Positions 1-64,000 of a stretch of 64,000 bases of DNA are shown here, piece by piece (within the stretch, counting starts at the first letter, position 1; every line of letters starts with the position of its first letter). This DNA comes from Thermoanaerobaculia bacterium (GTDB lineage Bacteria; Acidobacteriota; Thermoanaerobaculia; Multivoradales; Multivoraceae). The stretch lies in assembly GCA_963666565.1 (NCBI GenBank), contig OY762911.1, forward strand, positions 3,456,001-3,520,000. Reading direction: 5' to 3'. The translations under genes were made by a program, and so were the position numbers. Below the pieces are notes generated by a model. The model was given only the letters and a program-made list of their open reading frames with translations. It searched no databases and was not told the DNA's origin.

Positions 1-396
1 CCCGAGCAGCTCGCCGATCCCGACATGCCGCGGCTCGAGGAGCTGGTCGGCGCGACCCGCGACTTCCTGCACGGCCCCGTGCGGGAGGAGACGACCGGAC
101 GGACCCGCTTCCACGCCCTGGTCGCCGGCAATGCGCTCGACATCGTGCACCGCGACCTGCACTTCGGCGCCGAGCATCGGCGCCGCGAGCACGAACGCCT
201 CCGCCGGCTGCTCGACGCGGACGGCTCGCTGCTGGAACTGCGCTGGAAGCTGGTCCACGCGATCCGCGAGGACCGGATCCCGCTCGACGACACGGAACTC
301 CACGAACACCTGCGCGCAACCGTCGTCAACCAGATCGCCATCGACCAGCCGAAGTACTCGGGCTTCAAGGCTGCCGCGGCCCGACGGGGGCTATAG
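1..396 (+). CDS. 3' end of a DUF6285-like protein (often the C-terminal domain of a phosphotransferase-family protein); probably truncated by window edge
   Basis: Frame is open from base 1. RFHALVAGNALDIV...L...LRATV..Q.AIDQPKYS pattern resembles DUF6285. Confidence 0.6.
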   Translation, partial: PEQLADPDMPRLEELVGATRDFLHGPVREETTGRTRFHALVAGNALDIVHRDLHFGAEHRRREHERLRRLLDADGSLLELRWKLVHAIREDRIPLDDTELHEHLRATVVNQIAIDQPKYSGFKAAAARRGL

Positions 397-421
397 TGAC
401 GGCCGACAAGGAGGATCGACA

Positions 422-1021
422 ATGAAGACTCAGTTCCGCAGGACGGCAGCGGCGGCGATCGGCTTGGCTCTCGTCGCCGGTTCCCTCTCGGCTCAGTGGA
501 CGCGGCGCGAGACCGGGCCCAGAATTCCGCCGGTCGAGAGCGTCGAGAGCATCAACCTGATCCGCACCCTCTCCCATCACCCGCCGCTGATGGAGGCCTG
601 GGGACCGTTCGGGGGTTACATCCTGCGCGGCAGCACTCTGCCCGACCGCGACCGCGAGATGGTCATCCTGCGCACCGCGTGGCTCAACGAGGCGGAGTAC
701 GAATGGGGTCACCACGCGCGCGCAGCCAGGGCCGCCGGAATGACGGACGAGGAGATCCGCAACGTCGCCGTGGGCGAGAACGCCGGTCCGTGGAGCAGCT
801 TCGAGCGCTACCTCCTGCGCGCCGCGACCGAACTCCACCGGCGCTCGGCGATCTCCGAACGGACCTGGGCGTTTCTCAAGGCCCGCTACAGCGACCAGCA
901 GATGATCGACCTGATCTTCACGGTCGGTCAGTACCGAATGGTGTCGATGGCGCTCAGGAGCATCGGCATCGAGCTCGACGAGGGTCTGGAGCCCTTCCCC
1001 GAGGATGTGCCGCGCCGCTAG
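422..1021 (+). CDS. Carboxymuconolactone decarboxylase/AhpD-like family protein with predicted signal peptide
   Basis: RBS AAGGAGG before ATG 422. LPDRDREMVILRTA, YEWGHH and DLIFTVGQY are CMD-family motifs. Hydrophobic N-terminus ends in SLSA. Confidence 0.8.
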   Translation: MKTQFRRTAAAAIGLALVAGSLSAQWTRRETGPRIPPVESVESINLIRTLSHHPPLMEAWGPFGGYILRGSTLPDRDREMVILRTAWLNEAEYEWGHHARAARAAGMTDEEIRNVAVGENAGPWSSFERYLLRAATELHRRSAISERTWAFLKARYSDQQMIDLIFTVGQYRMVSMALRSIGIELDEGLEPFPEDVPRR

Positions 1022-1140
1022 CGCGCCAACCTCCCGCAAGCCATGCGCCCCGCTGATCCCTGCCTCACCGCACCTCGAGTCGGACAACGCTCTCATCAGC
1101 ATTCTGCGCCGCAGGTTGCCGGAAAGAGCAAGGGCCGGAC

Positions 1141-1734
1141 ATGACGAACGCTGGCAGCTATAGGGACGCGCCCTATCTCTTCCATCTGACACACGAGCGG
1201 AACATCCCGGGCATGCTGGCGGAAGGCGCCTTGCTCTCCCATGACAAGGCGTACCGCAACCGCCGTCCTGTCGACGTCTCCGACCCCAAGGTCCAGGCGA
1301 AGCGCGCCGCAAAGGTCGACCCACTCTACGGACGGCCGCTCCACGACTACGTGAATCTCTACTTCAGGGCCAGAGGTCCGATGCTCTCCAAGCGACGCGA
1401 ACTGCGGGCGTTCATCGTTGTGCTCTACGTGGACCGCAGCCTCCTGCACCGCCCCGACGTGATCTTCACCGACGGCAACGCCGCTTCGGCTAGCACCCGG
1501 TTCTTCTCCGACCCGAAGCATCTCGAAGAACTCGACTGGGACTGCCTGAACGCCAAGTACTGGCAGGACTTTCCTGAAGGGAAGCGCAAGCGCGCCGCCG
1601 AAGTCCTCGTACCGCACCGAATCGGTCTGGCCCTCATCGCGAAGGCAGTGGTATGCGAGGATTCCCTCCGCTCCAAGCTCCAGGCGCAGGGCTGGGACAC
1701 GCCCGTGGAGGTACGGCAGGACTGGTTCTTCTGA
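1141..1734 (+). CDS. darT: DarT-type ssDNA ADP-ribosyltransferase toxin (DUF4433)
   Basis: LFHLTHERNI, GALLS, LHDYVNLYF..RGPML, FTDGNAAS and catalytic-type AEVLVP motifs. Confidence 0.88.
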   Translation: MTNAGSYRDAPYLFHLTHERNIPGMLAEGALLSHDKAYRNRRPVDVSDPKVQAKRAAKVDPLYGRPLHDYVNLYFRARGPMLSKRRELRAFIVVLYVDRSLLHRPDVIFTDGNAASASTRFFSDPKHLEELDWDCLNAKYWQDFPEGKRKRAAEVLVPHRIGLALIAKAVVCEDSLRSKLQAQGWDTPVEVRQDWFF

Positions 1735-1735
1735 C

Positions 1736-2494
1736 ATGAAGCACGCGAAGGTCGTCCACGGAAACATCTTCACCAGCGGGCATCAGACGCTGGTAAACCC
1801 GGTGAACTGCGTAGGCGTGATGGGCACTGGCTTGGCCCTGGAGTTCAAGCTCCGCTATCCAGAGATGTTCGACCGCTACGCGACGCTCTGCCGCAGAGGT
1901 CAGATGGAGATCGGCAAGCTTTGGCTGTACACGGATACGAACGCGGCCTTCAAGGGACAGAAGCGCGTGCTCAACTTCCCCACCAAGAAGCACTGGCGTT
2001 GGCCGTCCAGGATGGAGTACCTGGAAGTCGGGCTCCGCAAGTTCATGGAGACGTACCATGAACGCCAGATCACGTCCGCAGCCTTCCCACTCCTGGGCGC
2101 TCAGAACGGCGGTCTGGACGAGGAGGAGGTGCTCGCGCTGATGCGCGACCAGCTCGATCCCTGCGTCGTGCCGGTCGAGATCTACCGCTACGAGCCCACC
2201 GCGAAGGATGAGTGGATCGACCGGCTCCGGCAGCGCTGCCGTGAGTTGGACTCGGCTGACTTGGCAAGAGCGGCGACCGTCACGGCAAAGCGAGCCGACG
2301 CCATCCAGCAAGCGCTCGCACGAAACGGCGTCGCCACCGTAGGGCAGTTGGCTTCCGTCCCGGGTATCGGCGAGAGAACGGTGGCCCGGGTCTTCGGTTG
2401 GCTGCGCCGAACCGAGGAACCTCCGGGGCCCCCTGCCGCGCCGGCGGTACCCGAACAACGATCAATCCCCGGAACCGTCTGTGACTACGACTGA
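1736..2494 (+). CDS. darG: DarG-type macrodomain antitoxin (ADP-ribosylglycohydrolase) with C-terminal helix-hairpin-helix
   Basis: GNIF, LVNPVNCVGVMGTGLALEFK..YP, NFPTKKHW and AFPLLGAQNGGL macrodomain motifs. LASVPGIGERT is an HhH motif. Starts 1 nt after the darT stop. Confidence 0.85.
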   Translation: MKHAKVVHGNIFTSGHQTLVNPVNCVGVMGTGLALEFKLRYPEMFDRYATLCRRGQMEIGKLWLYTDTNAAFKGQKRVLNFPTKKHWRWPSRMEYLEVGLRKFMETYHERQITSAAFPLLGAQNGGLDEEEVLALMRDQLDPCVVPVEIYRYEPTAKDEWIDRLRQRCRELDSADLARAATVTAKRADAIQQALARNGVATVGQLASVPGIGERTVARVFGWLRRTEEPPGPPAAPAVPEQRSIPGTVCDYD

Positions 2495-3074
2495 CGAAGA
2501 GCAAACCGCCGTCTGGAAGACGCTTGAGGACAACAACTCTGACTTCAAGGCCAGCATCTCAGCCATCCTCGCCGCCGAACTTGCCGCAGCGGCAGCGGCC
2601 AGACTCGCTCCTGCGGACTTCGTAGCCACGTTTGCCCCGGCCTACGCCGCCAAGATTGCCGCCGACCCCGTTCTCGCCGCGGACCGCGCCTTTGACGCAA
2701 ATGCCTTCGCCATCCAGTCTCTTGGCAGTATCCCAAGCCAGCATGCAAGGAACGCCGCAGACGCAATTGCCGCCAGCATCGCCGGTACCGCCGCCGCGGG
2801 GACGGCGGTAGGGGACGTCCTCGGCGTACCTTACTTCGCTCGAATCGCCGAAGCCGTAATCCGAAAGGAGGCCGAATCGGACTGGCGCGGGTCAGTCGAG
2901 AAGCACATGCTCGGCAAGTCCGACGACGCTGGCTTAGTGGTCTACTCTGCCTACGCAAACGCGATATCCCCCGCCATCGCCGCAGCGGCCCCCGCAATCG
3001 CCGCCAAGATTGCCGGAATCGCTGCCGCCCAATGGAACGTAGTCATCAACCGCACGGGGATAGCAAGACCCTGA
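2481..3074 (+). CDS. Ala-rich hypothetical protein overlapping darG
   Basis: 197-aa ORF with GTG start, overlapping the darG end by 14 nt. No recognisable motif. Confidence 0.5.
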   Translation: MTTTDEEQTAVWKTLEDNNSDFKASISAILAAELAAAAAARLAPADFVATFAPAYAAKIAADPVLAADRAFDANAFAIQSLGSIPSQHARNAADAIAASIAGTAAAGTAVGDVLGVPYFARIAEAVIRKEAESDWRGSVEKHMLGKSDDAGLVVYSAYANAISPAIAAAAPAIAAKIAGIAAAQWNVVINRTGIARP

Positions 3075-3180
3075 AGAACTGGCTGCGATCTCTACCTTGA
3101 GTCAGATTGCAGAGGGCACACCAGTCGCTGAACCATCGCCGCCTCGCGGTGGCCCGCTCCCTGGCGCAACGACGTTTAGG

Positions 3181-4104
3181 CTAGCTCCTGCCGGAAAGGT
3201 GTTCGCGAACTTCGGCGAGTCGTCTGATCGACCGGAGTACCCGCGCCGGGTCCTGGACCAGGTGCCGCACGACGACTTCGTCGTAGCCCGCCTCGCCCAG
3301 CTCGGCGAACGCGGCGGCGACGCGTTCCGTATCGCCAAGCATCAGCGCCTCGCGGGGGAAGCCCCGATAGCCGCGCGAGATGACGCCCGCCGCCGCGGCC
3401 TCGGCCTCGGCGGCCGACTCGCCCACGTAGATGTCGCGCCGGATCGCGCAGACGCCGGCCGGGCGGCCGTGGCGTTCGCAGGCCTCCCGGTAGAGGGCGA
3501 GTTGCTCCGTTGCCTCCGCCGACGCCAGGCCCGGCGCCGCCAGCCAGCCGTCGCCCAGGCGCGCGGCGCGGTCGATCGCCGGCGGCGCGGAGGCGCCGAT
3601 CCAGACCTCGACCGGTTCCGGCGGGCGGGGCGAGACGCGGGCCTCCGTCAGCCCGAAACGGTCCTTCTCGCCGCCGGTCGTCACGGTCTCGCCTGCCCAC
3701 AGCCGGCGCAGGATGGAGAGCGACTGCTCGAACCGGGACGGGCGCTCGCGCGGCGACACGCCCATCGCCGCGAACTGGTTGTCCGCCGGTCCGATGGCGC
3801 ACTGGAGGATGAACCGGCCCTCCATCACGCTGGCCAGCGTCCCCACCTGCTCGGCGACGATCAGCGGATGCCAGAGCGGAAGCAGGTAGAGCGCGCCCGC
3901 CGGGCGGTCGCCCCATTCGGCCAGCATCCGGCCCAGGATCGCCGTGTTCTGGTAGTACGGCAGGGGGGTCGCGTGGTGGTCGCCGACGAAGAGCGCGTCG
4001 AGGCCGGCGTCGCGGGCCGCGCGGGCGCGGTCGATCATCCTCCGCGCCCCCTCGCGGGGATCGTCCACGTTGTATGCGCTCTGGACGGAGATGCTCACTC
4101 GCAT
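3181..4104 (-). CDS. LLM-class flavin-dependent oxidoreductase
   Basis: LFVGDHH, PLWHPLIVAEQVGTL, VWIGASAPPAIDRAARLGDGW. GGAGG RBS before ATG 4104. Confidence 0.88.
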   Translation of the reverse strand: MRVSISVQSAYNVDDPREGARRMIDRARAARDAGLDALFVGDHHATPLPYYQNTAILGRMLAEWGDRPAGALYLLPLWHPLIVAEQVGTLASVMEGRFILQCAIGPADNQFAAMGVSPRERPSRFEQSLSILRRLWAGETVTTGGEKDRFGLTEARVSPRPPEPVEVWIGASAPPAIDRAARLGDGWLAAPGLASAEATEQLALYREACERHGRPAGVCAIRRDIYVGESAAEAEAAAAGVISRGYRGFPREALMLGDTERVAAAFAELGEAGYDEVVVRHLVQDPARVLRSIRRLAEVREHLSGRS

Positions 4105-4262
4105 GGCTGGTCCTCCCGGATCAATGTACAGCAGCGCGCGGGCTGCTACGATTCGCGCCGCACCCACAACGCCCGGACCGGGCGCGGCAGCAGGTGCCGC
4201 GGGCACGCCGGAAGGCCGGCGCACCCGGTCCCGGCCGCGCAAACCACCCAGGAACCCACAAG

Positions 4263-4544
4263 ATGCCCGAACTGATTCTCGCCGCCTACGTCTACCCCGC
4301 CGGAGCCCTGATCGCCGGCGTCCTCGGCGCCGCCGCCGGCGCCCTGGTCGTCGTCATCATCGCCGAAGGCGCCAGCACGGAACCCGTCCCCCGACGGATG
4401 ATCCCGATCTGGATGTGGCTGGTCTTCTGGATTCCGGTCGGCCTGATCCTGATGCTCACCGACATGCCGGGCTGGCTGCGGACGCTGCTGTTCCTGATTC
4501 CGCTGGGGCTGACCATCGGACTCTTCAACCGCCGCGCCGCCTGA
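4263..4544 (+). CDS. Small membrane protein (about 3 TM)
   Basis: Three hydrophobic stretches and GC-typical codon usage. Confidence 0.6.
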   Translation: MPELILAAYVYPAGALIAGVLGAAAGALVVVIIAEGASTEPVPRRMIPIWMWLVFWIPVGLILMLTDMPGWLRTLLFLIPLGLTIGLFNRRAA

Positions 4545-4548
4545 CCCG

Positions 4549-5346
4549 GTGCCGTCCGCGACCGCAGCCGACGGCGCGCGGATCCGCTACCGGCTGGAAG
4601 GCAGCGGGCCGCTCGTCGTCTTCACGCACGGGCTGGGCGGTCACCTGGACTACTGGGCGCCCACGGTAGAAACGCTACGGGACCGCTACACGGTTCTGAC
4701 CTGGGACGTCAGGGGATTCGGCGGCTCGGAACGGCGCCCCGACACGATGGCGCCGGAGACCTGGGCAGCCGATCTTGCCGCCGTGCTCGACGAGGTCGGC
4801 ACCGACGACGCCGTGATCGCCGGTTTCTCCATGGGCGGCGTCGTCTCGCAACGGTTCGCGCTGGACTTCCCTGCTCGCACGCGGGCGCTGATTCTGATCA
4901 GCACCTCGAGCGAAGTGAACGAACGCGCCGAAGCCGGCTGGAACGCCCGCGCCGACCTGGTCGAGCGAGACGGCTTGGCCAAGGCCTTCGCGCCGACCGA
5001 ACCCGCCTTCTCCTATGGCAAGGAGTACCGGGAACGCCATGCCGAGGAAATCGCCGAGGCCGCGCGTCTCACCATCGAACGGAACGACGCCGCCTCCTAC
5101 GCAGCCGCCTGCCGCGCGGTCTCGAACATCGACTACACAGCGGATCTGGAGACCCTCACCTTCCCCACCCTGATCCTTCAGGGCCTCGAGGACGCCCTCA
5201 CCCCACCCGGCGGCAGCGTCATCATGTCCCGCCGGATCCAGGGCGCCCGCCTGGTCATGCTCGAGAACTGCGGCCACTGGATCCCCACCGAACGCCCCGA
5301 CGAGTTCCACGCCGAGGTCGAGACGTTCCTGGGCGCGCTGGCGTAG
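4549..5346 (+). CDS. Alpha/beta hydrolase (PcaD/enol-lactonase-like)
   Basis: HGLGG oxyanion motif, GFSMGG nucleophile elbow, terminal CGH. Confidence 0.88.
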   Translation: MPSATAADGARIRYRLEGSGPLVVFTHGLGGHLDYWAPTVETLRDRYTVLTWDVRGFGGSERRPDTMAPETWAADLAAVLDEVGTDDAVIAGFSMGGVVSQRFALDFPARTRALILISTSSEVNERAEAGWNARADLVERDGLAKAFAPTEPAFSYGKEYRERHAEEIAEAARLTIERNDAASYAAACRAVSNIDYTADLETLTFPTLILQGLEDALTPPGGSVIMSRRIQGARLVMLENCGHWIPTERPDEFHAEVETFLGALA

Positions 5347-5487
5347 CTGCTGCGGAGAGGCGGAGGCGGTACCCGCCTGCCTGGTCGGGACTCCGGGGGA
5401 TGGGTTCCAACCAGGCGGGTGCCCCGACGACCTCCGCTAACATCGAGCACTGACGTCTCGAACAGACCCGGCAGGAGGAATCGGAAA

Positions 5488-6492
5488 ATGGGAACGCACA
5501 CCCGGAAGTTCCGCGCGCATGGCCTCGCTCTGACGGCCGTTCTGGCTGCCGCCGTGGCCTCGGCGCCCGCTCTGGCGGCTGGAGACTTGCTGGATGTCGA
5601 GGGCTACCCGACCCTGGTCCGCAAGCCGGTCGAGATCTGGAGCGACGGCACCCGGCTGGCCGGCGATGTCTTCTACCCGAAGGCGACCGCCGAGGGCGAG
5701 AAGTTGCCGGCGATCGTGCTCTGTCACGGCTGGGGCGGCACGAAGGCGCACCTGAACCGCGGGATCGCGCCGCGTTTCGCCGCCGCCGGCTATCTGGTCC
5801 TCGCCTTCGACTACCGCGGCTGGGGCGAAAGCGATTCGCGCCTCGTCGTCCGCGGCGAGATGCCGAAGCCCGACGACGACGGCTACGTGACGGTGAAAGC
5901 GCAGGCGATCCGGCAGCTCGTCGATCCGCTCGACCAGCAGGAGGACATCGATGCCGCGATCTCGTTCGTCGAGGGCGAACCGCACGCGGACGCCTCGCGA
6001 ATCGGTATCTGGGGCTCCAGCTTCGGCGGCGGCCACGTCATCTGGCGAGCGGCCCACGACCGTCGCGTCAAGGCGGTCGCCGCCCAGGTCGGCGCGATGG
6101 ACCAGCGGGCCGGGCTGGTGGCGGCGCCGGGCGGTCTCAAGGGCTTCCACCGGACGGCGATCCAGCGCGCCCGCGGCGAGATCGAGCCGGTACCGGTCGG
6201 CGCCGCGCAGCCCGAAGGCCTGACCGGCAGCCCGTACTACGAGCGCTTCGCGAAGTTCTCACCCGTGGAGGACGCGCACCTCATCACGGCGCCCACGATC
6301 ATCATCGACGCGGAGCAGGAGCACTACTTCGACATCCGGGAACACGGCCAGCGGGTCTTCAAGATCCTCTCCGGCCGCGTCCCGGTCGAGTACCACGCCT
6401 GGGACATGAGCCACTACGACATCTACGGCGGCGACTGGCTCGACAAGGCGATGGCGGCCGAGATCGACTTCTTCGACCGGCACCTGAAGTAG
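5488..6492 (+). CDS. Secreted alpha/beta hydrolase (S9/S15-like, YcjY/FrsA-like)
   Basis: Signal peptide ending in ALA. CHGWGG, FDYRGWGES, GSSFGGG, HYDIY. Confidence 0.8.
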   Translation: MGTHTRKFRAHGLALTAVLAAAVASAPALAAGDLLDVEGYPTLVRKPVEIWSDGTRLAGDVFYPKATAEGEKLPAIVLCHGWGGTKAHLNRGIAPRFAAAGYLVLAFDYRGWGESDSRLVVRGEMPKPDDDGYVTVKAQAIRQLVDPLDQQEDIDAAISFVEGEPHADASRIGIWGSSFGGGHVIWRAAHDRRVKAVAAQVGAMDQRAGLVAAPGGLKGFHRTAIQRARGEIEPVPVGAAQPEGLTGSPYYERFAKFSPVEDAHLITAPTIIIDAEQEHYFDIREHGQRVFKILSGRVPVEYHAWDMSHYDIYGGDWLDKAMAAEIDFFDRHLK

Positions 6493-6514
6493 CGGCGGCC
6501 TGGCGGCCGCGCGG

Positions 6515-7282
6515 TCAGCCGGCGCCTTCCCGGACCGTGGCGAGGATGATCGAGATGTTGTCCCGGCCGCCGTCGTCCATGGCGAGATCGAACAGCCCGG
6601 TCGCCGCGGCGGCGCCAGTTTCGGCCGCCGCCAGGACCTCCTCGATCCGGCGAACGTCGAGGTGATCCGTCAGTCCGTCGCTGCAGAGCAGGTACCGCCA
6701 TCCGGCGTTCAGTTCTTCGCGGCCCACGTGAGGGCTCACGTCCACGAAGCTCGACCAGCCGCCCAGGGCCTGCGTGATGCGGCCCGATCGCGGCGCCTCG
6801 GGCGGCACGTCGTCGATGCTCAACTGCCTCGCGAACCCGTCACGGTAGCGGTAGATCCGGCTGTCCCCCACGTTGAACCAGCGGATGCCCCCGGACGCGA
6901 AGAGCATGCCGGCCACCGTGGTCCCCATCGCGCGTCTCCCGGGCGGTTCCGCCGCCGCCTCGTACACCGCCCGGTTCACGTCCCGGATCGCCTTCGCCGT
7001 CCCGGTGCCGAGTTCGTCGTCCTCCTCACCGATGCGCTCCGCCAGCAGGCGGGCGGCGAGCGCGCTCGCCTCCTGGCCCGCGGCGTGGCCTCCCATGCCG
7101 TCCGCCACCAAGCACAGGACCGGCTCACGAAGGGAGCGCTCGACCGACCGGGGCGCCTCCATTTCCTCGGCGCCGGCCCGGAAGTCCCCGACGACGATCG
7201 TGTCCTCGTTCCGCTCGCGGACCTTGCCCCGGTGGGTCCAGGCCGTCGCCTCCAGCGTGAACCGCCCGGCCGCGTCAGCCAA
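6515..7282 (-). CDS. PP2C/PPM-family Ser/Thr phosphatase
   Basis: GKVRERNED, VADGMGGH, MGTT, NVGDSRIY, LLCSDGL, GGRDNISII. Probable TTG start overlaps the FHA gene stop. Confidence 0.93.
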   Translation of the reverse strand: MADAAGRFTLEATAWTHRGKVRERNEDTIVVGDFRAGAEEMEAPRSVERSLREPVLCLVADGMGGHAAGQEASALAARLLAERIGEEDDELGTGTAKAIRDVNRAVYEAAAEPPGRRAMGTTVAGMLFASGGIRWFNVGDSRIYRYRDGFARQLSIDDVPPEAPRSGRITQALGGWSSFVDVSPHVGREELNAGWRYLLCSDGLTDHLDVRRIEEVLAAAETGAAAATGLFDLAMDDGGRDNISIILATVREGAG

Positions 7283-7856
7283 GCCGCACCACCGCGCCGG
7301 CATGGCGGGAGAAGCCGATCTCGTCGTCCTCCGCCAGGCGCCTGGACTCCCCCACGTCGCCGATCGCCGTGCCGTTGAGGTACGTCGGGTTCGTTCGGCT
7401 CAGATGGCGCACCGTCAGGAAACCCTCGCCGTCCAGAAAGAACTCCGCGTGCCGCCGGGACACGTACATGTTGCCGCTCAACTCCCGGGCGTGGCGGCAG
7501 AACTCCGGATCCCGTCCGATCCCCACCGTTTCGCCCGGACCCACCACGACGTCCCCCCATTCGAATGAGAGGGTGGCACGGGGACCCGCCCCGCCCGGCT
7601 CCATCGTCGTCGCCGCCACGCCGGCATCGGCCTGGGCCGCCACGCCGGCGCCGGCCGGCGGCGGCGGCACCGCTGCCGCGGCCGGTTCGCTCCGGTCCTC
7701 CCGCACGGGAGGGCCGCCGTCCTCGGCGCCCGCTGCGGGAGGAGGCGGGCCGGTCGTCTTCGCCGCTCCCGTGAGCGGCGTATGGCATTCGACGCAGAAC
7801 AGCTCGTGCAGGTCGTTGCCGGCGCCGCAGGCGGGACACTGGATCATTCGCGCCAT
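7275..7856 (-). CDS. Zinc-ribbon + FHA domain protein
   Basis: CPACG...FCVEC zinc ribbon and Pro/Ala linker, then FHA motifs IGRD, VSRRHA, SRTNPTYLNG. Confidence 0.9.
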   Translation of the reverse strand: MARMIQCPACGAGNDLHELFCVECHTPLTGAAKTTGPPPPAAGAEDGGPPVREDRSEPAAAAVPPPPAGAGVAAQADAGVAATTMEPGGAGPRATLSFEWGDVVVGPGETVGIGRDPEFCRHARELSGNMYVSRRHAEFFLDGEGFLTVRHLSRTNPTYLNGTAIGDVGESRRLAEDDEIGFSRHAGAVVRLG

Positions 7857-8496
7857 GAAGCACCCTTCAGAACGACCCCTCTCGCCGCCAGGTTCGCCTC
7901 GAGCCGCTCCAGGTCGCCGCCCGCCGGGATGCCGACCAGGGTCACGTCGCCTCGTCCCACCTCGACCTGGAGACGATCCCGTCCGGCGGGCCCCTCCCGG
8001 CCGAAGCGCCGGTAAAGCTCCCTGCCCCGCTCGCTCAGCCCGACGAGCTTCTGGTTCGCCGACCCCAGCCAGCGGGACTCGCCGCTCAGGCTGGCCACGA
8101 ACGGTTCGGCGATCAGGCCGTCGAGGCCCGCCAGCACGGCCGGAAAGTCGGCGCGCAGGCGGCGCAGGCCGAAGCCGCTGTAGCAGAGGATGTCGAACCA
8201 GCCCTCCGGACGCTCGCTCCGCCACGACCGAAGACTCTCCACGAAGGCCGCCAGCGCGTCCGGCTGCTCGAAGGGCTCGCCGCCGCTGATCGTCACGCCG
8301 TCGAACCCTCCCGAACCGGCGGCCCGGCACCACTCGACCAGTTCGTCGACCTCCACGGACCGGCCCCCTTCGGGGTCCCATGTGTCCCGGGACGAGCAAC
8401 CCGGGCAGCCGATGGAGCAGCCCTGGAACCAGACGCCGATCCTCCGGCCGGGGCCGAGCGTGGTCACCGGAAACCGGGCGTCGTTCAGCCGCACCC

Positions 8497-8500
<4 letters not shown>
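7844..8500 (-). CDS. NrdG-like radical SAM (4Fe-4S single-cluster) protein
   Basis: LGPGRR.GVWFQGCSIGCPGC (CxxxCxxC), GVTISGGEPFEQ, YSGF, GSANQ. ATGA overlap with the AAA gene. Confidence 0.9.
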
Positions 8501-10484
<1,984 letters not shown>

Positions 10485-10488
<4 letters not shown>

Positions 10489-11855
10489 CGGGCGGCCTCC
10501 CGGACCTCGGCTTTGCGACGCCGGGGCCGCTGCGCGCGGGCGGGCGCCGCGGCTTCCTTCCGGGCTCCCTCACCCTCGTGGACCTTCAGCCGGCTGACGC
10601 CGACCGGGAAGCGCTTCCCCACCTTGAGGCGGACGCCCCGCCCGGCCATGGCCCGGCGAAACTCCCCGAAGTCCCGGCACCAGGCACTCTCCAGGTCCCG
10701 GTCCCGGCGCACGTCCTTGCCGGCCTTCTGCCGGCCGGAAGCCGCGACGCGGACCGGCTCGACATCGATGGCGTTTCCATCGACGTCGACGACGACGCCG
10801 AGTTCTTCTTCGTCCGTCTTCCTCAGGATCGTCCGTCCGCCGTCGGAGAAGATCGAGTCGAAACCATCTTCGACGGCATATCCCAGGCGCTCGAGTTCCT
10901 CCCGCATCACCATGCCGACATACCGCTGGTCGTCCCGCTCCCTGCCGCTCCGGACGACTGCTTCGACGCGATCCGCAATGCCGTCGTCGAGCGCGGCCCG
11001 GCGCCGTTCGACGCGATCGAGTTCGGCCGAGATCGCCTCCACCTCTTCGCCGCGGAAACCGCGGATCCGCTCCCTGAGATCCTCCACCGCATCGGCCAGG
11101 TGCCGGTCCGCTTCGACCTTGGCCTCCTCGACCCGGTCGTTCGCTCGCTGGACCCCCAACCGGAGCTCCAGCAGCATCCTTCCGGCTCGCGCCGGACGTC
11201 CTTCACGTTCTTCGGCGCCGATGCGGGCGGCCAGTTCCTCCAGGCCGCTCCGGTCCGCGGCGGGAACCTCGGCCGACAGACGGTCGACCAGCCGCCGCGC
11301 ATCCCGCGCCGCCGCATCCGCGGGCGCCTCCGCGGTCTCCGCCGGGCCCGACGGGCCGTCCTCCGGGCGCGGCATGCCCTCCATGCCGGACAGTTCGGAT
11401 TCGGAGAACCCCTCGGCTACCGAGGGTTCCGCCGGGCCAGCCTCCGAGGTTCCCAGCGGACGGGCCTCAAGTCCGCCGAGAAGAAACGACCTGGCCTCAT
11501 CCTGTTGGCGCCGGCGCCCTTCCATCTTCCGGCGGTGCCGCTTCAGGCGCCCTTCCATGGTCAGGCAATGGCGCCGCAGGCGCCTCACATAGCGCTGGAC
11601 CGGCCTCGGGCTCCTCGCGTCAACGGGTCGCACGGGGGGCCGTCCCCACTCTGCCATCCCGTCCCGGTACTCCGCGTACGCGCTGCGGCTCTCCGAGTAC
11701 TCCGCCTCCAGCCGAGCCTGGCGGCTCTCCAGTTCGTCGGCTTCCCCCCAAGCCGCAGCCAAGGCTCGCTCGCGCCTTAGCCGCTCCTGCTCCGCCAGGT
11801 ATGCCAAGTACTCCGGGCTCGGCTCATTGTCCCACCATCCGTGCTCTTTGCTCAC
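10485..11855 (-). CDS. Coiled-coil hypothetical protein, copy 1 (C-terminal LGYxVExGF...ExxWC domain)
   Basis: GTG start VSKEHGWW matches the paralog start at 15880. E/R/A-rich helices. ATGA overlap with the AAA gene. Confidence 0.8.
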
Positions 11856-11921
11856 ATGAACACCACGTCTGTTTCGGCGAAGACAGCGAAGCGGCACGAC
11901 CGCGTCACGATCCGGCCCGAC

Positions 11922-11927
11922 TATACT
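11922..11927 (+). promoter_or_regulatory. Putative -10 box TATACT upstream of kinase 1
   Basis: TATACT is retained at the equivalent place (15944) in the otherwise diverged duplicate intergenic region. Confidence 0.5.
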
Positions 11928-12091
11928 CGCCCTTCCGCGATACCCGTTTCCGTGAAGGAGAGTCCGACCATGGCGCCGATACACCGCATCGCGGCCTGGA
12001 ACCCGGCGAAAAGCCCATGTCGGCTCGTCAGTCTCGGGCGAAGGGTCTCCCCCGCCGCGCCGGGATCGCGGCTCGAGAGAAGGCCCTCCGG

Positions 12092-14575
12092 GTGACCGAA
12101 GGGCGCGGCCCGCGGCCGCCGGACGAGACGCGGCGGGAAACGCCGTCGGCGACCGACGGGACCCGCCGGGAGACGCCGGCGCCGCCGGACGGGACGCGGC
12201 GCGAGGCGCCCTCGCCATCCGACGCGACCCGGCTGGAGTCGCCCGGTCCAGCGGATGCGACGCGCGCCGAAGAGGCGCCTCCAGGCCACGCCGGCGCCGG
12301 CTCTCCCACCGCAACTGGCTTTCCCCAGGACCTCGCGGCGCGCTTCCGGCCGGTCCGCGAGTTGGACCACGGCAACCAGGCCGACGTCTGGCTGGTGGAG
12401 GAAGAGGCGGGCGTTCCACTCGTCGCGAAAGTGTACCGGCCCGGGTTCGAGGGACGGCCGGACATCCTGGAGATCCTTCACGGCCTGGAACCGAACCGGG
12501 ACATCGTGCCGGTCGTCTCCTACGGCCGCGCCGGCGGCCGGCTGTACGTCCTGCTCGAGTACGTGCCGGGCGGCAACCTGAAGAGCCTGATGACGCCGGG
12601 CGAGCCGTCTTCGCCCGACCTCGTCCGCGAAGTGCTCGCGCAACTGGTCGCCGCTCTCGAACGCCTCCACGGAGTGGGCATCGAGCACCATGACCTGAAA
12701 CCCGGCAACGTCCTGGTCCGGAACCAGCAACCCCTGGACCTCGTGCTGGCCGACTTCGGCGTGGCGACCCAGGCGTCGAGAACGGTCCGGGCCACGAGGC
12801 TCAGCGGCATGACCTGGACCTACGCGCCCCCCGAGGCGTTCGCCAGGAATCCCGACGAACTGCTCCTCTGGCAGCACAAGTTCGACGCCTGGTCGCTGGG
12901 CGTCATGGTCGTGGAGTTGCTGACGGGCCGCAACCCGCTGCCGGAGACCGAGATGGCGATCGCGACGTTCTTCGCAACCGGCAACATGGACGACCTGGTC
13001 GAGGGCGTGGACGATCCGGCGTGGAGGAAGCTCTGCCGCGGTCTGCTGCGCCGGAATCCGGAAGTGCGCTGGGGCACGGCGGAGGCGCGGCGGTGGCTCG
13101 AGGCGCCGGATGCGCCCGAGCTCCAGGTGGAGGCCGAGACGGCGCCGGCGGCCGCGCCGTCGCGCGGTTTCCGCTTCGTGGGCCGGGACTACGCAACGCC
13201 AGCCGATCTGGGCGCGGCCATGGCCGGCGACTGGGCCATGGCCGAGGACCTCTGGAGGAACCAGACGCCGGCGCTGTTGCAGTGGCTCCGCCACGAACTC
13301 GGATCCACGGAGGCGGCGGCCCGCGTGGAGGAGATCGACGGCACGCCGGGCATGGGCCTGGACGAGCAGTTGTTCTGGGCAATCCGCGCGCTCGCCCCTC
13401 AGGCGCCGCCGTCTTACCGGGGCGAGCCGCTGGCGGCCGAGAACCTGGCCCGGATCGCGAGCCGGGCGGCCGCGACGCCGGACGGGGACGACGCCCGCCT
13501 GCTGACGGCGGTCAGCCGCATCCCGCGTCTCGGTAGCAGCATCCCGCAGGTCGGAGATGCGGGGAATCCGGCGTTGACCGCGCAGGCGGCGCGATGGTCC
13601 GGCACGGCGCCGGCCTGGGAAGAGCTGCGCCGGGCACACGGGGAACTGCCGGAGCTCCCGGAGACGGACCGGATTGCCCTGCTGGCCGCGGCGACCGAGG
13701 GCAGCGGCGTGACCGAGCAGTTGCGGGAGCGGACATCGCAGGTCCTCGCCAAGTGGCCGCGGGCCAGGAAGTCCGCCCGGTTCCGGCGCCTCGGCGACCC
13801 AAGGCGCGCCGAGAGTCCTCAGCTTCTCGCCATGGCCCTGCTCGCCGCGACGACCCACGAGCGGGTCAAGACGGAAACGAGGGAAAGGCTGAAGACGCGC
13901 CGCCTGGCCATCGCCGCGGGAGCGCTGTCCGGACTCGTCTTCCTCCTCATCCGCCTCCTCATCGAGCCGTCGATGGCCGCCGCCGCCGGCCGGTTCGAGT
14001 ACGTGACCGCCCCGGAAGGCGACGGCGCCGACGTCGCCTGGAGGTTCTTCTGGGGCGAGTTCATGTCGTCCAGCGAGCAGTTCGCCCCCGTGCCGGCGAT
14101 GGTGGTTGGCGCCGCGGTCGCGCTCTGGCTGTGGTGGCGGTTCAGGCCGTCAGGCTGGGTCGTCCTGCTGTGCGGTCCGCCGGCGTTCCTTCTCGGCGCC
14201 GCGTTGACGATCATCAGCCTGTACGAGTTGTTCGGAAGCGTCATGATTCTCAGCTACACGATTCCCGGTCCGCTTCTCGTGGACGCCAGTTTCATCGTCG
14301 GGGCTTGCCTGGGCGTCGGCTTCGGCCTTGGCGTGGGTCTCGAACGCCTGCGCCTGAAACTCTCGGCGCGGACCTTTGCGCTCGCGCCGCTCGCCGTCAC
14401 GCTCTGCATCGTTCTGGTGTGCGCGGCCATCGGCGCCGCGCGCTTCCCCGGTTGGCATGCCGGGCTGTTCGGGGACCCGCCTCCGCTCGGAGACGGCGTG
14501 TACCGGGTGGACGGCCAGCACTACCGGGTGCAGGACGGCGTGGGGGTCGAGATAGAGGCGCCCGTTTCGGAATAG
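12092..14575 (+). CDS. Ser/Thr protein kinase 1 (non-RD) with N-terminal Thr repeats and C-terminal multi-TM domain
   Basis: VAKVY, HHDLKPGN, DFG, YAPPE, DAWSLG. GTG start (VTEG) shared by all three paralogs. Several C-terminal hydrophobic helices. Confidence 0.9.
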   Translation: MTEGRGPRPPDETRRETPSATDGTRRETPAPPDGTRREAPSPSDATRLESPGPADATRAEEAPPGHAGAGSPTATGFPQDLAARFRPVRELDHGNQADVWLVEEEAGVPLVAKVYRPGFEGRPDILEILHGLEPNRDIVPVVSYGRAGGRLYVLLEYVPGGNLKSLMTPGEPSSPDLVREVLAQLVAALERLHGVGIEHHDLKPGNVLVRNQQPLDLVLADFGVATQASRTVRATRLSGMTWTYAPPEAFARNPDELLLWQHKFDAWSLGVMVVELLTGRNPLPETEMAIATFFATGNMDDLVEGVDDPAWRKLCRGLLRRNPEVRWGTAEARRWLEAPDAPELQVEAETAPAAAPSRGFRFVGRDYATPADLGAAMAGDWAMAEDLWRNQTPALLQWLRHELGSTEAAARVEEIDGTPGMGLDEQLFWAIRALAPQAPPSYRGEPLAAENLARIASRAAATPDGDDARLLTAVSRIPRLGSSIPQVGDAGNPALTAQAARWSGTAPAWEELRRAHGELPELPETDRIALLAAATEGSGVTEQLRERTSQVLAKWPRARKSARFRRLGDPRRAESPQLLAMALLAATTHERVKTETRERLKTRRLAIAAGALSGLVFLLIRLLIEPSMAAAAGRFEYVTAPEGDGADVAWRFFWGEFMSSSEQFAPVPAMVVGAAVALWLWWRFRPSGWVVLLCGPPAFLLGAALTIISLYELFGSVMILSYTIPGPLLVDASFIVGACLGVGFGLGVGLERLRLKLSARTFALAPLAVTLCIVLVCAAIGAARFPGWHAGLFGDPPPLGDGVYRVDGQHYRVQDGVGVEIEAPVSE
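12116..12275 (+). repeat. Five 33-bp (11-aa) repeats D-x-T-R-x-E at the kinase 1 N-terminus
   Basis: DETRRE, DGTRRE, DGTRRE, DATRLE, DATRAE at 11-aa spacing. Confidence 0.8.
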
Positions 14576-14593
14576 GGTCGCGGCCCGCGACGC

Positions 14594-15880
14594 TCACCGC
14601 CCGGCTTGCCGGACCTGGGGCTTGCGGCGCCGGGACCGCTTCGCGCGGGAGGCCGACGCGGCTTCCTTCCGGCCTCCCTCGCCCTCGTGGACCTTCAGCC
14701 GGCGAACGCCGACCGGTAAGCGCTTCCCCACGCGGATGTCGACGCCCCGGCCGGCCATGGCCTGGCGGACCTCCGCGAAGTCCCGGCACCACGCGCTCTC
14801 CAGTTCCCCGTCCCGCCGCGCACCCTTGCCGGCCTTCAGCCGCCCGGAAGCCGCGACGCGGACCGGCTCGACACCGATGGCATTGCCCGCGACATCGACG
14901 ACGACGCCGAGTTCCTCTTCGTCCGTCTTCTTCAGGAGCGTGCTCCCGCCCCCGGAGAAGATCGAGTCGAAACCCTCCTCGACGGCATAGCCCAGGCGCT
15001 CGAGTTCCTCGCGCATCACCATGGCGACGTACTGCTGCGCGTTCCGCTCCCGGGCGCCCCGGACGACCGCCTCGACGCGATCCGCGATGTCTCCGTCGAG
15101 CGTGGCCCGGCGCTGTTCGACGAGGTCGAGTTCGGCCGAGATCTTCGCGACGTCATCGCCGCCGAATCCGAGGAGCTTCTCCCGGAGATCTCCCACCGCC
15201 TCGGCCAGGCGCCGGTCCGCTTCGACCCTGGCCTCCTCGACCCGGTCGTTCGCTCGCTGCACCCCCAGCCGGAGTTCCAGCAGCATCGTTCTGGCTCGCT
15301 CCGGATGCTCTTCGGCGGCGATGCCCGCCGCCAGTTCTTCCAAGGCGCCCCGGTCCGCGGCGGGAACCTCGGCCGACAGGCGGCCGACCAGCCGCCGCGC
15401 GTCGCGCGCCGCCCCGTCCGCGGACGCGCCCACGGTCTCGGGCGAGCCGGACGGAGATTCCTCCGGCCCGGCCACGTCGTCCAGGCCGGACACCTCGGAT
15501 TCGGAGAGCCCGGCGGCCTCCGGGGCGCCTGGCGAGCCGGCCTCGAACCCGTCGAGAAGAAACGACCGGACCTCGCGTTGCCGGCGGCGTAGCCGGCGCC
15601 CCCTCAGGCGCCCTTCCAGAGTGACGTAGTGGGAGCGCAGGCGCCTCACATAGTCCACGGCCACATCCGGGGGACCCTCAACATCGGGTCGCGCGGGCGG
15701 CCGTTTCATCTCGTTCCGGTACTCCGGATACTCCGCCTCCAACCTGGCCTGCAACGTGCCCACGCGTTCCTCCATTCGGAGCGCTTCGTTCCAACATCGC
15801 TGGTAGGCTCGCTCGATTCCCAGCGGCCCTCCCCATCGATTCTCATCCAGGAGTGTCCACCACCCGTTCTCTTTGCTCAC
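14594..15880 (-). CDS. Coiled-coil hypothetical protein, copy 2 (paralog of 10485-11855)
   Basis: Highly similar C-terminal two-thirds (VMREELERLGYAVEEGFDSIFS, ESAWCRDF) with a divergent N-terminus. Confidence 0.8.
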   Translation of the reverse strand: MSKENGWWTLLDENRWGGPLGIERAYQRCWNEALRMEERVGTLQARLEAEYPEYRNEMKRPPARPDVEGPPDVAVDYVRRLRSHYVTLEGRLRGRRLRRRQREVRSFLLDGFEAGSPGAPEAAGLSESEVSGLDDVAGPEESPSGSPETVGASADGAARDARRLVGRLSAEVPAADRGALEELAAGIAAEEHPERARTMLLELRLGVQRANDRVEEARVEADRRLAEAVGDLREKLLGFGGDDVAKISAELDLVEQRRATLDGDIADRVEAVVRGARERNAQQYVAMVMREELERLGYAVEEGFDSIFSGGGSTLLKKTDEEELGVVVDVAGNAIGVEPVRVAASGRLKAGKGARRDGELESAWCRDFAEVRQAMAGRGVDIRVGKRLPVGVRRLKVHEGEGGRKEAASASRAKRSRRRKPQVRQAGR

Positions 15881-15943
15881 AGCATCTCCATGGCGGCTTC
15901 AGGTCGGACCGCGACGCAGGCCGGTCTCGTCGAATCGACACAC

Positions 15944-15949
15944 TATACT
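15944..15949 (+). promoter_or_regulatory. Putative -10 box TATACT upstream of kinase 2
   Basis: Positional counterpart of 11922-11927. Confidence 0.45.
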
Positions 15950-16120
15950 CACGACAATGCCCTCAATCGCCACTCCCTCCAGTGAAGACGAGTCAGACCA
16001 TGGCGCCGATCCATCGCGTCGCGGCCGGAGTTCGGTACGGACCTGTTGCCCGCTCGCCGGGCTCGGGAGAGCGGCTTCCCGCACGGCGCCGGGATTGCGG
16101 ATCGCGCGAAGGCCCATCGG

Positions 16121-18391
16121 GTGACTGAAGGCGGCGGCCCGCGACCCCCTGACGGGACCCGGCGAGAAACACCGGGGCCGCCGGACGAGACGCAGCGCGA
16201 AGCCCCCTCGCCATTCGACGCGGCCCTGCCCGAGTCCTCCGCCGCGGCGGATGCGACGCGCGCCGAAGAGGCCCACCCCGCCGCGTCGCCTTCCGCGACC
16301 GGCTTCCCCGAAGAGCTCGCGACGCGTTTCCGGCCCGTCCGCGAGCTCGACCACGGCAGCCAGGCCGACGTCTGGCTGGTGGAGGACGACGCCGGCACGC
16401 CGTTCGTCGCGAAGGTGTTCCGCCCCGGATTCGAGGGACGGCGGGACATCCTGGAGATCCTGCATGGCCTGGAACCGAACCGGGACATCGTGCCCGTGGT
16501 CTCCCACGGCCGCGCCGACGGCCGGCTGTACGTCGTGCTCGAGTACGTGCCGGGGGGCAACCTGAGGGGTCTGATGCAGCCGGGCGTTCCGGCCTCGACC
16601 GATCTGGTCCGCGAGGTGCTGACGCAGTTGGTCTCCGCGCTCGAGCGGCTCCACGGAAAGGGCATCGAGCATCAGGACCTGAAGCCCGGCAACGTCCTGG
16701 TGCGGAGCCGGCAGCCCCTGGATCTGGTGCTGGCCGACTTCGGCGTCGCCGCCCAGACGTCGGAGACCGTCCGGGCCACCAGGCTGGCCGGCATGACCTG
16801 GGCCTACGCGCCGCCCGAGGCGTTCTCGCTCCAGCGCGAAGAACTGATGCTCTGGCGGGGCAAGTACGACGCCTGGGCGCTGGGCGTCATCGTCGTGGAG
16901 CTGCTGACGGGCCGGCATCCGCTGCCGGGAAGCGAGGCGGCGATCGCGACGTTCTTCGTGACCCGCGGCACGGACGACCTGGTCGTGGGCGTGGACGATC
17001 CGGCATGGCGGAAGCTCTGCCGCGGCCTGCTGCGCCGGGATCCGGAAGCCCGCTGGGGCACGGCGGAAACTCGGCGATGGCTCGAGGCGCCGGACGCGCC
17101 CGAGCTCGATGTGAAGGAAGAGGCGGCGCCGGCGCGGGGCTTCCGCTTCGTCGGTCGGGACTACGCGACGCCCGCCGATCTGGGCTCGGCGATGGCCGGC
17201 GACTGGAACTCGGCCGAGGACGTCTGGAGGAACCGAACGCCCGAACTGGTGCAGTGGCTCCGCCACGAGCTCGGAACTCCCGACGTGGCGGCCCGCCTGG
17301 AGGAGATCGACCGCACGCCGGGTCTGGACTTGGACGCGCAGTTGTTCTGGGCGATCCGCGCGCTCGCCCCCCGGTCGCGGCCGTCGTTCCGGGGCGAGTC
17401 GCTGGCGACGGAAAACCTGGCGCTTGTCGCCAGCCGGGCCGCTGCCCGGCCGGACGGCGCCGACGCCGGGCTGCTGCTGGCGGTCAGCAATGTGCCTGGC
17501 CTCGGCGAGATCGGAGATCCGGCACTGACCGCGCAGACGGCGCGGTGGTCGGGCGTGGAGGCGGCCTGGGAAGAGCTGCGCGGACAACACGGGGAGCTGC
17601 CGGGTCTCTCGGAGACCGATCGGTCGACCCTGCTGGCGGCGGCGACCGAAGGCAGCGGCGTCACCGAGCAGTTACGGGAACGGACGTCGCGGGTCCTCGC
17701 GAAGCGGCCGCGGGCCGCGAAGTCCGACTGGTTCAAGCGCCTCGGCGCCGTGAGAAGCGCCGAAGCGCCGTGGCTTCGCGCCATGACCCTGCTCGCCGGC
17801 CAGGCGCACGAGGAGGTCGAGGCGGAACTCAGGTTGCGGCGGAAGACGCGGCGTCTGGCCATCGCCGCCGGAGCGGCGGCCGGAATCGCGATCAGCCTTC
17901 TCGTCCTGTTGATCGAGCCCTTCATAACCCACGACCCGATGCCCAGCCTGGTTGTCAGCGCAGCGATCGCGGCACTGGTGGTGATCGCGGCACTGGTCGG
18001 ATTCGGCACGAGATCGCGGCCGACCGGCGCTTCCGCCGAGGGCCTCTCGAACTTGGGGGCACGGTACGAGTTCCTCTTGGGCATCCCGGGCTGCTTTTCG
18101 GTGTTCGGGCTCATGTTCATCGGTCCGTTGATGTGGTCCTGGCTGTTCGGGAGAATCCCCGGTCCGTTCCTCGTGGACGCCGGTCTCGTCATCCTGCCGT
18201 GCACGGCCATCGGCTTCGGTGTTGGCGCGGCTCTCGAGCGCCTGAACCGGCAGCTCACGGTGCGTACCGCCGCCCTCGCAACGCTGGCGATCATGTTCGC
18301 GGTCGCGCTCGTGTCCTTAGTGATCCTGCTTTCGGAATTGGCCAGCGGAGAGTCCGCCGGAATTCGCGGCGGCTTGGAGGACGGCCCTTGA
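16121..18391 (+). CDS. Ser/Thr protein kinase 2 (non-RD) with variable C-terminal TM domain
   Basis: VAKVF, HQDLKPGN, DFG, YAPPE, DAWALG. Paralog of kinase 1. Confidence 0.9.
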   Translation: MTEGGGPRPPDGTRRETPGPPDETQREAPSPFDAALPESSAAADATRAEEAHPAASPSATGFPEELATRFRPVRELDHGSQADVWLVEDDAGTPFVAKVFRPGFEGRRDILEILHGLEPNRDIVPVVSHGRADGRLYVVLEYVPGGNLRGLMQPGVPASTDLVREVLTQLVSALERLHGKGIEHQDLKPGNVLVRSRQPLDLVLADFGVAAQTSETVRATRLAGMTWAYAPPEAFSLQREELMLWRGKYDAWALGVIVVELLTGRHPLPGSEAAIATFFVTRGTDDLVVGVDDPAWRKLCRGLLRRDPEARWGTAETRRWLEAPDAPELDVKEEAAPARGFRFVGRDYATPADLGSAMAGDWNSAEDVWRNRTPELVQWLRHELGTPDVAARLEEIDRTPGLDLDAQLFWAIRALAPRSRPSFRGESLATENLALVASRAAARPDGADAGLLLAVSNVPGLGEIGDPALTAQTARWSGVEAAWEELRGQHGELPGLSETDRSTLLAAATEGSGVTEQLRERTSRVLAKRPRAAKSDWFKRLGAVRSAEAPWLRAMTLLAGQAHEEVEAELRLRRKTRRLAIAAGAAAGIAISLLVLLIEPFITHDPMPSLVVSAAIAALVVIAALVGFGTRSRPTGASAEGLSNLGARYEFLLGIPGCFSVFGLMFIGPLMWSWLFGRIPGPFLVDAGLVILPCTAIGFGVGAALERLNRQLTVRTAALATLAIMFAVALVSLVILLSELASGESAGIRGGLEDGP

Positions 18392-18452
18392 CCAGCAAGG
18401 TACACATCCGGATCGCCGTCCCGGAGACAGCGGCCGGGGAAGGGCACTCCAG

Positions 18453-20789
18453 GTGACCGAAGGCGGCGGCCCGCGGCCCCCTGCCGGAACACGGCGCGAG
18501 CCGCCGGAGGCGCCGGACGAGACGCAGCGCGAAGCCCCCTCGCCATTCGACGCGACCCTGCCGGAATCCTCCGCCGCGGCGGATGCGACGCGCGCCGAAG
18601 AGGCACCTCTCGCCCACCCCGCCGCGCCGCCTTTCGCGACCGGCTTCCCCGAAGAGCTCGCGACGCGTTTCCGGCCCGTCCGCGAGCTCGACCACGGCAG
18701 CCAGGCCGACGTCTGGCTGGTGGAGGACGACGCCGGCACGCCGTTCGTCGCGAAGGTGTTCCGCCCCGGATTCGAGGGACGGCGGGACATCCTGGAGATC
18801 CTGCATGGCCTGGAACCGAACCGGGACATCGTGCCCGTGGTCTCCCACGGCCGCGCCGACGGCCGGCTGTACGTCGTGCTCGAGTACGTGCCGGGGGGCA
18901 ACCTGAGGGGTCTGATGCAGCCGGGCGTTCCGGCCTCGACCGATCTGGTCCGCGAGGTGCTGACGCAGTTGGTCTCCGCGCTCGAGCGGCTCCACGGAAA
19001 GGGCATCGAGCATCAGGACCTGAAGCCCGGCAACGTCCTGGTGCGGAGCCGGCAGCCCCTGGATCTGGTGCTGGCCGACTTCGGCGTCGCCACCCAGGCA
19101 TCGGAGACCGTCCGGGCCACCAGGCTGGCCGGCATGACCTGGGCCTACGCGCCGCCCGAGGCGTTCTCGCTCCAGCGCGAAGAACTGATGCTCTGGCGGG
19201 GCAAGTACGACGCCTGGGCGCTGGGCGTCATCGTCGTGGAGCTGCTGACGGGCCGGCATCCGCTGCCGGGAAGCGAGGCGGCGATCGCGACGTTCTTCGT
19301 GACCCGCGGCACGGACGACCTGGTCGTGGGCGTGGACGATCCGGCATGGCGGAAGCTCTGCCGCGGCCTGCTGCGCCGGGATCCGGAAGCCCGCTGGGGC
19401 ACGGCGGAGGCGCGGCGGTGGCTCGAGGCGCCGGACGCGCCCGATCTGGACGTGAAGGACGAAGCGGCGCCGGCGACGACGCCGTTGCGCGGCTTTCGCG
19501 TCAAGGATCGGGACTACGCGACGGCCGCCGACCTGGGCTCGGCGATGGCCGGCGACTGGGCCATGGCCGAGGACGTCTGGAGGTACAGGACGCCGGAACT
19601 GCTCCAGTGGCTCCGCCACGAACTCGGAACTCCGGACGTGGCGGCCCGCCTGGAGGAGATCGACCGCACGCCGGGTCTGGACTTGGACGCGCAGTTGTTC
19701 TGGGCGATCCGCGCGCTCGCCCCCCGGTCGCGGCCGTCGTTCCGGGGCGAGTCGCTGACGGCGGAGAATCTGGCGCGCGTCGCCAGCCGGGCGGCCGCGC
19801 GGCCGGACGGCGCCGACGCCGGGCTGCTGGTGATGCTCCACGACATTCCTCGTCTCGGAGGCCCCGGAGATCCGGCGCTGACCGCGCAGATGGCGCGATG
19901 GTCCGGCGCGGCGGCGGCCTGGGGAGCTCTTCGCGGAGAGCACGCCGAACTGCCCGAGCTTTCGTCGACCGAACAGAAGCTCCTGCTGGCCGCGGCGACC
20001 GAAGGCAGCGGCGTGACCGAGCAGTTGCGGGAACGGACGCGGGACGTTCTCGCGAAGTGGCCGCGGGCCCGGAAGTCCGACTGGTTCCGGCGCCTCGGCG
20101 CCGTGAGACGTGCCGAAGGGCCGCAGCTTCTCGCCATGGCCCTGCTCGCCGGTCAGGCGCACGACGAGGTCGAGGCGGACGTCCGGGCGAGCCGGAAAAC
20201 CCGGTGGCTCGGCATCGGCGCCGGAGCGACGTCCGGCCTCGCGTTCTCGCTCCTCTGCCTGTTCTTCAAAGGGCTGATGTTGGAGTACGACGATTGGGTG
20301 GCCCTCTGGGACGACAGCGCCTCCTTCCTGGGGCCGACCATCGCTGTGCTGGCGATGCTGGCTGGAGGAGCGACGGTCTTGATCTGGGTACTCGGCCGTT
20401 CTCTAGTGGCCTTAGATCTCGCGAACCCGTTCTATAACTGCCTCTTGATTCTGTGCGGCTCTCCGTTGTTGTTGCTCGCCGTGTTTTCTCTGACGTATTT
20501 CTTCCTGTATGGGCTGTTCGGAAGCGCCATGATCCTGAGCTACACGATTCCGGGCCCGTTCTTCCTGGCGCCGGGTTTCGCTCTCGTGATCTGCATGGCC
20601 ATCGGCATCGGTCTCGGCATGGCTCGCGATGTCCTGAACCTGAAGGAGACCGTCACCACCAGAGAGACGCTGAACCGGCTCATCCTCGACACGCTGGTCA
20701 TCACGCTCTGCGTCATCCTGATGTGCGCGGCCATCGGCGCCGCGCGCTTCCCGGGTTATCTTGGTGCTCTTTTCGGCGAGTGGGGCTAG
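18453..20789 (+). CDS. Ser/Thr protein kinase 3 (non-RD) with variable C-terminal TM domain
   Basis: Catalytic domain nearly nucleotide-identical to kinase 2. Distal part closer to kinase 1. Confidence 0.9.
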   Translation: MTEGGGPRPPAGTRREPPEAPDETQREAPSPFDATLPESSAAADATRAEEAPLAHPAAPPFATGFPEELATRFRPVRELDHGSQADVWLVEDDAGTPFVAKVFRPGFEGRRDILEILHGLEPNRDIVPVVSHGRADGRLYVVLEYVPGGNLRGLMQPGVPASTDLVREVLTQLVSALERLHGKGIEHQDLKPGNVLVRSRQPLDLVLADFGVATQASETVRATRLAGMTWAYAPPEAFSLQREELMLWRGKYDAWALGVIVVELLTGRHPLPGSEAAIATFFVTRGTDDLVVGVDDPAWRKLCRGLLRRDPEARWGTAEARRWLEAPDAPDLDVKDEAAPATTPLRGFRVKDRDYATAADLGSAMAGDWAMAEDVWRYRTPELLQWLRHELGTPDVAARLEEIDRTPGLDLDAQLFWAIRALAPRSRPSFRGESLTAENLARVASRAAARPDGADAGLLVMLHDIPRLGGPGDPALTAQMARWSGAAAAWGALRGEHAELPELSSTEQKLLLAAATEGSGVTEQLRERTRDVLAKWPRARKSDWFRRLGAVRRAEGPQLLAMALLAGQAHDEVEADVRASRKTRWLGIGAGATSGLAFSLLCLFFKGLMLEYDDWVALWDDSASFLGPTIAVLAMLAGGATVLIWVLGRSLVALDLANPFYNCLLILCGSPLLLLAVFSLTYFFLYGLFGSAMILSYTIPGPFFLAPGFALVICMAIGIGLGMARDVLNLKETVTTRETLNRLILDTLVITLCVILMCAAIGAARFPGYLGALFGEWG

Positions 20790-20873
20790 TAAACTGTGTG
20801 GCACATCGACGGCAAGCACTACGGGTTCCGGGGCGGCGACCCGGTCGAGTTGGAGGCGCCCGTTTCGGAGTAG
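20790..20873 (+). pseudogene. In-frame vestigial C-terminal tail of kinase 3 beyond TAG-TAA
   Basis: Reads *TVWHIDGKHYGFRGGDPVELEAPVSE*, homologous to the kinase 1 tail VYRVDGQHYRVQDGVGVEIEAPVSE*. Confidence 0.8.
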
Positions 20874-20884
20874 AGTCGCGCCCC

Positions 20885-23122
20885 ATGAAGCGCCTTCCGG
20901 CGGCGACCATCGCCGCACTCCTGTCGCTGTGGGCCGCCGCGTCGGGGGCCCAGATCGCCCGCCCGTCCGCCGCGGCGGTGGCCGTGGGCGAGGCCCCGGC
21001 GCTCGATGGCGCCGTCCTCGACGATCCCGTCTGGCAAAGCGTCGCGCCGGTCTCGGGCACGACGCAGACCCGGCCGTTCGCCGGCGAGCCGGGCACGGAA
21101 CGCACCGAAGTGCGTTTCGCCTTCACCGAGGACACCCTCTTCGTCGGCGTCGTCTGCCACGACCGGGCGCCGGACGGCATCGTCATCTCGGACAGCCGGC
21201 GGGACGCGGCCCTGGACGAGACGGACAGCTTCCAGGTCATCTTCGACACGTTCCGGGACGGGCGCAACGGCTTCGTGTTCGGTACGAACCCGGCCGGCAT
21301 CGAGTACGACGGCCAGGTCGTCGAGGGCGGCTCCGGCGTGTTCAGCGGCATGGGCGGCGGCGGCCGCTTCCGGGGCGCCCTGAGCACCGGCTTCAACCTG
21401 AACTGGGACGGCGCCTGGAACGTCGCCACAGAGGTCGGAGAGTTCGGCTGGAGCGCCGAGTTCGCCATTCCCTTTCGCACCCTCCGCTATCCCCCGACCG
21501 ACGTGCAGACCTGGGGCCTCAACTTCCAGCGCAACATCGCCCGCCACCGGGAAGTCGCCTTCTGGGCCGAGCTCGACCGGAACCACGACCTCGACCGGCT
21601 GACCGACGCGGGCTCGCTCCAGGGCGTCGAGCCGCCGCCGCAGCGCAACCTGAAGCTGATCCCCTACGCGATCGGATCGAGCAGGGAGCCGCCCGCGGCC
21701 GGCAGCGGCAGCGAGTCGGACTCCGACCTCGGCGTCGACCTCAAGTACAGCGTGACCCCGAGCCTGACCCTCGACGTGACGTACAACACGGACTTCGCCC
21801 AGGTCGAGGTCGACGAGCAGCAGGTGAACCTCGACCGGTTCAACCTGTTCTTCCCCGAGAAGCGGCCGTTCTTCCTGGAGAACGCCGGCCTGTTCACCGT
21901 CGGCGCGCGTTCGGGGGGAAGCCGCGCGTCGGCCCGCGTCGACCTGTTCTTCAGCCGGCGCATCGGCATCGGGCCCGGCGGCGAACTGATCCCGATCGAC
22001 TACGGCGGCCGGCTCTCCGGCAAGGCGGGCCGCTTCAACGTCGGGCTGCTCCACATGCAGACCGCGTCGGTGGGAGGGCTGCACGGCAACGACTACGCCG
22101 TCGCCCGCGTCAACCGGGAACTGGGCGAGCGCTCCAGCATCGGCGGCATGTTCGTGAGCCGCGAGGGCGTGGGCAGCCTCGCGCCGGAGGGCGACACGAA
22201 CCGGACCTACGCCATCGACGGCAAGTGGGGCATCGGCGAGCATCACACCGTCGAGACCTACGTCGCCCGGACCGACACGCCGGGACTCGAGGGCGACGAC
22301 AGCTCGATGCTCCTGAGCTACAACCTCGGCAAGCCGCAGTGGCGCGGCAGCCTCAGCCTCGCCGAGGCGCGCGCGAACTTCAACCCGGAAGTCGGCTTCA
22401 TGTCGCGGCGGGACTTCCGGAACTTCTCCACGTTCGTGATGCGCACGGTCCGGCCGAAGAACCTCGCCGGCTTCCACGAGATCCGGCCCCACGCCTCCTA
22501 CAGCGGCATCTGGGACTTCGACGACTACAAGGAGACCCAGTACATCCACGTCGACACGCACTGGGAGTGGCGCAACGGCTTCCAGGTCCACACCGGCGTG
22601 AACTTCACCGAGGAGGGCGTCAAGGAGACGTTCGAGATCGTCGACGGCTTCCCGGTCCAGGCGGGAAGGTACAGCCACGACGAGCTGCAGACCGTGTTCT
22701 CGACGAACCAGGCGAAGCCGTTCTCGGTCTACATCCGCAACGTCACGGGCGGCTTCTTCGGCGGCGACCGGAGTTCCACCTCGCTCACCCTGCTCGCCCG
22801 GCGCGGCGAGCGGCTGACCTCGGAACTGACCTGGGACCACAACGACGTGGACATCGCCTCCGGCGGCTTCCAGGTCAATCTGGGCCGGCTCCGGCTCTCC
22901 TACTCCATCACCCCCCGGATGCTCGTCCAGGCGCTCGCCCAGTACAACGACCAGTCCGACAACGTGTCCGCGAACCTGCGCTTCTCCTGGCTGCAGGACG
23001 CGAACACGGGGCTGTTCGTGGTCTACAACGAGATCGACGAGCTGGGCGCGCGGATCCTCTACGAGAGGCCGGACCGCACCGTGATCGTCAAGTACAGCCG
23101 CCTGATCGACGTCTTCCGTTGA
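20885..23122 (+). CDS. CBM9-like/DUF5916 outer-membrane-associated protein
   Basis: Signal peptide. APALDG..DDPVW, WSAEFAIPFRTLRY, NTDFAQVEVD, EKRPFFLE, LFFSRRIG. Confidence 0.85.
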   Translation: MKRLPAATIAALLSLWAAASGAQIARPSAAAVAVGEAPALDGAVLDDPVWQSVAPVSGTTQTRPFAGEPGTERTEVRFAFTEDTLFVGVVCHDRAPDGIVISDSRRDAALDETDSFQVIFDTFRDGRNGFVFGTNPAGIEYDGQVVEGGSGVFSGMGGGGRFRGALSTGFNLNWDGAWNVATEVGEFGWSAEFAIPFRTLRYPPTDVQTWGLNFQRNIARHREVAFWAELDRNHDLDRLTDAGSLQGVEPPPQRNLKLIPYAIGSSREPPAAGSGSESDSDLGVDLKYSVTPSLTLDVTYNTDFAQVEVDEQQVNLDRFNLFFPEKRPFFLENAGLFTVGARSGGSRASARVDLFFSRRIGIGPGGELIPIDYGGRLSGKAGRFNVGLLHMQTASVGGLHGNDYAVARVNRELGERSSIGGMFVSREGVGSLAPEGDTNRTYAIDGKWGIGEHHTVETYVARTDTPGLEGDDSSMLLSYNLGKPQWRGSLSLAEARANFNPEVGFMSRRDFRNFSTFVMRTVRPKNLAGFHEIRPHASYSGIWDFDDYKETQYIHVDTHWEWRNGFQVHTGVNFTEEGVKETFEIVDGFPVQAGRYSHDELQTVFSTNQAKPFSVYIRNVTGGFFGGDRSSTSLTLLARRGERLTSELTWDHNDVDIASGGFQVNLGRLRLSYSITPRMLVQALAQYNDQSDNVSANLRFSWLQDANTGLFVVYNEIDELGARILYERPDRTVIVKYSRLIDVFR

Positions 23123-23163
23123 GTCGGCCACGCCGTCCCCTGTCTTCAAGGAGCTCCGTCACG

Positions 23164-23802
23164 ATGAATCCCGCCGACCTGCGCGTCTACTTCTCCTTCC
23201 GCTCCCCCTTCTCCTGGTTCGCGTTCCACCGGATCGTGACGACCGGCGCGCTGGACTGGAACGAGGTCGACGCCGTTCCCATCTTCCCCTTCGGCAAGGG
23301 GGCCAACCTCTCGGCCGGCCGCGCCAAGTCGAGCTACGTCCGCCAGGACGCGGAGCGGATCGCGAGCGCCTACGGCCTGCCCATGAACTGGCCGGAAGGC
23401 GGCGACGATCCGGACTGGTTCCCGCCGCACCAGATCTACCTCTGGGCCCGGGAGCGGGGCAAGGCGGTCGACTACGCCCGCGAGGCCTTCCTGGCCCGCT
23501 TCGGGCGCGGCCTCGACCTCGCCAGCGACGAGGTCATGCGCGCCGCCGCCGAAGCCGCGGGCCTCGACGGCGACGAGGCCCTGGCCGTCGCCCACGATCC
23601 GAAGTGGAAGGACAAGGTCATGGCCGGCTTTGCCCACACCCGGGACGACGGCGCCTTCGGCGTGCCGCTGTTCATCTACCGCGGCGAGCGCTTCTGGGGC
23701 AACGACCGGCTCGACTGGCTGCTGCGCGCCATCGCGCTCTCGGAAGGCCGCGAAGTGCCCGACCTGGCGGCCGATCCGCTGGCGCCCGTCTCCTCCGCCT
23801 AG
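23164..23802 (+). CDS. DsbA-like 2-hydroxychromene-2-carboxylate isomerase (GST-kappa family)
   Basis: YFSFRSPFSW and GAFGVPLFIYRGERFWGNDRL. Confidence 0.85.
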   Translation: MNPADLRVYFSFRSPFSWFAFHRIVTTGALDWNEVDAVPIFPFGKGANLSAGRAKSSYVRQDAERIASAYGLPMNWPEGGDDPDWFPPHQIYLWARERGKAVDYAREAFLARFGRGLDLASDEVMRAAAEAAGLDGDEALAVAHDPKWKDKVMAGFAHTRDDGAFGVPLFIYRGERFWGNDRLDWLLRAIALSEGREVPDLAADPLAPVSSA

Positions 23803-23842
23803 CGGCAGCCCGCCTCCTTTCCGTGTGCTTCAATAGGGAGAC

Positions 23843-24382
23843 TTGATCTTCTTCGAGCAGCACCGTGCGCGCATCGAGCGGGCCGAAGCGCACTGCCGCC
23901 GCCTGCAGGCCGCGTTCGCCGTCGCCGGCGGCATCGCGCTCGCCGTGCTGCTCGGCATCACGGTGGCCGAAGTCCTCTGGCGCCACATCCTGAACGACTC
24001 GCTGCCCTGGATCGAGGATGTCTCGACCATGTCGCTCGCCGTCGTGGTGGCGGCCGCGGTCGCCTGGGGCGCCCGCGAGGGCGCCCACGTCGGCGTCAAC
24101 CTGATCGCGCGATTCGCGGGCCGGCGAGTCACCCGGGTTACCGATGCGATCGCCCGCATTCTGAGCCTGGGCGTGACGGCGCTGGCCGCCTGGGCCATGT
24201 TCGTCCACGGCGCCTGCGGCCTGCCCTGCGGCGACGTGACCGGCAGCATCTCGATCCCGCATACCCCGTTCTACTACGCGCTCGGGGCGTCGCTGGCCGC
24301 CTGTTGCTGCCTGCTCGCGTCCCAGACGCTGCTGGGGTTCGCCGCGTGGAACGCCGACGATCCCAACGAGCCGGTCGAGTGA
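23843..24382 (+). CDS. dctQ: TRAP transporter small permease
   Basis: 4 TM. EVLWRH, WIEDVS, HVGV motif. Confidence 0.82.
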   Translation: MIFFEQHRARIERAEAHCRRLQAAFAVAGGIALAVLLGITVAEVLWRHILNDSLPWIEDVSTMSLAVVVAAAVAWGAREGAHVGVNLIARFAGRRVTRVTDAIARILSLGVTALAAWAMFVHGACGLPCGDVTGSISIPHTPFYYALGASLAACCCLLASQTLLGFAAWNADDPNEPVE

Positions 24383-25686
24383 CGGCCGGAACCGGCATCG
24401 CCCTGCTGGGCTTTCTCGCTCTTCTCGCCCTGCTGCTGATCCGCGTGCCGGCGGGGCTGGCGATGCTGATCGTGGGCGCGGCCGGAATCGCCATGATCCG
24501 CCCCGGCGCCGTCGTGCCGGTGGTGGCGGGAGAGGTGTTCGCGGTCTCCTCCCGCTACTCGCTCACCATCCTGCCCCTGTTCATGCTGATGGGCAACTTG
24601 GCCCTGGTTTCCGGGATGAGCCAGGACCTGTACCGGGCCGCGCACGGCTGGCTCGGCCGGTTTCGCGGCAGCCTCGCTTCCGCGTCGATCGTCGCGTGCG
24701 CCGGATTCTCGGCTCTCTCGGGGTCGTCGCTCGCCGCCGCGCTGACGATGGGCCGCGTTTCGCTGCCCGAGATGCGGCGGTTCCGGTACGACGACTCGCT
24801 GGCTACCGGCGCCATCGCCGCCGGCGGAACGCTTGGCATCCTGATCCCGCCGTCGGCGGGGATGGTGATCTACGGGATCATCACCGAAGAGAGCATCGGG
24901 CGCCTGTTCATGGCCGGCGTGATTCCCGGCGTTCTGCTCACCCTGCTCTTCGTCCTCGCCGTCTGGATCGTCGTCAGGCGGGATCCGGACAAGGCGCCGC
25001 ACGCCGCGGCGTCCCTGCCGTGGCGGGATCGGCTCCGGGCCACCGCGAGAGCGGGGTGGATCCTCGGCATCGTCGTCGTCACGATCGGCGGCATCTACGC
25101 CGGCGTCTTCTCCGCCATCGAGGCGGCCGGAGTGGGAGCGGCGCTGGCGCTGATCGCGGCCTGCGCGCGGCGCAAACTGAACGGGAAGACCGCGGTCGAG
25201 GTGGCGAGCGCCACGCTCAAGGCGAGCGGCACCGCCTTCCTGGTGCTGTTCGGCGCGTTCGTGTTCAAGGTCTTCCTCGGCTTCACCGGCATCGCCTTCG
25301 TCGCGACCGAGTGGGTCGGCGTACAGGGCTTCTCGGGCGCTCAGGTCGTCGCGCTGGTCCTCGTCATGTTCGTCGTTCTGGGCACCTTTCTCGACGGATT
25401 CGCGATGCTGGTGCTGACCGTCCCCCTGGTGCAGCCGGTACTCGAGTCGCTGGGCGTCGACATGATCTGGTTCGGCGTGCTGGTCGTCATCGCACTTGAG
25501 ATGGGCCTGATCTCGCCTCCGGTGGGGCTGAACATCTTCGTGGTGAAGGGCGTGGCGCCCGACGTGCCGATCCACACGATGTTCCGCGGCATCGTTCCGT
25601 TCTGGCTCGCCCTCCTCGCGGCGATGGTCCTGATCGCGTTCGTTCCCCGGATCGCCACCCTGCTGCCGGACGCCATGTTCGGATGA
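24379..25686 (+). CDS. dctM: TRAP transporter large permease
   Basis: ILPLFMLMG, SGSSLAAA, GTLGILIPPS, ISPPVGLN. Confidence 0.9.
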   Translation: MTAGTGIALLGFLALLALLLIRVPAGLAMLIVGAAGIAMIRPGAVVPVVAGEVFAVSSRYSLTILPLFMLMGNLALVSGMSQDLYRAAHGWLGRFRGSLASASIVACAGFSALSGSSLAAALTMGRVSLPEMRRFRYDDSLATGAIAAGGTLGILIPPSAGMVIYGIITEESIGRLFMAGVIPGVLLTLLFVLAVWIVVRRDPDKAPHAAASLPWRDRLRATARAGWILGIVVVTIGGIYAGVFSAIEAAGVGAALALIAACARRKLNGKTAVEVASATLKASGTAFLVLFGAFVFKVFLGFTGIAFVATEWVGVQGFSGAQVVALVLVMFVVLGTFLDGFAMLVLTVPLVQPVLESLGVDMIWFGVLVVIALEMGLISPPVGLNIFVVKGVAPDVPIHTMFRGIVPFWLALLAAMVLIAFVPRIATLLPDAMFG

Positions 25687-27461
25687 ACGTGAAGGAGGCC
25701 AAGGGCCCGCGGCCCGACGCCGGCGAGGAACTCCTGTACGAAGCCGACGACCGGATTCCCCGGTTGCTCGCGCTCGGGCTCGGCTTGCAGCTCGCCGCCC
25801 TGGGCCTCAACGGGATGGTGCTCCTGCCGACGATCGCGTTCCGGGCCGGCGGCGCCGGGGACCTGGCGCTCTGGGCGGTGTTCGCCTCCGTGCTGGCCTG
25901 CGGCGCCGCCACGATCGTGCAGGCCGTGCGGGTGGGACGGTACGGAGCGGGTTTCACCCTGGCCCACGTCAGCTCGGCGATCTTCATCGCCGTCTGCGCC
26001 GAGGCCCTGATCCGGGGAGGACCGGGGCTGCTGGCGACCCTGGTCGTCATCTCGGCGATCGCCCAGACCGCGCTCTCGGCACGGCTCTCGCTGCTCCACC
26101 GGGTGCTCGTGCCAGTCGTCACGGGAACGGTGATCATGCTCCTTCCGGTCAGCGTGATGCCGATTCTCTTCCGCATGCTGAACGAGGCGCCGCCCGGCGC
26201 CCCCGGCTACGCCGGGCCGCTGAGCGCCGGCGTCACGATCTGCGCCTTCCTGGGGATCGCCCTGAGGGGGAAGGGGAAGGCGCGCCTCTGGGCGCCCGCC
26301 GCCGGCATCGTCGCCGGCGCCCTGACCGGCGCATTCCTCGGCATCTACGATTTCGCGCGCGTGGCCGACGCGGCGTGGATCGGCGCTCCCCGGGGCCGCC
26401 CGCCCGGGCTGGACCTCGAGTTCGGCGCCGCGTTCTGGGCCCTCCTGCCCGCGTTCCTGCTGGTGGCGCTGGTCGGCTCGACCAAGTCGGTCGCCGTCGC
26501 GGTCGCCGCCCAGCGCGTGGCCTGGCGCAAGGCCCGCGCGGTCGACTTCCGGGCCGTGCAGCGGGCCGTGGCCGCGGAAGGCGCCAGCAGCCTGCTGGCG
26601 GGTCTGGCCGGAACGATGCCCAACACCCTGAACGCGGGATCGGCCTCCGCGGTCGAGGTCACCGGCGTCGCGGCGCGCCGCGTCGGGGTCGCGTGCGGGC
26701 TGGTCTTCGTCGTTCTGGCCTTCCTGCCGAAAGCGCTCGCCCTCATTCTCGCGATCCCCTCCGCGGTCGTGGCCGCGGCCGTCGCCGTGGTCATGGTGAC
26801 CCTGTTCACGGTCGGAGTGCGCGAGGTCGCGACGAGCATGGGCGCGAACCCCCGCAACGGCCTGATCGCGGCCGTCTCGTTCTGGACCGGCGTCGGCTTG
26901 GAGTTCGACCTGATCTTCCCCGAGTGGTTCGGCGAGTTCGCGGGAGGACTGTTCAGCAACGGCTTGACCACCGGGGGTCTGGTGGCGCTCCTGCTCACCG
27001 CGCTGACGCTGCGGCGCAAGAGCCAGTTCAGGGGCCGGCTCGACACGGCCGAACTGCCGCGGCTCAGGAAGTTCATCCGGGAGTTCGCCGCCCGCAACCG
27101 CCTGGAGGCCGCCGCGCGGCGGCTCGATGCCGCGACCGAGGAAGCGTTGCTCACCCTGTTGCAGTCGCGTGCGGAGAGCGAAGAAGAGGACGACGACGAG
27201 CGATCGGCGCTGCTTCTCGTGGCGCGCGAAGAAGACGGCGAGGCCGTGCTGGAGTTCAAGGTAGGCGCGGCAAGCGCCGACGAGATCAACCTTCAGGACC
27301 GCCTGTCGTCCCTCGGCGGGCGAACCGGCGCTGCCTGGGTCGAGCACGAGATCTCCCTGCGGATGCTCCGCCGCCTGGCGTCCTCGGTTCGGCACCAGCA
27401 GTTTCACGACACGGACATCCTGACCCTCCGCGTCTCGGCCGTCCCCCGGCGCGGGTCCTGA
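25683..27461 (+). CDS. NCS2 (xanthine/uracil) permease-like protein with about 150-aa cytoplasmic C-terminal extension
   Basis: LGLQ, PVVTGTVIML, TGVAARRVG, FLPK and IP.AV NCS2 features, plus an extra soluble C-terminal domain. Confidence 0.8.
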   Translation: MNVKEAKGPRPDAGEELLYEADDRIPRLLALGLGLQLAALGLNGMVLLPTIAFRAGGAGDLALWAVFASVLACGAATIVQAVRVGRYGAGFTLAHVSSAIFIAVCAEALIRGGPGLLATLVVISAIAQTALSARLSLLHRVLVPVVTGTVIMLLPVSVMPILFRMLNEAPPGAPGYAGPLSAGVTICAFLGIALRGKGKARLWAPAAGIVAGALTGAFLGIYDFARVADAAWIGAPRGRPPGLDLEFGAAFWALLPAFLLVALVGSTKSVAVAVAAQRVAWRKARAVDFRAVQRAVAAEGASSLLAGLAGTMPNTLNAGSASAVEVTGVAARRVGVACGLVFVVLAFLPKALALILAIPSAVVAAAVAVVMVTLFTVGVREVATSMGANPRNGLIAAVSFWTGVGLEFDLIFPEWFGEFAGGLFSNGLTTGGLVALLLTALTLRRKSQFRGRLDTAELPRLRKFIREFAARNRLEAAARRLDAATEEALLTLLQSRAESEEEDDDERSALLLVAREEDGEAVLEFKVGAASADEINLQDRLSSLGGRTGAAWVEHEISLRMLRRLASSVRHQQFHDTDILTLRVSAVPRRGS

Positions 27462-27462
27462 C

Positions 27463-28488
27463 GTGTCGAAGTGCTGCCGGCTCCTTGCCCTCGGTTTGCT
27501 GTTCGCCGCCGGCTGCGGGCCGGGCAGCGATGGCAGGGATGCCAGGGAGCTTTCGCTGGCGCATTTCCTGCCGGCGGATCACCCCCTGAACGGGGCCGTC
27601 TTCACGCCCTTCTCCCGGGAACTGGCGGAGCTCTCCGGCGGCAGGCTGACCGTCAGGCAGTTCCCGGCGGGCGCCCTCAACTCGTCGGCCCCGGCGCAGT
27701 ACTCGATCCTGCGGAGCGGCGTGGCCGACATCGCCCTTGCCATCCCCGCCTACACCGCCGACGTCTTTCCGAAGACGGACCTGATCGCGTACCCGGGCAT
27801 CTGCAAGACGACGAGGGACTGCACCGAAGCCATGCTGCGCGCGCGGTCGGTCCTGGAACCGGAGTACCGGGCGCGGGTTCTGGCGCTGTGGTCCAACGCC
27901 GCCCCGGTGCTGGTCACCCGCGACAAGCCGGTACGGACGCTCGAAGACATGCGCGGGCTCAAGATCCGGGTCTCGACCCGGAGCGCCATCCCGTTCATCG
28001 AGGCGCTCGGCGCCAGCGCGGTCATGCAGCCCGCCACGGTCGTCCACCAGAGCCTGGCGACCGGGGTCATCGACGGCGTCGCCCTCTCCCCCTCGGGGAT
28101 CGTCACCTTCCAGCTTCACGAGCTGGCCGCCTACGTGACCACCTGGCTTCCCGCGTCCGGGCTGCCGTTCGTCCTGCTGATGAACCGGGAGGCGTACGAC
28201 GGCCTCGGTCCCGAGGCGCGGGGCTGGGTCGACCAGGCCGCGGACGTCTCCCTGTCCGTGGCCGGGGCCGCCGCCTACGAGCGTGCCGGCGCCGAAGGGC
28301 TGCGCCTGGCGAAGGAGGCCGGCGTCGAGATCATCGATCTGCCGGAGAGCGAACGGCGGCGGTTCGAACGGGCCATCGCCTCCGTGCGCGAGGCGGGCCT
28401 GAAGCGCCGGGTCGGCGACATGACGGCCGGCGAGGTCATCCGTCTGTTCGAGGGACCGGCGGGCGGCTCGCCACCTCGCCGGCGATGA
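27463..28488 (+). CDS. dctP: TRAP substrate-binding lipoprotein
   Basis: Lipobox FAAGC. SGGRL, FPAGAL, GVADI, DMRGLKIRV, LATGVIDG. Confidence 0.88.
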   Translation: MSKCCRLLALGLLFAAGCGPGSDGRDARELSLAHFLPADHPLNGAVFTPFSRELAELSGGRLTVRQFPAGALNSSAPAQYSILRSGVADIALAIPAYTADVFPKTDLIAYPGICKTTRDCTEAMLRARSVLEPEYRARVLALWSNAAPVLVTRDKPVRTLEDMRGLKIRVSTRSAIPFIEALGASAVMQPATVVHQSLATGVIDGVALSPSGIVTFQLHELAAYVTTWLPASGLPFVLLMNREAYDGLGPEARGWVDQAADVSLSVAGAAAYERAGAEGLRLAKEAGVEIIDLPESERRRFERAIASVREAGLKRRVGDMTAGEVIRLFEGPAGGSPPRRR

Positions 28489-29176
28489 CGACGCAGGGCG
28501 GCCCGATCTCCCCGGCGACGTCTCCGGCCGCCAGCGCCTGAAGGGTGGAGCGCACCGTCTTCTGGCCGGATGTCGTCGCCCGCTCGACGATCGCCACCGG
28601 CGTCGCGGGACGGCGGCCGGCGGCGATCAGGCCACGGCCGATGCGCTCCAGGCGGCGCGCCGGCATCAGGACGACGACGGTGTCGACGCCGGAGAGGCCG
28701 GCCCAGTCCGGTTCGCCGCCTTCGGCGTTGCGCGCCGACACGACGGCGAAGCCCAGGGAAACGCCGCGATGCGTCAGCGGGATGCCGGCGACCGCCGGCG
28801 CCGCCACGACGCTGCTCACGCCGGGAACCACTTCGCAGGGCACGCCGGCGGCGGCGCAGGCCTCGATCTCCTCGCCGCCGCGGCCGAAGACGGCCGGGTC
28901 GCCGCCCTTCAGCCGGACCACGTGGGCGCCAGCGCGCGACCGCTCGATCATGAGCTTCTCGATCCGACGCTGGCGGGCCTGCACGTCGTCGCCGGGGCGC
29001 TTGCCGACATCGACGATCTCGGCGCCGGTCTTCGCCTCCGCGAGCAGTTGCGGCGCCGCGAGCCGGTCGTGCAGCACGACGTCCGCCGCCCGCAGCCGCT
29101 TCAGACCCAGGACCGTGATCAGGTCGGGATCGCCGGGCCCGGCGCCGATCAGAGTGACCCGCCCCGAGCCGCTCAC
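28436..29176 (-). CDS. cobA: Uroporphyrinogen-III C-methyltransferase
   Basis: LIGAGPGDPDLIT, VVRLKGGDP..FGRGGEE, VVPGVSS. Confidence 0.93.
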   Translation of the reverse strand: MSGSGRVTLIGAGPGDPDLITVLGLKRLRAADVVLHDRLAAPQLLAEAKTGAEIVDVGKRPGDDVQARQRRIEKLMIERSRAGAHVVRLKGGDPAVFGRGGEEIEACAAAGVPCEVVPGVSSVVAAPAVAGIPLTHRGVSLGFAVVSARNAEGGEPDWAGLSGVDTVVVLMPARRLERIGRGLIAAGRRPATPVAIVERATTSGQKTVRSTLQALAAGDVAGEIGPPCVVIAGEVASRPPVPRTDG

Positions 29177-29844
29177 CGCCCCGGCGCCTCGGCGACGACG
29201 CCCATGATCCGCTCCGCGCGTTGCCGGGCCTCGGCCGCCCGCCCCTCGCGAAACAGCTCGAGGACCTCCGAGTCCACGAGTTCGTACCAGCGCCGGCGGC
29301 GTTCCTCGAACTCCGGCACGGCGGCCGCCAGCGGCGCCCGCAGCCGGCCCGCCAGTTCCAGCAGCGCTCCGTACTCCGGCCCCAGCTCGCGCTCCAGCCG
29401 CTCGCGCAGGCGCACCGCCAGCGCCGGGGCGCGGCCCGAGGTCGAGATCGCGACGACCAGGTCGCCGCGACGCACCAGGGCCGGCATGATGAAGCTGCAG
29501 TGCTCGACGTCGTCCTCGACGTTGGCGAAGATGCCGCGCCGTTCGGCCTCGGCGAAGAACTCCGCGTCTTCGGCCGCCTCGCCGGGCTCGGCGAGCGCCA
29601 GGGTCGCTCCCTCCAGATCGGCGGCACGGTAGTCCCGGGCGACGTGCTCGATCTCGCCGCGTGCCGCCAGCCGCGCCAGGTCCGGAGTCAGTCCGGGGGC
29701 GACGACGCGCACCCGCGCGCCGCAACGCAACAGCCCGCCGACCCTCCGCTCGGCCACCGGACCGCCGCCCTTGACGACGACCAGCCGCTCGGCAAGCGAC
29801 AGGAAGACCGGGTAGTACGAGGGTGCCCGCGCGTCGCCGCTCAA
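29173..29844 (-). CDS. Precorrin-2 dehydrogenase/sirohydrochlorin ferrochelatase (CysG N-terminal module)
   Basis: YYPVFL, GGGPVAERR, NVEDD, ISTSGRAPALA. Start uncertain (TTG). Confidence 0.88.
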   Translation of the reverse strand: MSGDARAPSYYPVFLSLAERLVVVKGGGPVAERRVGGLLRCGARVRVVAPGLTPDLARLAARGEIEHVARDYRAADLEGATLALAEPGEAAEDAEFFAEAERRGIFANVEDDVEHCSFIMPALVRRGDLVVAISTSGRAPALAVRLRERLERELGPEYGALLELAGRLRAPLAAAVPEFEERRRRWYELVDSEVLELFREGRAAEARQRAERIMGVVAEAPGR

Positions 29845-30632
29845 CGGGGCTGCAGCACGTGAAGCCCGCATTCCTTGCCGGTCTGGGACTCCCACCACCA
29901 GCGCCCGCCGCGCGCCCCCTCGCCCGGCCGCGACGGCCGCGTACACGGCGCGCATCCGATCGTGCGGTAGCCGCCGTCGTAGAGCGGGTGGTAGGGGACG
30001 CCCTGCTCGTGGATGTAGGCCCACACCTGGTCCTCGGTCCAGTCGAGCAGCGGGCAGACCTTCACCAGGCGCCCCCTGGTCCGGGTCACCCGGTCGACCT
30101 CCACCTTGTTCAGAACGTCCCGGGTCGGCGTCTGGTCGCGGCGCAGGCCGCTCAACCAGGCCGGCGCGTGCGCCAGGGCCCGGCGCATGGGCTCCACCTT
30201 GCGCACGTTGCAGCAGCGCTGGCGCCCGGCCACCGATGCGTAGAAGAGATTCGGTCCCTCCCGCCTGACCAGGCGTGCCACGTCCGACGCGCGCGGCGCC
30301 ACGATCTCCACCTCCACGCCGTAGTGCATCCGGAGGTGCTCGATGTGCCGGAAGGTCTCCTCCGGCAGCCGGCCGGTGTCGAGGGTGACGACGCGGACCG
30401 GCAAGCCGAGCTGGCGGCACATGTGGAGGAGCACCATGCCTTCCGCCTGGAAGGAGGTGGCCAGGGTCAGTTCCCTTCCCCAGCGAGCGTGGGCCCAGCG
30501 CAGCACCTGCTCCGGCGTCGCGAGTTCCAGCTCCATCGCCCAGCCGAGGACGCAGAGATCGCCGTCGGCGGCGGCGCCCGGGAACTCGAGGACGGCGCCG
30601 CCGGTCGTGTCCTGAACCGCCTGTCCGCTCAT
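29841..30632 (-). CDS. cysH: APS/PAPS reductase (4Fe-4S APS-reductase type)
   Basis: LDTGRL, CCNVRKVEP, GLRRDQ, GCAPCT, ECGLH. Confidence 0.92.
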   Translation of the reverse strand: MSGQAVQDTTGGAVLEFPGAAADGDLCVLGWAMELELATPEQVLRWAHARWGRELTLATSFQAEGMVLLHMCRQLGLPVRVVTLDTGRLPEETFRHIEHLRMHYGVEVEIVAPRASDVARLVRREGPNLFYASVAGRQRCCNVRKVEPMRRALAHAPAWLSGLRRDQTPTRDVLNKVEVDRVTRTRGRLVKVCPLLDWTEDQVWAYIHEQGVPYHPLYDGGYRTIGCAPCTRPSRPGEGARGGRWWWESQTGKECGLHVLQPR

Positions 30633-30656
30633 TTGTGACAAATACGATCACAAATG
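30630..30656. promoter_or_regulatory. AT-rich perfect inverted repeat CATTTGTGA-N9-TCACAAATG overlapping the cysH start
   Basis: Directly visible 9-bp arms; includes the ATG of cysH. Confidence 0.6.
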
Positions 30657-30675
30657 TCCAAGGGTTGCAACGACG

Positions 30676-31836
30676 CTACCGGAGCGACCGGAGCGTCGCC
30701 GCCAGCGCCTCCAGATCCGCGCGGTCGTTGTACACCTGAGGCGCCACCCGGATCGCCTTGCCGCGAACGGAGACGAAGACCCCGGCTTGCCGCAGGGCCG
30801 CCGCCGTCTCGTCCACGTCGAGACCCCGGCGCGAGCGCAGGCCGAACAGGTGCGCGCCGCGCCAGGCCCGCTCCTCCAGGTCGAAGCCGGCCTCCCGGAA
30901 GACCTCCTCGAACGGCTCGACCAGGTGCTCGCAGTACTCCTGGACCCGGTCCGGCCCCCACTCGAGCACCATGTCGAGCGCGGCGTTCAGCATCGGCACC
31001 TGGATCTGGTTGCTCCGCTCGCCCACGTCGTAACGCAGCGCTCCCGGCCGGTAGGACTCCACGTACTCGATCCGGCCGGCGACGAAACGGTCGCTGCCTT
31101 CGCGCGCCGCCCACGGCTCCTCGAGCGGCACGCCGTCGTCGAAGCGCTCGCCGAACCAGGCCAGGCCGCTCTGGTACGGGCCGAACAGGGTCTTGTAGCC
31201 GGCGACGACCAGAGCGTCGGGCGCCACCTTCTCCACGTCGAACGGCAGCGCCCCGATCGACTGCGTGCCGTCGATCACGAAGGCGGCGCCCACCGCGCGG
31301 GCGCGCCGGCCGATCGCCGCCACGTCGAAGCGGGTGCCGTCCGCCCAGTGGACGACCGGCGTCGCCACGACCGCCGTCTTCCGGTCGATGGCGCGAAGCA
31401 GCCGCCGGTTCCAGGACGCTCCAGGAGTCGGCTTCCCCCTGGCGGAGCGCGCGACGACCCGGATCTCCGCGCCGCTCTCCCCCGCCTTCCGCATCCAGGA
31501 GTAGACGTTGCTCGGAAACTGGTCGCCCAGGACGACGATGTTCTGGCCGCACTCCACCGGCACGTTGCGGGCGGCGGTGGCGATCCCGTAGGACACCGCC
31601 GGGACGATCGCCACCCGCCGCGGCTCGGAACTCCCGATCAGCCGGGCGAAGCGCTCGCGCAGCGCGTCCGTCTCGGCGAAGAAGTCGTCGGCGACGATCT
31701 TCGACGGGTCCCGCCGGCGCGCCATCCCGCGCAGGCCGGCCTCTTCGACCTCGCGGGCGAGCGGCGCCATGTAGGCGCAGTTCAGGTAGTGAAGGCGCGG
31801 CGGCAGTTGAAACCGGTTGCGCTGGCAGGGGAGCAC
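30676..31836 (-). CDS. Aminotransferase class V (cysteine desulfurase/selenocysteine lyase-like)
   Basis: YLNCAYMAP, FPSN, IDGTQSIG, AGYK.LFGP, IRVAPQVYN. Confidence 0.85.
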   Translation of the reverse strand: MLPCQRNRFQLPPRLHYLNCAYMAPLAREVEEAGLRGMARRRDPSKIVADDFFAETDALRERFARLIGSSEPRRVAIVPAVSYGIATAARNVPVECGQNIVVLGDQFPSNVYSWMRKAGESGAEIRVVARSARGKPTPGASWNRRLLRAIDRKTAVVATPVVHWADGTRFDVAAIGRRARAVGAAFVIDGTQSIGALPFDVEKVAPDALVVAGYKTLFGPYQSGLAWFGERFDDGVPLEEPWAAREGSDRFVAGRIEYVESYRPGALRYDVGERSNQIQVPMLNAALDMVLEWGPDRVQEYCEHLVEPFEEVFREAGFDLEERAWRGAHLFGLRSRRGLDVDETAAALRQAGVFVSVRGKAIRVAPQVYNDRADLEALAATLRSLR

Positions 31837-31853
31837 GGTCCGGCGGTCCGCCC

Positions 31854-33170
31854 CTACGCCGCGGCCAGGGCCCGGTCGAGATCGCGGATCAGGTCGTCGA
31901 CCGTCTCGAGGCCGATCGAGAGCCGCACGACGTCCGGGCCGGCGCCGGCGGCTTCCCGCTGTTCGTCGGAGAGTTGCCGATGAGTCGTCGACGCCGGATG
32001 GATGATCAGCGAGCGGGCGTCGCCGACATTCGCCAGGTGCGAGAACAGCTCGCAGGTCTCGACGACCCTGACGCCCGCCTCGTAGCCGCCCCGGACGCCG
32101 AACGTGAACACCGCGCCCGCGCCGTTCGGCAGGTACTTCGCCGCAAGCTCCCGGTAGGGACTGTCCGGCAGGCCGGCGTGGGAGACCCACTCGACCTTCG
32201 GGTGCTCCGCCAGCCACTCGGCGACCGCCTGGGCGTTCCGGCAGTGGCGCTCCATGCGCAGGGCGAGGGTCTCCATCCCGAGCAACGTCAGGAAGGCGTT
32301 CATCGGCGCCATCGAAGCGCCCAGGTCCCGCAGGCCGACCGCGTGCGAGTGGACCGTGAACGCGAGGTCGCCGAACGTCTCGCTGAACTTCAGGCCATGG
32401 TAGGCGGGCTCCGGCGCCGAGAGGCCCGGGAAACGACCCGATGCCGTCCAGTCGAACCGGCCGCTGTCCACGACAGCGCCGCCGATCACGGTGCCGTTGC
32501 CCGAGAGGAACTTCGTCGCCGAATGGACGATCAGGTCGGCGCCCCACTCGAAGGGCCGGCAGAGCCACGGCGTGGCGAGCGTGTTGTCGACGATCAGCAA
32601 GGCGCCGGCGGCCCGCGTCAGCCCGGCCAGGGCCTCCAGGTCGGTGACCACGCCGCCCGGGTTCGCCAGACTCTCCACAAACAGCGCCTTGGCGCCCCGA
32701 GCCAGCACCGCCTCCACCGCGGAGAGGTCCTCCGTGTCGACGAAGTCGCACCGCCAGTCGAACTTCGGGAACGTCCGGCTGAACTGGGTTACCGACCCGC
32801 CGTAGAGCCGGTTCGACGCCGCGAACCGCTCGCCGGCCTCGATCAGCGGGAAGAACGCGAGGACCTGGGCGGCGTGCCCCGAGGCGGCGCAGGTTGCGCC
32901 CCGACCGCCCTCCAGGTTGGCGATGCGCTCCTCCAGCGCGGCGACGGTGGGGTTCCCGAGCCGGGAGTAGATGAAGCCGAAGGTCTGGAGATTGAACAGG
33001 GACGCGGCGTGGTCCGCGTCGTGGAACGCGTACGCCGAGGTCTGGTGAATGGGCGTCTGGCGCGAGCCCGAAACCGGATCCGGGCCGGCGCCGGCGTGGA
33101 TCATCCGGGTCTCGAAGCCCCAGTCCGGGTTCGGGCCGTTCTCCTGCCCCTGCGTTTCGTCCGTGCTCAT
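31854..33170 (-). CDS. metY: O-acetylhomoserine aminocarboxypropyltransferase
   Basis: PIHQTSAY, YSRLGNPT, VHSATKFL, NVGDARSLIIHPASTTH. Confidence 0.93.
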   Translation of the reverse strand: MSTDETQGQENGPNPDWGFETRMIHAGAGPDPVSGSRQTPIHQTSAYAFHDADHAASLFNLQTFGFIYSRLGNPTVAALEERIANLEGGRGATCAASGHAAQVLAFFPLIEAGERFAASNRLYGGSVTQFSRTFPKFDWRCDFVDTEDLSAVEAVLARGAKALFVESLANPGGVVTDLEALAGLTRAAGALLIVDNTLATPWLCRPFEWGADLIVHSATKFLSGNGTVIGGAVVDSGRFDWTASGRFPGLSAPEPAYHGLKFSETFGDLAFTVHSHAVGLRDLGASMAPMNAFLTLLGMETLALRMERHCRNAQAVAEWLAEHPKVEWVSHAGLPDSPYRELAAKYLPNGAGAVFTFGVRGGYEAGVRVVETCELFSHLANVGDARSLIIHPASTTHRQLSDEQREAAGAGPDVVRLSIGLETVDDLIRDLDRALAAA

Positions 33171-33195
33171 TCCGTCTCCCTAATGCGGGCGGCGC

Positions 33196-33720
33196 TCATG
33201 CGCCGCCGCGGTCAAGCGGCGCCCGACGGCGCCAGCGGCTGCTGATCACGCCGCTGTCGACGCCGCCCCAGCCCAGTTCGCCCGACAGCCGGCCGTACTC
33301 GATCTTCGGGCAACGGTCCATGATCACCGTGAGCCCGGCGGCCTCCGCCTCGGCGGCCGCCTCGTCGTTGCGCACGCCGAGCTGCATCCAGATCACCTGG
33401 ATTCCCTTCTCCTCGCGCAGCCGAATCGCCTCCCTGGTCGTCTCCAGGGCCGCGTCCGAGCCCCGAAAGACGTCGACCATCTCGACCGGCGCGGGAACCT
33501 CGGCCAGCGACGCGCAGGCCGGCTCGCCCAGGATGGGCGTCCCCGCCGCCGCGGCCCGGGGGTTCACCGGGACCACGCGGTAGCCCTTCTGCTGCAGGTA
33601 CTTCATCGCGAAGTTCGACGGCCGCTTCCAGTTCGGCGACGCGCCGACCATGGCGATCGTCCGCACGCGGCGGAGGATGCCGGCAATCAGGGCATCGCTG
33701 TAGCGGAGGGGCGCGGGCAC
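33196..33720 (-). CDS. CoA-binding protein (YccU-like)
   Basis: IAMVGAS, PVNP, MVDVFR, WMQLGV, MDRCPKIE. Confidence 0.9.
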   Translation of the reverse strand: MPAPLRYSDALIAGILRRVRTIAMVGASPNWKRPSNFAMKYLQQKGYRVVPVNPRAAAAGTPILGEPACASLAEVPAPVEMVDVFRGSDAALETTREAIRLREEKGIQVIWMQLGVRNDEAAAEAEAAGLTVIMDRCPKIEYGRLSGELGWGGVDSGVISSRWRRRAPLDRGGA

Positions 33721-33802
33721 GGGGCGGATACTAACGTCGGCGCGCCCGGAAAGGGGGTGCCTCGCATCCCCCGTTCGGCGTCATCGGTTGTAGTCTAGGA
33801 CC

Positions 33803-34816
33803 ATGGCTGGAGGTGCCGCTCAACCCGCTCTCGCGCCGCTCCATGAGCGCTCCGTCTCCGCGAGAGGCGCCGCCGGATCGGCCGCGCCTCGGCTCGACGC
33901 CGAGGGCCGGCCGCTCGACGTAGCTGACTTCCCCGGCTGCAAAACGGTCCAGATTCCACGGGAGAAGATCGAGGACCACGACGGCCGGGTCGAGTACTGG
34001 GACAGCCGGACGGAGACAGCGATGGTGGTCTGCGAGACGACTCTGTTCCACGAACGGCCATCGCAACGCCTGGCGCGGCTGGCCGAACGCATCGCCGCTT
34101 CGAGCGGGTCGCTGATCGAGACGTTCGGGACGACCGACCTGGTCCGCTTCTTCGCCGGCGGCACGACGAAGGTGCTCATGCAGGCGGACCAGATCGTCTA
34201 CGTCAACCCCCGGCCCGAGGTCGGCATGACGCCGAGGGTCGACGTCGACGGAGTCGATCTGCCGGATGTAGTCCTGGAGGTCGACTACTCCACCGATGCG
34301 CGGCGCGGCAAGCTGCCGCGCTACGAGGCCTGGGGCTTCCCGGAGCTCTGGATCGACGTACCCGACGAGCGGGCAGCGAGCCGACCGAAGTCGCGCCGTT
34401 CGGGGCTTGCGATCCACGTACTCGAGGACGGCCGCTTCAGGCTCGCGGCGAGCAGCCGGGCCTTTCCCGGCTGGACGGCGGAGGAGATCCACCGCTCCCT
34501 CAACGAGCATCCGCCCAGCGAGGAGACGTTCGCCGTGCTCCGGCGGGTAGGCCGCGCCCTGGGCACACAGGAAGGGACCGGCCCCGACGACGATCCGTGG
34601 TTGCGGTACGAGCGCGGCGAGAGTCGGGCGGAAGGCCGAGCGGAAGGCGTGGTCGCCGGCGTCGCGGCCGTGCTCGAGAGCCGCGGCATCCGGGTCGGTC
34701 CCGACCTCGCGGCGCGACTCGCGACGTCTGCCGGCGGCAAGCCGCCGGCCGAACTCGTGCGGGTGGCGCAGAACTGCGTCAGCGCCGACGATCTCCTGAA
34801 GCGCCTGCGGGACTGA
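33803..34816 (+). CDS. Uma2/DUF820-family PD-(D/E)xK endonuclease-like protein
   Basis: QAD...PDVVLEVD, K...Y...GFPELW, SRAFP. C-terminal RAEGRAEG tail. Confidence 0.8.
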   Translation: MAGGAAQPALAPLHERSVSARGAAGSAAPRLDAEGRPLDVADFPGCKTVQIPREKIEDHDGRVEYWDSRTETAMVVCETTLFHERPSQRLARLAERIAASSGSLIETFGTTDLVRFFAGGTTKVLMQADQIVYVNPRPEVGMTPRVDVDGVDLPDVVLEVDYSTDARRGKLPRYEAWGFPELWIDVPDERAASRPKSRRSGLAIHVLEDGRFRLAASSRAFPGWTAEEIHRSLNEHPPSEETFAVLRRVGRALGTQEGTGPDDDPWLRYERGESRAEGRAEGVVAGVAAVLESRGIRVGPDLAARLATSAGGKPPAELVRVAQNCVSADDLLKRLRD

Positions 34817-34896
34817 CCGGCCACAGGCCGCTGGCCGTGGAGCGCGAACCGCGGAGGACGCGTCCGGGATGCCCGGGACCCCTCGGGCGCCGCGGC

Positions 34897-36063
34897 CTAC
34901 CGCGGCGGATGCCGGGCCAGCGCCTCCTCGTCCGGCTCCGTGCCCCAGCCCGGCGTCTCCGGGACGATCAGGCAGCCGTCCTCGAACTCCGGCTCGACCG
35001 TGAAGATCTCGCCGTCCCAAGGCAGCCGGTCGATGTCCGTCTCCATGATCCGCAGGTTGGGCACGGCCGCGCTCATGTGGGCGTTCATCATCGTCGCGAG
35101 GTGGCCGTAGTAGTTGTGCGGCGCCACGTTCACCTCGTGGGCGTTGGCCAGGGCGGCGATCTTCAGCGACTGCCAGACGCCGTTCCACACCGCGTCGATG
35201 ATCGCCACGTCCACCGCCTGGTTGCGCAGAAACGGCAGGAAGGCGGCGGGCGTGATCAGGGTTTCGCAGGAGCTGATCGGGTGCTGGCTGCACCGCCGTA
35301 CGGTCGCCAGGCCTTCCGGCGACGGCGTGTCGATCTCGATCCAGAAGAGATCCAGGTCGGCGAGCGCCCGAACGATCCGGCAGTAGCCCTCGATCTTCGC
35401 GTTGAAGTTCAGGTCGAGCAGGATGTCCATGTCCTCGCCGGCGCCCTCGCGCAGCGCTTCGAGGTGGCGCCGGAGCTCCCGGATCGTCCGGCGTTCCACG
35501 TTCTGGCCCGGCTCGAACGGCCGGCCGAAGCCGGGCGCCCAGCCACGCGGTGCGCCGCTCGAGTAATCGAAGACGTTCGTCTTGAGCGCCTTGAAGCCCC
35601 GTTCGCGGACCTCCGCGCCGAGGGCGATCACGCCATCGATGTCCGTAATCGCGTTCCCGTAGTACTGGGGCAGCCCGATCCGCCAGGTCCCGCAGTGCGA
35701 CCAGTACACCGGCACTCGGTCCCGCACCCGGCCGCCGAGCAGGTCGCAGCAGGGGACGCCCAGCGACTTCGCCCATGCGTCGAGCACCGCATTCTCGATC
35801 GCTCCGATCCCCATCGCCATGACGCCGGACATCGACTGGCGGGCCCGGACCAGGAGCCGCTGATGGATCCGCTCCACGTCCCGGACCCGTTCGCCCACGA
35901 CCCGCTCCGCCAGCCGCTCGATCACGGTGGTCACGCCGACGGCGCCCTGGTGCTCGTCGTACTCGCTCCAGCCGACGATGCCGTCCTCGGTCACGAGCCG
36001 GACGAAGTGGTAGTTCCGCCAACCCGCGTCGCAGTGGCGGGTCTCGATGCGGGCGATCTTCAT
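34897..36063 (-). CDS. Mandelate racemase/galactonate dehydratase-like enolase-superfamily protein
   Basis: GFKALKTN, LLDLN, FWIE, APHN, PGWG. Confidence 0.88.
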   Translation of the reverse strand: MKIARIETRHCDAGWRNYHFVRLVTEDGIVGWSEYDEHQGAVGVTTVIERLAERVVGERVRDVERIHQRLLVRARQSMSGVMAMGIGAIENAVLDAWAKSLGVPCCDLLGGRVRDRVPVYWSHCGTWRIGLPQYYGNAITDIDGVIALGAEVRERGFKALKTNVFDYSSGAPRGWAPGFGRPFEPGQNVERRTIRELRRHLEALREGAGEDMDILLDLNFNAKIEGYCRIVRALADLDLFWIEIDTPSPEGLATVRRCSQHPISSCETLITPAAFLPFLRNQAVDVAIIDAVWNGVWQSLKIAALANAHEVNVAPHNYYGHLATMMNAHMSAAVPNLRIMETDIDRLPWDGEIFTVEPEFEDGCLIVPETPGWGTEPDEEALARHPPR

Positions 36064-36136
36064 GGGGCGTTCCTCCAGCGGGCGGAGCTTCCGGGCAGGC
36101 CGGCGTCGCGGCGCCCGGTCTCGATGTGGGCCCCGT

Positions 36137-37330
36137 TCACGGGGCGTTCCTTTCCCGGCCATCGCGTGGGCTCTCGGCCAGCCAGTCGCCGACCACCTGC
36201 TCCGTGTCCTGCCCCAGGGGAGGGTTCGGCCGGAGCGGCCCGGACGGCCGTCCGTCGAAGCGAACCGGACTGGTCGGCAGTCCGATCTCGCCCAGTACCG
36301 GATGGTCGACCGTCTCGAAGAAGCCGCGCTCGCGGAGATGCGGGTCGGAGTCGACCTCGGCCAGGTCGCGGACCGGCGCGCATGGGACGCGGTACGAACG
36401 CGCCGCCTCGTCGATCTCCGCGCGGGTGCGACCCGCGGTCCACTCCGCGACCAGCGCTTCCGTCTCGTCCCGATGGGCGACGCGGGCTTCGTTGCTCCGG
36501 AAACGGGGATCGGAGATCAGGTCCTCCCGCCCCATCGCCCGCAGCAGGTTCCGCCAGTGGCGCTCGGTGATGCAGATGACGGCAACGTGGCCGTCACTGC
36601 AGGGATACACGCTGTAGGGCGAGACCCGGCCGTGCCGGTTGCCGGCCCGTCCGGGGAGCCTCCCGTCGTGGTGCATCAGGCCGAGCTGCGAGAGCAGGGT
36701 CGGATAGGCCGCCTCCTGCATCGCCACCTCCACGAGCCGGCCGGTCCCCGTCCGCTCCCGTTCGTAGAGCGCACCGACGACGCCTGCGTACAGGTGCGTT
36801 CCGCCCAGGAAGTCGATGAACGCCGGTCCCGCCTTGAGCGGATCGCCTCCTGCTTCGCCGGTGATGCTCATCACACCCGCCCAGGCCTGCACCGTGATGT
36901 CCATGCCCAGCCGCTCGGAGTCCGGGCCGCTCAGGCCGTAGGCGGTGCCCGAGGCGTAGATGAGCCTCGGGTTCAGTTCGCGGAGCGCCTTCCAGCCGAC
37001 GCCCAGACGGTCCATCACGCCCGGCGCGAAGTTCTCGATCAGCACGTCGGCGACGCCGGCCAGCCCACGCAGCAGGTCCCGCCCCTCCTCGTCCTTCAGG
37101 TCGCAGACGACGGACCGCTTGTTCGTGTTCAGGAACGCGAGCGGAAACGACGGCGGCGCGCCGCGGGCCTCACGGCGCCGGAGCGGCTCTCCGAGCGGCG
37201 GCTCGACCTTCACCACGTCCGCCCCGGCCTGGGCGAGCAGAAAGCCGGCGTACGGGCCCTGGTAGACCTGCCCGAGGTCGAGGACGCGCACCCCGGCAAG
37301 GGGTCGCGGCGCCTCGCCTGGAGAGGTCAA
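36137..37330 (-). CDS. CaiB/BaiF family III CoA-transferase
   Basis: PLAGVRVLDL, GADVVKVEPP, NTNKRS, ENFAPG. Confidence 0.9.
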   Translation of the reverse strand: MTSPGEAPRPLAGVRVLDLGQVYQGPYAGFLLAQAGADVVKVEPPLGEPLRRREARGAPPSFPLAFLNTNKRSVVCDLKDEEGRDLLRGLAGVADVLIENFAPGVMDRLGVGWKALRELNPRLIYASGTAYGLSGPDSERLGMDITVQAWAGVMSITGEAGGDPLKAGPAFIDFLGGTHLYAGVVGALYERERTGTGRLVEVAMQEAAYPTLLSQLGLMHHDGRLPGRAGNRHGRVSPYSVYPCSDGHVAVICITERHWRNLLRAMGREDLISDPRFRSNEARVAHRDETEALVAEWTAGRTRAEIDEAARSYRVPCAPVRDLAEVDSDPHLRERGFFETVDHPVLGEIGLPTSPVRFDGRPSGPLRPNPPLGQDTEQVVGDWLAESPRDGRERNAP

Positions 37331-37455
37331 TGGAACGAACCTCCGATGACGTCGCGGGCGACAACGAGTCGCTGGCATCCGGCTCGCGGCCCTTCGCCGG
37401 GCGAATTCAATGGAACGAACCCCCGATGACGTCGCGGGCCACGATGAGTCGCTGG
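37304..37455. repeat. Diverged 80-bp tandem duplication of the ACAD 3' end/CoA-transferase start junction
   Basis: 37304-37375 and 37384-37455 align with period 80. Confidence 0.9.
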
Positions 37456-38573
37456 ATCTCGTTCGGCCCCTCGCCCACGCGCCGGATGCGGAGTTCGCGG
37501 TACCAGCGTTCCAGCGGCAGGTCCTTCGTCATCCCGTAGCCGCCGTGGATCTGCATCGCCCGGTCGACGACGCGGCTGGCGCCCTCGCTCGCCACCAGCT
37601 TGCAGATCGCTGCCTCGGTGCGAAACGGCTTGCCGGCATCGGCGCGGGCCGCGGCCTCCAGGGTCAGCGCCCGGGCCGTGCGCAGGTCGATCTCGTTGTC
37701 GACGATCATCCACTGCACCGCCTGGCGGGTCGAGAGGTAGTCGCCGAAGGTCTTGCGCGTCTTGGCGTAGGCGATCGCCATCTCCTGGGCCTTGAGCGCG
37801 ACGCCGACGCAGCCGGCCGCGTACGGGATCCGGTTGCGGCTCAGACGGTCGTTGGCGATGGCGAAACCCTGGTTCACCTCGCCGAGCACGTTGCGGCCGG
37901 GCACCCGCACCCGGTTGAACTCGAGCTCCGCGGCGTAGTGCGTGGAACGCAGGGTGTGAACGATGCGCCGCACCCGGAAGCCGGGCATGTCCGTGTCGAC
38001 CAGGAAGCAGGTGATCCCCTTGCGGCCCAGTTCCGGGTCGGTGCGTGCGAAGACGATGCCGAAGTCCGCCTTGTCGGCGCCGCTGATGAACGTCTTCTCG
38101 CCGTCAAGGATCCAGTCGTCGCCGTCGCGGACCGCCGTGGTGCGAATGGCGCGAGCCGGGTCGCTGCCGCCGGAGGGCTCGGTGAGAGCGAAGAAGCCGC
38201 GCTTCTCGCCCCGCAGGACCGGATGGAGGTAGCGCTCCTTCTGGTCGTCGTCCGCCTCGTACAACTGGGCCAGGCCGGCGCCGCCGAATACGCCGTAGCA
38301 GGGCGCGTAGAGGCCAGCCCGGTGCTGGGCCATCTCGAACGCCATCAACGTCCTGGTGACGAGGTCGATGCCCGGACCGCCGTACTCCTCCGGAATGTCG
38401 AGTCCGTAGAAGCCGAGTTCCTTCGTCATCGCGACCAGGCGTTCGCGGTGATGCGCCGGCAGTTCGCTAGCGTCCGGGTCGAGGTCCGCCTCCAGAGGCA
38501 GAATCTCCTCGCGCACGAAGCGGCGCACGGTCTCCAGGATCAGCTTCTGTTCGGGACTGGGTTCGAAGTCCAT
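37407..38573 (-). CDS. Acyl-CoA dehydrogenase
   Basis: FALTEPSGGSD, GEKTFIS, QIHGGYG, GEGPNEIQR. Confidence 0.93.
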   Translation of the reverse strand: MDFEPSPEQKLILETVRRFVREEILPLEADLDPDASELPAHHRERLVAMTKELGFYGLDIPEEYGGPGIDLVTRTLMAFEMAQHRAGLYAPCYGVFGGAGLAQLYEADDDQKERYLHPVLRGEKRGFFALTEPSGGSDPARAIRTTAVRDGDDWILDGEKTFISGADKADFGIVFARTDPELGRKGITCFLVDTDMPGFRVRRIVHTLRSTHYAAELEFNRVRVPGRNVLGEVNQGFAIANDRLSRNRIPYAAGCVGVALKAQEMAIAYAKTRKTFGDYLSTRQAVQWMIVDNEIDLRTARALTLEAAARADAGKPFRTEAAICKLVASEGASRVVDRAMQIHGGYGMTKDLPLERWYRELRIRRVGEGPNEIQRLIVARDVIGGSFH

Positions 38574-38577
38574 CGGC

Positions 38578-38925
38578 TCAGCTCCCCGCGGCGGCGATCC
38601 GGCCGACGCGCCGGCCGCCCCGGTTCTCCGCATTGGCGGCCGGTAGTTCTCCATGGTCGGCGACGTACACCGCAAGCAGCTCCTCGAAGCGGCTCCAGTA
38701 CTGCATCGTCACCTCGTAGCGGAAGCGCGCCGCTCGCTCGTGCTTCGCCGCCGCCTCGGCGATCGCGCTCCGCAGCCCGAAGCGCGACCGGCCGCCGGCA
38801 AAGCCGAGTTCCAGCGTGCCGCCTTGGGCGTCTCCGATCTCGTAGACGCCCAACTGGCCGGGCAGTGCGGCGATCGCCGCCTCGTCCAGGTCCAGCCAGG
38901 GCTTGGTCAGCCGAAGGCCGCTCAT
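38578..38925 (-). CDS. Small protein with degenerate GIY-YIG-like N-terminus
   Basis: LPGQLGVYEIGD..G.TLELGFAG resembles UvrC-type LPxxPGVY...G..LYVG. Confidence 0.6.
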   Translation of the reverse strand: MSGLRLTKPWLDLDEAAIAALPGQLGVYEIGDAQGGTLELGFAGGRSRFGLRSAIAEAAAKHERAARFRYEVTMQYWSRFEELLAVYVADHGELPAANAENRGGRRVGRIAAAGS

Positions 38926-38956
38926 GCCGTTGGCGTGGAACTGAACGGCCAAGCGG

Positions 38957-39095
38957 AACCGGCCTCGCGACCGGCGTGTCCTCCTGGCCGCCTTCGGCGG
39001 CAGCGGGTCGGGCACCCGGGTGGCGCGTTCCGCGCCACCCGTGAACCGGTCCGTGCGACCGCCGTAGGGCGCACGGATGGCAGACCCGCGCACCC
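38957..39095. repeat. Composite REP/MITE-like element, copy A
   Basis: Aligns with 41795-41934. Nested hairpins; ends in AGACCCGCGCACCC. Confidence 0.65.
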
Positions 39096-39187
39096 GGCAG
39101 GCGCCCGGCTCGCCGCGCGCCAGCGCCCCGATTCCGCAGCGTCGACTCCGATGGGCATCGGCGGATCGTATCCCTTGCTGTGTCACA

Positions 39188-40483
39188 ATGCGCGCCGCTC
39201 TGTCTGACCAGCCCTCCCCTCCCGACGCCGGCGTTGCCGGCGCCACGACTTCCGGCGCCGCGGCCGACGCGGCATTGCTGGACGGGATCCGCGTCGTCGA
39301 ACTCGCCACGATCGTGATGGCGCCGTCCGCCTGCGCGATCCTCTCCGACTTCGGGGCCGAGGTGATCAAGATCGAGGCGCCCGGCAGGGGCGACATCTAC
39401 AGGTACTTCCAGGACCTGCCCGGGATGCCGGACTCGGAGATCCCCTACTGCTTCCTGCTCGACGACCGGAACAAGAAGAGCGTCGTGATCGACCTCAAGC
39501 GGGAGAGCGGCCAGGCCGTCGCGCACCGGCTGGTCGAGACGGCGGACGTCTTCCTGACGAACTGCCACAACTCCGTGCTCGAGGCTCTGGGCATGACCTG
39601 GGACCGGCTGCGGGAGCTCAACCCGCGGCTGATCTTCGCCCACGGCACCGGCTACGGCCACACCGGCCCCGAGGCCGAGAAGCCCGGCTACGACCAGGTC
39701 TGCTACTGGACCCGTTCCGGGCTCGTCGCGACGTTCACGCCGATCGACGGCCATCTCGGACCGCTCGGTTGCGGCACCGGCGACCATCCAACCGGCGTCA
39801 CGCTCTTCTCGGCGGTGCTCGCCGGTCTGCTGAAGCGGGAACGGACGGGCATCGGTTCGTACGTCACGACCTCGCTGCTCGCGGCCGGGGCATGGGCCAA
39901 TGCCTGCGCCATCCAGGCGAAGCTGGTCGGCGCGGAGTTCCACGAGAAGCGTCCCCGCGAACGCACGATGAACTTCGGTCAGCTCTACTACCGCACCCGC
40001 GACGACCGCCTGGTCAAGCTGAGCATCGTCGAACAGGATCGGGACTGGGAGCGCTTCTGCCTCGCTCTGGGCCGGGACGATCTGATCGACGACGAACGCT
40101 TCCGCACTACGCCGGAACGGATCGCGAACATGCCGGAGTTCGTCGCCCTGCTCGACGCGGAGTTCGCGCGGCGAGACTTCGAGGACTGGAGCGAGCGCTT
40201 CACTCGCCACGAGATTCCCTACAGCCTCGTCTCGAACCTCGACGACATCGTCGCCGACGAGCAGTTGGAGGCCATCGGCATGTTCCGCGACCTGGACCAC
40301 CCCCGGTACGGCCGCCTGCGCACCGTCGACAGCCCCGTGTTCATCGAGGGAGAGGACAAGGCGCAACCCCGACCGGCGCCGGAACTCGGCGAGCACACCG
40401 GCGATCTTCTGCGCGAACTCGGCCTCGACGCCTCGGAGATCGCCAGCCTGGCCGATCGGGGCGTCGTCTCGGGCCGGCTCTGA
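39188..40483 (+). CDS. CaiB/BaiF family III CoA-transferase
   Basis: LLDGIRVVEL, GAEVIKIE, RNKKS, PGYD. Start uncertain. Confidence 0.9.
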   Translation: MRAALSDQPSPPDAGVAGATTSGAAADAALLDGIRVVELATIVMAPSACAILSDFGAEVIKIEAPGRGDIYRYFQDLPGMPDSEIPYCFLLDDRNKKSVVIDLKRESGQAVAHRLVETADVFLTNCHNSVLEALGMTWDRLRELNPRLIFAHGTGYGHTGPEAEKPGYDQVCYWTRSGLVATFTPIDGHLGPLGCGTGDHPTGVTLFSAVLAGLLKRERTGIGSYVTTSLLAAGAWANACAIQAKLVGAEFHEKRPRERTMNFGQLYYRTRDDRLVKLSIVEQDRDWERFCLALGRDDLIDDERFRTTPERIANMPEFVALLDAEFARRDFEDWSERFTRHEIPYSLVSNLDDIVADEQLEAIGMFRDLDHPRYGRLRTVDSPVFIEGEDKAQPRPAPELGEHTGDLLRELGLDASEIASLADRGVVSGRL

Positions 40484-40556
40484 ACCGTCCGGCGATCCCG
40501 CATACAATCCCCGCTCAGCCCCACCGCACACCGCACTGCCGCCCAGGAGACGCCCC

Positions 40557-41786
40557 ATGGACTTTCAGGACTCACCGCAGGAAGCCGCCTTCCGCGCCGA
40601 GGCGCGCGCCTGGCTCGAAGCGAACGCCGAACCTCTGCCGCCCGGCGGCACGTCGCGGTTCGACGGCCTGCCCGAGCAGGAAGGCCTGGCCGCGATGAAG
40701 GAGTGGCAGCGGAAGAAGTACGACGACGGCTGGGCCTGCATCACCTGGCCGAAGGAACACGGCGGCCGCGGCGCCACCTTCATGGAGGGCGTGATCTGGG
40801 CCCAGGAAGAGGCGAAGTTCGACGTGCCGGAGGGCTACCTCGGCATCGGCCACGGCACCTGCGCGCCGGCGATCATGGCCCACGGCACGGAAGAGCAGAA
40901 GCGCCGCTACCTGCCCAAGCTGGCCAGCGGCGAGGAGGTCTGGTGCCAGCTCTTTTCCGAGCCGGGCGCCGGTTCGGACCTGGCCGGGCTCCGGACCCGC
41001 GCCGAGCGCGACGGCGACGAGTGGGTGGTCAACGGCCAGAAGGTCTGGAACTCGGGCGCCCACTACTCCGACTGGGGCATCCTGGTCACGCGGCACGATC
41101 CCAGCGTGCCCAAGCACAAGGGGCTGACCTTCTTCGTCGTCGACATGAAGTCGCCGGGCATCGACCCGCGGCCGATCCGCCAGATCCCGGGCACCTCGGA
41201 GTTCAACGAGGTCTTCCTCCAGAACGTCCGGATCCCCGATCACAACCGGCTCGGCGAGGTCGGGGCCGGCTGGCAGGTGGCGATCACCACGCTGATGAAC
41301 GAGCGCCACGGCCGCTACCAGATGACGCCCGACTGGAGCGACGCGCTTCGCCTCGCCGCGGAACTCGAGATCGACGGCGAACCGGCGGCGAACCAGAGTT
41401 CGGTGCGCGAGCGCATCGCCGACTGGTACGTCCAGTGCCGCGGCGTCGAGCTGACCTTCATGCGCACTCTGACCGCCATCTCGCAGGGCAAGCAGCCCGG
41501 GCCCGAGAACTCGATCTGCAAGGTGATCACCGCCAGCGCGCGCCAGGACATCGCCTCGTTCGCCGCCGACCTGCTCGATTCCGCGGGGGCGGTCAGCGGG
41601 CGCGAAGACGCCCCCTCGGCCGGCATGTTCCACTACGCCTACCTGGCCGCGCCGGGCATGAGGATCGCCGCCGGCACCGACGAGATCCTGCGCAACATCA
41701 TCGCCGAGCGCGTTCTCACCCTGCCCGGCGAAATCCGCGTCGACCGCGACCGGGCCTTCAGCGACATTCCGACCGGCGCCAACTGA
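40557..41786 (+). CDS. Acyl-CoA dehydrogenase (FadE-like)
   Basis: WCQLFSEPGAGSDLA, NGQKVW, FNEVF, GTDEILRN. Confidence 0.93.
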   Translation: MDFQDSPQEAAFRAEARAWLEANAEPLPPGGTSRFDGLPEQEGLAAMKEWQRKKYDDGWACITWPKEHGGRGATFMEGVIWAQEEAKFDVPEGYLGIGHGTCAPAIMAHGTEEQKRRYLPKLASGEEVWCQLFSEPGAGSDLAGLRTRAERDGDEWVVNGQKVWNSGAHYSDWGILVTRHDPSVPKHKGLTFFVVDMKSPGIDPRPIRQIPGTSEFNEVFLQNVRIPDHNRLGEVGAGWQVAITTLMNERHGRYQMTPDWSDALRLAAELEIDGEPAANQSSVRERIADWYVQCRGVELTFMRTLTAISQGKQPGPENSICKVITASARQDIASFAADLLDSAGAVSGREDAPSAGMFHYAYLAAPGMRIAAGTDEILRNIIAERVLTLPGEIRVDRDRAFSDIPTGAN

Positions 41787-41794
41787 TCCAGGAG

Positions 41795-41934
41795 GCGCCG
41801 GCCTGGTGGCCGGCGCGCCCTTCTCGCCGGCTCCGCCGGCAGCGGGTCGGCACCCTGGTGGCGCGGCCCCGCGCCACCAGCGTCACGGTCCGAGCGCCCG
41901 TCCGCGGGCGGTCGGACGTCAGACCCGCGCACCC
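41795..41934. repeat. Composite REP/MITE-like element, copy B
   Basis: Aligns with 38957-39095 and 42781-42852. Confidence 0.65.
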
Positions 41935-41958
41935 AACGGACGGTCGCGGTTCAGCTTG

Positions 41959-42729
41959 CTAGCCGCTCGCCTTGCGGTCGTAGAACCGCTTGTAGGAGGC
42001 GGTGCCTCCGTCGCCGCCGAACTGGATCTGGTTCAGGACGACCAACTGGCCCTTCTTGTTGACGCTGTACTCCTGGATGAAGAGCGCCTCCCCGCGTCCC
42101 CGGTTCCTGGTCACCAGCTTCGCCTTCTTCCAGAAGGCCTGGATCTCGCGCCGCTCGCCCACCTCGTACCACTCGCGGTCCGTCTTCAGGACGAGGGCCA
42201 GACCCCGGGAATCCGTGATCCGGACGCCGCCGTCCAGCATCTCGATGCTGAGCGCGTCCGCTCCGGCATTGGCGCCGCGGCCTATCCCGAGCGGACCGCC
42301 CCTACCGCCGCCCGGGCCGCCGGGGCCACCGGGACCGCCGGGGCCGGCGCCACCCGGGCCGCCTCCGGCGCCCGCGCCGGCACGACCTGCGCCGCCTCCA
42401 GCGGCACCGCCGCCGCCACTACCAGCGCCGCCCCCAACAGCGCCGCCGCCGCCACGACCGCCGCCACCGCGACCGCCGCCACCGCGACCGCTGAAACCGC
42501 CATCGCCGGCGCCGCGCGCGATTCTCATCCGCCGCAACGCCTGCCGCGGGTCGTCGCTCAACTCCTCGTTGAGGATCCACTCCCCGCCGATGTCCGCCGA
42601 CGGAGTTCCACCCCGCTGAGCCGCCTCCGCGGGCGACGCCGCCGCAGCGGACAGCAGGAGAGCCACCGCCATGGCGAACCCCCAATGCACGGTAGCCACC
42701 AGGAACGAACGAACCGACCGCTCTCTCAT
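41959..42729 (-). CDS. Secreted hypothetical protein with Gly-rich insert
   Basis: Signal peptide. GEWILNEELSDDP, long GGG/GGP tract, C-terminal beta strands ending RFYDR. Confidence 0.75.
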   Translation of the reverse strand: MRERSVRSFLVATVHWGFAMAVALLLSAAAASPAEAAQRGGTPSADIGGEWILNEELSDDPRQALRRMRIARGAGDGGFSGRGGGGRGGGGRGGGGAVGGGAGSGGGGAAGGGAGRAGAGAGGGPGGAGPGGPGGPGGPGGGRGGPLGIGRGANAGADALSIEMLDGGVRITDSRGLALVLKTDREWYEVGERREIQAFWKKAKLVTRNRGRGEALFIQEYSVNKKGQLVVLNQIQFGGDGGTASYKRFYDRKASG

Positions 42730-42780
42730 CGCGACGCCCTCCCTTGTCCTTCAGCACTCCATCGAATTCGGCGCCCAGCG

Positions 42781-42852
42781 GCGCCGGCCCGACGGCCGGC
42801 GCCGCTTTCTGGCCGCCTCCGGCGGCAAGCGGGTCGGAAGACCCGCGCACCC
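42781..42852. repeat. REP-like element, short copy
   Basis: GCGGGTCGGAAGACCCGCGCACCC at 42829-42852 is the exact reverse complement of the 47962 repeat core. Confidence 0.75.
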
Positions 42853-43107
42853 AGCGCACCGCCAGTTCCAGCTTAGCGCCTGGATCCCACTCGGCCTGCA
42901 ACCGCGAGGAGCCGTCCAGTCCGGTTCGGCGACCGGGGAGAGGGTCCCAGCGGGCTGGAGGCAAGCGATTCTCGATGACGTCCCCTGAGCCCACGCCGGC
43001 GTGAAGCGCAGGCGACCGAAGCGAGCGCTGACGCCCCTTCCACCAGGAGAGCGCGAGCGGCCGCTGGTACCCTCTCCCCGGTCGCCGAACCGGACGGGTG
43101 TCACCGA

Positions 43108-44478
43108 CTAGCTCGCGACCTCGCTTTCGCTGCCGGGGAACAGCAGCCGCGCCATCCGGGTCTGGGAGCGGTGGACGAAGAGGATGACCTGGTCGTCGGG
43201 GCGGAGCATGTTGCTGCGCTCGGGCATGAACACGCGGTCGCCGCGAACGACGGCGCCCACGATCAGGCCACGCGGCGCCTGGAGGTCGGCCAGCGTCGCG
43301 CCGGCGGCCGGGCTCGCCTCGTGGATCACCCGCTGGACGACCTGCACGGCGCCGTCCGCTAGCGTGACGAGGTTCGCCTTGTAGCCGTTGGCGACGAAGT
43401 TGCGCACGTGGTCGATCGCCAGCGAATGGGGCGAGACGAGCTCCACCTCGCCGACCCGCTTCCAGAGCCGGCTGGTCGTGTGGTGAATCAGCGCCACCAC
43501 CCGGCGCACGCCGAGTTCCTGCGCGATCAGGCCGGCGACGACGTTGCTGTCGTCGTGGCTGGTGGCGGCGATCAGCACCTCGGCCCGGCCGAGGCCCTCG
43601 CTCTCCATCGTCGCCGCGTCGATCGGATCGCCGTGCAGCACCTCGACGTCGGGGAACGACTGCGCGAAGAACTCGGCCCGGCGCCGGTCGCGCTCGATCC
43701 AGCGGAGGCGCTTCACTTCGCTCCGCAGCGCCCTGACGACCGAGACCGCCGCCGGACTGCCGCCGGCGATCGCCACCGTGTGGGGATGCTCGATGCGGGA
43801 CGCGAACAGCTCTTCCACCTCGTGGGTCGACTTGGTGCGGCACAGCACCATCGCCAGGTCGCCCGGCGCCGCCCGCAGGTCGGGACCCGGAATCGACAGT
43901 TCGTGCTCCCCGTCGAAGTACCCGACGATCCGCGCGTCCTCCGGCAGCGGCAGTTCGCTGAGCGGGAGGCGGGCCACCGTGCTGTCCGCCTGTACCTGGA
44001 TCGTCCGCAGCTCGAAACGGCCCCGCGCGAGGTAGTCGACCTCGTGGGTGTGGTGGCCGAGCACGATGTTGAGGATCGCGTTCGTCGCCAGGCTCTGCGG
44101 CGAGAGGAGCAGGTCGGCCCCGAACAGCCGCTCGTAGGAACGGCGGTAGACCGTCAGGTCCTCCGACGTGTCGATCCGCACGACGCACCGCTTGGCGCCG
44201 AGGCTCCGCGCGATGACCGACGCCACCAGGTTCGCCTCCTCCGAGGAGGACGCGGCGATGAAGAGTTCCGCCCGGTCGACGTTCGCCCGCTCCAGCACCG
44301 CCTGATGGGCGCCGTTGCCGACGACGAAGGCCGCGTCGAGTTCCTCCTCGATCCGCTCGCTCCTGGCCGGGTCGACGTCGATCAGCGTGAGGCTTCGGCC
44401 TTCCCGGCCGAAGGCCTCGGCGATATGGAAGCCCATGTCGCCGATGCCCATCACGCAGAAGTGGCCGTTCGCGCTCAC
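43108..44478 (-). CDS. trkA: Trk potassium uptake NAD-binding subunit
   Basis: Two RCK_N/RCK_C pairs: MGIGDMG, VGNGA, SEEANL and IAGGS, DDSNV. Confidence 0.88.
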   Translation of the reverse strand: MSANGHFCVMGIGDMGFHIAEAFGREGRSLTLIDVDPARSERIEEELDAAFVVGNGAHQAVLERANVDRAELFIAASSSEEANLVASVIARSLGAKRCVVRIDTSEDLTVYRRSYERLFGADLLLSPQSLATNAILNIVLGHHTHEVDYLARGRFELRTIQVQADSTVARLPLSELPLPEDARIVGYFDGEHELSIPGPDLRAAPGDLAMVLCRTKSTHEVEELFASRIEHPHTVAIAGGSPAAVSVVRALRSEVKRLRWIERDRRRAEFFAQSFPDVEVLHGDPIDAATMESEGLGRAEVLIAATSHDDSNVVAGLIAQELGVRRVVALIHHTTSRLWKRVGEVELVSPHSLAIDHVRNFVANGYKANLVTLADGAVQVVQRVIHEASPAAGATLADLQAPRGLIVGAVVRGDRVFMPERSNMLRPDDQVILFVHRSQTRMARLLFPGSESEVAS

Positions 44479-44660
44479 CGCCTTCCGAGCATAAGCCACG
44501 CCCGGATGGCGCGACCCCCGGCCCACGCGCGAACCGTTCCGTCGCCATCCGGGAAGCGCACGGACGACCGCAACCGACCCTCGGGCGGCGCGTGCGCGCG
44601 TCTGCTACGGTTGCCGCTTCCGCCCGCGACAGGGCCGTCCGCGGCGCCGGGCCGAACACG

Positions 44661-45080
44661 ATGGCCGAACTGAAGACGAAGCTGAACGACGCCAGCGTCG
44701 AGGGATTCCTGGCCGCCGTCGAGAACGACCGCCGCCGCCAGGACAGCTTCGCCGTCCTCGAACTGATGAAGCGCGTGACCGGCGAAGAACCGAAGATGTG
44801 GGGTTCCTCGATCGTCGGCTTCGGCAGCTACCGCTACCGCTACGCCAGCGGCCGCGAGGGCGACTGGCCGCGCACGGGATTCTCGCCGCGCAAGCAGAGC
44901 CTGACGATCTACGTCATGCCCGGGTTCTCGCGGTACGACGACCTGCTGGCCCGGCTCGGCAAGCACCGGACCGGCAAGTCGTGCCTCTACGTCAACAAGC
45001 TTGCCGACGTCGACATGGACGTGCTGGAAGAACTGGTTCGCGGTTCGCTCGACACGATGCGGGAAAGGTACCCGGACTAG
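44661..45080 (+). CDS. DUF1801 (YdhG-like) protein
   Basis: MWGSSIVGFGSY.Y.YASGREG, GFSPRK, GKSCLY. Confidence 0.88.
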   Translation: MAELKTKLNDASVEGFLAAVENDRRRQDSFAVLELMKRVTGEEPKMWGSSIVGFGSYRYRYASGREGDWPRTGFSPRKQSLTIYVMPGFSRYDDLLARLGKHRTGKSCLYVNKLADVDMDVLEELVRGSLDTMRERYPD

Positions 45081-45102
45081 CGCCCGGACCGGAGGAAACG
45101 CA

Positions 45103-45900
45103 ATGAGCTACGAACGGATCCTGCTCGAACAGGACGGCCCTCTCGCCACGATCACGCTGAACCACCCGGAGGTGCTGAACGCGACGGACGCCCGGATGGT
45201 CGGCGAGCTCAGCGACGCCGTGCTGCGCATCCGCGATCCGGAGAGCGGCGTGCGCGCGCTCCTGCTCACCGGCGCCGGCCGCGCCTTCTGCTCGGGCGCC
45301 AACCTGTCGGGGCGCGGCAACCGGCCGGAAGGGGCGGTGAACCCGACGGCCCGCGAGAACCTGCGCAACAACTACCACCCTCTGCTGCTCTCGCTCCGCG
45401 ATCTGGACATGCCCATCGTCACCGCGGTCAACGGCGCGGCGGCCGGCGTCGGCATGAGCTTCGCCCTGATCGGCGACCTGGTCTGCGCGTCGAAGCAGGC
45501 CTTCTTCCTGCAGGCGTTCGCGCGCATCGGACTGGTGCCCGACGGCGGCGCCACCTTCATGCTGCCCCGCCTGATCGGCTGGGGCCGCGCGGTCGAACTC
45601 TCCATGCTGGCCGAACGTCTGCCGGCCGACAAGGCCTTCGAGTGGGGCCTGATCAACCGCCTCTACGACGACAACGAGTCCCTGATGGAGGGCGCCAGCG
45701 AGCTTGCCCACCGCCTGGCCAACGGACCCCGTTCCCTGGCGATGATCCGCAAGGCCTACTGGGCGACCTGGCAGAACGTGTACGAGCAGCAACTCGACCT
45801 GGAGGCGAGGCTGCAGGCCGAGGCGGGCGCCACCGAGGACTCGCGCGAAGGAGTCCTCGCCTTCCTCGAGAAGCGGCCGGCGCAGTTCAAGGGCCGCTGA
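45103..45900 (+). CDS. Enoyl-CoA hydratase/isomerase (PaaG-like)
   Basis: GRAFCSGANL, AVNGAAAGVG, IGLVPDGG, EGVLAFLEKR. Confidence 0.9.
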   Translation: MSYERILLEQDGPLATITLNHPEVLNATDARMVGELSDAVLRIRDPESGVRALLLTGAGRAFCSGANLSGRGNRPEGAVNPTARENLRNNYHPLLLSLRDLDMPIVTAVNGAAAGVGMSFALIGDLVCASKQAFFLQAFARIGLVPDGGATFMLPRLIGWGRAVELSMLAERLPADKAFEWGLINRLYDDNESLMEGASELAHRLANGPRSLAMIRKAYWATWQNVYEQQLDLEARLQAEAGATEDSREGVLAFLEKRPAQFKGR

Positions 45901-45962
45901 GCCGCCGCCGCCCTCACCGGCGAACCGCTCGACTTTCACCCGAACCCGAGGAGATCTCCACC

Positions 45963-47948
45963 ATGCCGGCGAGACGCCGTCCCCGTTCGATTTCCCGCGC
46001 CGCGGCCGCGGCGCTCGCCCTTCTGGCCTGCTCCGCCGCCGGCGCCCAGGAGGCGATCGAGTGGCGCCACTACGCCGCCGACCGCGCCAGCACGAAGTAC
46101 TCGCCGGCGGCGCAGATCGACGCTTCGAACGTCTCCGATCTCGAGGTCGCCTGGCGCTGGGTCACGCCCGACGGGCGGGTCGAGGCCAGGACGCTGTCCG
46201 GCGACATGAAGGGCACGCCGCTGATGGTGAACGGCACGCTGTACGCCGTCTCGGCCATGAACCTGGTGAGCGCCGTCGCCCCCGAGACCGGCGAGGAGCT
46301 CTGGACCTACGATCCGAAGGCCTACGAGCGCGGCATCCCGACCCACGGCGGCTTCACCCAGCGCGGCATCGAGTTCTGGGAGCACCGAGGCATGCAGCGG
46401 ATCGTGCTGGTGACCGGCACCCACCAGCTCGTGTCCCTGGACGCGAGAACCGGCAAGCCAGACCTCGAGTTCGGCGAAGCCGGGACGGTGGACATGCGCG
46501 GCGACATCGGCCGGCCGGACCAGATGCGCGACACCGGCGCGAACTCGCCCGGCATCGTCTGCGGCGACACCGTCCTCATGGGCATGACGATCATGGACTT
46601 CGCCCTGACCAACGAGATGCCGGCCGGCCACATCCGCGGCTACGACATCCGCACCGGCCGGAAGAAGTGGGTGTTCCACACCGTGCCCCAGGACGGCGAA
46701 CCCGGCGCGGAGACCTGGCACGACGAGTCCTGGCGCTACTCGGGCAACAGCAACGTCTGGTCGTGGATGAGCTGCGACGACGAGACGGGCTGGGTCTACT
46801 TCGGCACCGGCACGCCGACCAGCGACTACTACGGCGGCCACCGCCACGGCGACAACCTCTACGCCGAGAGCCTGGTCGCCATCGACACCGCGACCGGCGA
46901 GAAGAAGTGGCACTTCCAGGCGGTGCGGCACGGCCTGTGGGACTACGACTTTCCCTGCGCGCCGATCCTGCTCGACATCGAGGTCGACGGCGAGCGCATC
47001 GAGGCGGTGGCCCAGGTCAGCAAGCAGGCGTTCACCTACGTCTTCGACCGCAAGACCGGCGAGCCGGTATGGCCGATCGAGGAGCGGAAGGTGCCCGAGA
47101 GCTCGGTCCCCGGGGAATGGACCGCGGACCGGCAGCCCTTCCCCAGCAAGCCACCGCCCTTCGACCGCCAGGGCGTGCGCGAGAGCGACCTGATCGACTT
47201 CACGACGGAGCTCAAGGCGAAGGCGGTCGAGATCTACCGCGAGGGCTTCCTGGGCGGCCCGCTGTTCACGCCGCCGATCGTCAGGGGCGCCAACGGCAAG
47301 CAGGGGATGGCGCAACTGCCCGGCCAGGCCGGAGGCGCGAACTGGGGCGGCGCCGCGGTGGACCCGGAGACCGGCGTCCTGTTCGTGCCATCGCAGACTC
47401 GCCTGGGCACGATGGCGTTGACGCCGCCAAGCGAACGGCAGCCTTCCGACCGCGACTACCTGCCGGCGTTCACGTTCCCCGCCGGCCCGGAGGGCCTGCC
47501 GCTGGTCAAGCCGCCCTGGACCCGGCTCACCGCGATCGACCTGAACCGGGGCGAGATCCTCTGGCAGACGCCGGTGGGCGACGGCCCGCGGGAGCATCCC
47601 GCCCTGGCGGACCTCGACCTCGGCCCGCTCGGCGCCTGGCCGCTGGCCGGCCTGACTCCCGGCTGGCCGATGGCGACCGCCACGCTCGTGTTCGTCGTCA
47701 CCAGCGAGCAGGTGCCCGGCACGTACCAGGAGGGCGCCGCCGGCTTCACCTCCAGCGGACCGTCGACCGGTTTCCTCTACGCCTTCGACAAGGCGACCGG
47801 CGAGGAGGTCTGGCGCACCGAACTGCCCGACACGCCCGGCGGCGGCCCGATGACCTACGTCGTCGGCGGCCGCCAGTTCATCGTCGTTCCCGTCGGCAAC
47901 CGCGGCCAGGAGCACTCCCTGATCGCGTACGCGCTGCCGACTGGATAG
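45963..47948 (+). CDS. PQQ-dependent (glucose/quinate-type) dehydrogenase
   Basis: Signal peptide. WHFQAVRHGLWDYD, GGANWGG, PMTY..GGRQFIV, PQQ beta-propeller W repeats. Confidence 0.9.
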   Translation: MPARRRPRSISRAAAAALALLACSAAGAQEAIEWRHYAADRASTKYSPAAQIDASNVSDLEVAWRWVTPDGRVEARTLSGDMKGTPLMVNGTLYAVSAMNLVSAVAPETGEELWTYDPKAYERGIPTHGGFTQRGIEFWEHRGMQRIVLVTGTHQLVSLDARTGKPDLEFGEAGTVDMRGDIGRPDQMRDTGANSPGIVCGDTVLMGMTIMDFALTNEMPAGHIRGYDIRTGRKKWVFHTVPQDGEPGAETWHDESWRYSGNSNVWSWMSCDDETGWVYFGTGTPTSDYYGGHRHGDNLYAESLVAIDTATGEKKWHFQAVRHGLWDYDFPCAPILLDIEVDGERIEAVAQVSKQAFTYVFDRKTGEPVWPIEERKVPESSVPGEWTADRQPFPSKPPPFDRQGVRESDLIDFTTELKAKAVEIYREGFLGGPLFTPPIVRGANGKQGMAQLPGQAGGANWGGAAVDPETGVLFVPSQTRLGTMALTPPSERQPSDRDYLPAFTFPAGPEGLPLVKPPWTRLTAIDLNRGEILWQTPVGDGPREHPALADLDLGPLGAWPLAGLTPGWPMATATLVFVVTSEQVPGTYQEGAAGFTSSGPSTGFLYAFDKATGEEVWRTELPDTPGGGPMTYVVGGRQFIVVPVGNRGQEHSLIAYALPTG

Positions 47949-47961
47949 ACGCCCGCCGCCC

Positions 47962-48090
47962 GGGTGCGCGGGTCTTCCGGCCCGCCTGGGTGCGCGGGTC
48001 TTCCGACCCGCCTGGGTGCGCGGGTCTTCCGACCCGCCTGGGTGCGCGGGTCTTCCGACCCGCCTGGGTGCGCGGGTCTTCTGACCCGCA
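47962..48090. repeat. Five tandem 26-bp palindromic REP-like units GGGTGCGCGGGTCTTCCGACCCGCCT between convergent genes
   Basis: Units start at 47962, 47988, 48014, 48040 and 48066. Stem GCGGGTC/GACCCGC with TTCC loop. No spacers. Confidence 0.92.
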
Positions 48091-48103
48091 CTCCGCCTGT
48101 GCC

Positions 48104-48784
48104 TCAGCGCCGCTTCGACAGGCGAGCGTCCGGCGGATCCGCGATCCACTCCGCGCCCTGTTCCCAGGCGTCGTCGAAAACCGTGTCCCGGATAGGCAGC
48201 CGGCGCAGCGGACCGTGACGTCCCAGCGGCTTGCCGATCGTGATCGTGAGCGACAGCTCGACGTTCTCCGGAATCTCCAGAATCTCCCTCAGCTCGCCGG
48301 CCACCGCATGGTGCCAGCCGCTGTAGCAGGCGCCGTAGCCCAGCGCCCGCGCCATCAGGAACAGGTTCTGGCACGCCGGGAAAACGGACGCGCCTTCCGA
48401 GTGGGTCAGCGCCCGGTAGCGGACGTAGCAGGCGATGACGACCGCCGGGATCCGCTCGAAGTGGTCCACGTAGTGCTGAATCGCCCGGCTGACCCGCGCC
48501 TTCGGCGAGTTCGGGTCGGCGGCCGAACCGCGATTCCAGCCCTCCTCCTCCGTCTTCCGCGCCCAGCCGCGACGAAAGGACTCGCCCAGCAGCCGGCGAG
48601 CGCGCCGCGCCCGCGGTCCGTCCCGCAGGACGATGAAGCGGAAGGGCTGACGGTTCGTGCCGGACGGCGCCCGGCTCGCGGCATAGAGGATCTTCGCCAG
48701 GTCCTCGTCCGGGATCGGATCGTGGCTGTAGCGCCGCACGGAACGGGCGGTGGAAAGCAGTTCGAGGAAGTCGTCGGCGTCCAT
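48104..48784 (-). CDS. Nitroreductase family protein
   Basis: RSVRRY, APSGTNRQP, ACQNLFLMARALG. Confidence 0.9.
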   Translation of the reverse strand: MDADDFLELLSTARSVRRYSHDPIPDEDLAKILYAASRAPSGTNRQPFRFIVLRDGPRARRARRLLGESFRRGWARKTEEEGWNRGSAADPNSPKARVSRAIQHYVDHFERIPAVVIACYVRYRALTHSEGASVFPACQNLFLMARALGYGACYSGWHHAVAGELREILEIPENVELSLTITIGKPLGRHGPLRRLPIRDTVFDDAWEQGAEWIADPPDARLSKRR

Positions 48785-48905
48785 GGGTCGTACGATCCCC
48801 CACCCGCGACGGCCGCGTCAAGGGATAGGATCGGCCGCGTTCTACTCCCCTCCCACATGAAGCGCCGGCCCGCGGCCGCGGCGACCGGCGCCGAGGTAGC
48901 AGACG

Positions 48906-50237
48906 ATGCAGAGACTCGCCCTTCGATTCCTTCCCCTCGCCCTGCTTCTGATCGCCTCCGCGGCGTCGGCCCAGCGCAGCCAACTGGAACTGCAGGTGGT
49001 CGACATGGCCGGCGCCGAGCTGGGACCGGTAAACGTCACGGTCTTCGCGCCCACGGGCGAGATCGTCGTGCAGGACGCCACCCGCAAGAACGGCCGCCTG
49101 CGGATCCGGCTGGCGCCGGCGGAAGCGCCGTACAGACTGCTGCTGCAGAAGGAGGGTTACCCGGACCGTGAACTCGAGGTCGAGATCCTCGACGGGGGCC
49201 GGGACCGATCGCTTACGGCTCAGCTCTGGGACGAAGCGGCCGCCCGCCAGCAGCAGGCGGTCGACGCCTTCAACGAGGGTATCGGGAAGATCCAGGCCGG
49301 CGACGCCGCCGGCGCCCTGCCGCTCTTCGAGAAGGCCGTGGAGATCGATCCGACGATCGCCGCCGCCCATCGGACGATCGCGGCCATCCTGCACAACCTC
49401 GGGAGACTCGACGAGGCGCTGGCGCCAGCCGGCCGGTATCTCGAACTGGAAGCGATGCCGCCCGAGCTCGCGTCCATGTTCTTCGACATCTTCGCGGCGG
49501 CCGACGACCCCCGCGCCGAGGAAGCGAAGCAGGCGGCGATCGAGGCCGGCATGGGCGCCGAACTCGCTCCCGGCCTGTTCTCCCAGGGCGTCCAGGCGGT
49601 GCGGGCCGGCGACGACGAGCGCGCGATCGAACTCTTCCGCGAGGCGACGACGCTCAACCCGCGGCTCCACCAGGCCTACCGGAACATCGGCACGATCCTC
49701 TTCAACGACGGAAAGTACGAGGAAGCCCTGGTGGAGCTCGACAAGACGCTGGAAATCGAACCGCGGGCCTCGGAGGCGCTGCGGATGAGGTACTTTTCCT
49801 TCGCCTCGCTCGGCCGCCTCGAAGACTCCATCGAAGCGGGCAAGGCCTGGCTCGCGGTCGAACCCACCGCCGGCAGGCAGGTGCAGTTCCAGGCCCAGCA
49901 GCTCTTCGACCAGGAAGCGTTCGGCAACGCGAAGCTCTACGACCAGTCGCTCATCGCCTGGGACGACAACCACCCGCGCGCCCACTTCCGGCTCGGCGTG
50001 ATCTACCGCCGCAGCGCCGACTCCGGCCCTGCGAAGGTACACCTGACGACGTATCTGGAATCCGCGCCGGACGGCGAGGACGTCGAGGACCTGGCAAGAG
50101 CGCACTACGAACTCGGCATGCTCGCGGTCAACGCAAGCGACGCGGCCGCCGCCCGCGAGCACCTGAGCAAGTCGCTCGAAATGGCGCCGGAGGGCGAGTT
50201 CGCGGACGTGGCCCGCGCTGCGCTCGATCAGTTGTAG
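48906..50237 (+). CDS. Secreted TPR-repeat protein with N-terminal carboxypeptidase-regulatory-like Ig domain
   Basis: Signal peptide, beta-rich N-domain (KEGY) and multiple TPR motifs (KAVEIDP, TLNP, LEIEP). Confidence 0.82.
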   Translation: MQRLALRFLPLALLLIASAASAQRSQLELQVVDMAGAELGPVNVTVFAPTGEIVVQDATRKNGRLRIRLAPAEAPYRLLLQKEGYPDRELEVEILDGGRDRSLTAQLWDEAAARQQQAVDAFNEGIGKIQAGDAAGALPLFEKAVEIDPTIAAAHRTIAAILHNLGRLDEALAPAGRYLELEAMPPELASMFFDIFAAADDPRAEEAKQAAIEAGMGAELAPGLFSQGVQAVRAGDDERAIELFREATTLNPRLHQAYRNIGTILFNDGKYEEALVELDKTLEIEPRASEALRMRYFSFASLGRLEDSIEAGKAWLAVEPTAGRQVQFQAQQLFDQEAFGNAKLYDQSLIAWDDNHPRAHFRLGVIYRRSADSGPAKVHLTTYLESAPDGEDVEDLARAHYELGMLAVNASDAAAAREHLSKSLEMAPEGEFADVARAALDQL

Positions 50238-50248
50238 CGCGCGCCGAC

Positions 50249-51007
50249 CTAGGTTCGCGAACCGCCCGAGAACACGCGGAAGAGCTTCTTGAGCGGGTCG
50301 TAGAACTCCGACACGACCCGCTCCTTGAGCGGGATGATCGCGTTGTCGGTGATCGTGATGTGCTCCGGGCACACCCTGGTACAGCACTTCGTGATGTTGC
50401 AGTAGCCGATGCCCTCGTCCTGCTTCAGCGAAGCCAGCCGGTCCCCGGTGTCGAGGGGATGCATCTCGAGCGCCGCGTTGTAGACGAAGAAGCGGGGGCC
50501 GACGAACTCGTCGTGCAGGTGGTGGTCCCGCAGCACGTGGCAGACGTCCTGGCACAGGAAGCACTCGATGCACTTGCGGAACTCCTGCACCCGCTCGACG
50601 TCCTCCTGGGCGATGCGCCAGGTGCCGTCCTCGGCGTCAGGCGGCCGGGGCTCGAAGGGTTCGATCTTCTTCTTGACCTCGTAGTTCCAGGACACGTCGC
50701 AGACGAGGTCGCGGATCACTGGAAACGCCCGCATCGGCTCGACGGTCACCGGCCGGTCCGTCGGCAGGTCGCTCATCCGCGTCATGCACATGAGCCGTGG
50801 GTTCCCGTTCACCTCCGCCGAGCAGGACCCGCACTTGCCGGCCTTGCAGTTCCAGCGCACGGCGAGGTCGTTCGCCGACTCCGCCTGGATCTGGTGGACC
50901 GCGTCGAGGACGACCATGCCTTCCGTGACGTCCGTCTCGTAGTCGCGGTAGCCGCCCTCGCCTTCGGCGCCGTCCTGGCGCCAGATTCTGAACTGCGTCG
51001 CGGCCAT
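50249..51007 (-). CDS. sdhB: Succinate dehydrogenase/fumarate reductase Fe-S subunit (Sdh1 type)
   Basis: WNCKAGKCGSC, CIECFLCQDVC, CNITKCCTRVCP. Confidence 0.92.
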   Translation of the reverse strand: MAATQFRIWRQDGAEGEGGYRDYETDVTEGMVVLDAVHQIQAESANDLAVRWNCKAGKCGSCSAEVNGNPRLMCMTRMSDLPTDRPVTVEPMRAFPVIRDLVCDVSWNYEVKKKIEPFEPRPPDAEDGTWRIAQEDVERVQEFRKCIECFLCQDVCHVLRDHHLHDEFVGPRFFVYNAALEMHPLDTGDRLASLKQDEGIGYCNITKCCTRVCPEHITITDNAIIPLKERVVSEFYDPLKKLFRVFSGGSRT

Positions 51008-51008
51008 C

Positions 51009-52817
51009 TCAGCCCATCTCCTCGACCAATCCGGTCAGTTCGTCGCTCATCGGCTCCACCGGCATCTCCTCAACGACCATCTCTCCGTCGGCGCCCCTGG
51101 CGACCCGGACGATGACCTTGCCGAAGTGTTCGTCCTTCCGCGGATAGTCGTCCCGGAACTGCGCGCCGCGGCTTTCGCGCCGCATGAGCCCGGCGCGGGC
51201 GACCGCCTCGGACACGACCAGAAGAGGGTGCAGGTCGAGCGCCGTGTGCCAGCCCGGGTTGTACTCCCGGTTGCCGGGCGCCGACACCGCCTTCGCGCGG
51301 TCGGAGAGCCGGCCGATCTCCTCGATCGCTTCCTCCAGTTCGGACTCGACCCGGACGATGCCGACCTTCTCCTGCATCAGATCCTGGAGTTCGTGCTGGA
51401 TCCGGTACGGCCCCTCGCCGCCTTCCCGTTCAAGCGGTTCCAGCGCCTCCTTGACGCCCGCGTCGACCGCCGCCTCGTCGAGCCGGACCTCGCCCTGCTC
51501 GCCGGCGAAGGCGGCCGCGTACTCGCCCGCCCGCTTGCCGAACACGAGCAGGTCGGAGAGCGAGTTGCCGCCCAGCCGGTTCGCGCCGTGCAGTCCCGCC
51601 GCGCACTCGCCGGCGGCGAAGAGACCCGGCACGGACGACATCTGGCTCTCGGCGTCGACCCGGACGCCGCCCATCACGTAGTGGGTGGTCGGGCCGACCT
51701 CCATCCGTTCCTTCGTGATGTCGAGGCCCGCCAGCTCCTTGAACTGGTGGTACATGGAGGGCAGCTTCTTCCGGATGTGCTCCTCGGAGTTGCCGATCTT
51801 CTCCCTGATCCAGGCGATATCCAGGTAGACGCCGCCGTGCGGCGAACCCTTGCCGGCCTTGATCTGGTCCACGATGCACCGGGCAACGTGGTCCCGGGTC
51901 AGGAGCTCCGGCGGACGCCGCGCGTCGCGGTCGCCGACGACGTAGCGCCAGCCCTCCTCGGCGTTGTCGGCCGTCTGGTCCTTGTAGAGGGGCGGGATGT
52001 CGTCGAACATGAAGCGCTCGCCGTCCGAGTTCAGCAGGACGCCGCCCTCGCCGCGCACGCCTTCCGTGACCAGGATGCCGCGGACGCTGGGCGGCCAGAC
52101 CATCCCGGTCGGGTGGAACTGGACGAACTCCATGTCGATCAGGTCGGCGCCGGCGTCGTAGGCCAGCGTGTGACCGTCGCCGGTGTACTCCCAACTGTTG
52201 CTGGTGATCTTGAAGGCGCGGCCGATGCCGCCGGTGGCAAGCACGACCGCCTTCGCCCGGTAGACGCGGAAACGGCCCCGCTCCCGGTCGTATGCCAGCG
52301 CGCCCGCGACGCGGCCGTCGTCCAGCAGCAGCCGGAAGACGGTGTACTCCATGTGGAAGTCGATTCCCCGGTGGATGCCGTGATCCTGCAGGGTCCGGAT
52401 CATCTCCAGGCCGGTGCGGTCGCCGACATGGGCGAGCCGGGGGTAGCGGTGGCCGCCGAAGTTCCGCTGCAGGATGCGCCCGTCCTTCGTGCGGTCGAAC
52501 AGCGCGCCCCAGGCCTCCAGCTCCAGCGCCCGCGCCGGCGCCTCCTTCGCATGGATCTCCGCCATCTTCGGGTTGCTCAGGTACTGCCCGCCGCGCAGGG
52601 TGTCCGTGACGTGGACCTTCCAGTCGTCGCGCTCGTCCACGTTGCCGATCGCGGCCGCCATGCCGCCCTCGGCCATCACCGTGTGCGCCTTGCCGAGCAG
52701 GGACTTGCAGATCACGCCGCAGGAGACGCCCGCGGCCGAGGCCTCGATCGCGGCCCGCAGGCCGGCCCCGCCCGCGCCGACCACCAGTACGTCGTACTCG
52801 TAGGGGGTCTGCTCCAT
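51009..52817 (-). CDS. sdhA: Succinate dehydrogenase/fumarate reductase flavoprotein (Sdh1 type)
   Basis: GAGGAG, KAHTVMAEGG, QFHPTG, HYVMGG, HGANRLGGNSL, ESRG. Confidence 0.93.
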   Translation of the reverse strand: MEQTPYEYDVLVVGAGGAGLRAAIEASAAGVSCGVICKSLLGKAHTVMAEGGMAAAIGNVDERDDWKVHVTDTLRGGQYLSNPKMAEIHAKEAPARALELEAWGALFDRTKDGRILQRNFGGHRYPRLAHVGDRTGLEMIRTLQDHGIHRGIDFHMEYTVFRLLLDDGRVAGALAYDRERGRFRVYRAKAVVLATGGIGRAFKITSNSWEYTGDGHTLAYDAGADLIDMEFVQFHPTGMVWPPSVRGILVTEGVRGEGGVLLNSDGERFMFDDIPPLYKDQTADNAEEGWRYVVGDRDARRPPELLTRDHVARCIVDQIKAGKGSPHGGVYLDIAWIREKIGNSEEHIRKKLPSMYHQFKELAGLDITKERMEVGPTTHYVMGGVRVDAESQMSSVPGLFAAGECAAGLHGANRLGGNSLSDLLVFGKRAGEYAAAFAGEQGEVRLDEAAVDAGVKEALEPLEREGGEGPYRIQHELQDLMQEKVGIVRVESELEEAIEEIGRLSDRAKAVSAPGNREYNPGWHTALDLHPLLVVSEAVARAGLMRRESRGAQFRDDYPRKDEHFGKVIVRVARGADGEMVVEEMPVEPMSDELTGLVEEMG

Positions 52818-53617
52818 CAGAGAATCCTGAAGTCCGTCCAGACGCCCATCGAGCAGAGCCGGACGTAGATGTCGGAGAACGTGACCCAGATCAGGCTGAG
52901 CCAGGCCCAGGCCATGTGCCGGCGGTTCAGGCAGGAGACGCAGCGGTAGCAGGCGCTCTGGAACGGCTTCCCCGCCATCACATTGCGGAAGCCGCCGATG
53001 ACGTGCCGCGTCGAGTGGCAGCCCAGGGCGTAGCCGCTCAGCAGCAGCCAGTTGATCAGGAGGACGAAGCTGCCGACGCCAACGCCGAAGACGTGGCCGC
53101 CGGAAGCCGTCTCGAACTCGAACGCCCGGTACACGTCGATCGGGAAGAAGACGAAGATCCAGGCCATCATCGCGTACAGGAAGTAGCGGTGGATGTTCTG
53201 GACGATCAGCGGAAAGGAGTTCTCGCCCCGGTAGGCGTTTCGCGGCTCGCCGACCGCGCAGGCGGGCGGGTCGGCCCAGAACGCCTTGTAGTAGGCGCCC
53301 CGGTAGTAGTAGCAGGTGGCGCGGAAGCCGAGAGGCAGGATCAGGATGAACAGCGCCGGCGACTGGGGAACGAAGCTCGGCCACCAGCTCGGGAAGCCCT
53401 CGAACCAGGCGTGGTGCGAGAGGCCGAAAACCTCGGGCGAGTACAGCGGCGAAAGGTAGCCGCCCAGATGGTAGTGGTCGGCCTGAAGCGCCGCCCAGGT
53501 CGCATATGCGCTTGCGAGACCCAGGCCCACGACAACGGCGCCTGGCTGCAGCCACCAGGCGTCCTGGCGCTGCGTCTCACCGAACGATCGCCGCTTCAAC
53601 ACGGCGGAAATGGCCAT
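52817..53617 (-). CDS. Sdh1-type membrane anchor subunit (Rv0249c-like)
   Basis: FRATCYYYRGAYYKAFW.DPPACAV, QNIHRYF, GCHSTRH. Confidence 0.85.
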   Translation of the reverse strand: MAISAVLKRRSFGETQRQDAWWLQPGAVVVGLGLASAYATWAALQADHYHLGGYLSPLYSPEVFGLSHHAWFEGFPSWWPSFVPQSPALFILILPLGFRATCYYYRGAYYKAFWADPPACAVGEPRNAYRGENSFPLIVQNIHRYFLYAMMAWIFVFFPIDVYRAFEFETASGGHVFGVGVGSFVLLINWLLLSGYALGCHSTRHVIGGFRNVMAGKPFQSACYRCVSCLNRRHMAWAWLSLIWVTFSDIYVRLCSMGVWTDFRIL

Positions 53618-53748
53618 CTCGGATTCTGTCCTCTCTGGGTCGCTGGATGGAAGTGCGTGGGCGAGGGGCGCGGTCGGCCCGGCGACGATCATAGCCACAA
53701 AGCCGAGTCCCGATCGAGCCGGGCGCCAGGGGGTGGGCGGCGGCGGGC

Positions 53749-55170
53749 TCAGAGCGCCGGCGAGGAGCGGAGGTCGTCCATCTCGGACACTCCCGCCGCT
53801 TCAACGCCTTCCGCCCGCTCCGCATCGAGCAGAGAGGCGCCGCGTTCGATCCACGTCCGGCCGCGCACCCGGACGGCGAGCAGACCCGCCAGCAACGCCA
53901 CATGGACGATGAAGCAGCTCCAGGCGCCGACCAGGCCCCAGTTCCGCGTCGCGAAGAACACGAGCGGCACGAAGACGAGCCAGGCCACGCCGATGTTCAC
54001 GACCATCGGGTAGGTCGTGTCGCCGGCGCCCCGAAGCGCGCCGGAGTAGATGTTGAACGGCAGCTCGAAGATCAGGCACAGGGTGGCGATGAGAAACAGA
54101 GGCCTGGCGTACGGCAGGAGCGCCGCCAGATCGCCCGCCTCCCGCGCGAACAACTGCATCAGCCACCCGGGGAAACCGACGTAGACGACAGCCATGATCG
54201 CCATCGCCCCGTAGCCCAGCCACATCACGCGCCGGACGACGATGCGTACGTCGCCAAGCTGCCTGGCGCCCAGGCACTGGCCGACCAGCGTCGTGCAACC
54301 GACGGCCAGCGCGACTGCGAGCATGAAAGAGACCGACCAGGCGTGAATCACGGCGTTCGTCGCAGCCATCTCCGCGTCGCCCAGGTTGGCCACGAGGGCC
54401 GTGAAGACGCTGATTCCGCCCATCTCCATGAACACCTGGACGCCGATCGGCAGGCTGACGCGGAGCATCTGGCCGAGCAGGGCCGCCTCCGGGGCCCGGG
54501 GCCGGGTTGCGCCGTAGTCGCGCCCGATCTTCGTCGCCAGAACGCCGGCCAGCAGGCCGAGCGCGACGAGAAACTGGGCGATCACCGTACCGACCGCGGT
54601 GCCCGCGGCGCCAAGTTCCGGGAATCCCCACACGCCGAAAATGAGCAGGTAGTTCAGCCCGCAGTTCAGGGCCAGTTGAATCAGCCCCGCGAACATGGGT
54701 ACCTCCGTGCGTCCGAGGCCGCGGTAGTAGTTCTCCGCGACGAGGAAGATCATCAGGCCCACCGCGGCGCCCAGGCGCACCTCGGTGTAGTCCGTGGCGA
54801 TCGCCTGGACTTCCGCCGACGCCCCCATCACCCGGAACGCCCAGCCGGACAGAGGCGCCGCGAGCAGAACGGCGACGCCCGCGCCGGCGGCCAGGTAGAG
54901 GCCCTGCCAGAAGGCGACGCCGACCCGATCCTTCTTGCCGGCGCCGAAGAACTGGGCGACGAAGGTGTTCACGCCCTGCAGCAGGCCGACGAAGAAGCCG
55001 AGCAGCCACCAGGAGATGATCGCGCCCAGGCCGACCCCGGCCAGGGCGACGACACCCAGACGCCCGACCATCATCGCGTCGATCAGACCCATCGCCGTGT
55101 GGGTCATCTGCGTGACGACGACCGGTCCCGCCAGCGCCAGGATCCGCCGATAGGAGATGTCGATGTTCAT
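53749..55170 (-). CDS. MATE family efflux transporter
   Basis: [39 protein letters not shown]. Confidence 0.92.
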
Positions 55171-55173
55171 CGG

Positions 55174-55878
55174 TCAAGCTTCCCCGAACAGGGCTTCGAA
55201 CTGCGCCGCCATCCGCGGTCCCGCCCCTTCGTCCTCGTGCTTGAAGAAGACGTAGGTCTCGTTCCAGGGTTGCGCCGCAATCCGGTCGGCCCAGGATCCG
55301 AGCGCCGCCTCGTCGTAGTCCTCGCGGCGCAGGCGAAGATAACCGAACCCGGCGGTGGCGACGAGGGGCGCGTCGTGGTCGCCGCCCGCGTCGGCGATGC
55401 ACAGGGCGGCGCCGGCTCGCTCGAGCGCGGCGAACACGGCGTCGTCGAACCAGCTCGCGTGCCGGAACTCGAACGCCGCCCGCATCCCCTCGGGCAGGCA
55501 TTCGAGAAACGCCGCGAGCCGGTCGTCGTCCCGCCTGAGGTAGGGCGGCAGTTGAAACAGGAACGGCCCCAGCCGCTCGCCCAGCGCGCCGGCCGTGCGG
55601 AAGAGGTAGTCGACCGAGTCGGCCGCGTCACGCAGGCGCTGGTGGTGGGTGATGCGGCGCGACGCCTTCAGCGCGAAGCGGAAGGTCTCCGGCGCCGCGT
55701 CGCGCCAACCATCCAGCAGGTCGGCCTTCGGCATGCGGTAGAACGTGTTGTTGATCTCCACCGCGCCCAGCCTGGAGGCGTAGAACGCGAGCATCTCCGG
55801 CCGCTTCGTGCCGGCCGGGTAGAAGTGCCCCTCCCACGCGGGGTAGGAGAACCCGCTCGTGCCGGTGCGAACCCGCAC
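55174..55878 (-). CDS. DUF72 (YecE-like) protein
   Basis: [33 protein letters not shown]. Confidence 0.88.
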
Positions 55879-55904
55879 TGTCTCGATGTCGCCGGAAGCG
55901 CCGG

Positions 55905-57635
55905 TCAGGCGCTGCCGTCGTCCAGGAAGGGGCGCAGCTTCCGCGCCCACTCCGGATTCCGCAGCTTGCGCAGCGCCTTGGACTCGATCTGCCGGATGCG
56001 CTCGCGGGTGACGTTGAACGACTTGCCGACCTCCTCCAGCGTGTGCTCCGAACCCTCGCCCACGCCGAAGCGCATCCGCAGCACCAGCTCCTCGCGCGGC
56101 GACAGCGAGCGCAGTACGTTGCCCGTCTGCTCGCGCAGGTTGGCGGAGATGACCTCGTCGATCGGCGACGGCGAGTTCTTGTCCTCGATGAAGTCGCCGA
56201 GGTGGGAGTCTTCCTCCTCCCCGACCGGCGTCTCGAGCGACACCGGCGCCTGGGCGATCTTCATGATCTTGCGCACCTTGGAGGCGGGCAGGTCCATGTG
56301 CTCGCCGATCTCCTCGGCCGTGGGCTCGCGCCCGAGCTCCTGGACCAGCGACCGCGAAGTGCGGGTCAGCTTGTTGATGTTCTCGATCATGTGGACGGGG
56401 ATGCGGATCGTCCGCGACTGATCGGCGATGGCCCGCGCCACCGCCTGGCGGATCCACCAGGTGGCGTAGGTCGAGAACTTGTAGCCGCGGCGGTACTCGA
56501 ACTTCTCCACCGCCTTCATCAGGCCGATGTTCCCCTCCTGGATCAGGTCCAGGAACTGGAGCCCCCGGTTCGTGTACTTCTTGGCGATCGAGACGACCAG
56601 ACGCAGGTTCGACATGATGAGCTGCTCCTTGGCGCGCTCGCTCAACACCTCGCCGCGCTTGACCTTCGCCACCATCGCGCGGAGCTCTCCCTGCTTGACG
56701 AAGTGGCGCAACTCGAGCTTGCGCACCTCTTCGCGGTACTTCTGGATGCGCCGGCGGTGCAGCGCCCTGAGTTCCTCGTTGCTCTCGCGCTCGAGCGCCA
56801 CCTGCGCCCGGCTGATGTCGCGCTCGCTCCGCCGGAACCGGTTGTCGATCAGCTTGACCAGGTCGACCACCCGGTTGCGGTCCGGACCGGTGAAGCCCAG
56901 CTCCACGATGAGGGCGGAGGCCCGCTCCTCCAGGCGGTCGATGTCGCGCGCGATCTCCTGGAAGCGGTCGCCCTTCGGCGAGTACCGCTTCTGCTTGCGC
57001 CTCGTGCGTTCGAGTTCGTCTTCCAGCTCCTCCATCTTCTGGAACACGCCGTCGCGCTTGGCGATCCGCTTGTGGCCGTTCGGGTCCAGCAGGGAGATGG
57101 GATGTTCGATCTCCACCAGGTGCGAGAGCGGCTTCGCGTTCTTGCGGTCCGCGAGCTCGGTCATCGCCAGCAGGCGGATCATCAGTTGGGGATTCCGGGC
57201 CATCGCCTGGAAGATCTGCCACTCGCCGTCCTCGAGCGAGCGCGCGATCTCGACCTCGCCGTCGCGGTCGAGCAGCGGAACCGTGCTCATCTCCCGCAGG
57301 TACATCCGCACCGGATCGCTGGTGTTCAGCGGTTCGGCGACCGTCGGCGTCGCGGGGTCCTCGTCCGCCTTCTCGATCTCGAGCGTGACCTGCTCGTCGA
57401 GATTCGCCATGTACCAGTCGGGCCGCCGGATCACGCCGACCCGCAGCCCGCGCAGGCGGTCGTAGAGCTCGTCGATCTCGGCCTCGACGCCGACCATGTC
57501 GGCCGGCATCATGTCGTGGATCTCGTCGTTGAGAAGGTACGTCTTCGCCTTCCCCAGCTCGAAGAGCTGGCGAATGGACGTGTACCTCGCTTCAAGGGGC
57601 TTGTTCACGTCCTTCACTGGGGAAACTGCCATCAT
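55905..57635 (-). CDS. rpoD: RpoD-type (group 1-like) sigma-70 factor
   Basis: [56 protein letters not shown]. Confidence 0.9.
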
Positions 57636-57796
57636 CGGTCTCCAGGTAGGGGCCAAGCAGGGTTCAGGTGCGGCGGCGCCGAGAGCCGTCCGAGTGGATC
57701 TCGGCCCGCACACTTCCCCGCCCGCCGAGGAAGACCTCGACGAACCGGGAACGTTGAGCGCGGACAGCGCGCTCAAGTGTAGCAGTATGAAGACGA

Positions 57797-58039
57797 TCAG
57801 CCACCCCGAAGTGTTTCGCCCCGCGCTCGCGCGGGAGCCTCGCCGGGGGCCTCGCGTCCGTCCTCGTCTTCAACCGGTGCAGCCGTCGCGATTCTTCCCC
57901 GCTGCCGCAGCGACTCGCGGAGCAGATACTCGATCTGACCGTTGACGCTCCGCAGTTCCGCCGCCGCCAGCCGCTGGACCTCCTCGAACACGCCGAAGTC
58001 GAGACGCAGGAGGAACGCCTTGCGCGGAGGTGCCGCCAC
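57797..58039 (-). CDS. Arc/ribbon-helix-helix DNA-binding protein
   Basis: RKAFLLRLD...[14 protein letters not shown]. Confidence 0.82.
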
Positions 58040-58057
58040 CGTTCGACGCCCTTCCGT

Positions 58058-58945
58058 CTACGGATACAGCGTGCCGGCGTTCACCACCGGCTGGGTATGG
58101 CGGTCGCTGCACAGGACGGACAGCAGGTTGCCGACCATGGCGGCCTTCCGTTCGTCGTCGAGGTGCACCACGTCCTTCTCGCTCAGCATCTTCAATGCCT
58201 GCTCCACCATGCCGACGGCGCCGTCCACGATCTGGGCCCGCGCGGCGACCACCGCCGCCGCCTGCTGGCGCTGCAGCATGGCGGCCGCTATCTCCGCCGC
58301 GTAGGCCAGGTGGCTGATCCGGGCCTCGATCACCTCGACGCCGGCGGTCGCCAGCCGCTCCTGGACCTCGCCGCGAAGCCGTTCGGAGATCTCGGCGGTG
58401 TGATGCGACAGGGAGACCTCGCCCTCGTTGTGGGCATCGTAGGGATAGCCCGTCGCCATGTTGCGCAGCGCGGCTTCGCTCTGAACCTGCACGTAGTCCT
58501 CGTAGTCGTCGACGTTGAAGAGCGCCTCGGCGCTGTCCACGACCCGCCAGACGACGACCGCGCCGATCTCGATCGGGTTCCCGGCGTTGTCGTTCACCTT
58601 CAGCTTCCCGGTCTCGAAGTTCCGCGTCCGCACGGACACGCGCCGCTTGCTGAGAAAGGGATTCGCCCAGCGAAGCCCCGTGTCGTAGACGCTGCCCCGG
58701 TAGGAACCGAAGAGCTGAAGGACCTTCGCCTCGTTCGGGTGGACCATGAACAGCCCGAACGTCAGGAAGACGAGAACGGGAATGCACACCGCGCAGAAGA
58801 TCGTGGCGGGGATGACCTGCCAGACGCCGAACACGACGGTCCCGGCGATCGCGAGAGGGATGAGGGGAATGAGCAGGCACAGCATGCCTACGCCCGATTG
58901 GACCGAGAGACGCTTCTCTCGATGCTCTACCATCTGTTGTTCCAT
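58058..58945 (-). CDS. SPFH/Band-7 domain membrane protein
   Basis: [45 protein letters not shown]. Confidence 0.9.
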
Positions 58946-58988
58946 TCGTTGACGACTCCTTCGATTGGGCGGCCGACCGACCACCAGT

Positions 58989-59017
58989 TGATATAGGCGT
59001 GATATCACATTCATATC
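58989..59017. promoter_or_regulatory. Palindromic operator GTGATATCAC with flanking (T)GATAT/ATATC half-sites upstream of the SPFH-RHH operon
   Basis: Perfect 10-bp palindrome at 58999-59008 in an AT-rich divergent intergenic region. Confidence 0.6.
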
Positions 59018-59051
59018 GACATGGCCACCAGGTCGGCTGGCCGACACGGTC

Positions 59052-60176
59052 GTGAAGGCGAACGGACGGGCCGATTCCGGCGCGGCTCTGCGCATCGCAG
59101 GGCGCTTCCGGATCGGGGCGGCCGCAACCGCCGCGGTGGAACTGCGGGCGGGCCACATCAACGACTCGTACGTCGTCTCCGCCGCGAGCGGCCACCGCTT
59201 TCTGCTGCAACGGATCAACGGCCACGTGTTCCCGCGTCCGGCGCAGGTCATGGCCAACGTCGTGCGGATCACGCGCCACCTCGAGCGACGGCTCGGCCCG
59301 GGAAGTGCCCGGCGACGGCTCGTTCTCGTACCCGCGGCGAACGGACAGACGTGGGTCGAAACGCCGGTCGGGGAAGGCCGGGCCGACTGGTGGCGGATGT
59401 ACGAGTTCATCGAGGACACGACGACCGAGCTACGGGCGTCGACCCCGGAGCAGGCCTTCCTCGCCGCGCAGGCGTTCGGCCGCTTCGAGACGCTGCTCGT
59501 CGATCTCCCCGCTCCTCCACTGCACGAGACGATTCCCGGCTTCCACGACACGCCCGGGCGCTTCGAGGCGTTCGACCGCGCACTGGCCGCGGCGGGCGAC
59601 TCGGCCGCCGGCAAGGACCGGCGCCGCCGGGCCGCAGCCGAGATCCGGTCGCTGGCCGGCCACCGCGACCTGGCCGCCCGGCTGAGCGGCGCCGCCGATC
59701 GGGAGTTGCCGCGGCGCACCGTCCACAACGACTGCAAGATCAGCAACGTCCTGTTCGACCGGGCGACCGGCGAAGCGCTGTGCGTCGTCGACCTGGACAC
59801 GACCATGCCCGGACTGGCCGCCTGCGATTTCGGAGACATGGTTCGCTCGATGAGCCACCGTGCCGACGAGGACGCCCGGGACACGGCCGATGCAACCGTC
59901 GACCCGGAGCTCTTCGCCGCCCTGGCCCAGGGCTACCTGGACGGCGCCGGTTTTCTGACCGCGGCGGAGCGTCGCAGCCTGGTCGACGGCGCCCTGGTGC
60001 TGACGCTCGAGCAGGCGGTGCGCTTCCTCACGGACCACCTGGATGGCGACGTCTACTTTCGGGTCGAGCGCCCCGGCCAGAACCTGGATCGTTGCCGGGT
60101 GCAACTGGCGTTGCTCGAGTCGCTGCTGGCGCGTGACGCGGACCTGCGCCGAGTCGTCGGAGGCGCAACCGCCTAG
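59052..60176 (+). CDS. Phosphotransferase (N-acetylhexosamine 1-kinase/APH-like)
   Basis: [46 protein letters not shown]. Confidence 0.85.
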
Positions 60177-61547
60177 TCAGAACGCTTCGAGGTCCCGCTT
60201 CCCGCTTACCTGCTTGGGCGGATTGTGGTACGTGCGATTCAAACCGCCGACCGTGTCCCTGACCGTGACCCAGTACTCCACATCGGACAGGGCGCCGTAG
60301 AACACCCAGTAGTGACCGTTCAGCACGCGGCCGTCGAGCACCTTGACGACAAGCTCCAGGTTCGCCGGGTCGAAGAACCAGAACAGGCCCGCATCGTCGG
60401 AGATCGCCACCGGGATGGCGCCGCCGCTTCCGAAGTTGCCGGCCACGTCGGGGTCGGTCCAGTGCACCTGGACTTCGAAGCGCTGCCTCAGGCAGAGAAA
60501 GCTGTCGCCGGCACGACATGGGCCGTTGTACCCGCCGGTCGTCGCACTTGCCTCCTCCGAGTACTCGACTCCCTGGCGCCCCTGCGCGCGCAGACGGAAC
60601 GTGTACGGCGTCTCCGAACGAAGTCCGTCGATGCGAACGCGTCCGGCGGTCGCGTTCGCCGTCGTCACCTGAGCCCAGCCCGCAGTCTGGCTGCGTGCCT
60701 CGACGCTCAGCAGCCCTCTTTCCGCGACGGTCCAGCTTCCACGCCAGAACACAATGACGCCCGAGTCCCCCACCGGCTCCGCGGCGACGCCGCCGGTGAA
60801 CCGCGGTTCCGGGTCGCCCGGATCGCCAGGATCGTCCGGGTCGCCAGGATCGTCCGGATCGTCGGATTCCAGCAGATCGAACGTCAACCTGGCGATCGGT
60901 GCGCGGCTGAACGGGCCCATTCCCCGGATGCTCTCGATCGTTCCGCGGGGCACGGTCGGCGGATTGTCGAGGGAGAAGCCGCTTCCCTCCTCGGTCCCCG
61001 CGTCGTAGGGGAACAGATCGACCTCGCGGCGCTCCAGCCACTTCCCCCGCTCGTCGAGCAGGGACAGCCCGGAGACGCCCACGAACCAGTCGGGACTCGG
61101 CGCGATCATCGTCACGAGCGTGACCAGCGGAAAGTCCCGAGCGGCCGCGAGCTCGATCGTCGTCCGAGCCGTGCCGCCTCTGCCCGGGTCCTGCTCGAAC
61201 ACGGACTGCACGTGCGGACTGCGGCCCATCGCCGCCGCCAGCCGGTCCTGAATCCCGAGTTCCGCGACTCGTTCAAGTTCGGGGCTGGCCATGCCGCCGG
61301 CGCGCCAGAAGCTCGCCCGGCTGCCGTGGACGGCGCCGATCAGGGGAGAGAAGTGCGCGCCGCCCGGCACTCCGCCCGGCGTGACGCTCCGGGTCCAGGC
61401 CCCCTCGAACGTCAACCGGTATCGGGCCGACCCCTCGCCGGCAGGGCGCGCGACCGCCGGAACAACGGCGAGGCCCAGGCACCCGAGAAGGAGACAGAAC
61501 CACGGCGAACGGCGCTCAGCAACCATCGCCGTCACGCTAGCACCCAC
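60177..61547 (-). CDS. Secreted Spondin_N + Asp/Pro linker + FN3 + acidobacterial C-terminal module protein
   Basis: HFSPLIGAVH, MIAPSPDWFVG and YDAGTE (Spondin_N). GLRSETPYTFRLRA (FN3). FWFFDPANLELVVKVLDG. Confidence 0.85.
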   Translation of the reverse strand: MGASVTAMVAERRSPWFCLLLGCLGLAVVPAVARPAGEGSARYRLTFEGAWTRSVTPGGVPGGAHFSPLIGAVHGSRASFWRAGGMASPELERVAELGIQDRLAAAMGRSPHVQSVFEQDPGRGGTARTTIELAAARDFPLVTLVTMIAPSPDWFVGVSGLSLLDERGKWLERREVDLFPYDAGTEEGSGFSLDNPPTVPRGTIESIRGMGPFSRAPIARLTFDLLESDDPDDPGDPDDPGDPGDPEPRFTGGVAAEPVGDSGVIVFWRGSWTVAERGLLSVEARSQTAGWAQVTTANATAGRVRIDGLRSETPYTFRLRAQGRQGVEYSEEASATTGGYNGPCRAGDSFLCLRQRFEVQVHWTDPDVAGNFGSGGAIPVAISDDAGLFWFFDPANLELVVKVLDGRVLNGHYWVFYGALSDVEYWVTVRDTVGGLNRTYHNPPKQVSGKRDLEAF

Positions 61548-61672
61548 TTGCCAGTACGCAAGGCCTTCCGCGCGCCAAGGCCGGGACGACCATGCCGGCC
61601 GGCGGGTCGTCGATCCGGTCCGGGAGCCGGCGCGGAAGGGCTGGCGGCGTCCGGTAGAGTTATGCTTCGTCC

Positions 61673-62053
61673 ATGACCGGCATCGCCCGTCCCCTCGCCA
61701 GCAGCCGCACCGTCGGCAAGGCGGTCGCCCGGGGCACGCCGCTGGAACGAACGATCCGCGCCAAGCTCGAAGCCGCGACCGGCGCCGAAGCGATCGAGGT
61801 CCTGAACGAGAGCCGGATGCACAACGTCCCGCCCGAGGCCGAAACCCACTTCCGTATCGTCGTCGTCAGCAACCGGTTCGAGGGCGCGAACCGGCTGCAG
61901 CGACACCGGGTGATTCACCGAGCCCTGGCCGACGAACTGGCCGGACCGGTCCACGCCCTCGCCATCGATGCGCTGACGCCGGCCGAGTGGCGGGCTCGCG
62001 GCGAGAGCCGCGGCTTCTCGCCTGACTGCCGCGGCGGTTCCAAGTTCGACTAG
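61673..62053 (+). CDS. bolA: BolA family protein
   Basis: NESRMH, ETHFRIVVVS..F, RHR, VHALAI. Confidence 0.9.
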   Translation: MTGIARPLASSRTVGKAVARGTPLERTIRAKLEAATGAEAIEVLNESRMHNVPPEAETHFRIVVVSNRFEGANRLQRHRVIHRALADELAGPVHALAIDALTPAEWRARGESRGFSPDCRGGSKFD

Positions 62054-62064
62054 AGCCCCCGCAA

Positions 62065-62721
62065 CTACGGCTGCGGCACCACCCGGATGTACGGCAGGGG
62101 CTGCTGCCAGCCCTGGGGGTACTTGGCCCGCGCCGCCTCGTCCGACACCGCCGGCAGGATGATCACGTCGTCGCCGTGCTCCCAGTTCGCCGGCGTCGCC
62201 ACCTGCTCCTTGGCGGTCAACTGGACGGAGTCGAGCAGCCGCAAGATCTCGGCGAAGTTCCGGCCCGTGCTCATCGGGTAGGTGAGGGTCGCCTTGATCC
62301 GCTTGTCCGGGCCGATCACGAAGACCGAGCGCGCGGTCGCGTTGTCCATCGGCGTCCGGCCCTCGGAGGAGTCGCCGGCGTCGGCAGGCAACATGTCGTA
62401 GTGCTTCACGATGTCGAGCGTCGGGTCGCCGATCAGCGGGTAGTTCAGAGCGTGACCCTGGGACGCCTCGATGTCCTTCGACCACGCCTGGTGGTCCGAC
62501 ACCCCGTCGACGCTGATGCCGATCACCTTGCAGTTGCGGCGGTCGAACTCGCCCTTGAGACCGGCCACTGTCCCCAGCTCGGTCGTGCAGACCGGCGTGA
62601 AGTCCTTGGGATGAGAGAACAGAACGCACCAACCATCGCCGATCCACTCGTGAAAGTCGATCTCTCCCTCCGTCGTCTGCGCGATGAAGTTGGGAGCTTC
62701 GTCGTTGATTCTGAGCGTCAT
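62065..62721 (-). CDS. 1-Cys peroxiredoxin (Prx6 family)
   Basis: FSHPKDFTPVCTTE, YPMSTGRNF, VATPANW. Confidence 0.93.
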   Translation of the reverse strand: MTLRINDEAPNFIAQTTEGEIDFHEWIGDGWCVLFSHPKDFTPVCTTELGTVAGLKGEFDRRNCKVIGISVDGVSDHQAWSKDIEASQGHALNYPLIGDPTLDIVKHYDMLPADAGDSSEGRTPMDNATARSVFVIGPDKRIKATLTYPMSTGRNFAEILRLLDSVQLTAKEQVATPANWEHGDDVIILPAVSDEAARAKYPQGWQQPLPYIRVVPQP

Positions 62722-62864
62722 GATTCCTCCGGTCGATCGGGTTCTGTACGGAGCGCGTAGCGTGGAGCGCCGAGAAAGGTGATCATTCTAGTCACGTTTG
62801 GCGAGTGATTGCGTCGTGCCTCCGGACGCACACGCCCCACCAGGCCATCCAGGGCGACCGCGCC

Positions 62865-63308
62865 CTAACGCGTCTTCCGTTCGAGCTGCCGGCGCAGTTC
62901 GTCGAGTTCCGCGCGGTCGGGCCTCAGATTCGCCGCGCCGTGGATGTAGACGTGCTCGATCTCGGAAGCGGACAGCTTCGTGTTCCAGTGGAGCAGAATG
63001 CGCACGCAGCGATTCAGACCGCCGGGTACCGCCATCTCGTGGCCGCACAGCAGCGCCACGTCGCGCCAGCCCATCAGGCGCGCCGCCAGCGCCGGGTACT
63101 CCGCGGTCAGGTCGGGAGTGGTGGTGAAGACGGCACTCGCGACATCGTCTCGCTCGATCCCGTTCGCCTGGGCCATCCGCTCAAGGAGTTCGGCGGTCGC
63201 CGTGAGGATCTGCTCGCGGCTCGTGCCCTCGACCGTCGTCGCGCCGCGGACCCCCCGGCACGCCAGACGCCCGCGGCGCCAGATGCTCGACTGCGGTTTG
63301 CGAGGCAT
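62865..63308 (-). CDS. aroH: AroH-type chorismate mutase
   Basis: [35 protein letters not shown]. Confidence 0.9.
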
Positions 63309-63480
63309 GAGAGCGGGTGAGCGGCTACCATCCGGGACGAAGGGAAGCGGCGAACTGTACCAATCACACCGCCACCGTCTGCCGGCGCTTCGGCCCGAGA
63401 GTCCGCGCGGCTTCGCCGCCCGGACGCCCGCCTCACGCTGGACTCCCGCGTCTGGCGAGGCGTTTCGGCAAGAGACCTCG

Positions 63481-64000
63481 CGCGGCGCAGCCGCCTGCCT
63501 CGCGGCCGCGGCGGCGCTGCTTGCCGGCTGTGCGATCGAGCCGGCGCCGGACCGGGGGCCGGTCCCTGAACGGCCGAACGTCCTGCTCATCCTCGCCGAC
63601 GACCTCGGCTACGGCGACCTCGGCGCCTACAACCCGGAGTCGCGGATCCCGACCCCCAACCTCGACCGGCTCGCGGCCGAGGGCGCGCGACTGACGGACG
63701 CCCACAGCCCGTCGTCCGTCTGCACGCCGACCCGCTACGCGCTGCTCACCGGCCGCTACGCCTGGCGCTCCCGGCTCAAGCGCGGCGTGCTGAACGGACG
63801 CTCCACCGCCCTGCTGGCGCCCGAGCGCGTCACCCTGCCGGCGTTCCTGCGGACCCTGGGTTACGCCACCGCCGGCATCGGCAAGTGGCATCTCGGGCTC
63901 GGCGCCGACCCGGATCCGGACGACGACGCTCCCGGCGAGACGGACTACGGCGCGCCGCTCCGGCCGGGGCCGGTCACCGCCGGTTTCGAGCGCTACTTCG
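63481..64000 (+). CDS. Arylsulfatase-family lipoprotein, 5' part (start uncertain, runs off window)
   Basis: Lipobox [33 protein letters not shown] (CxPxR), GKWHLG. Not in the supplied ORF list because it lacks a stop within the window. Confidence 0.88.

Follow-up and report, generated by a model that had tools for sequence, protein, structure and literature searches.

A conserved gene set built around a two-tier AAA+ ATPase and a helical partner protein, with a radical SAM enzyme and Ser/Thr kinases, as a candidate conflict system

What could bring membrane Ser/Thr kinases, a phosphothreonine reader and its phosphatase together with a ClpB-like ATPase, a small radical SAM enzyme (rSAM) and a helical protein? 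This question is raised by a ~14-kb cluster at positions 6515–20789 of the window, the 64,000-nucleotide stretch of Thermoanaerobaculia bacterium contig OY762911.1 analyzed here. The cluster comprises a minus-strand operon with overlapping gene ends (PP2C, zinc-ribbon-FHA, PflA/NrdG-like rSAM, AAA+ ATPase and the helical protein CC), an additional CC paralog and three kinases. Its boundary is at 20789, compared to 20873 in an earlier reading made from the letters alone (the sequence-only reading). The features are as follows.

6515–7303, minus strand: PP2C-type Ser/Thr phosphatase, 262 aa from ATG 7303 (alternative start TTG 7282)
7275–7856, minus strand: zinc-ribbon and FHA protein, predicted phosphothreonine reader, 193 aa
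7844–8500, minus strand: small radical SAM enzyme of the glycyl-radical-enzyme-activase type (PflA/NrdG-like), 218 aa
8497–10488, minus strand: two-tier AAA+ ATPase, 663 aa
10485–11855, minus strand: CC1, 456 aa, GTG start
11856–12016, no strand: divergent CC1/K1 intergenic region of 161 bp, delimited by the gene starts, with presumed promoters
12017–14575, plus strand: kinase K1, 852 aa
14594–15880, minus strand: CC2, a CC1 paralog divergent from K2, 428 aa
16046–18391, plus strand: kinase K2, 781 aa
18453–20789, plus strand: kinase K3, 778 aa

The four operon overlaps claimed in the sequence-only reading are all present: ATGA, read from the sequence on the minus strand, at 10485–10488 and 8497–8500, 13 nt (ATGGCGCGAATGA, 7844–7856) between the rSAM and FHA genes, and 8 nt (7275–7282) between the FHA and PP2C genes, the last provided that PP2C starts at TTG 7282; a start at ATG 7303 gives a 29-nt overlap instead. 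Pfam and NCBIfam profile matches also upheld its domain calls for the PP2C, FHA, radical SAM, AAA+ and kinase proteins, and catalytic motifs are intact in the kinases, the second AAA+ module (D2), rSAM, FHA and PP2C. A 644-aa ORF reaching 12419 was rejected as the "coiled-coil" gene; because the codon-position GC frame switches near 11900 and the start of CC2 aligns there, CC1 was assigned to 10485–11855. The minus frame of CC2 is likewise backed by codon-position GC, and a long ORF at 13594–15624 was rejected as a gene, having no coding signal by this measure and no Pfam match.

Jackhmmer maps of 84 loci carrying the AAA+ N-domain, which collapsed at 90% identity into 56 clusters, show two architectures. 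In type A, CC is followed by AAA+, rSAM, optionally FHA and PP2C, and a membrane kinase; in type B, AAA+ is followed by rSAM, a 2,090-aa kinase-helicase-nuclease (the kinase being fused to DUF4011, an SF1 helicase and REase_MTES_1575) and CC. Among non-redundant loci, rSAM follows AAA+ in 33 of the 40 with at least 700 nt downstream, and CC lies immediately upstream of AAA+ in 24 of 38. Of the 29 loci offering at least 3.5 kb downstream, 21 carry both rSAM and the kinase and 7 carry neither, while rSAM stands by itself in 1 and the kinase by itself in 0. Gene order is kept in Pseudomonadota and in Clostridia as well as on many metagenome contigs, and the CC C-domain was found in only two of 401 genomes of the phylum (G000 and G205), the same two that have strong AAA N-domain matches; the order in G205 is CC-AAA-rSAM-FHA-kinase.

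The gene set is a conserved unit, and its homologs co-occur in other genomes, both in the mapped loci and in named records: the Bradyrhizobium hipponense chromosome, a conjugative Rhizobium leguminosarum megaplasmid and an Aristaeella lactis plasmid of 44 kb. No characterised housekeeping pathway was matched in NCBIfam or PADLOC. The cluster goes beyond chance, because the same set recurs in dozens of unrelated contigs. Indeed, a reading as chance neighbours or a decaying operon is already refuted by the recurrence in 84 loci and 56 clusters and the CC/AAA concordance over 401 genomes, and is further contradicted by the conserved order in Pseudomonadota, Clostridia and metagenome contigs, the overlapping start and stop codons, and the intact reading frames and catalytic motifs. 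The FHA and PP2C genes count as accessory parts and not as core, being present in 6 and 4, respectively, of the 20 non-redundant loci with room for them. This status was overlooked in the sequence-only reading.

The AAA+ protein contains a Pro-rich tail (residues 1–55), a degenerate AAA+ module without Walker A (56–330) and an intact ClpB-D2-like module (333–647), with Pfam matches to AAA_2 (E 1.1e-48) and ClpB_D2-small. In D2, Walker A GPTGVGKT, the pore loop PPG(Y), Walker B DE, the sensor N502 and GGRG are invariant across 24 homologs. The AF2 model of the N-domain (pLDDT 92.9) gave 560 Foldseek matches in the PDB at E ≤ 0.001, headed by Rubisco activase, Rpt, p97-D1 and FtsH, and SGNxRD and DYASR occupy the Walker A and B places; judged from this model, the N-domain is a dead AAA+ fold. 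The presence of this module in the N-terminal half had gone unnoticed in the sequence-only reading. The protein shares with ClpB/Hsp104 a D2 with Walker A/B, a GYVG-type pore loop, sensor residues and the D2-small domain, but it has no Clp_N match or active D1, a middle domain was not detected, and it scores 255.8 bits against NCBIfam ClpB (cut-off 1232.1). The PADLOC models DolB and PDC-M37B match the AAA core (E 3.5e-18 and 2e-29), the matches being confined to residues 342–503 and 384–503. Dodola (DolA and the ClpB-like DolB) and PDC-M37 resemble our set in their two-gene core of an unknown protein and a ClpB-D2-like ATPase. However, CC is unmatched by the DolA or M37A model, and the dead N-terminal tier, rSAM and kinase are absent there, judging from the models.

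CC1 begins with a long helical region, which an acidic disordered linker joins to a helical bundle; a small, conserved α/β domain at the C-terminal end and a basic tail complete it (AF2 pLDDT 81.6). It has no match in Pfam, NCBIfam or PADLOC, and Foldseek returned nothing better than E 0.7 in the PDB and E 0.12 in BFVD (viral structures). A profile of the C-domain, in which G325, D385, W392, C393 and G419 are invariant, collected 1,961 representative proteins at E ≤ 0.001; within the genome, its only copies are CC1 and CC2, which share 69% amino acid identity and 84% nucleotide identity over 931 nt. Both CC2 and the make-up of CC as a helical region plus a small α/β domain had been missed in the earlier reading.

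K1 carries Thr/Pro-rich N-terminal repeats, a Hanks-type kinase (motifs HHDLKPGN, DFG and VAK), a conserved helical post-kinase domain and a membrane tail of five TM-like segments. K2 and K3 share this architecture with diverged tails (Pkinase E 9.3e-30 and 5.1e-30, respectively), K2 also having five TM-like segments. At the nucleotide level, K2 is 81.5% identical to K1 and 91.2% to K3 over ~1.8 kb, with no match in its tail, and it is mainly in the membrane tails that the three paralogs differ; a weak SLATT_1 match in K2 (E 0.0012) is a lead only. The description of these proteins as membrane kinases was borne out by TM-like segments in all three tails and by the 1–3 such segments in 16 of 18 type-A kinase tails. 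Across loci the tails vary, from the membrane bundle seen here to a TM segment with an FGE-sulfatase domain, Sel1 repeats, or a cytoplasmic helicase-nuclease.

The K1 kinase is matched in both NCBIfam and PADLOC, best by mad6 (E 1.6e-34, far under the MAD6 cut-off), and the best matches of K1–K3 (mad6, PD-T4-6 and PglW) liken them to MADS, PD-T4-6 and BREX type 2. Against MAD6, however, the three score only 73–89 bits (cut-off 460), and the methylase and specificity subunit that the available text of 10.1101/2023.03.30.534895 places in the 8-gene MADS operon are absent from this cluster. A likeness to Mokosh was found in the divergent RNase_H_2-SF1 helicase that stands beside type B in 10 loci and matches MkoA/MkoC in PADLOC.

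The FHA protein was matched by Pfam FHA at residues 113–182 (E 3.4e-10) and, weakly and under the cut-off, by Zn_Ribbon_1 (E 0.0019), with the motifs CPAC...CVEC, GR, SRRH and NPTYLNG in its sequence. PP2C was matched by PP2C_2 (E 1.1e-13) and scores 141.5 bits against NCBIfam Stp1/IreP (cut-off 230); DGMGGH, VGDSR, SDGL and RDNIS were read directly.

A similar composition is known from the T6SS threonine-phosphorylation pathway, in which the PpkA kinase, Fha1 and the PppA phosphatase are associated with the ClpV ATPase, acting on a helical polymer-forming partner. Both combine a Hanks-type kinase in the membrane with an FHA reader, an eraser of the PP2C type and an ATPase of the ClpB family, and TssH/ClpV is among the NCBIfam matches of our AAA+ protein, as would be expected of a remnant or variant of the T6SS control circuit (PpkA/Fha1/PppA with ClpV) or of another contact-dependent weapon. 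This explanation is nevertheless close to refuted: the TssH/ClpV score is 208.9 bits, far under the cut-off of 884.95, the genome has no TssC/VipB sheath gene or other T6SS structural gene, and no T6SS gene is found among the conserved neighbours in the 84 loci. Moreover, our ATPase has a dead AAA+ tier in place of a Clp N-domain and active D1, the set includes rSAM, and it can do without FHA and PP2C.

The distribution of the system is rare and patchy. A search of 60 relatives (36 congeners) did not find it, and among the AAA+ matches listed there, none begins before residue 234; in the phylum's 400 other genomes, the AAA N-domain gave a strong match in 1, and it occurs on 11 plasmid records, and 0 of 50,697 phage records carry the system. 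PADLOC holds no model for the CC, rSAM, FHA or PP2C of this set, and no description of it was found in the literature. In the window, the flanks are ordinary metabolic genes (hydrolases, DUF5916, a TRAP transporter), and no tRNA, integrase or defense gene was seen there. Flanking ORFs of the loci matched 123 PADLOC families (a single RT-Cas1 accounts for 84), compared to 5 for an equal ClpB-side control sample (150 of 211 test and 150 of 651 control ORFs scanned), a crude comparison that counts families and not genes, relies on rough ORF calling, sets mostly metagenome contigs against genome contigs and includes among the neighbours one probable system gene, the type-B helicase. These matches include SspH, HerA/mad8 (four), mad3 (four), MTase_II, RmrA and MkoA, and several of the loci have known defense genes beside them.

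A conflict role had been suggested in the sequence-only reading and is probable for the gene set: the patchy spread, the plasmids, the nuclease and helicase fusions and the flanking defense genes favor it circumstantially, whereas the metabolic flanks of the window itself speak against it. Further hallmarks of conflict are the variable kinase tails, the divergence of the window's paralogs mainly in these tails and the helicase accompanying type B. As to its kind, we lean slightly towards a horizontally mobile multi-gene system, most likely an anti-phage or anti-mobile-element defense of an as yet uncharacterised type. Sets of receptor-type kinase, FHA and PP2C also serve housekeeping envelope signalling, and the T6SS pathway shows that they can gate a ClpB-like ATPase working on the cell's own machinery. 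With this precedent, the receptor kinases could act via FHA and PP2C in envelope or stress signalling unrelated to defense, controlling AAA+/CC/rSAM remodelling in the cell's own physiology, for example helical-scaffold disassembly or protein quality control. The TM-like segments of the type-A tails, the one kinase whose FGE-sulfatase domain lies past its membrane segments, recalling classical receptor kinases, and the metabolic flanks of the window, which bear no mobile-element marks, are in keeping with such a role. We consider it unlikely, given that the set was not found in the 60 relatives and is nearly absent from the other genomes of the phylum, the plasmid carriage, the helicase and restriction-type nuclease to which the type-B kinase is fused, the known defense genes in the flanks and the kinase paralogs with diversified tails.

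The rSAM protein was matched by Pfam Fer4_12 (E 3e-22) and Radical_SAM, and its top NCBIfam matches are NrdG and then PflA (E 2.4e-19 and 2e-14). Across 38 homologs, C28/C32/C35, GGEPF and LGPGRR are kept, the N-terminal LGPGxR loop being, as we take it, the peptide-binding loop of activases. With PflA/NrdG it shares the CX3CX2C motif (residues 28–35), the GGE SAM motif, its small size and the N-terminal Gly-rich loop; among solved structures it comes nearest to PFL-AE of E. coli (3c8f, E 1.1e-10), whose cysteines in this motif are given as Cys29/33/36 in the available text of PMC13450708. It differs in scoring well under both equivalog cut-offs (NrdG 69.8 bits against 126.1, PFLA 53.5 against 231.75) and in an extra C-terminal segment of ~60 aa that is conserved among homologs. 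As no Gly_radical (PF01228) or NrdD (PF13597) match exists in its own 97%-complete, single-contig genome, this activase-like enzyme lacks a glycyl-radical enzyme there and is an orphan, as had been proposed. A further difference lies in the hosts of the system, which include the aerobes Rhizobium and Bradyrhizobium.

Prokaryotic viperins are radical SAM enzymes that make antiviral nucleotides, a precedent for rSAM acting on a nucleotide or other small molecule, in a viperin- or QueE-like manner, to give an antiviral or signalling compound; AAA+ and CC would then be a separate effector or chaperone, and no protein radical would arise. Weak QueE matches (TIGR04322, E 4.6e-4; PDB 5tgs, E 3.8e-4) point this way, as does locus L116, where the gene immediately upstream of AAA+ encodes FolE2, a type I GTP cyclohydrolase, and rSAM follows without a kinase. 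This seems quite improbable, however, as the best matches are protein-activating enzymes (NrdG, PflA and the PFL-AE structure) and take in the LGPGxR loop, while the FolE2 link is confined to a single locus and no further nucleotide-pathway gene is conserved in the set.

The constant core of the set is CC with the two-tier AAA+, tier one being catalytically dead and tier two an intact ClpB-D2-type threading motor; most versions add rSAM and a signature Ser/Thr kinase, gained or lost as a single piece, and a minority, including this window, the FHA reader and PP2C eraser. For a conflict system with a protein target, we suggest, very tentatively as to every step of signal flow and chemistry, the following scheme. 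The variable C-terminal part of the kinase would sense the trigger, and Thr phosphorylation would be read by FHA and reset by PP2C as a guard against self-activation. The phospho-signal might license threading by the AAA+ ring, with either CC itself or a protein of the invader as the substrate, and rSAM could abstract a hydrogen atom from the backbone of the stretched chain, leading to an irreversible change (such as cleavage in air or a cross-link) and arrest of the infected cell or the invader. In the sequence-only reading, CC had been put forward as the protein that AAA+ would remodel and rSAM would modify. In the available text of PMC13128918, the HxsA effector of the HXS antiphage system is matured by the radical SAM enzymes HxsB/HxsC. 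The likeness is that, in a defense context, such an enzyme has as its target a protein encoded in its own operon, which gives a precedent for protein effectors matured by rSAM in defense against phages. As far as that text goes, the two sets share no gene family: HXS lacks a kinase (the word does not occur in the paper) and an AAA+ partner, the effector is located in the periplasm, and the radical SAM enzymes belong to another type. CC keeps its invariant Gly and Cys even in loci without rSAM, an argument against its serving simply as the substrate of the activase, and since AAA+ stands without rSAM or kinase in 7 non-redundant loci, the core pair must be able to do without the radical step.

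The G+C content of the window is 70%, so that long spurious open reading frames (ORFs) are plentiful, and the gene model was built from a codon-position GC plot, scans against Pfam, NCBIfam and PADLOC, and an alignment of the paralogs. Long ORFs of 600–1,070 aa, such as 13594–15624 (plus strand) and 8380–11592 (plus strand), were rejected as antisense or out-of-frame artefacts of this base composition; they had neither a coding signal in the codon-position plot nor a family match. The resulting model contains nine genes:

6515–7303, minus strand: PP2C phosphatase
7275–7856, minus strand: Zn-ribbon-FHA protein
7844–8500, minus strand: small radical SAM enzyme (rSAM)
8497–10488, minus strand: AAA+ ATPase
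10485–11855, minus strand: CC1, helical protein
12017–14575, plus strand: K1, membrane Ser/Thr kinase, divergent from CC1
14594–15880, minus strand: CC2, second CC paralog, divergent from K2
16046–18391, plus strand: K2, membrane Ser/Thr kinase
18453–20789, plus strand: K3, membrane Ser/Thr kinase, after K2

The sequence-only reading had described overlapping minus-strand genes facing divergent membrane kinases. The cluster was confirmed, including all four overlaps, which can be read in the sequence, but its gene model had to be corrected. At the nucleotide level, CC1 and CC2 are 84% identical, K1 and K2 81.5%, and K2 and K3 91.2%, a paralogy indicating that a unit of one CC gene and one divergently transcribed kinase was duplicated. 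The membrane tails of K1 and K3, otherwise diverged, match at the nucleotide level in a single stretch of 66 nt (14388–14453 vs 20692–20757, 88% identity), which may have been left by recombination between the two paralogs. The flanks of the window carry hydrolases, a DUF5916 protein and TRAP transporter genes, and no tRNA or integrase was found there. The DUF5916 gene (20790–23122, plus strand, E 1e-23) directly follows K3 on the same strand; its position adjoining the system is not conserved at other loci.

The identification of the ATPase as a ClpB-D2-like AAA+ protein held. Its C-terminal half is a ClpB-D2-type module (D2; Pfam AAA_2, E 1.1e-48; ClpB_D2-small, E 1.2e-8) in which Walker A, Walker B, the aromatic pore loop, the sensors and the D2-small domain are invariant among 24 homologs. 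The N-terminal half (residues 56–330, hereafter N-domain) had no sequence match, either in Pfam or in a comparison of its profile with PDB sequences, which returned helical noise. Its AF2 model (pLDDT 92.9) adopts an AAA+ fold, with 560 PDB matches at E ≤ 0.001 in Foldseek, led by Rubisco activase, proteasomal Rpt, p97-D1 and FtsH, and SGNxRD and DYASR occupy the positions of Walker A and B. We read the N-terminal half as a dead first tier. The D2 module with its Walker motifs, aromatic pore loop and D2-small domain is common to ClpB/Hsp104, but the two active tiers, the Clp N-domain and the middle domain of those proteins are not found here: Pfam Clp_N has no match in the AAA+, which scores 255.8 bits against the ClpB model (cut-off 1232.1).

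A search of 60 related genomes (36 from congeners) did not find the full-length AAA+ and returned only housekeeping Clp-type D2 matches; among the matches listed, none begins before AAA+ residue 234. The N-domain family is small (27 clusters in a word-indexed search), and a one-genome-per-species scan with generic motifs led to four true relatives, in Ca. Aalborgicola, an alphaproteobacterial MAG, Bradyrhizobium hipponense and a Lachnospiraceae MAG. From a metagenome scan with an N-domain alignment, the best 80 of 131 relatives were retained. The sequence-only reading had proposed a gene-neighbourhood check, and iterative profile searches with the window proteins over all ORFs of these 84 loci did find the homologs co-occurring elsewhere, in two recurrent architectures. 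Type A has the order CC>AAA>rSAM>[FHA>PP2C]>kinase, and type B the order AAA>rSAM>kinase>CC, its kinase of ~2,090 aa being fused to DUF4011, an SF1 helicase and REase_MTES_1575; ten type-B loci also contain a divergent RNase_H_2-SF1 helicase.

Non-redundant counts were made on 56 clusters at 90% AAA identity. CC lies directly upstream of the AAA+ in 24 of 38 non-redundant loci, and rSAM is present in 33 of the 40 with room for it. Where at least 3.5 kb was available downstream (n = 29), 21 loci had both rSAM and kinase, one had rSAM only, none had the kinase only and seven had neither. FHA and PP2C were found in 6/20 and 4/20 non-redundant loci with room, respectively. These counts define CC and AAA+ as the core, with rSAM and kinase behaving as one add-on module and FHA and PP2C as accessory genes. 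As a working definition, the system comprises an AAA+ with a dead N-tier that adjoins both a gene of the CC family and an activase-like rSAM, together with a kinase containing the shared post-kinase domain; all these parts occur in the window and in 21 of the 29 non-redundant loci with room.

Whole genomes gave the same picture. In a 401-genome sample of the phylum, the CC domain and strong N-domain matches were both confined to the genome studied here and one other (G205, gene order CC-AAA-rSAM-FHA-kinase), a perfect concordance. Four weak N-domain matches in this sample were set aside; three of the four were examined and are other AAA proteins without partners. The gene set is a real, conserved and mobile unit.

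The rSAM carries a CX3CX2C motif at residues 28–35 (C28, C32, C35) and GGEPF, a GGE SAM-binding motif, both conserved in 38 homologs and aligning to PFL-AE 3c8f. A C-terminal extension is also conserved in these 38 homologs, and an LGPGRR loop lies in the N-terminal part. The protein is matched best by the protein-activating enzymes NrdG and PflA, and the nearest solved structure is E. coli PFL-AE. Though the CX3CX2C and GGE motifs are common to these activases, the scores fall far below the NCBIfam equivalog cut-offs (NrdG, 69.8 vs 126.1; PFLA, 53.5 vs 231.75), and the genome encodes no cognate glycyl-radical enzyme: Gly_radical (PF01228) and NrdD (PF13597) had 0 matches each in this single-contig, 97% complete assembly, where control searches with the two models gave matches in 3 and 6 of 14 genomes. 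The activase-like enzyme is therefore an orphan, as had been proposed from the sequence.

No family in Pfam, NCBIfam or PADLOC corresponds to CC. The AF2 model of CC1 (pLDDT 81.6) consists of long helices (14–130), a disordered acidic linker, a helical bundle (181–323), a small alpha/beta domain (334–427) and a basic tail. Foldseek returned no structural relatives of this model (best E 0.7 in PDB and 0.12 in BFVD), the CC profile found only helical noise among PDB sequences, and the ESM Atlas placed CC1 only in 'hypothetical protein' clusters. The C-domain, with five invariant residues (G325, D385, W392, C393 and G419), has a profile matching 1,961 representative proteins/clusters at E ≤ 0.001; it is located at the C-terminal end in 150 of the 150 matches listed, most of these proteins having 350–460 residues. 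Nearly all homologs (L014–L170) begin with MSGPxT(S), and the two window copies with MSKE(N/H)GWW instead. MSGPxT also opens a probable CC copy on a Clostridia plasmid (L185:4472–5764) that the C-domain profile missed.

The possibility that CC is the activase substrate, through the invariant G419 in its C-terminal hairpin loop or through Gly3 of MSGPxT, was considered and rejected for want of support. Loci that lack an rSAM still retain G419 and C393; several loci that have one do not encode Gly3, and neither window copy has it; and Pfam Gly_radical does not match CC at E ≤ 0.01.

The three kinases score above the Pfam Pkinase cut-off and possess the Hanks-type motifs (HHDLKPGN or HQDLKPGN, DFG, VAK and PPEAF), which are conserved among 31 homologs. 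K1–K3 are near-identical through the kinase and post-kinase domains and diverge in their five-segment membrane tails. Type-A and type-B kinases have ~600 residues in common, including the post-kinase helical domain, and differ thereafter. Type-A tails contain 1–3 TM-like segments in 16 of 18 cases; Sel1 repeats, GYF with a DnaJ-type zinc finger, and an FGE-sulfatase domain located past the membrane segments were also seen among the tails. A conserved Gly site was looked for in the shared post-kinase domain among homologs, and none was found. K2 has a weak SLATT_1 match (E 0.0012) that K1 and K3 lack and that counts only as a lead, and the C-terminal half of K2 had no usable match in the ESM Atlas.

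Before its kinase domain, K1 has tandem Thr/Pro-rich repeats of ~11 residues (DGTRRETPxPP-like; window 12050–12200), with like repeats, one fewer, in K2 and K3; kinase homologs at other loci have a C..C zinc-ribbon-like motif in their place. These repeats are possible autophosphorylation and FHA-docking sites. FHA domains read phosphothreonine and PP2C enzymes erase it. The window FHA and PP2C_2 domains score 40.6 and 51.7, above their Pfam gathering cut-offs of 20.7 and 24, and keep their signature residues.

Outside the two genomes of the phylum sample (one strong N-domain match in 400 other genomes), the N-domain was found on 11 plasmid records, 5 of them typed conjugative (seven Rhizobium records plus Caballeronia, Photobacterium, Geminocystis and Aristaeella), and in 0 of 50,697 phage records. 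Such a distribution is typical of an accessory trait that can be transferred. NCBI names for the parts are generic ('AAA family ATPase', '4Fe-4S single cluster domain-containing protein', 'hypothetical protein').

Several loci lie close to defence genes. An RT-Cas1 fusion gene (L155:13849–16863) is found ~1.4 kb downstream of the system, an SspH-like gene (L103:6350–8752) and, at L145, an LmuB-like ATPase are directly upstream, and HerA/mad8-like ATPases occur in the flanks at L144 and L155. In a rough, qualitative comparison resting on approximate ORF calls and counting families rather than genes, the flanks of 40 loci (150 of 211 ORFs scanned) matched 123 PADLOC families at E ≤ 1e-10, 84 of them from the one RT-Cas1, versus 5 families for control ORFs beside ordinary ClpB genes (150 of 651 scanned); the test set came mostly from metagenome contigs and the control set from genome contigs, and one probable system gene, the type-B helicase, was among the test 'flanks'. 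The biological-conflict role suggested by the sequence-only reading is favoured by these neighbours, the patchy and plasmid-borne distribution, the nuclease-helicase fusions and the diversifying paralogs, but the window's own flanks lend it no support. On balance, we think that the gene set likely has a conflict or defence role.

The logic of the system most resembles the threonine-phosphorylation circuit of the type VI secretion system (T6SS), in which PpkA, Fha1 and PppA act with ClpV. However, the sheath gene TssC/VipB (PF05943) has 0 matches in the genome, no T6SS gene is conserved near the system in the neighbourhood comparison, and the AAA+ scores 208.9 against the TssH cut-off of 884.95. 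Dodola and PDC-M37 have only the AAA core in common with the system; the DolB match is limited to AAA+ residues 342–503, and DolA matches none of the window genes. The resemblance to MADS, BREX-2 and PD-T4-6 is limited to a generic kinase domain, under family cut-offs: the window kinases score 73.1–88.7 bits for MAD6 (cut-off 460), and no mad model other than mad6 matches the nine window proteins in PADLOC.

HXS provides an example of a defence effector protein matured by an rSAM, with genes unrelated to those studied here (PMC13128918). The available text of Kaur et al. 2020 (PMC7159879) mentions rSAM only in FtsH ternary systems. A literature search found no published description of the gene set, which candidate lists in supplements of defence-discovery and comparative-genomics papers could name. 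No characterised system with this core is known. If our reading is correct, the gene set is a widespread but rare system whose core, common to no characterised system, combines a two-tier unfoldase of which one half is dead, a helical partner with no structural match and an activase-type rSAM in genomes without a glycyl-radical enzyme, and thousands of records would gain annotation. Both the role of such an orphan activase, including in aerobes, and the gating of an immune-type output by Ser/Thr phosphorylation would then become directly testable.

As for the mechanism, type-A kinases are built like receptors, which suggests that their variable tail would sense a trigger, and the helicase-nuclease of the type-B kinase suggests that nucleic acids would be sensed there. 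FHA would then read phosphothreonine and PP2C erase it, with the MSGPxT N-terminus, the Thr/Pro-rich repeats of the K1–K3 N-termini and the acidic linker of CC as candidate sites. The D2 tier shows every feature of a threading motor and would deliver a substrate to the rSAM. Structural work on PFL-AE indicates that activase-type rSAM enzymes need an extended peptide in the active site, and an adjacent threading motor would therefore be a plausible means of delivery. Glycyl radicals exposed to oxygen undergo backbone cleavage (PMC13450708), which would make the rSAM step irreversible in aerobic hosts.

Put together, these steps would describe an immune-type machine, a speculative scheme that we hold to be rather unlikely: a phospho-signal from diversified sensor kinases would cause the AAA+ motor to unfold a protein chain and hand it to the rSAM, and hydrogen abstraction from the backbone would lead, in air-breathing hosts, to irreversible scission or cross-linking, either destroying an invader protein or activating or releasing CC as the killing part. 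The seven loci with a CC–AAA+ pair and no rSAM, together with the invariant Gly and Cys retained there, warn against a simple scheme in which rSAM activates CC. If the immune-type machine is real, it would be the first case of activase chemistry being used other than in anaerobic metabolism, and its effector principle would be new to prokaryotic immunity. The set is carried by cultured, non-pathogenic hosts and by plasmids (Rhizobium leguminosarum, Bradyrhizobium hipponense, Aristaeella lactis), which makes cloning and genetic work feasible.

Individual loci vary in their additional genes. At L144 and L155, a DUF4407 protein (L144:6797–7987; L155:6769–8133) is encoded between kinase and FHA in a rearranged order, K-DUF4407-FHA-CC-AAA-rSAM. 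L116, the one non-redundant locus with rSAM and no kinase, has a type I GTP cyclohydrolase (FolE2, 9079–9882) directly upstream of the AAA+, a lone hint of nucleotide chemistry. C39-peptidase ABC transporters in five loci were discarded; they do not adjoin the system and were probably grouped through the common ABC domain. In Ca. Aalborgicola (L014:12408–14209), genes for RtcB and an RF-1-domain (PrfH-like) protein come after a minimal CC–AAA+ pair; these two genes presumably form an RNA-repair/ribosome-rescue module. On the Aristaeella lactis plasmid (L185; NZ_CP069422.1, 15062–32924), the DUF4011 helicase is split from the kinase, and an extra DUF6273 protein and a second kinase follow PP2C. 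Finally, one kinase-less locus encodes a 1,406-aa LRR protein after the AAA+.

What the first reader, a model, noticed from the sequence alone, without database searches (positions are those of the whole stretch)
12092..20789. Three paralogous kinases with a conserved cytoplasmic part and hypervariable C-terminal membrane domain (polymorphic receptor array)
Seen: the kinase domain and following helical domain align closely across 12092, 16121 and 18453. After the shared KTRRLAI/KTRWLGI motif the TM and loop regions diverge strongly, apart from an anchor LFG...IPGP(F/L)(L/F). Part of the kinase 3 variable region (about 20380-20520) is visibly AT-richer. Inference: constant signalling module plus variable sensor, the architecture expected of diversifying immune-like receptors.
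Basis: partly seen in the sequence, partly recalled or inferred. Interest (0 to 1): 0.8.

Follow-up and report, generated by a model that had tools for sequence, protein, structure and literature searches.

The report
Three sensor kinases, divergent membrane ends
Three neighbouring copies of a membrane-bound signalling kinase share nearly the same inner half but carry very different membrane parts; they are the multiplied input of a rare, imported, still unnamed six-gene system, and the contrast owes much to copy-correction of the inner halves, with no sign of ongoing hypervariation.

Summary
K1 (12092-14575), K2 (16121-18391) and K3 (18453-20789) are intact paralogous Hanks-type Ser/Thr kinases: a Thr-rich N-terminal tail, a non-RD kinase domain, a helical domain with no clear structural match, and a 5-TM C-terminal module found almost nowhere else. 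Identity is 75-89% before the KTRRLAI motif and 30-42% after it.

K2 and K3 share a 457-nt identical tract, so gene conversion homogenises the 5' parts. Synonymous divergence is also higher in the TM part. Codon-bias-aware dN/dS there is 0.38-0.51, not above 1. In metagenome relatives each TM type is as conserved as the cytoplasmic part (76-99% against 90-96%). Assembled contigs of other sequencing runs show the TM regions identical or 93-97% alike. The TM parts are therefore old, stable paralog types, not hypervariable alleles.

The three kinases lie in a 14.3-kb island not found in the same-genus genomes searched. They are a threefold expansion of the kinase of a conserved cassette: coiled-coil protein, Clp-like AAA+, NrdG-like radical SAM, FHA, PP2C, kinase. 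I found no description of this cassette. This scan had already noted it on other DNA (e1-3077829).

The parts
12092..14575 (+). K1. Ser/Thr kinase of 827 aa: N tail with 5 T[RQV]x[ED] motifs, non-RD kinase domain (HHD), helical middle domain, 5-TM module with a 37-aa outside loop 1 and a 46-aa outside tail.
16121..18391 (+). K2. Ser/Thr kinase of 756 aa. It has the most divergent 5-TM module: loop 1 is almost deleted, 10 residues of the conserved loop 3 are missing, and it has the longest C-part branch (1.41).
18453..20789 (+). K3. Ser/Thr kinase of 778 aa. Nucleotides 183-639 and 649-956 are identical to K2. TM2 to TM3 (20380-20520) is AT-richer.
20793..20873 (+). Remnant of the K1-type outside tail. 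It is in frame behind the TAG TAA that ends K3 and is 79% identical in DNA to 14510-14593.
14594..15880 (-). CC2. Coiled-coil protein of 428 aa, divergent from K2. It is a paralog of CC1 (61% identity, higher in the C-terminal 280 aa) and has no known family.
10485..11855 (-). CC1. Coiled-coil protein of 456 aa, divergent from K1. It is the first gene of the minus-strand operon, and its stop overlaps the AAA+ start.
8497..10488 (-). Clp/Hsp100-like AAA+ ATPase of 663 aa. A family-specific N-terminal 335 aa is followed by an AAA_2 domain (165.8 bits) and ClpB_D2-small.
7844..8500 (-). NrdG-like radical SAM protein of 218 aa (Fer4_12, CxxxCxxC, GGEP). It is below the NrdG equivalog cut-off.
7275..7853 (-). 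Zinc-ribbon plus FHA protein of 192 aa. The usual GR, SxxH and NG motifs are visible in the sequence.
6515..7303 (-). PP2C-type Ser/Thr phosphatase of 262 aa.
6500..20865 (.). Island of 14.3 kb that holds exactly the nine genes above. In four same-genus genomes the two flanking genes lie about 20-210 bp apart.

Best explanation
K1, K2 and K3 are three paralogous, membrane-anchored, non-RD Hanks-type Ser/Thr kinases. They serve as the input component of a horizontally acquired, undescribed cassette: coiled-coil protein, Clp-like AAA+ ATPase, NrdG-like radical SAM enzyme, zinc-ribbon FHA protein, PP2C phosphatase and kinase. Elsewhere the cassette has one kinase. In this sponge-associated lineage the kinase is triplicated and the coiled-coil gene is duplicated. 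Shown: the cytoplasmic halves are kept alike by purifying selection (dN/dS 0.13-0.2) and by gene conversion. The 5-TM modules escaped homogenisation and are old, distinct types. They differ most in the outside loop 1, in TM2-TM3 and in the outside tail, and each type is then conserved between strains. Inferred: the three membrane modules are alternative sensing or localising inputs to one shared pathway. An activated kinase phosphorylates the tandem T-R-x-E/D motifs of its own N-terminal tail. The FHA protein docks on these motifs and passes the signal to the AAA+, radical SAM and coiled-coil part. PP2C resets the system. What the output does is not known. Its patchy, mobile distribution and some of its neighbours make an anti-invader or envelope-surveillance role the leading guess.
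For: Architecture and paralogy.
Gene conversion: K2 and K3 share a 457-nt identical run (0 of 2000 shuffles reach it), and 775 nt carry only 3 differences.
Higher synonymous divergence in the TM part.
Purifying selection: ML omega is 0.13-0.14 in the kinase and 0.38-0.51 in the TM part.
Stable TM types: within types the C part is 76-99% identical against 90-96% for the N part; between types it is 33-57% against 80-87%. The trees agree.
Contigs of other runs are identical, or 93-97% alike, over the TM regions.
Topology: five hydrophobic segments with basic inside loops. Variability peaks in the outside loop 1 and the tail.
Cassette: the same genes in the same order occur in a Longimicrobiales MAG. 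16 metagenome loci of the 79 kept hold at least two of the other cassette genes beside the kinase. One more genome of the same phylum has it.
Island.
Rarity: the kinase was found in 0 of 24 same-genus genomes. The AAA+ N-domain was found in 2 of 401 genomes of the phylum, this genome included.
T[RQV]x[ED] motifs: 2-6 in the 49-88-residue tail against 0-2 in the remaining 625-783 residues, in 16 of 16 close relatives. Similar repeats occur in distant homologs.
Against: No experiment or expression data exist for any part. The TM module has no relatives outside this small clade and is modelled at pLDDT 50-70 only, so 'sensor' is inferred from position and variability, not from a known fold. dS in the TM part is near saturation for K2 pairs, so omega there is imprecise. 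K2 has lost conserved loop residues and K3 has lost its tail, which also fits partial decay. The C parts of K1-K3 do not pair with the types of the metagenome clade. Repeated lineage-specific divergence, possibly adaptive, is therefore not excluded. FHA docking on the TRxE repeats is an inference from motif and gene linkage only.
Confidence: 0.55

Rival explanations
1. Diversifying immune-like receptor array. The membrane modules are under recurrent positive selection to track changing external ligands such as phage or host molecules, and the array gives a repertoire.
For: At least 10 TM types occur among 16 proteins while the N parts stay 71% identical or more. Between-type C-part divergence is about 8 times that of the N part, yet about equal within types, which fits bursts after duplication. 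Variation is greatest in the outside loop 1 and tail. Expansions look lineage-specific. Mosaic similarity appears within the TM part: K1 resembles K3 at columns 706-735 and 781-810, and K1 resembles K2 at 721-765. The AT-richer TM2-TM3 of K3 has lowered GC3, which could be an imported segment. Some cassette loci sit beside CHAT, TIR-WD40, Z1/DUF4420 or GAP1-N2 genes.
Against: No pairwise omega exceeds 1 once codon bias is modelled (0.38-0.51). Synonymous divergence is raised too. TM types are conserved between strains and samples. No diversification machinery lies in the island: its nine genes are all accounted for, and there are no silent cassettes or template repeats.
Confidence: 0.2
2. Redundant copies under relaxed constraint. 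The 5-TM module is only a membrane anchor that tolerates almost any hydrophobic sequence, and the differences between copies are functionally neutral, with K2 and K3 partly decaying.
For: Omega rises from 0.14 to about 0.4-0.5 towards the 3' end. K2 lacks 10 conserved loop-3 residues and nearly all of loop 1. The K3 tail is cut off by TAG TAA. The wider family has from 0 to about 7 hydrophobic segments.
Against: All three ORFs are intact and keep five hydrophobic segments. Within types the TM part is as conserved as the kinase part. Loop 3, TM4, loop 4 and TM5 keep 51-65% identity across all types, more than a mere anchor needs.
Confidence: 0.15
3. The membrane module is the effector and not the sensor. 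On activation the 5-TM parts assemble and damage the membrane, as TM effectors of abortive-infection systems do, and the kinase part regulates them.
For: It is a multi-pass module without a globular outside domain. The cassette has a possible defence context.
Against: Distant cassette kinases carry other C-terminal parts, for example a peptidoglycan-binding domain or none (4 of 28). This fits a variable input better than a conserved effector. The conserved AAA+ and radical SAM pair is the more likely output, and it also occurs with other partners on Rhizobium plasmids.
Confidence: 0.1

Closest known systems
Bacterial receptor-type Hanks kinases (PknB/Stk1 PASTA kinases)
   Same: A cytoplasmic Pkinase domain is followed by a membrane passage and an outside part, and works with a PP2C phosphatase and FHA proteins. 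The NCBIfam PknB_PASTA model hits the kinase domain (76.4 bits).
   Different: The score is far below the cut-off of 450. There is no PASTA or other globular outside domain. There are five TM segments instead of one. The kinase is non-RD (HQD/HHD). A 260-residue helical domain has no clear structural match. The N tail carries TRxE repeats.
Threonine phosphorylation pathway of the type VI secretion system (PpkA, PppA, Fha1, ClpV/TssH); names recalled, not from a call
   Same: The same four kinds of parts occur in one locus: a membrane Ser/Thr kinase, PP2C, an FHA protein and a Clp-type AAA+ ATPase.
   Different: The AAA+ scores 208.9 bits against a TssH cut-off of 884.95. It has one active ring plus a family-specific N domain. 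No secretion-apparatus genes lie in the nine-gene island. A radical SAM enzyme and a coiled-coil protein are added.
Kinase-bearing defence systems in PADLOC and NCBIfam (MADS MAD6, PD-T4-6, Mokosh MkoA, BREX PglW)
   Same: Ser/Thr kinase domains in mobile, patchy loci. The best PADLOC hit is mad6 at 1.5e-34 to 3.2e-38.
   Different: The hits cover the kinase domain only. NCBIfam scores are 88.7 against 460 for MAD6 and 51 against 990 for PglW. None of the partner genes of those systems is present.
NTP-dependent conflict systems of Kaur, Burroughs, Iyer and Aravind 2020 (PMC7159879; passages read)
   Same: That paper describes GAP1-N2 neighbourhoods with an active kinase fused to TM helices plus PP2C, and FtsH-type ternary systems with a radical SAM effector. 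A GAP1-N2 gene lies beside one cassette locus (L039).
   Different: None of the passages I read describes the combination Clp-like AAA+, NrdG-like radical SAM, coiled-coil protein, FHA, PP2C and kinase. No vWA or MoxR gene is in this island.
The same cassette as noted earlier by this scan (e1-3077829)
   Same: A kinase, NrdG-like radical SAM, coiled-coil and Clp-like AAA+ cassette across several phyla, with no description found.
   Different: Here the kinase is triplicated with divergent membrane modules, the coiled-coil gene is duplicated, and the kinases face away from the rest of the operon.

Membership tests
Hanks-type Ser/Thr protein kinase (Pfam PF00069) | Pfam Pkinase match above the gathering score | tested here: met
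   103, 104.4 and 105.2 bits against 31.7.
Hanks-type Ser/Thr protein kinase (Pfam PF00069) | Catalytic motifs: beta-3 Lys, HxDLKPxN, DFG, APE | tested here: met
   VAKV, EH(Q/H)DLKPGN, ADFG and APPE are seen in all 16 aligned relatives. The residue before the catalytic Asp is Q or H, so the kinase is non-RD.
PknB/Stk1 PASTA receptor kinases | Equivalog score and extracellular PASTA repeats | tested here: not met
   76.4 bits against a cut-off of 450. There is no PASTA hit in Pfam.
Diversifying or hypervariable receptor genes | dN/dS above 1 in the variable part | tested here: not met
   GY94 ML with F3x4 gives 0.47, 0.38 and 0.51. NG86 gave 0.85-1.37, but at pS 0.41-0.48 against 0.60-0.62 for shuffled codons. 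Only three sequences have DNA, and dS is near saturation for K2 pairs.
Diversifying or hypervariable receptor genes | Variable part differs between strains or within a population more than the constant part | tested here: not met
   Orthologous types: C part 76-99% against N part 90-96%. Contigs of runs X6, X8 and X9 show 0 differences over the TM regions. In run X1 the differences are 54 of 761, 18 of 641 and 32 of 457. Contigs cannot show rare variants.
Diversifying or hypervariable receptor genes | A diversification mechanism nearby (retroelement with template repeat, silent cassettes, invertible segments) | tested here: not met
   The island's nine genes are all assigned. The repeats in 5300-21100 are the paralogs themselves. 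Only the island was examined, not the whole genome.
Known kinase-bearing defence systems (MADS, PD-T4-6, Mokosh, BREX) | Full-length model match and the system's partner genes | tested here: not met
   PADLOC hits are limited to residues of about 60-340. NCBIfam scores are far below the cut-offs. No partner genes were hit.
Type VI secretion threonine phosphorylation pathway | TssH/ClpV equivalog and neighbouring secretion-apparatus genes | tested here: not met
   208.9 bits against 884.95. No such genes are in the island.
Undescribed cassette: coiled-coil, Clp-like AAA+, NrdG-like radical SAM, FHA, PP2C, kinase | All six gene kinds linked, with the family-specific AAA+ N domain and the kinase middle domain | tested here: met
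   All six are in the window. The same set in the same order is in L006, in L102 and in part or whole in 16 metagenome loci.

The most novel reading that the evidence does not exclude
The cassette is a new kind of envelope-linked anti-invader system. Non-RD membrane kinases act as its receptors. FHA docking on a phosphorylated TRxE-repeat tail switches on a Clp-like unfoldase and an NrdG-like radical SAM enzyme. In sponge symbionts the receptor has been expanded into a small repertoire of alternative membrane modules that arose by bursts of adaptive divergence after duplication.
Probability: 0.2. Interest if true: 0.85.

Novelty: new variant of a known kind. Interest (0 to 1): 0.5.

Why it matters
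Membrane Ser/Thr kinases with PP2C and FHA partners are a known kind of bacterial signalling. This case has three features I found in no paper searched. First, the kinases carry a confidently folded helical domain with no clear structural match and an orphan 5-TM module. Second, they carry a family-wide tail of TRxE repeats that suggests a testable FHA docking code. Third, they feed a Clp-like ATPase and an orphan NrdG-like radical SAM enzyme. The triplication gives a natural experiment: one pathway with three inputs. It is also a clean example of how gene conversion can make a gene family look 'constant plus hypervariable'. If the cassette proves to be a defence or envelope-surveillance system, these kinases would be its receptors.

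Tried and rejected
Complex prediction of the K3 middle domain with CC2 residues 140-428 gave no verdict (score 0.00), so it says nothing either way.

Fold searches:
- The full K3 model returned only kinase domains.
- The middle-domain model (pLDDT 93.5) had no Foldseek match at E 0.001 or better.
- With VIA-align its best Z was 7.0 over 81 residues, within the noise stated for helical models.

Sequence searches:
- Searches of the PDB with the coiled-coil profile and with the AAA+ N domain gave only designed helical bundles or nothing.
- The protein atlas gave only unnamed clusters for CC2.
- A profile of the three TM modules against 1.84 billion representatives found only K1 itself and two fragments of 144 and 58 aa.
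- No match for the AAA+ N domain was found in the phage collection.

Literature: three full-text searches on combinations of radical SAM, FHA, PP2C, Clp/ClpB/AAA+, kinase, anti-phage, conflict systems and defence island found two papers. Neither describes this set in the passages I read.

NG86 dN/dS of about 1 in the TM part was rejected as an estimate after the shuffled-codon control and the ML model.

I also considered and rejected:
- A DGR or cassette-switching mechanism, because there is no retroelement or template copy in the island.
- A type VI secretion link, because no apparatus genes are present.
- The CC protein as the glycyl-radical partner of the radical SAM enzyme. Its invariant L-G-Y does not fit the glycyl-radical signature as I recall it, so this stays an untested idea.

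Run X1 holds only a fifth of the sampled words. I used its contigs only for the rough divergence figures given.
Full report
OBSERVATION

The three + strand ORFs at 12092-14575 (K1), 16121-18391 (K2) and 18453-20789 (K3) are intact and encode proteins of 827, 756 and 778 aa. Each has a Pkinase domain well above the Pfam threshold. The catalytic motifs VAKV, EH(Q/H)DLKPGN, DFG and APPE are present. The residue before the catalytic Asp is Q or H, so these are non-RD kinases.

A tblastn search of the whole 4.79-Mb genome finds only these three copies. In the kinase plus helical part, identity is 76% (K1-K2), 75% (K1-K3) and 89% (K2-K3). Behind the KTRRLAI/KTRWLGI motif it is 30%, 42% and 32%. The sliding profile falls steeply after alignment column 615, following a gradual decline from about column 450. 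The anchor LFG...IPGP is present in K1 and K3 and only partly in K2.

The AT-richer stretch 20380-20520 has GC 0.518. That is lower than all but 0.03% of 141-nt windows in the window. All three codon positions are lowered (0.49/0.35/0.72).

ANATOMY

Each protein has four parts.
- A disordered N-terminal tail of 60-75 residues with 3-5 copies of T-[RQV]-x-[ED]. Across all 16 close relatives the tail holds 2-6 copies, against 0-2 in the remaining 625-783 residues.
- The kinase domain.
- A helical domain of about 260 residues. It is modelled at pLDDT 93.5 and has no Foldseek match at E 0.001 or better. The best VIA-align Z is 7.0 over 81 residues, which the tool rates as noise level for helical models.
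- A C-terminal module with five hydrophobic segments.

By hydropathy and the basic inside loops (RFRPSG; ERLxLKLTxRT), the predicted layout is TM1, outside loop 1, TM2, short inside loop, TM3, outside loop 3 (LFGSxMILSYTIPGP), TM4, inside loop, TM5 and an outside tail. This topology is my inference. AlphaFold gives the module only pLDDT 50-70.

A profile of the three modules, searched against 1.84 billion representative proteins, found only K1 itself and two fragments. The module is therefore an orphan.

RELATIVES

A search of 5.8 billion proteins with residues 330-778 of K3 returned 16 proteins: the three from this genome and 13 from metagenome assemblies. Three of the 13 report the same 94,264-bp longest contig and two the same 7,436-bp one. 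They probably lie together on those contigs, which I infer from the equal contig lengths.

The C parts of these relatives fall into discrete types:
- A: P0011, P0012, P0013.
- B: P0015, P0017, P0020.
- C: P0019, P0021, P0022.
- Singles: P0010, P0014, P0016.

Within a type the C part is 76-99% identical against 90-96% for the N part. Between types it is 33-57% against 80-87%. In the trees, both parts recover A, B and C. Branch lengths within types are alike in the two parts, while between-type paths are about eight times longer in the C part (P0018 was left out of the C-part tree because its C part is truncated).

K1, K2 and K3 do not pair with A, B and C. In the N-part tree they form their own clade together with P0018. 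In the C-part tree they form a weak, long-branched group.

By segment, between-type identity is lowest in:
- outside loop 1 (0.19, length 11-65 aa);
- TM3 (0.24);
- loop 2 (0.27);
- TM2 (0.32);
- the outside tail (0.36).

It is highest in loop 3 (0.65), loop 4 (0.58), and TM4 and TM5 (0.51 each). Within types every segment is 0.78-0.93.

WHY THE CONTRAST ARISES

K2 and K3 share a 457-nt run without any difference; 0 of 2000 shuffles of the variable sites reach this length. Over 775 nt there are only three differences, and a further 123 nt are identical. Gene conversion is therefore acting on the 5' parts.

Four-fold degenerate sites in identical-residue codons give these identities:
- K1 against K2 or K3, N part: 75-81%.
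- K2 against K3, N part: 87-99%.
- All pairs, TM part: 56-66%, against a chance level of 34-39%.

NG86 gave dN/dS of 0.85-1.37 in the TM part. However, pS there (0.41-0.48) approaches the value for shuffled codons (0.60-0.62).

A Goldman-Yang ML estimate with F3x4 codon frequencies gives omega of 0.13-0.14 for the kinase, 0.14-0.20 and then 0.28-0.52 along the helical domain, and 0.38-0.51 for the TM part. In the TM part dS is 1.3 (K1-K3) or above 5 (pairs with K2), against 0.03-0.74 in the kinase and first half of the helical domain, and up to 0.83 in its last third.

So the membrane parts are older than the homogenised 5' parts, or were exchanged from diverged copies. They are under weaker but still purifying selection. 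Nothing shows omega above 1. With three sequences and near-saturated dS, the test has little power.

STRAINS

Four runs were laid as Logan contigs. In X6, X8 and X9, which belong to one study and may include the source sample, the listed pieces over the three TM regions have 0 differences. These pieces include 13081-14447, 17375-18540 and 19728-20751.

In X1, from another study, which holds a fifth of the sampled words, pieces over the TM regions differ as follows:
- K1: 54 of 761.
- K2: 18 of 641, plus 6 gaps.
- K3: 32 of 457, plus 7 gaps.

Pieces elsewhere in X1 differ by 20 of 513 and 61 of 453. Contigs cannot show rare variants. At this resolution the TM regions are not more variable than the rest.

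CONTEXT

On the minus strand, divergent from K1, lies an operon with overlapping stops and starts:
- CC1 (10485-11855).
- A Clp-like AAA+ ATPase (8497-10488; AAA_2 165.8 bits, ClpB_D2-small, and a family-specific 335-residue N part).
- An NrdG-like radical SAM protein (7844-8500; CxxxCxxC; 69.8 bits against the NrdG cut-off of 126.1).
- A zinc-ribbon FHA protein (7275-7853).
- A PP2C phosphatase (6515-7303).

A second coiled-coil gene, CC2 (14594-15880, minus strand), is 61% identical to CC1 and lies divergent from K2. The CC-kinase intergenic regions of the two units align. The duplicated unit was therefore CC plus kinase, and K3 was added in tandem.

In four same-genus genomes the genes flanking this block lie about 20-210 bp apart. 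One of them is inverted relative to this genome. Window positions of about 6500-20865 are thus a 14.3-kb insertion that holds just these nine genes.

The kinase was found in 0 of 24 same-genus genomes at E 1e-20 or better. The two other hits among the 41 genomes searched cover the kinase domain only. The AAA+ N domain was found in 2 of 401 sampled genomes of the phylum, this genome included.

The same six gene kinds, in the order CC, AAA+, radical SAM, FHA, PP2C, kinase on one strand, occur in these places:
- A Longimicrobiales MAG (L006).
- The other positive genome of the phylum (L102).
- Whole or in part in 16 of the 79 metagenome loci kept. Many of the other loci are too short to tell. L011 and L015 lack the radical SAM hit, and L019, L020, L030 and L034 have another gene order.

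All of these loci have one kinase within the DNA held. L007, a 5.2-kb contig, has two kinases in tandem. In 24 of 28 kinase ORFs from these loci at least one hydrophobic segment was found (4 had none). Segment number varies from 1 to about 7, and L006 carries a peptidoglycan-binding domain.

The AAA+ and radical SAM pair also occurs on eight Rhizobium and Caballeronia plasmid records, five of them predicted conjugative. In the one record I examined it sits beside a 2087-residue AAA-domain protein in place of the kinase set. There it is annotated only as 'AAA family ATPase' and '4Fe-4S single cluster domain-containing protein'.

I scanned 53 of 89 flanking ORFs from eight loci. ORFs under about 170 aa, the near-duplicate locus L015 and three short loci were dropped. 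The results were:
- L011: two CHAT proteins.
- L027: a TIR-WD40 protein.
- L034: an HATPase_c_3, Z1 and DUF4420 trio.
- L039: a GAP1-N2 protein.
- L006 and L020: transposases.
- L019: pyrimidine-synthesis genes.
- L046: nothing named.

HOW IT PROBABLY WORKS

Shown:
- The domain make-up.
- The conserved gene linkage.
- The island.
- Gene conversion of the 5' parts.
- Stable TM types.

Inferred: the kinases are the membrane input of the cassette. The tandem TRxE/D motifs, which recur in distant homologs in forms such as TTRDG, TRRE and TRLD/E, are autophosphorylation sites. The cassette's FHA protein binds them, since FHA domains bind phosphothreonine with a preference at position +3 (established knowledge, recalled). 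PP2C resets the state. The AAA+, radical SAM and coiled-coil part is the output.

The three membrane modules would then give three alternative inputs or placements to one pathway. The duplicated CC genes suggest that CC is the kinase-proximal partner. A complex prediction of the K3 helical domain with CC2 gave no verdict.

COMPARISON AND NOVELTY

The genes are members of the Hanks kinase family. They are not members of the following families:
- PASTA kinases.
- The kinase families of MADS, PD-T4-6, Mokosh or BREX, where only the kinase domain is hit and scores are far below the cut-offs.
- The type VI secretion phosphorylation pathway, since there is no TssH-level match and no apparatus genes.

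Three full-text searches found no description of the cassette. In the two papers returned I read only the passages around the search terms.

This scan had already noted the cassette in another genome (e1-3077829) and the AAA+ family in a third (e1-4504438). I reached the cassette independently, before reading those notes. Earlier notes of the scan call this genome a sponge-symbiont acidobacterium; I did not test that.

What is new here is the lineage-specific threefold expansion of the kinase with divergent orphan membrane modules, the family-wide TRxE tail, and the evidence that the 'constant plus hypervariable' look comes largely from concerted evolution of the 5' parts.

VERDICT

The feature is real. 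I rate it a new variant of a known kind, of moderate interest.

Noticed in passing
window 20787-20873: K3 ends with TAG TAA. The same frame then continues for 26 codons that match the outside tail of K1 (79% DNA identity to 14510-14593). K3 has therefore lost its tail through in-frame stops.
   Followed up: partly
window 12092-12320, 16121-16300, 18453-18640; L019, L021, L025, L027, L030, L031, L033: The N-terminal tails of these kinases and of distant cassette kinases are built of tandem T-R-x-E/D motifs, up to about 7 copies (for example TTRDG repeated in L021). These are candidate phosphothreonine docking sites for the cassette's FHA protein.
   Followed up: partly
window 5555-6498 and 1031-3200: Relative to four same-genus genomes, the hydrolase gene next to the island is inverted. 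A second stretch of about 2.2 kb (1031-3200) has no counterpart in at least three of them.
   Followed up: no
window 20886-23122: The DUF5916 gene next to the island starts at the ATG at 20886 with a signal-peptide-like N terminus. It belongs to a family with 7 matches in this genome and 3-11 in the same-genus genomes searched.
   Followed up: no
window 14594-15880 and 10485-11855; alignment A7: The coiled-coil proteins of the cassette share a C-terminal domain with an invariant L-G-Y and a nearly invariant W-C, followed by a basic tail. Their N-terminal 150 residues differ between CC1 and CC2. The co-occurrence with an orphan NrdG-like activase raises the untested idea that this protein is its substrate.
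   Followed up: partly
L103 (Rhizobium leguminosarum plasmid pRLgr12_2) 8992-17733: The Clp-like AAA+ and the radical SAM gene occur as a pair followed by a 2087-residue 'AAA domain-containing protein', without the kinase, FHA and PP2C genes. The pair may be a core that recruits different partners.
   Followed up: no
L011 12057-17349; L027 14675-16999; L034 412-5530; L039 2720-4432: Cassette loci in metagenomes lie next to CHAT-domain proteins, a TIR-WD40 protein, an HATPase_c_3/Z1/DUF4420 trio and a GAP1-N2 protein. All of these are typical of conflict or defence neighbourhoods.
   Followed up: partly
L007 41-2353 and 2513-4855: A 5.2-kb metagenome contig carries two tandem kinases of the wider family, 36-37% identical to K3. 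Kinase duplication is therefore not confined to the sponge-associated clade.
   Followed up: no
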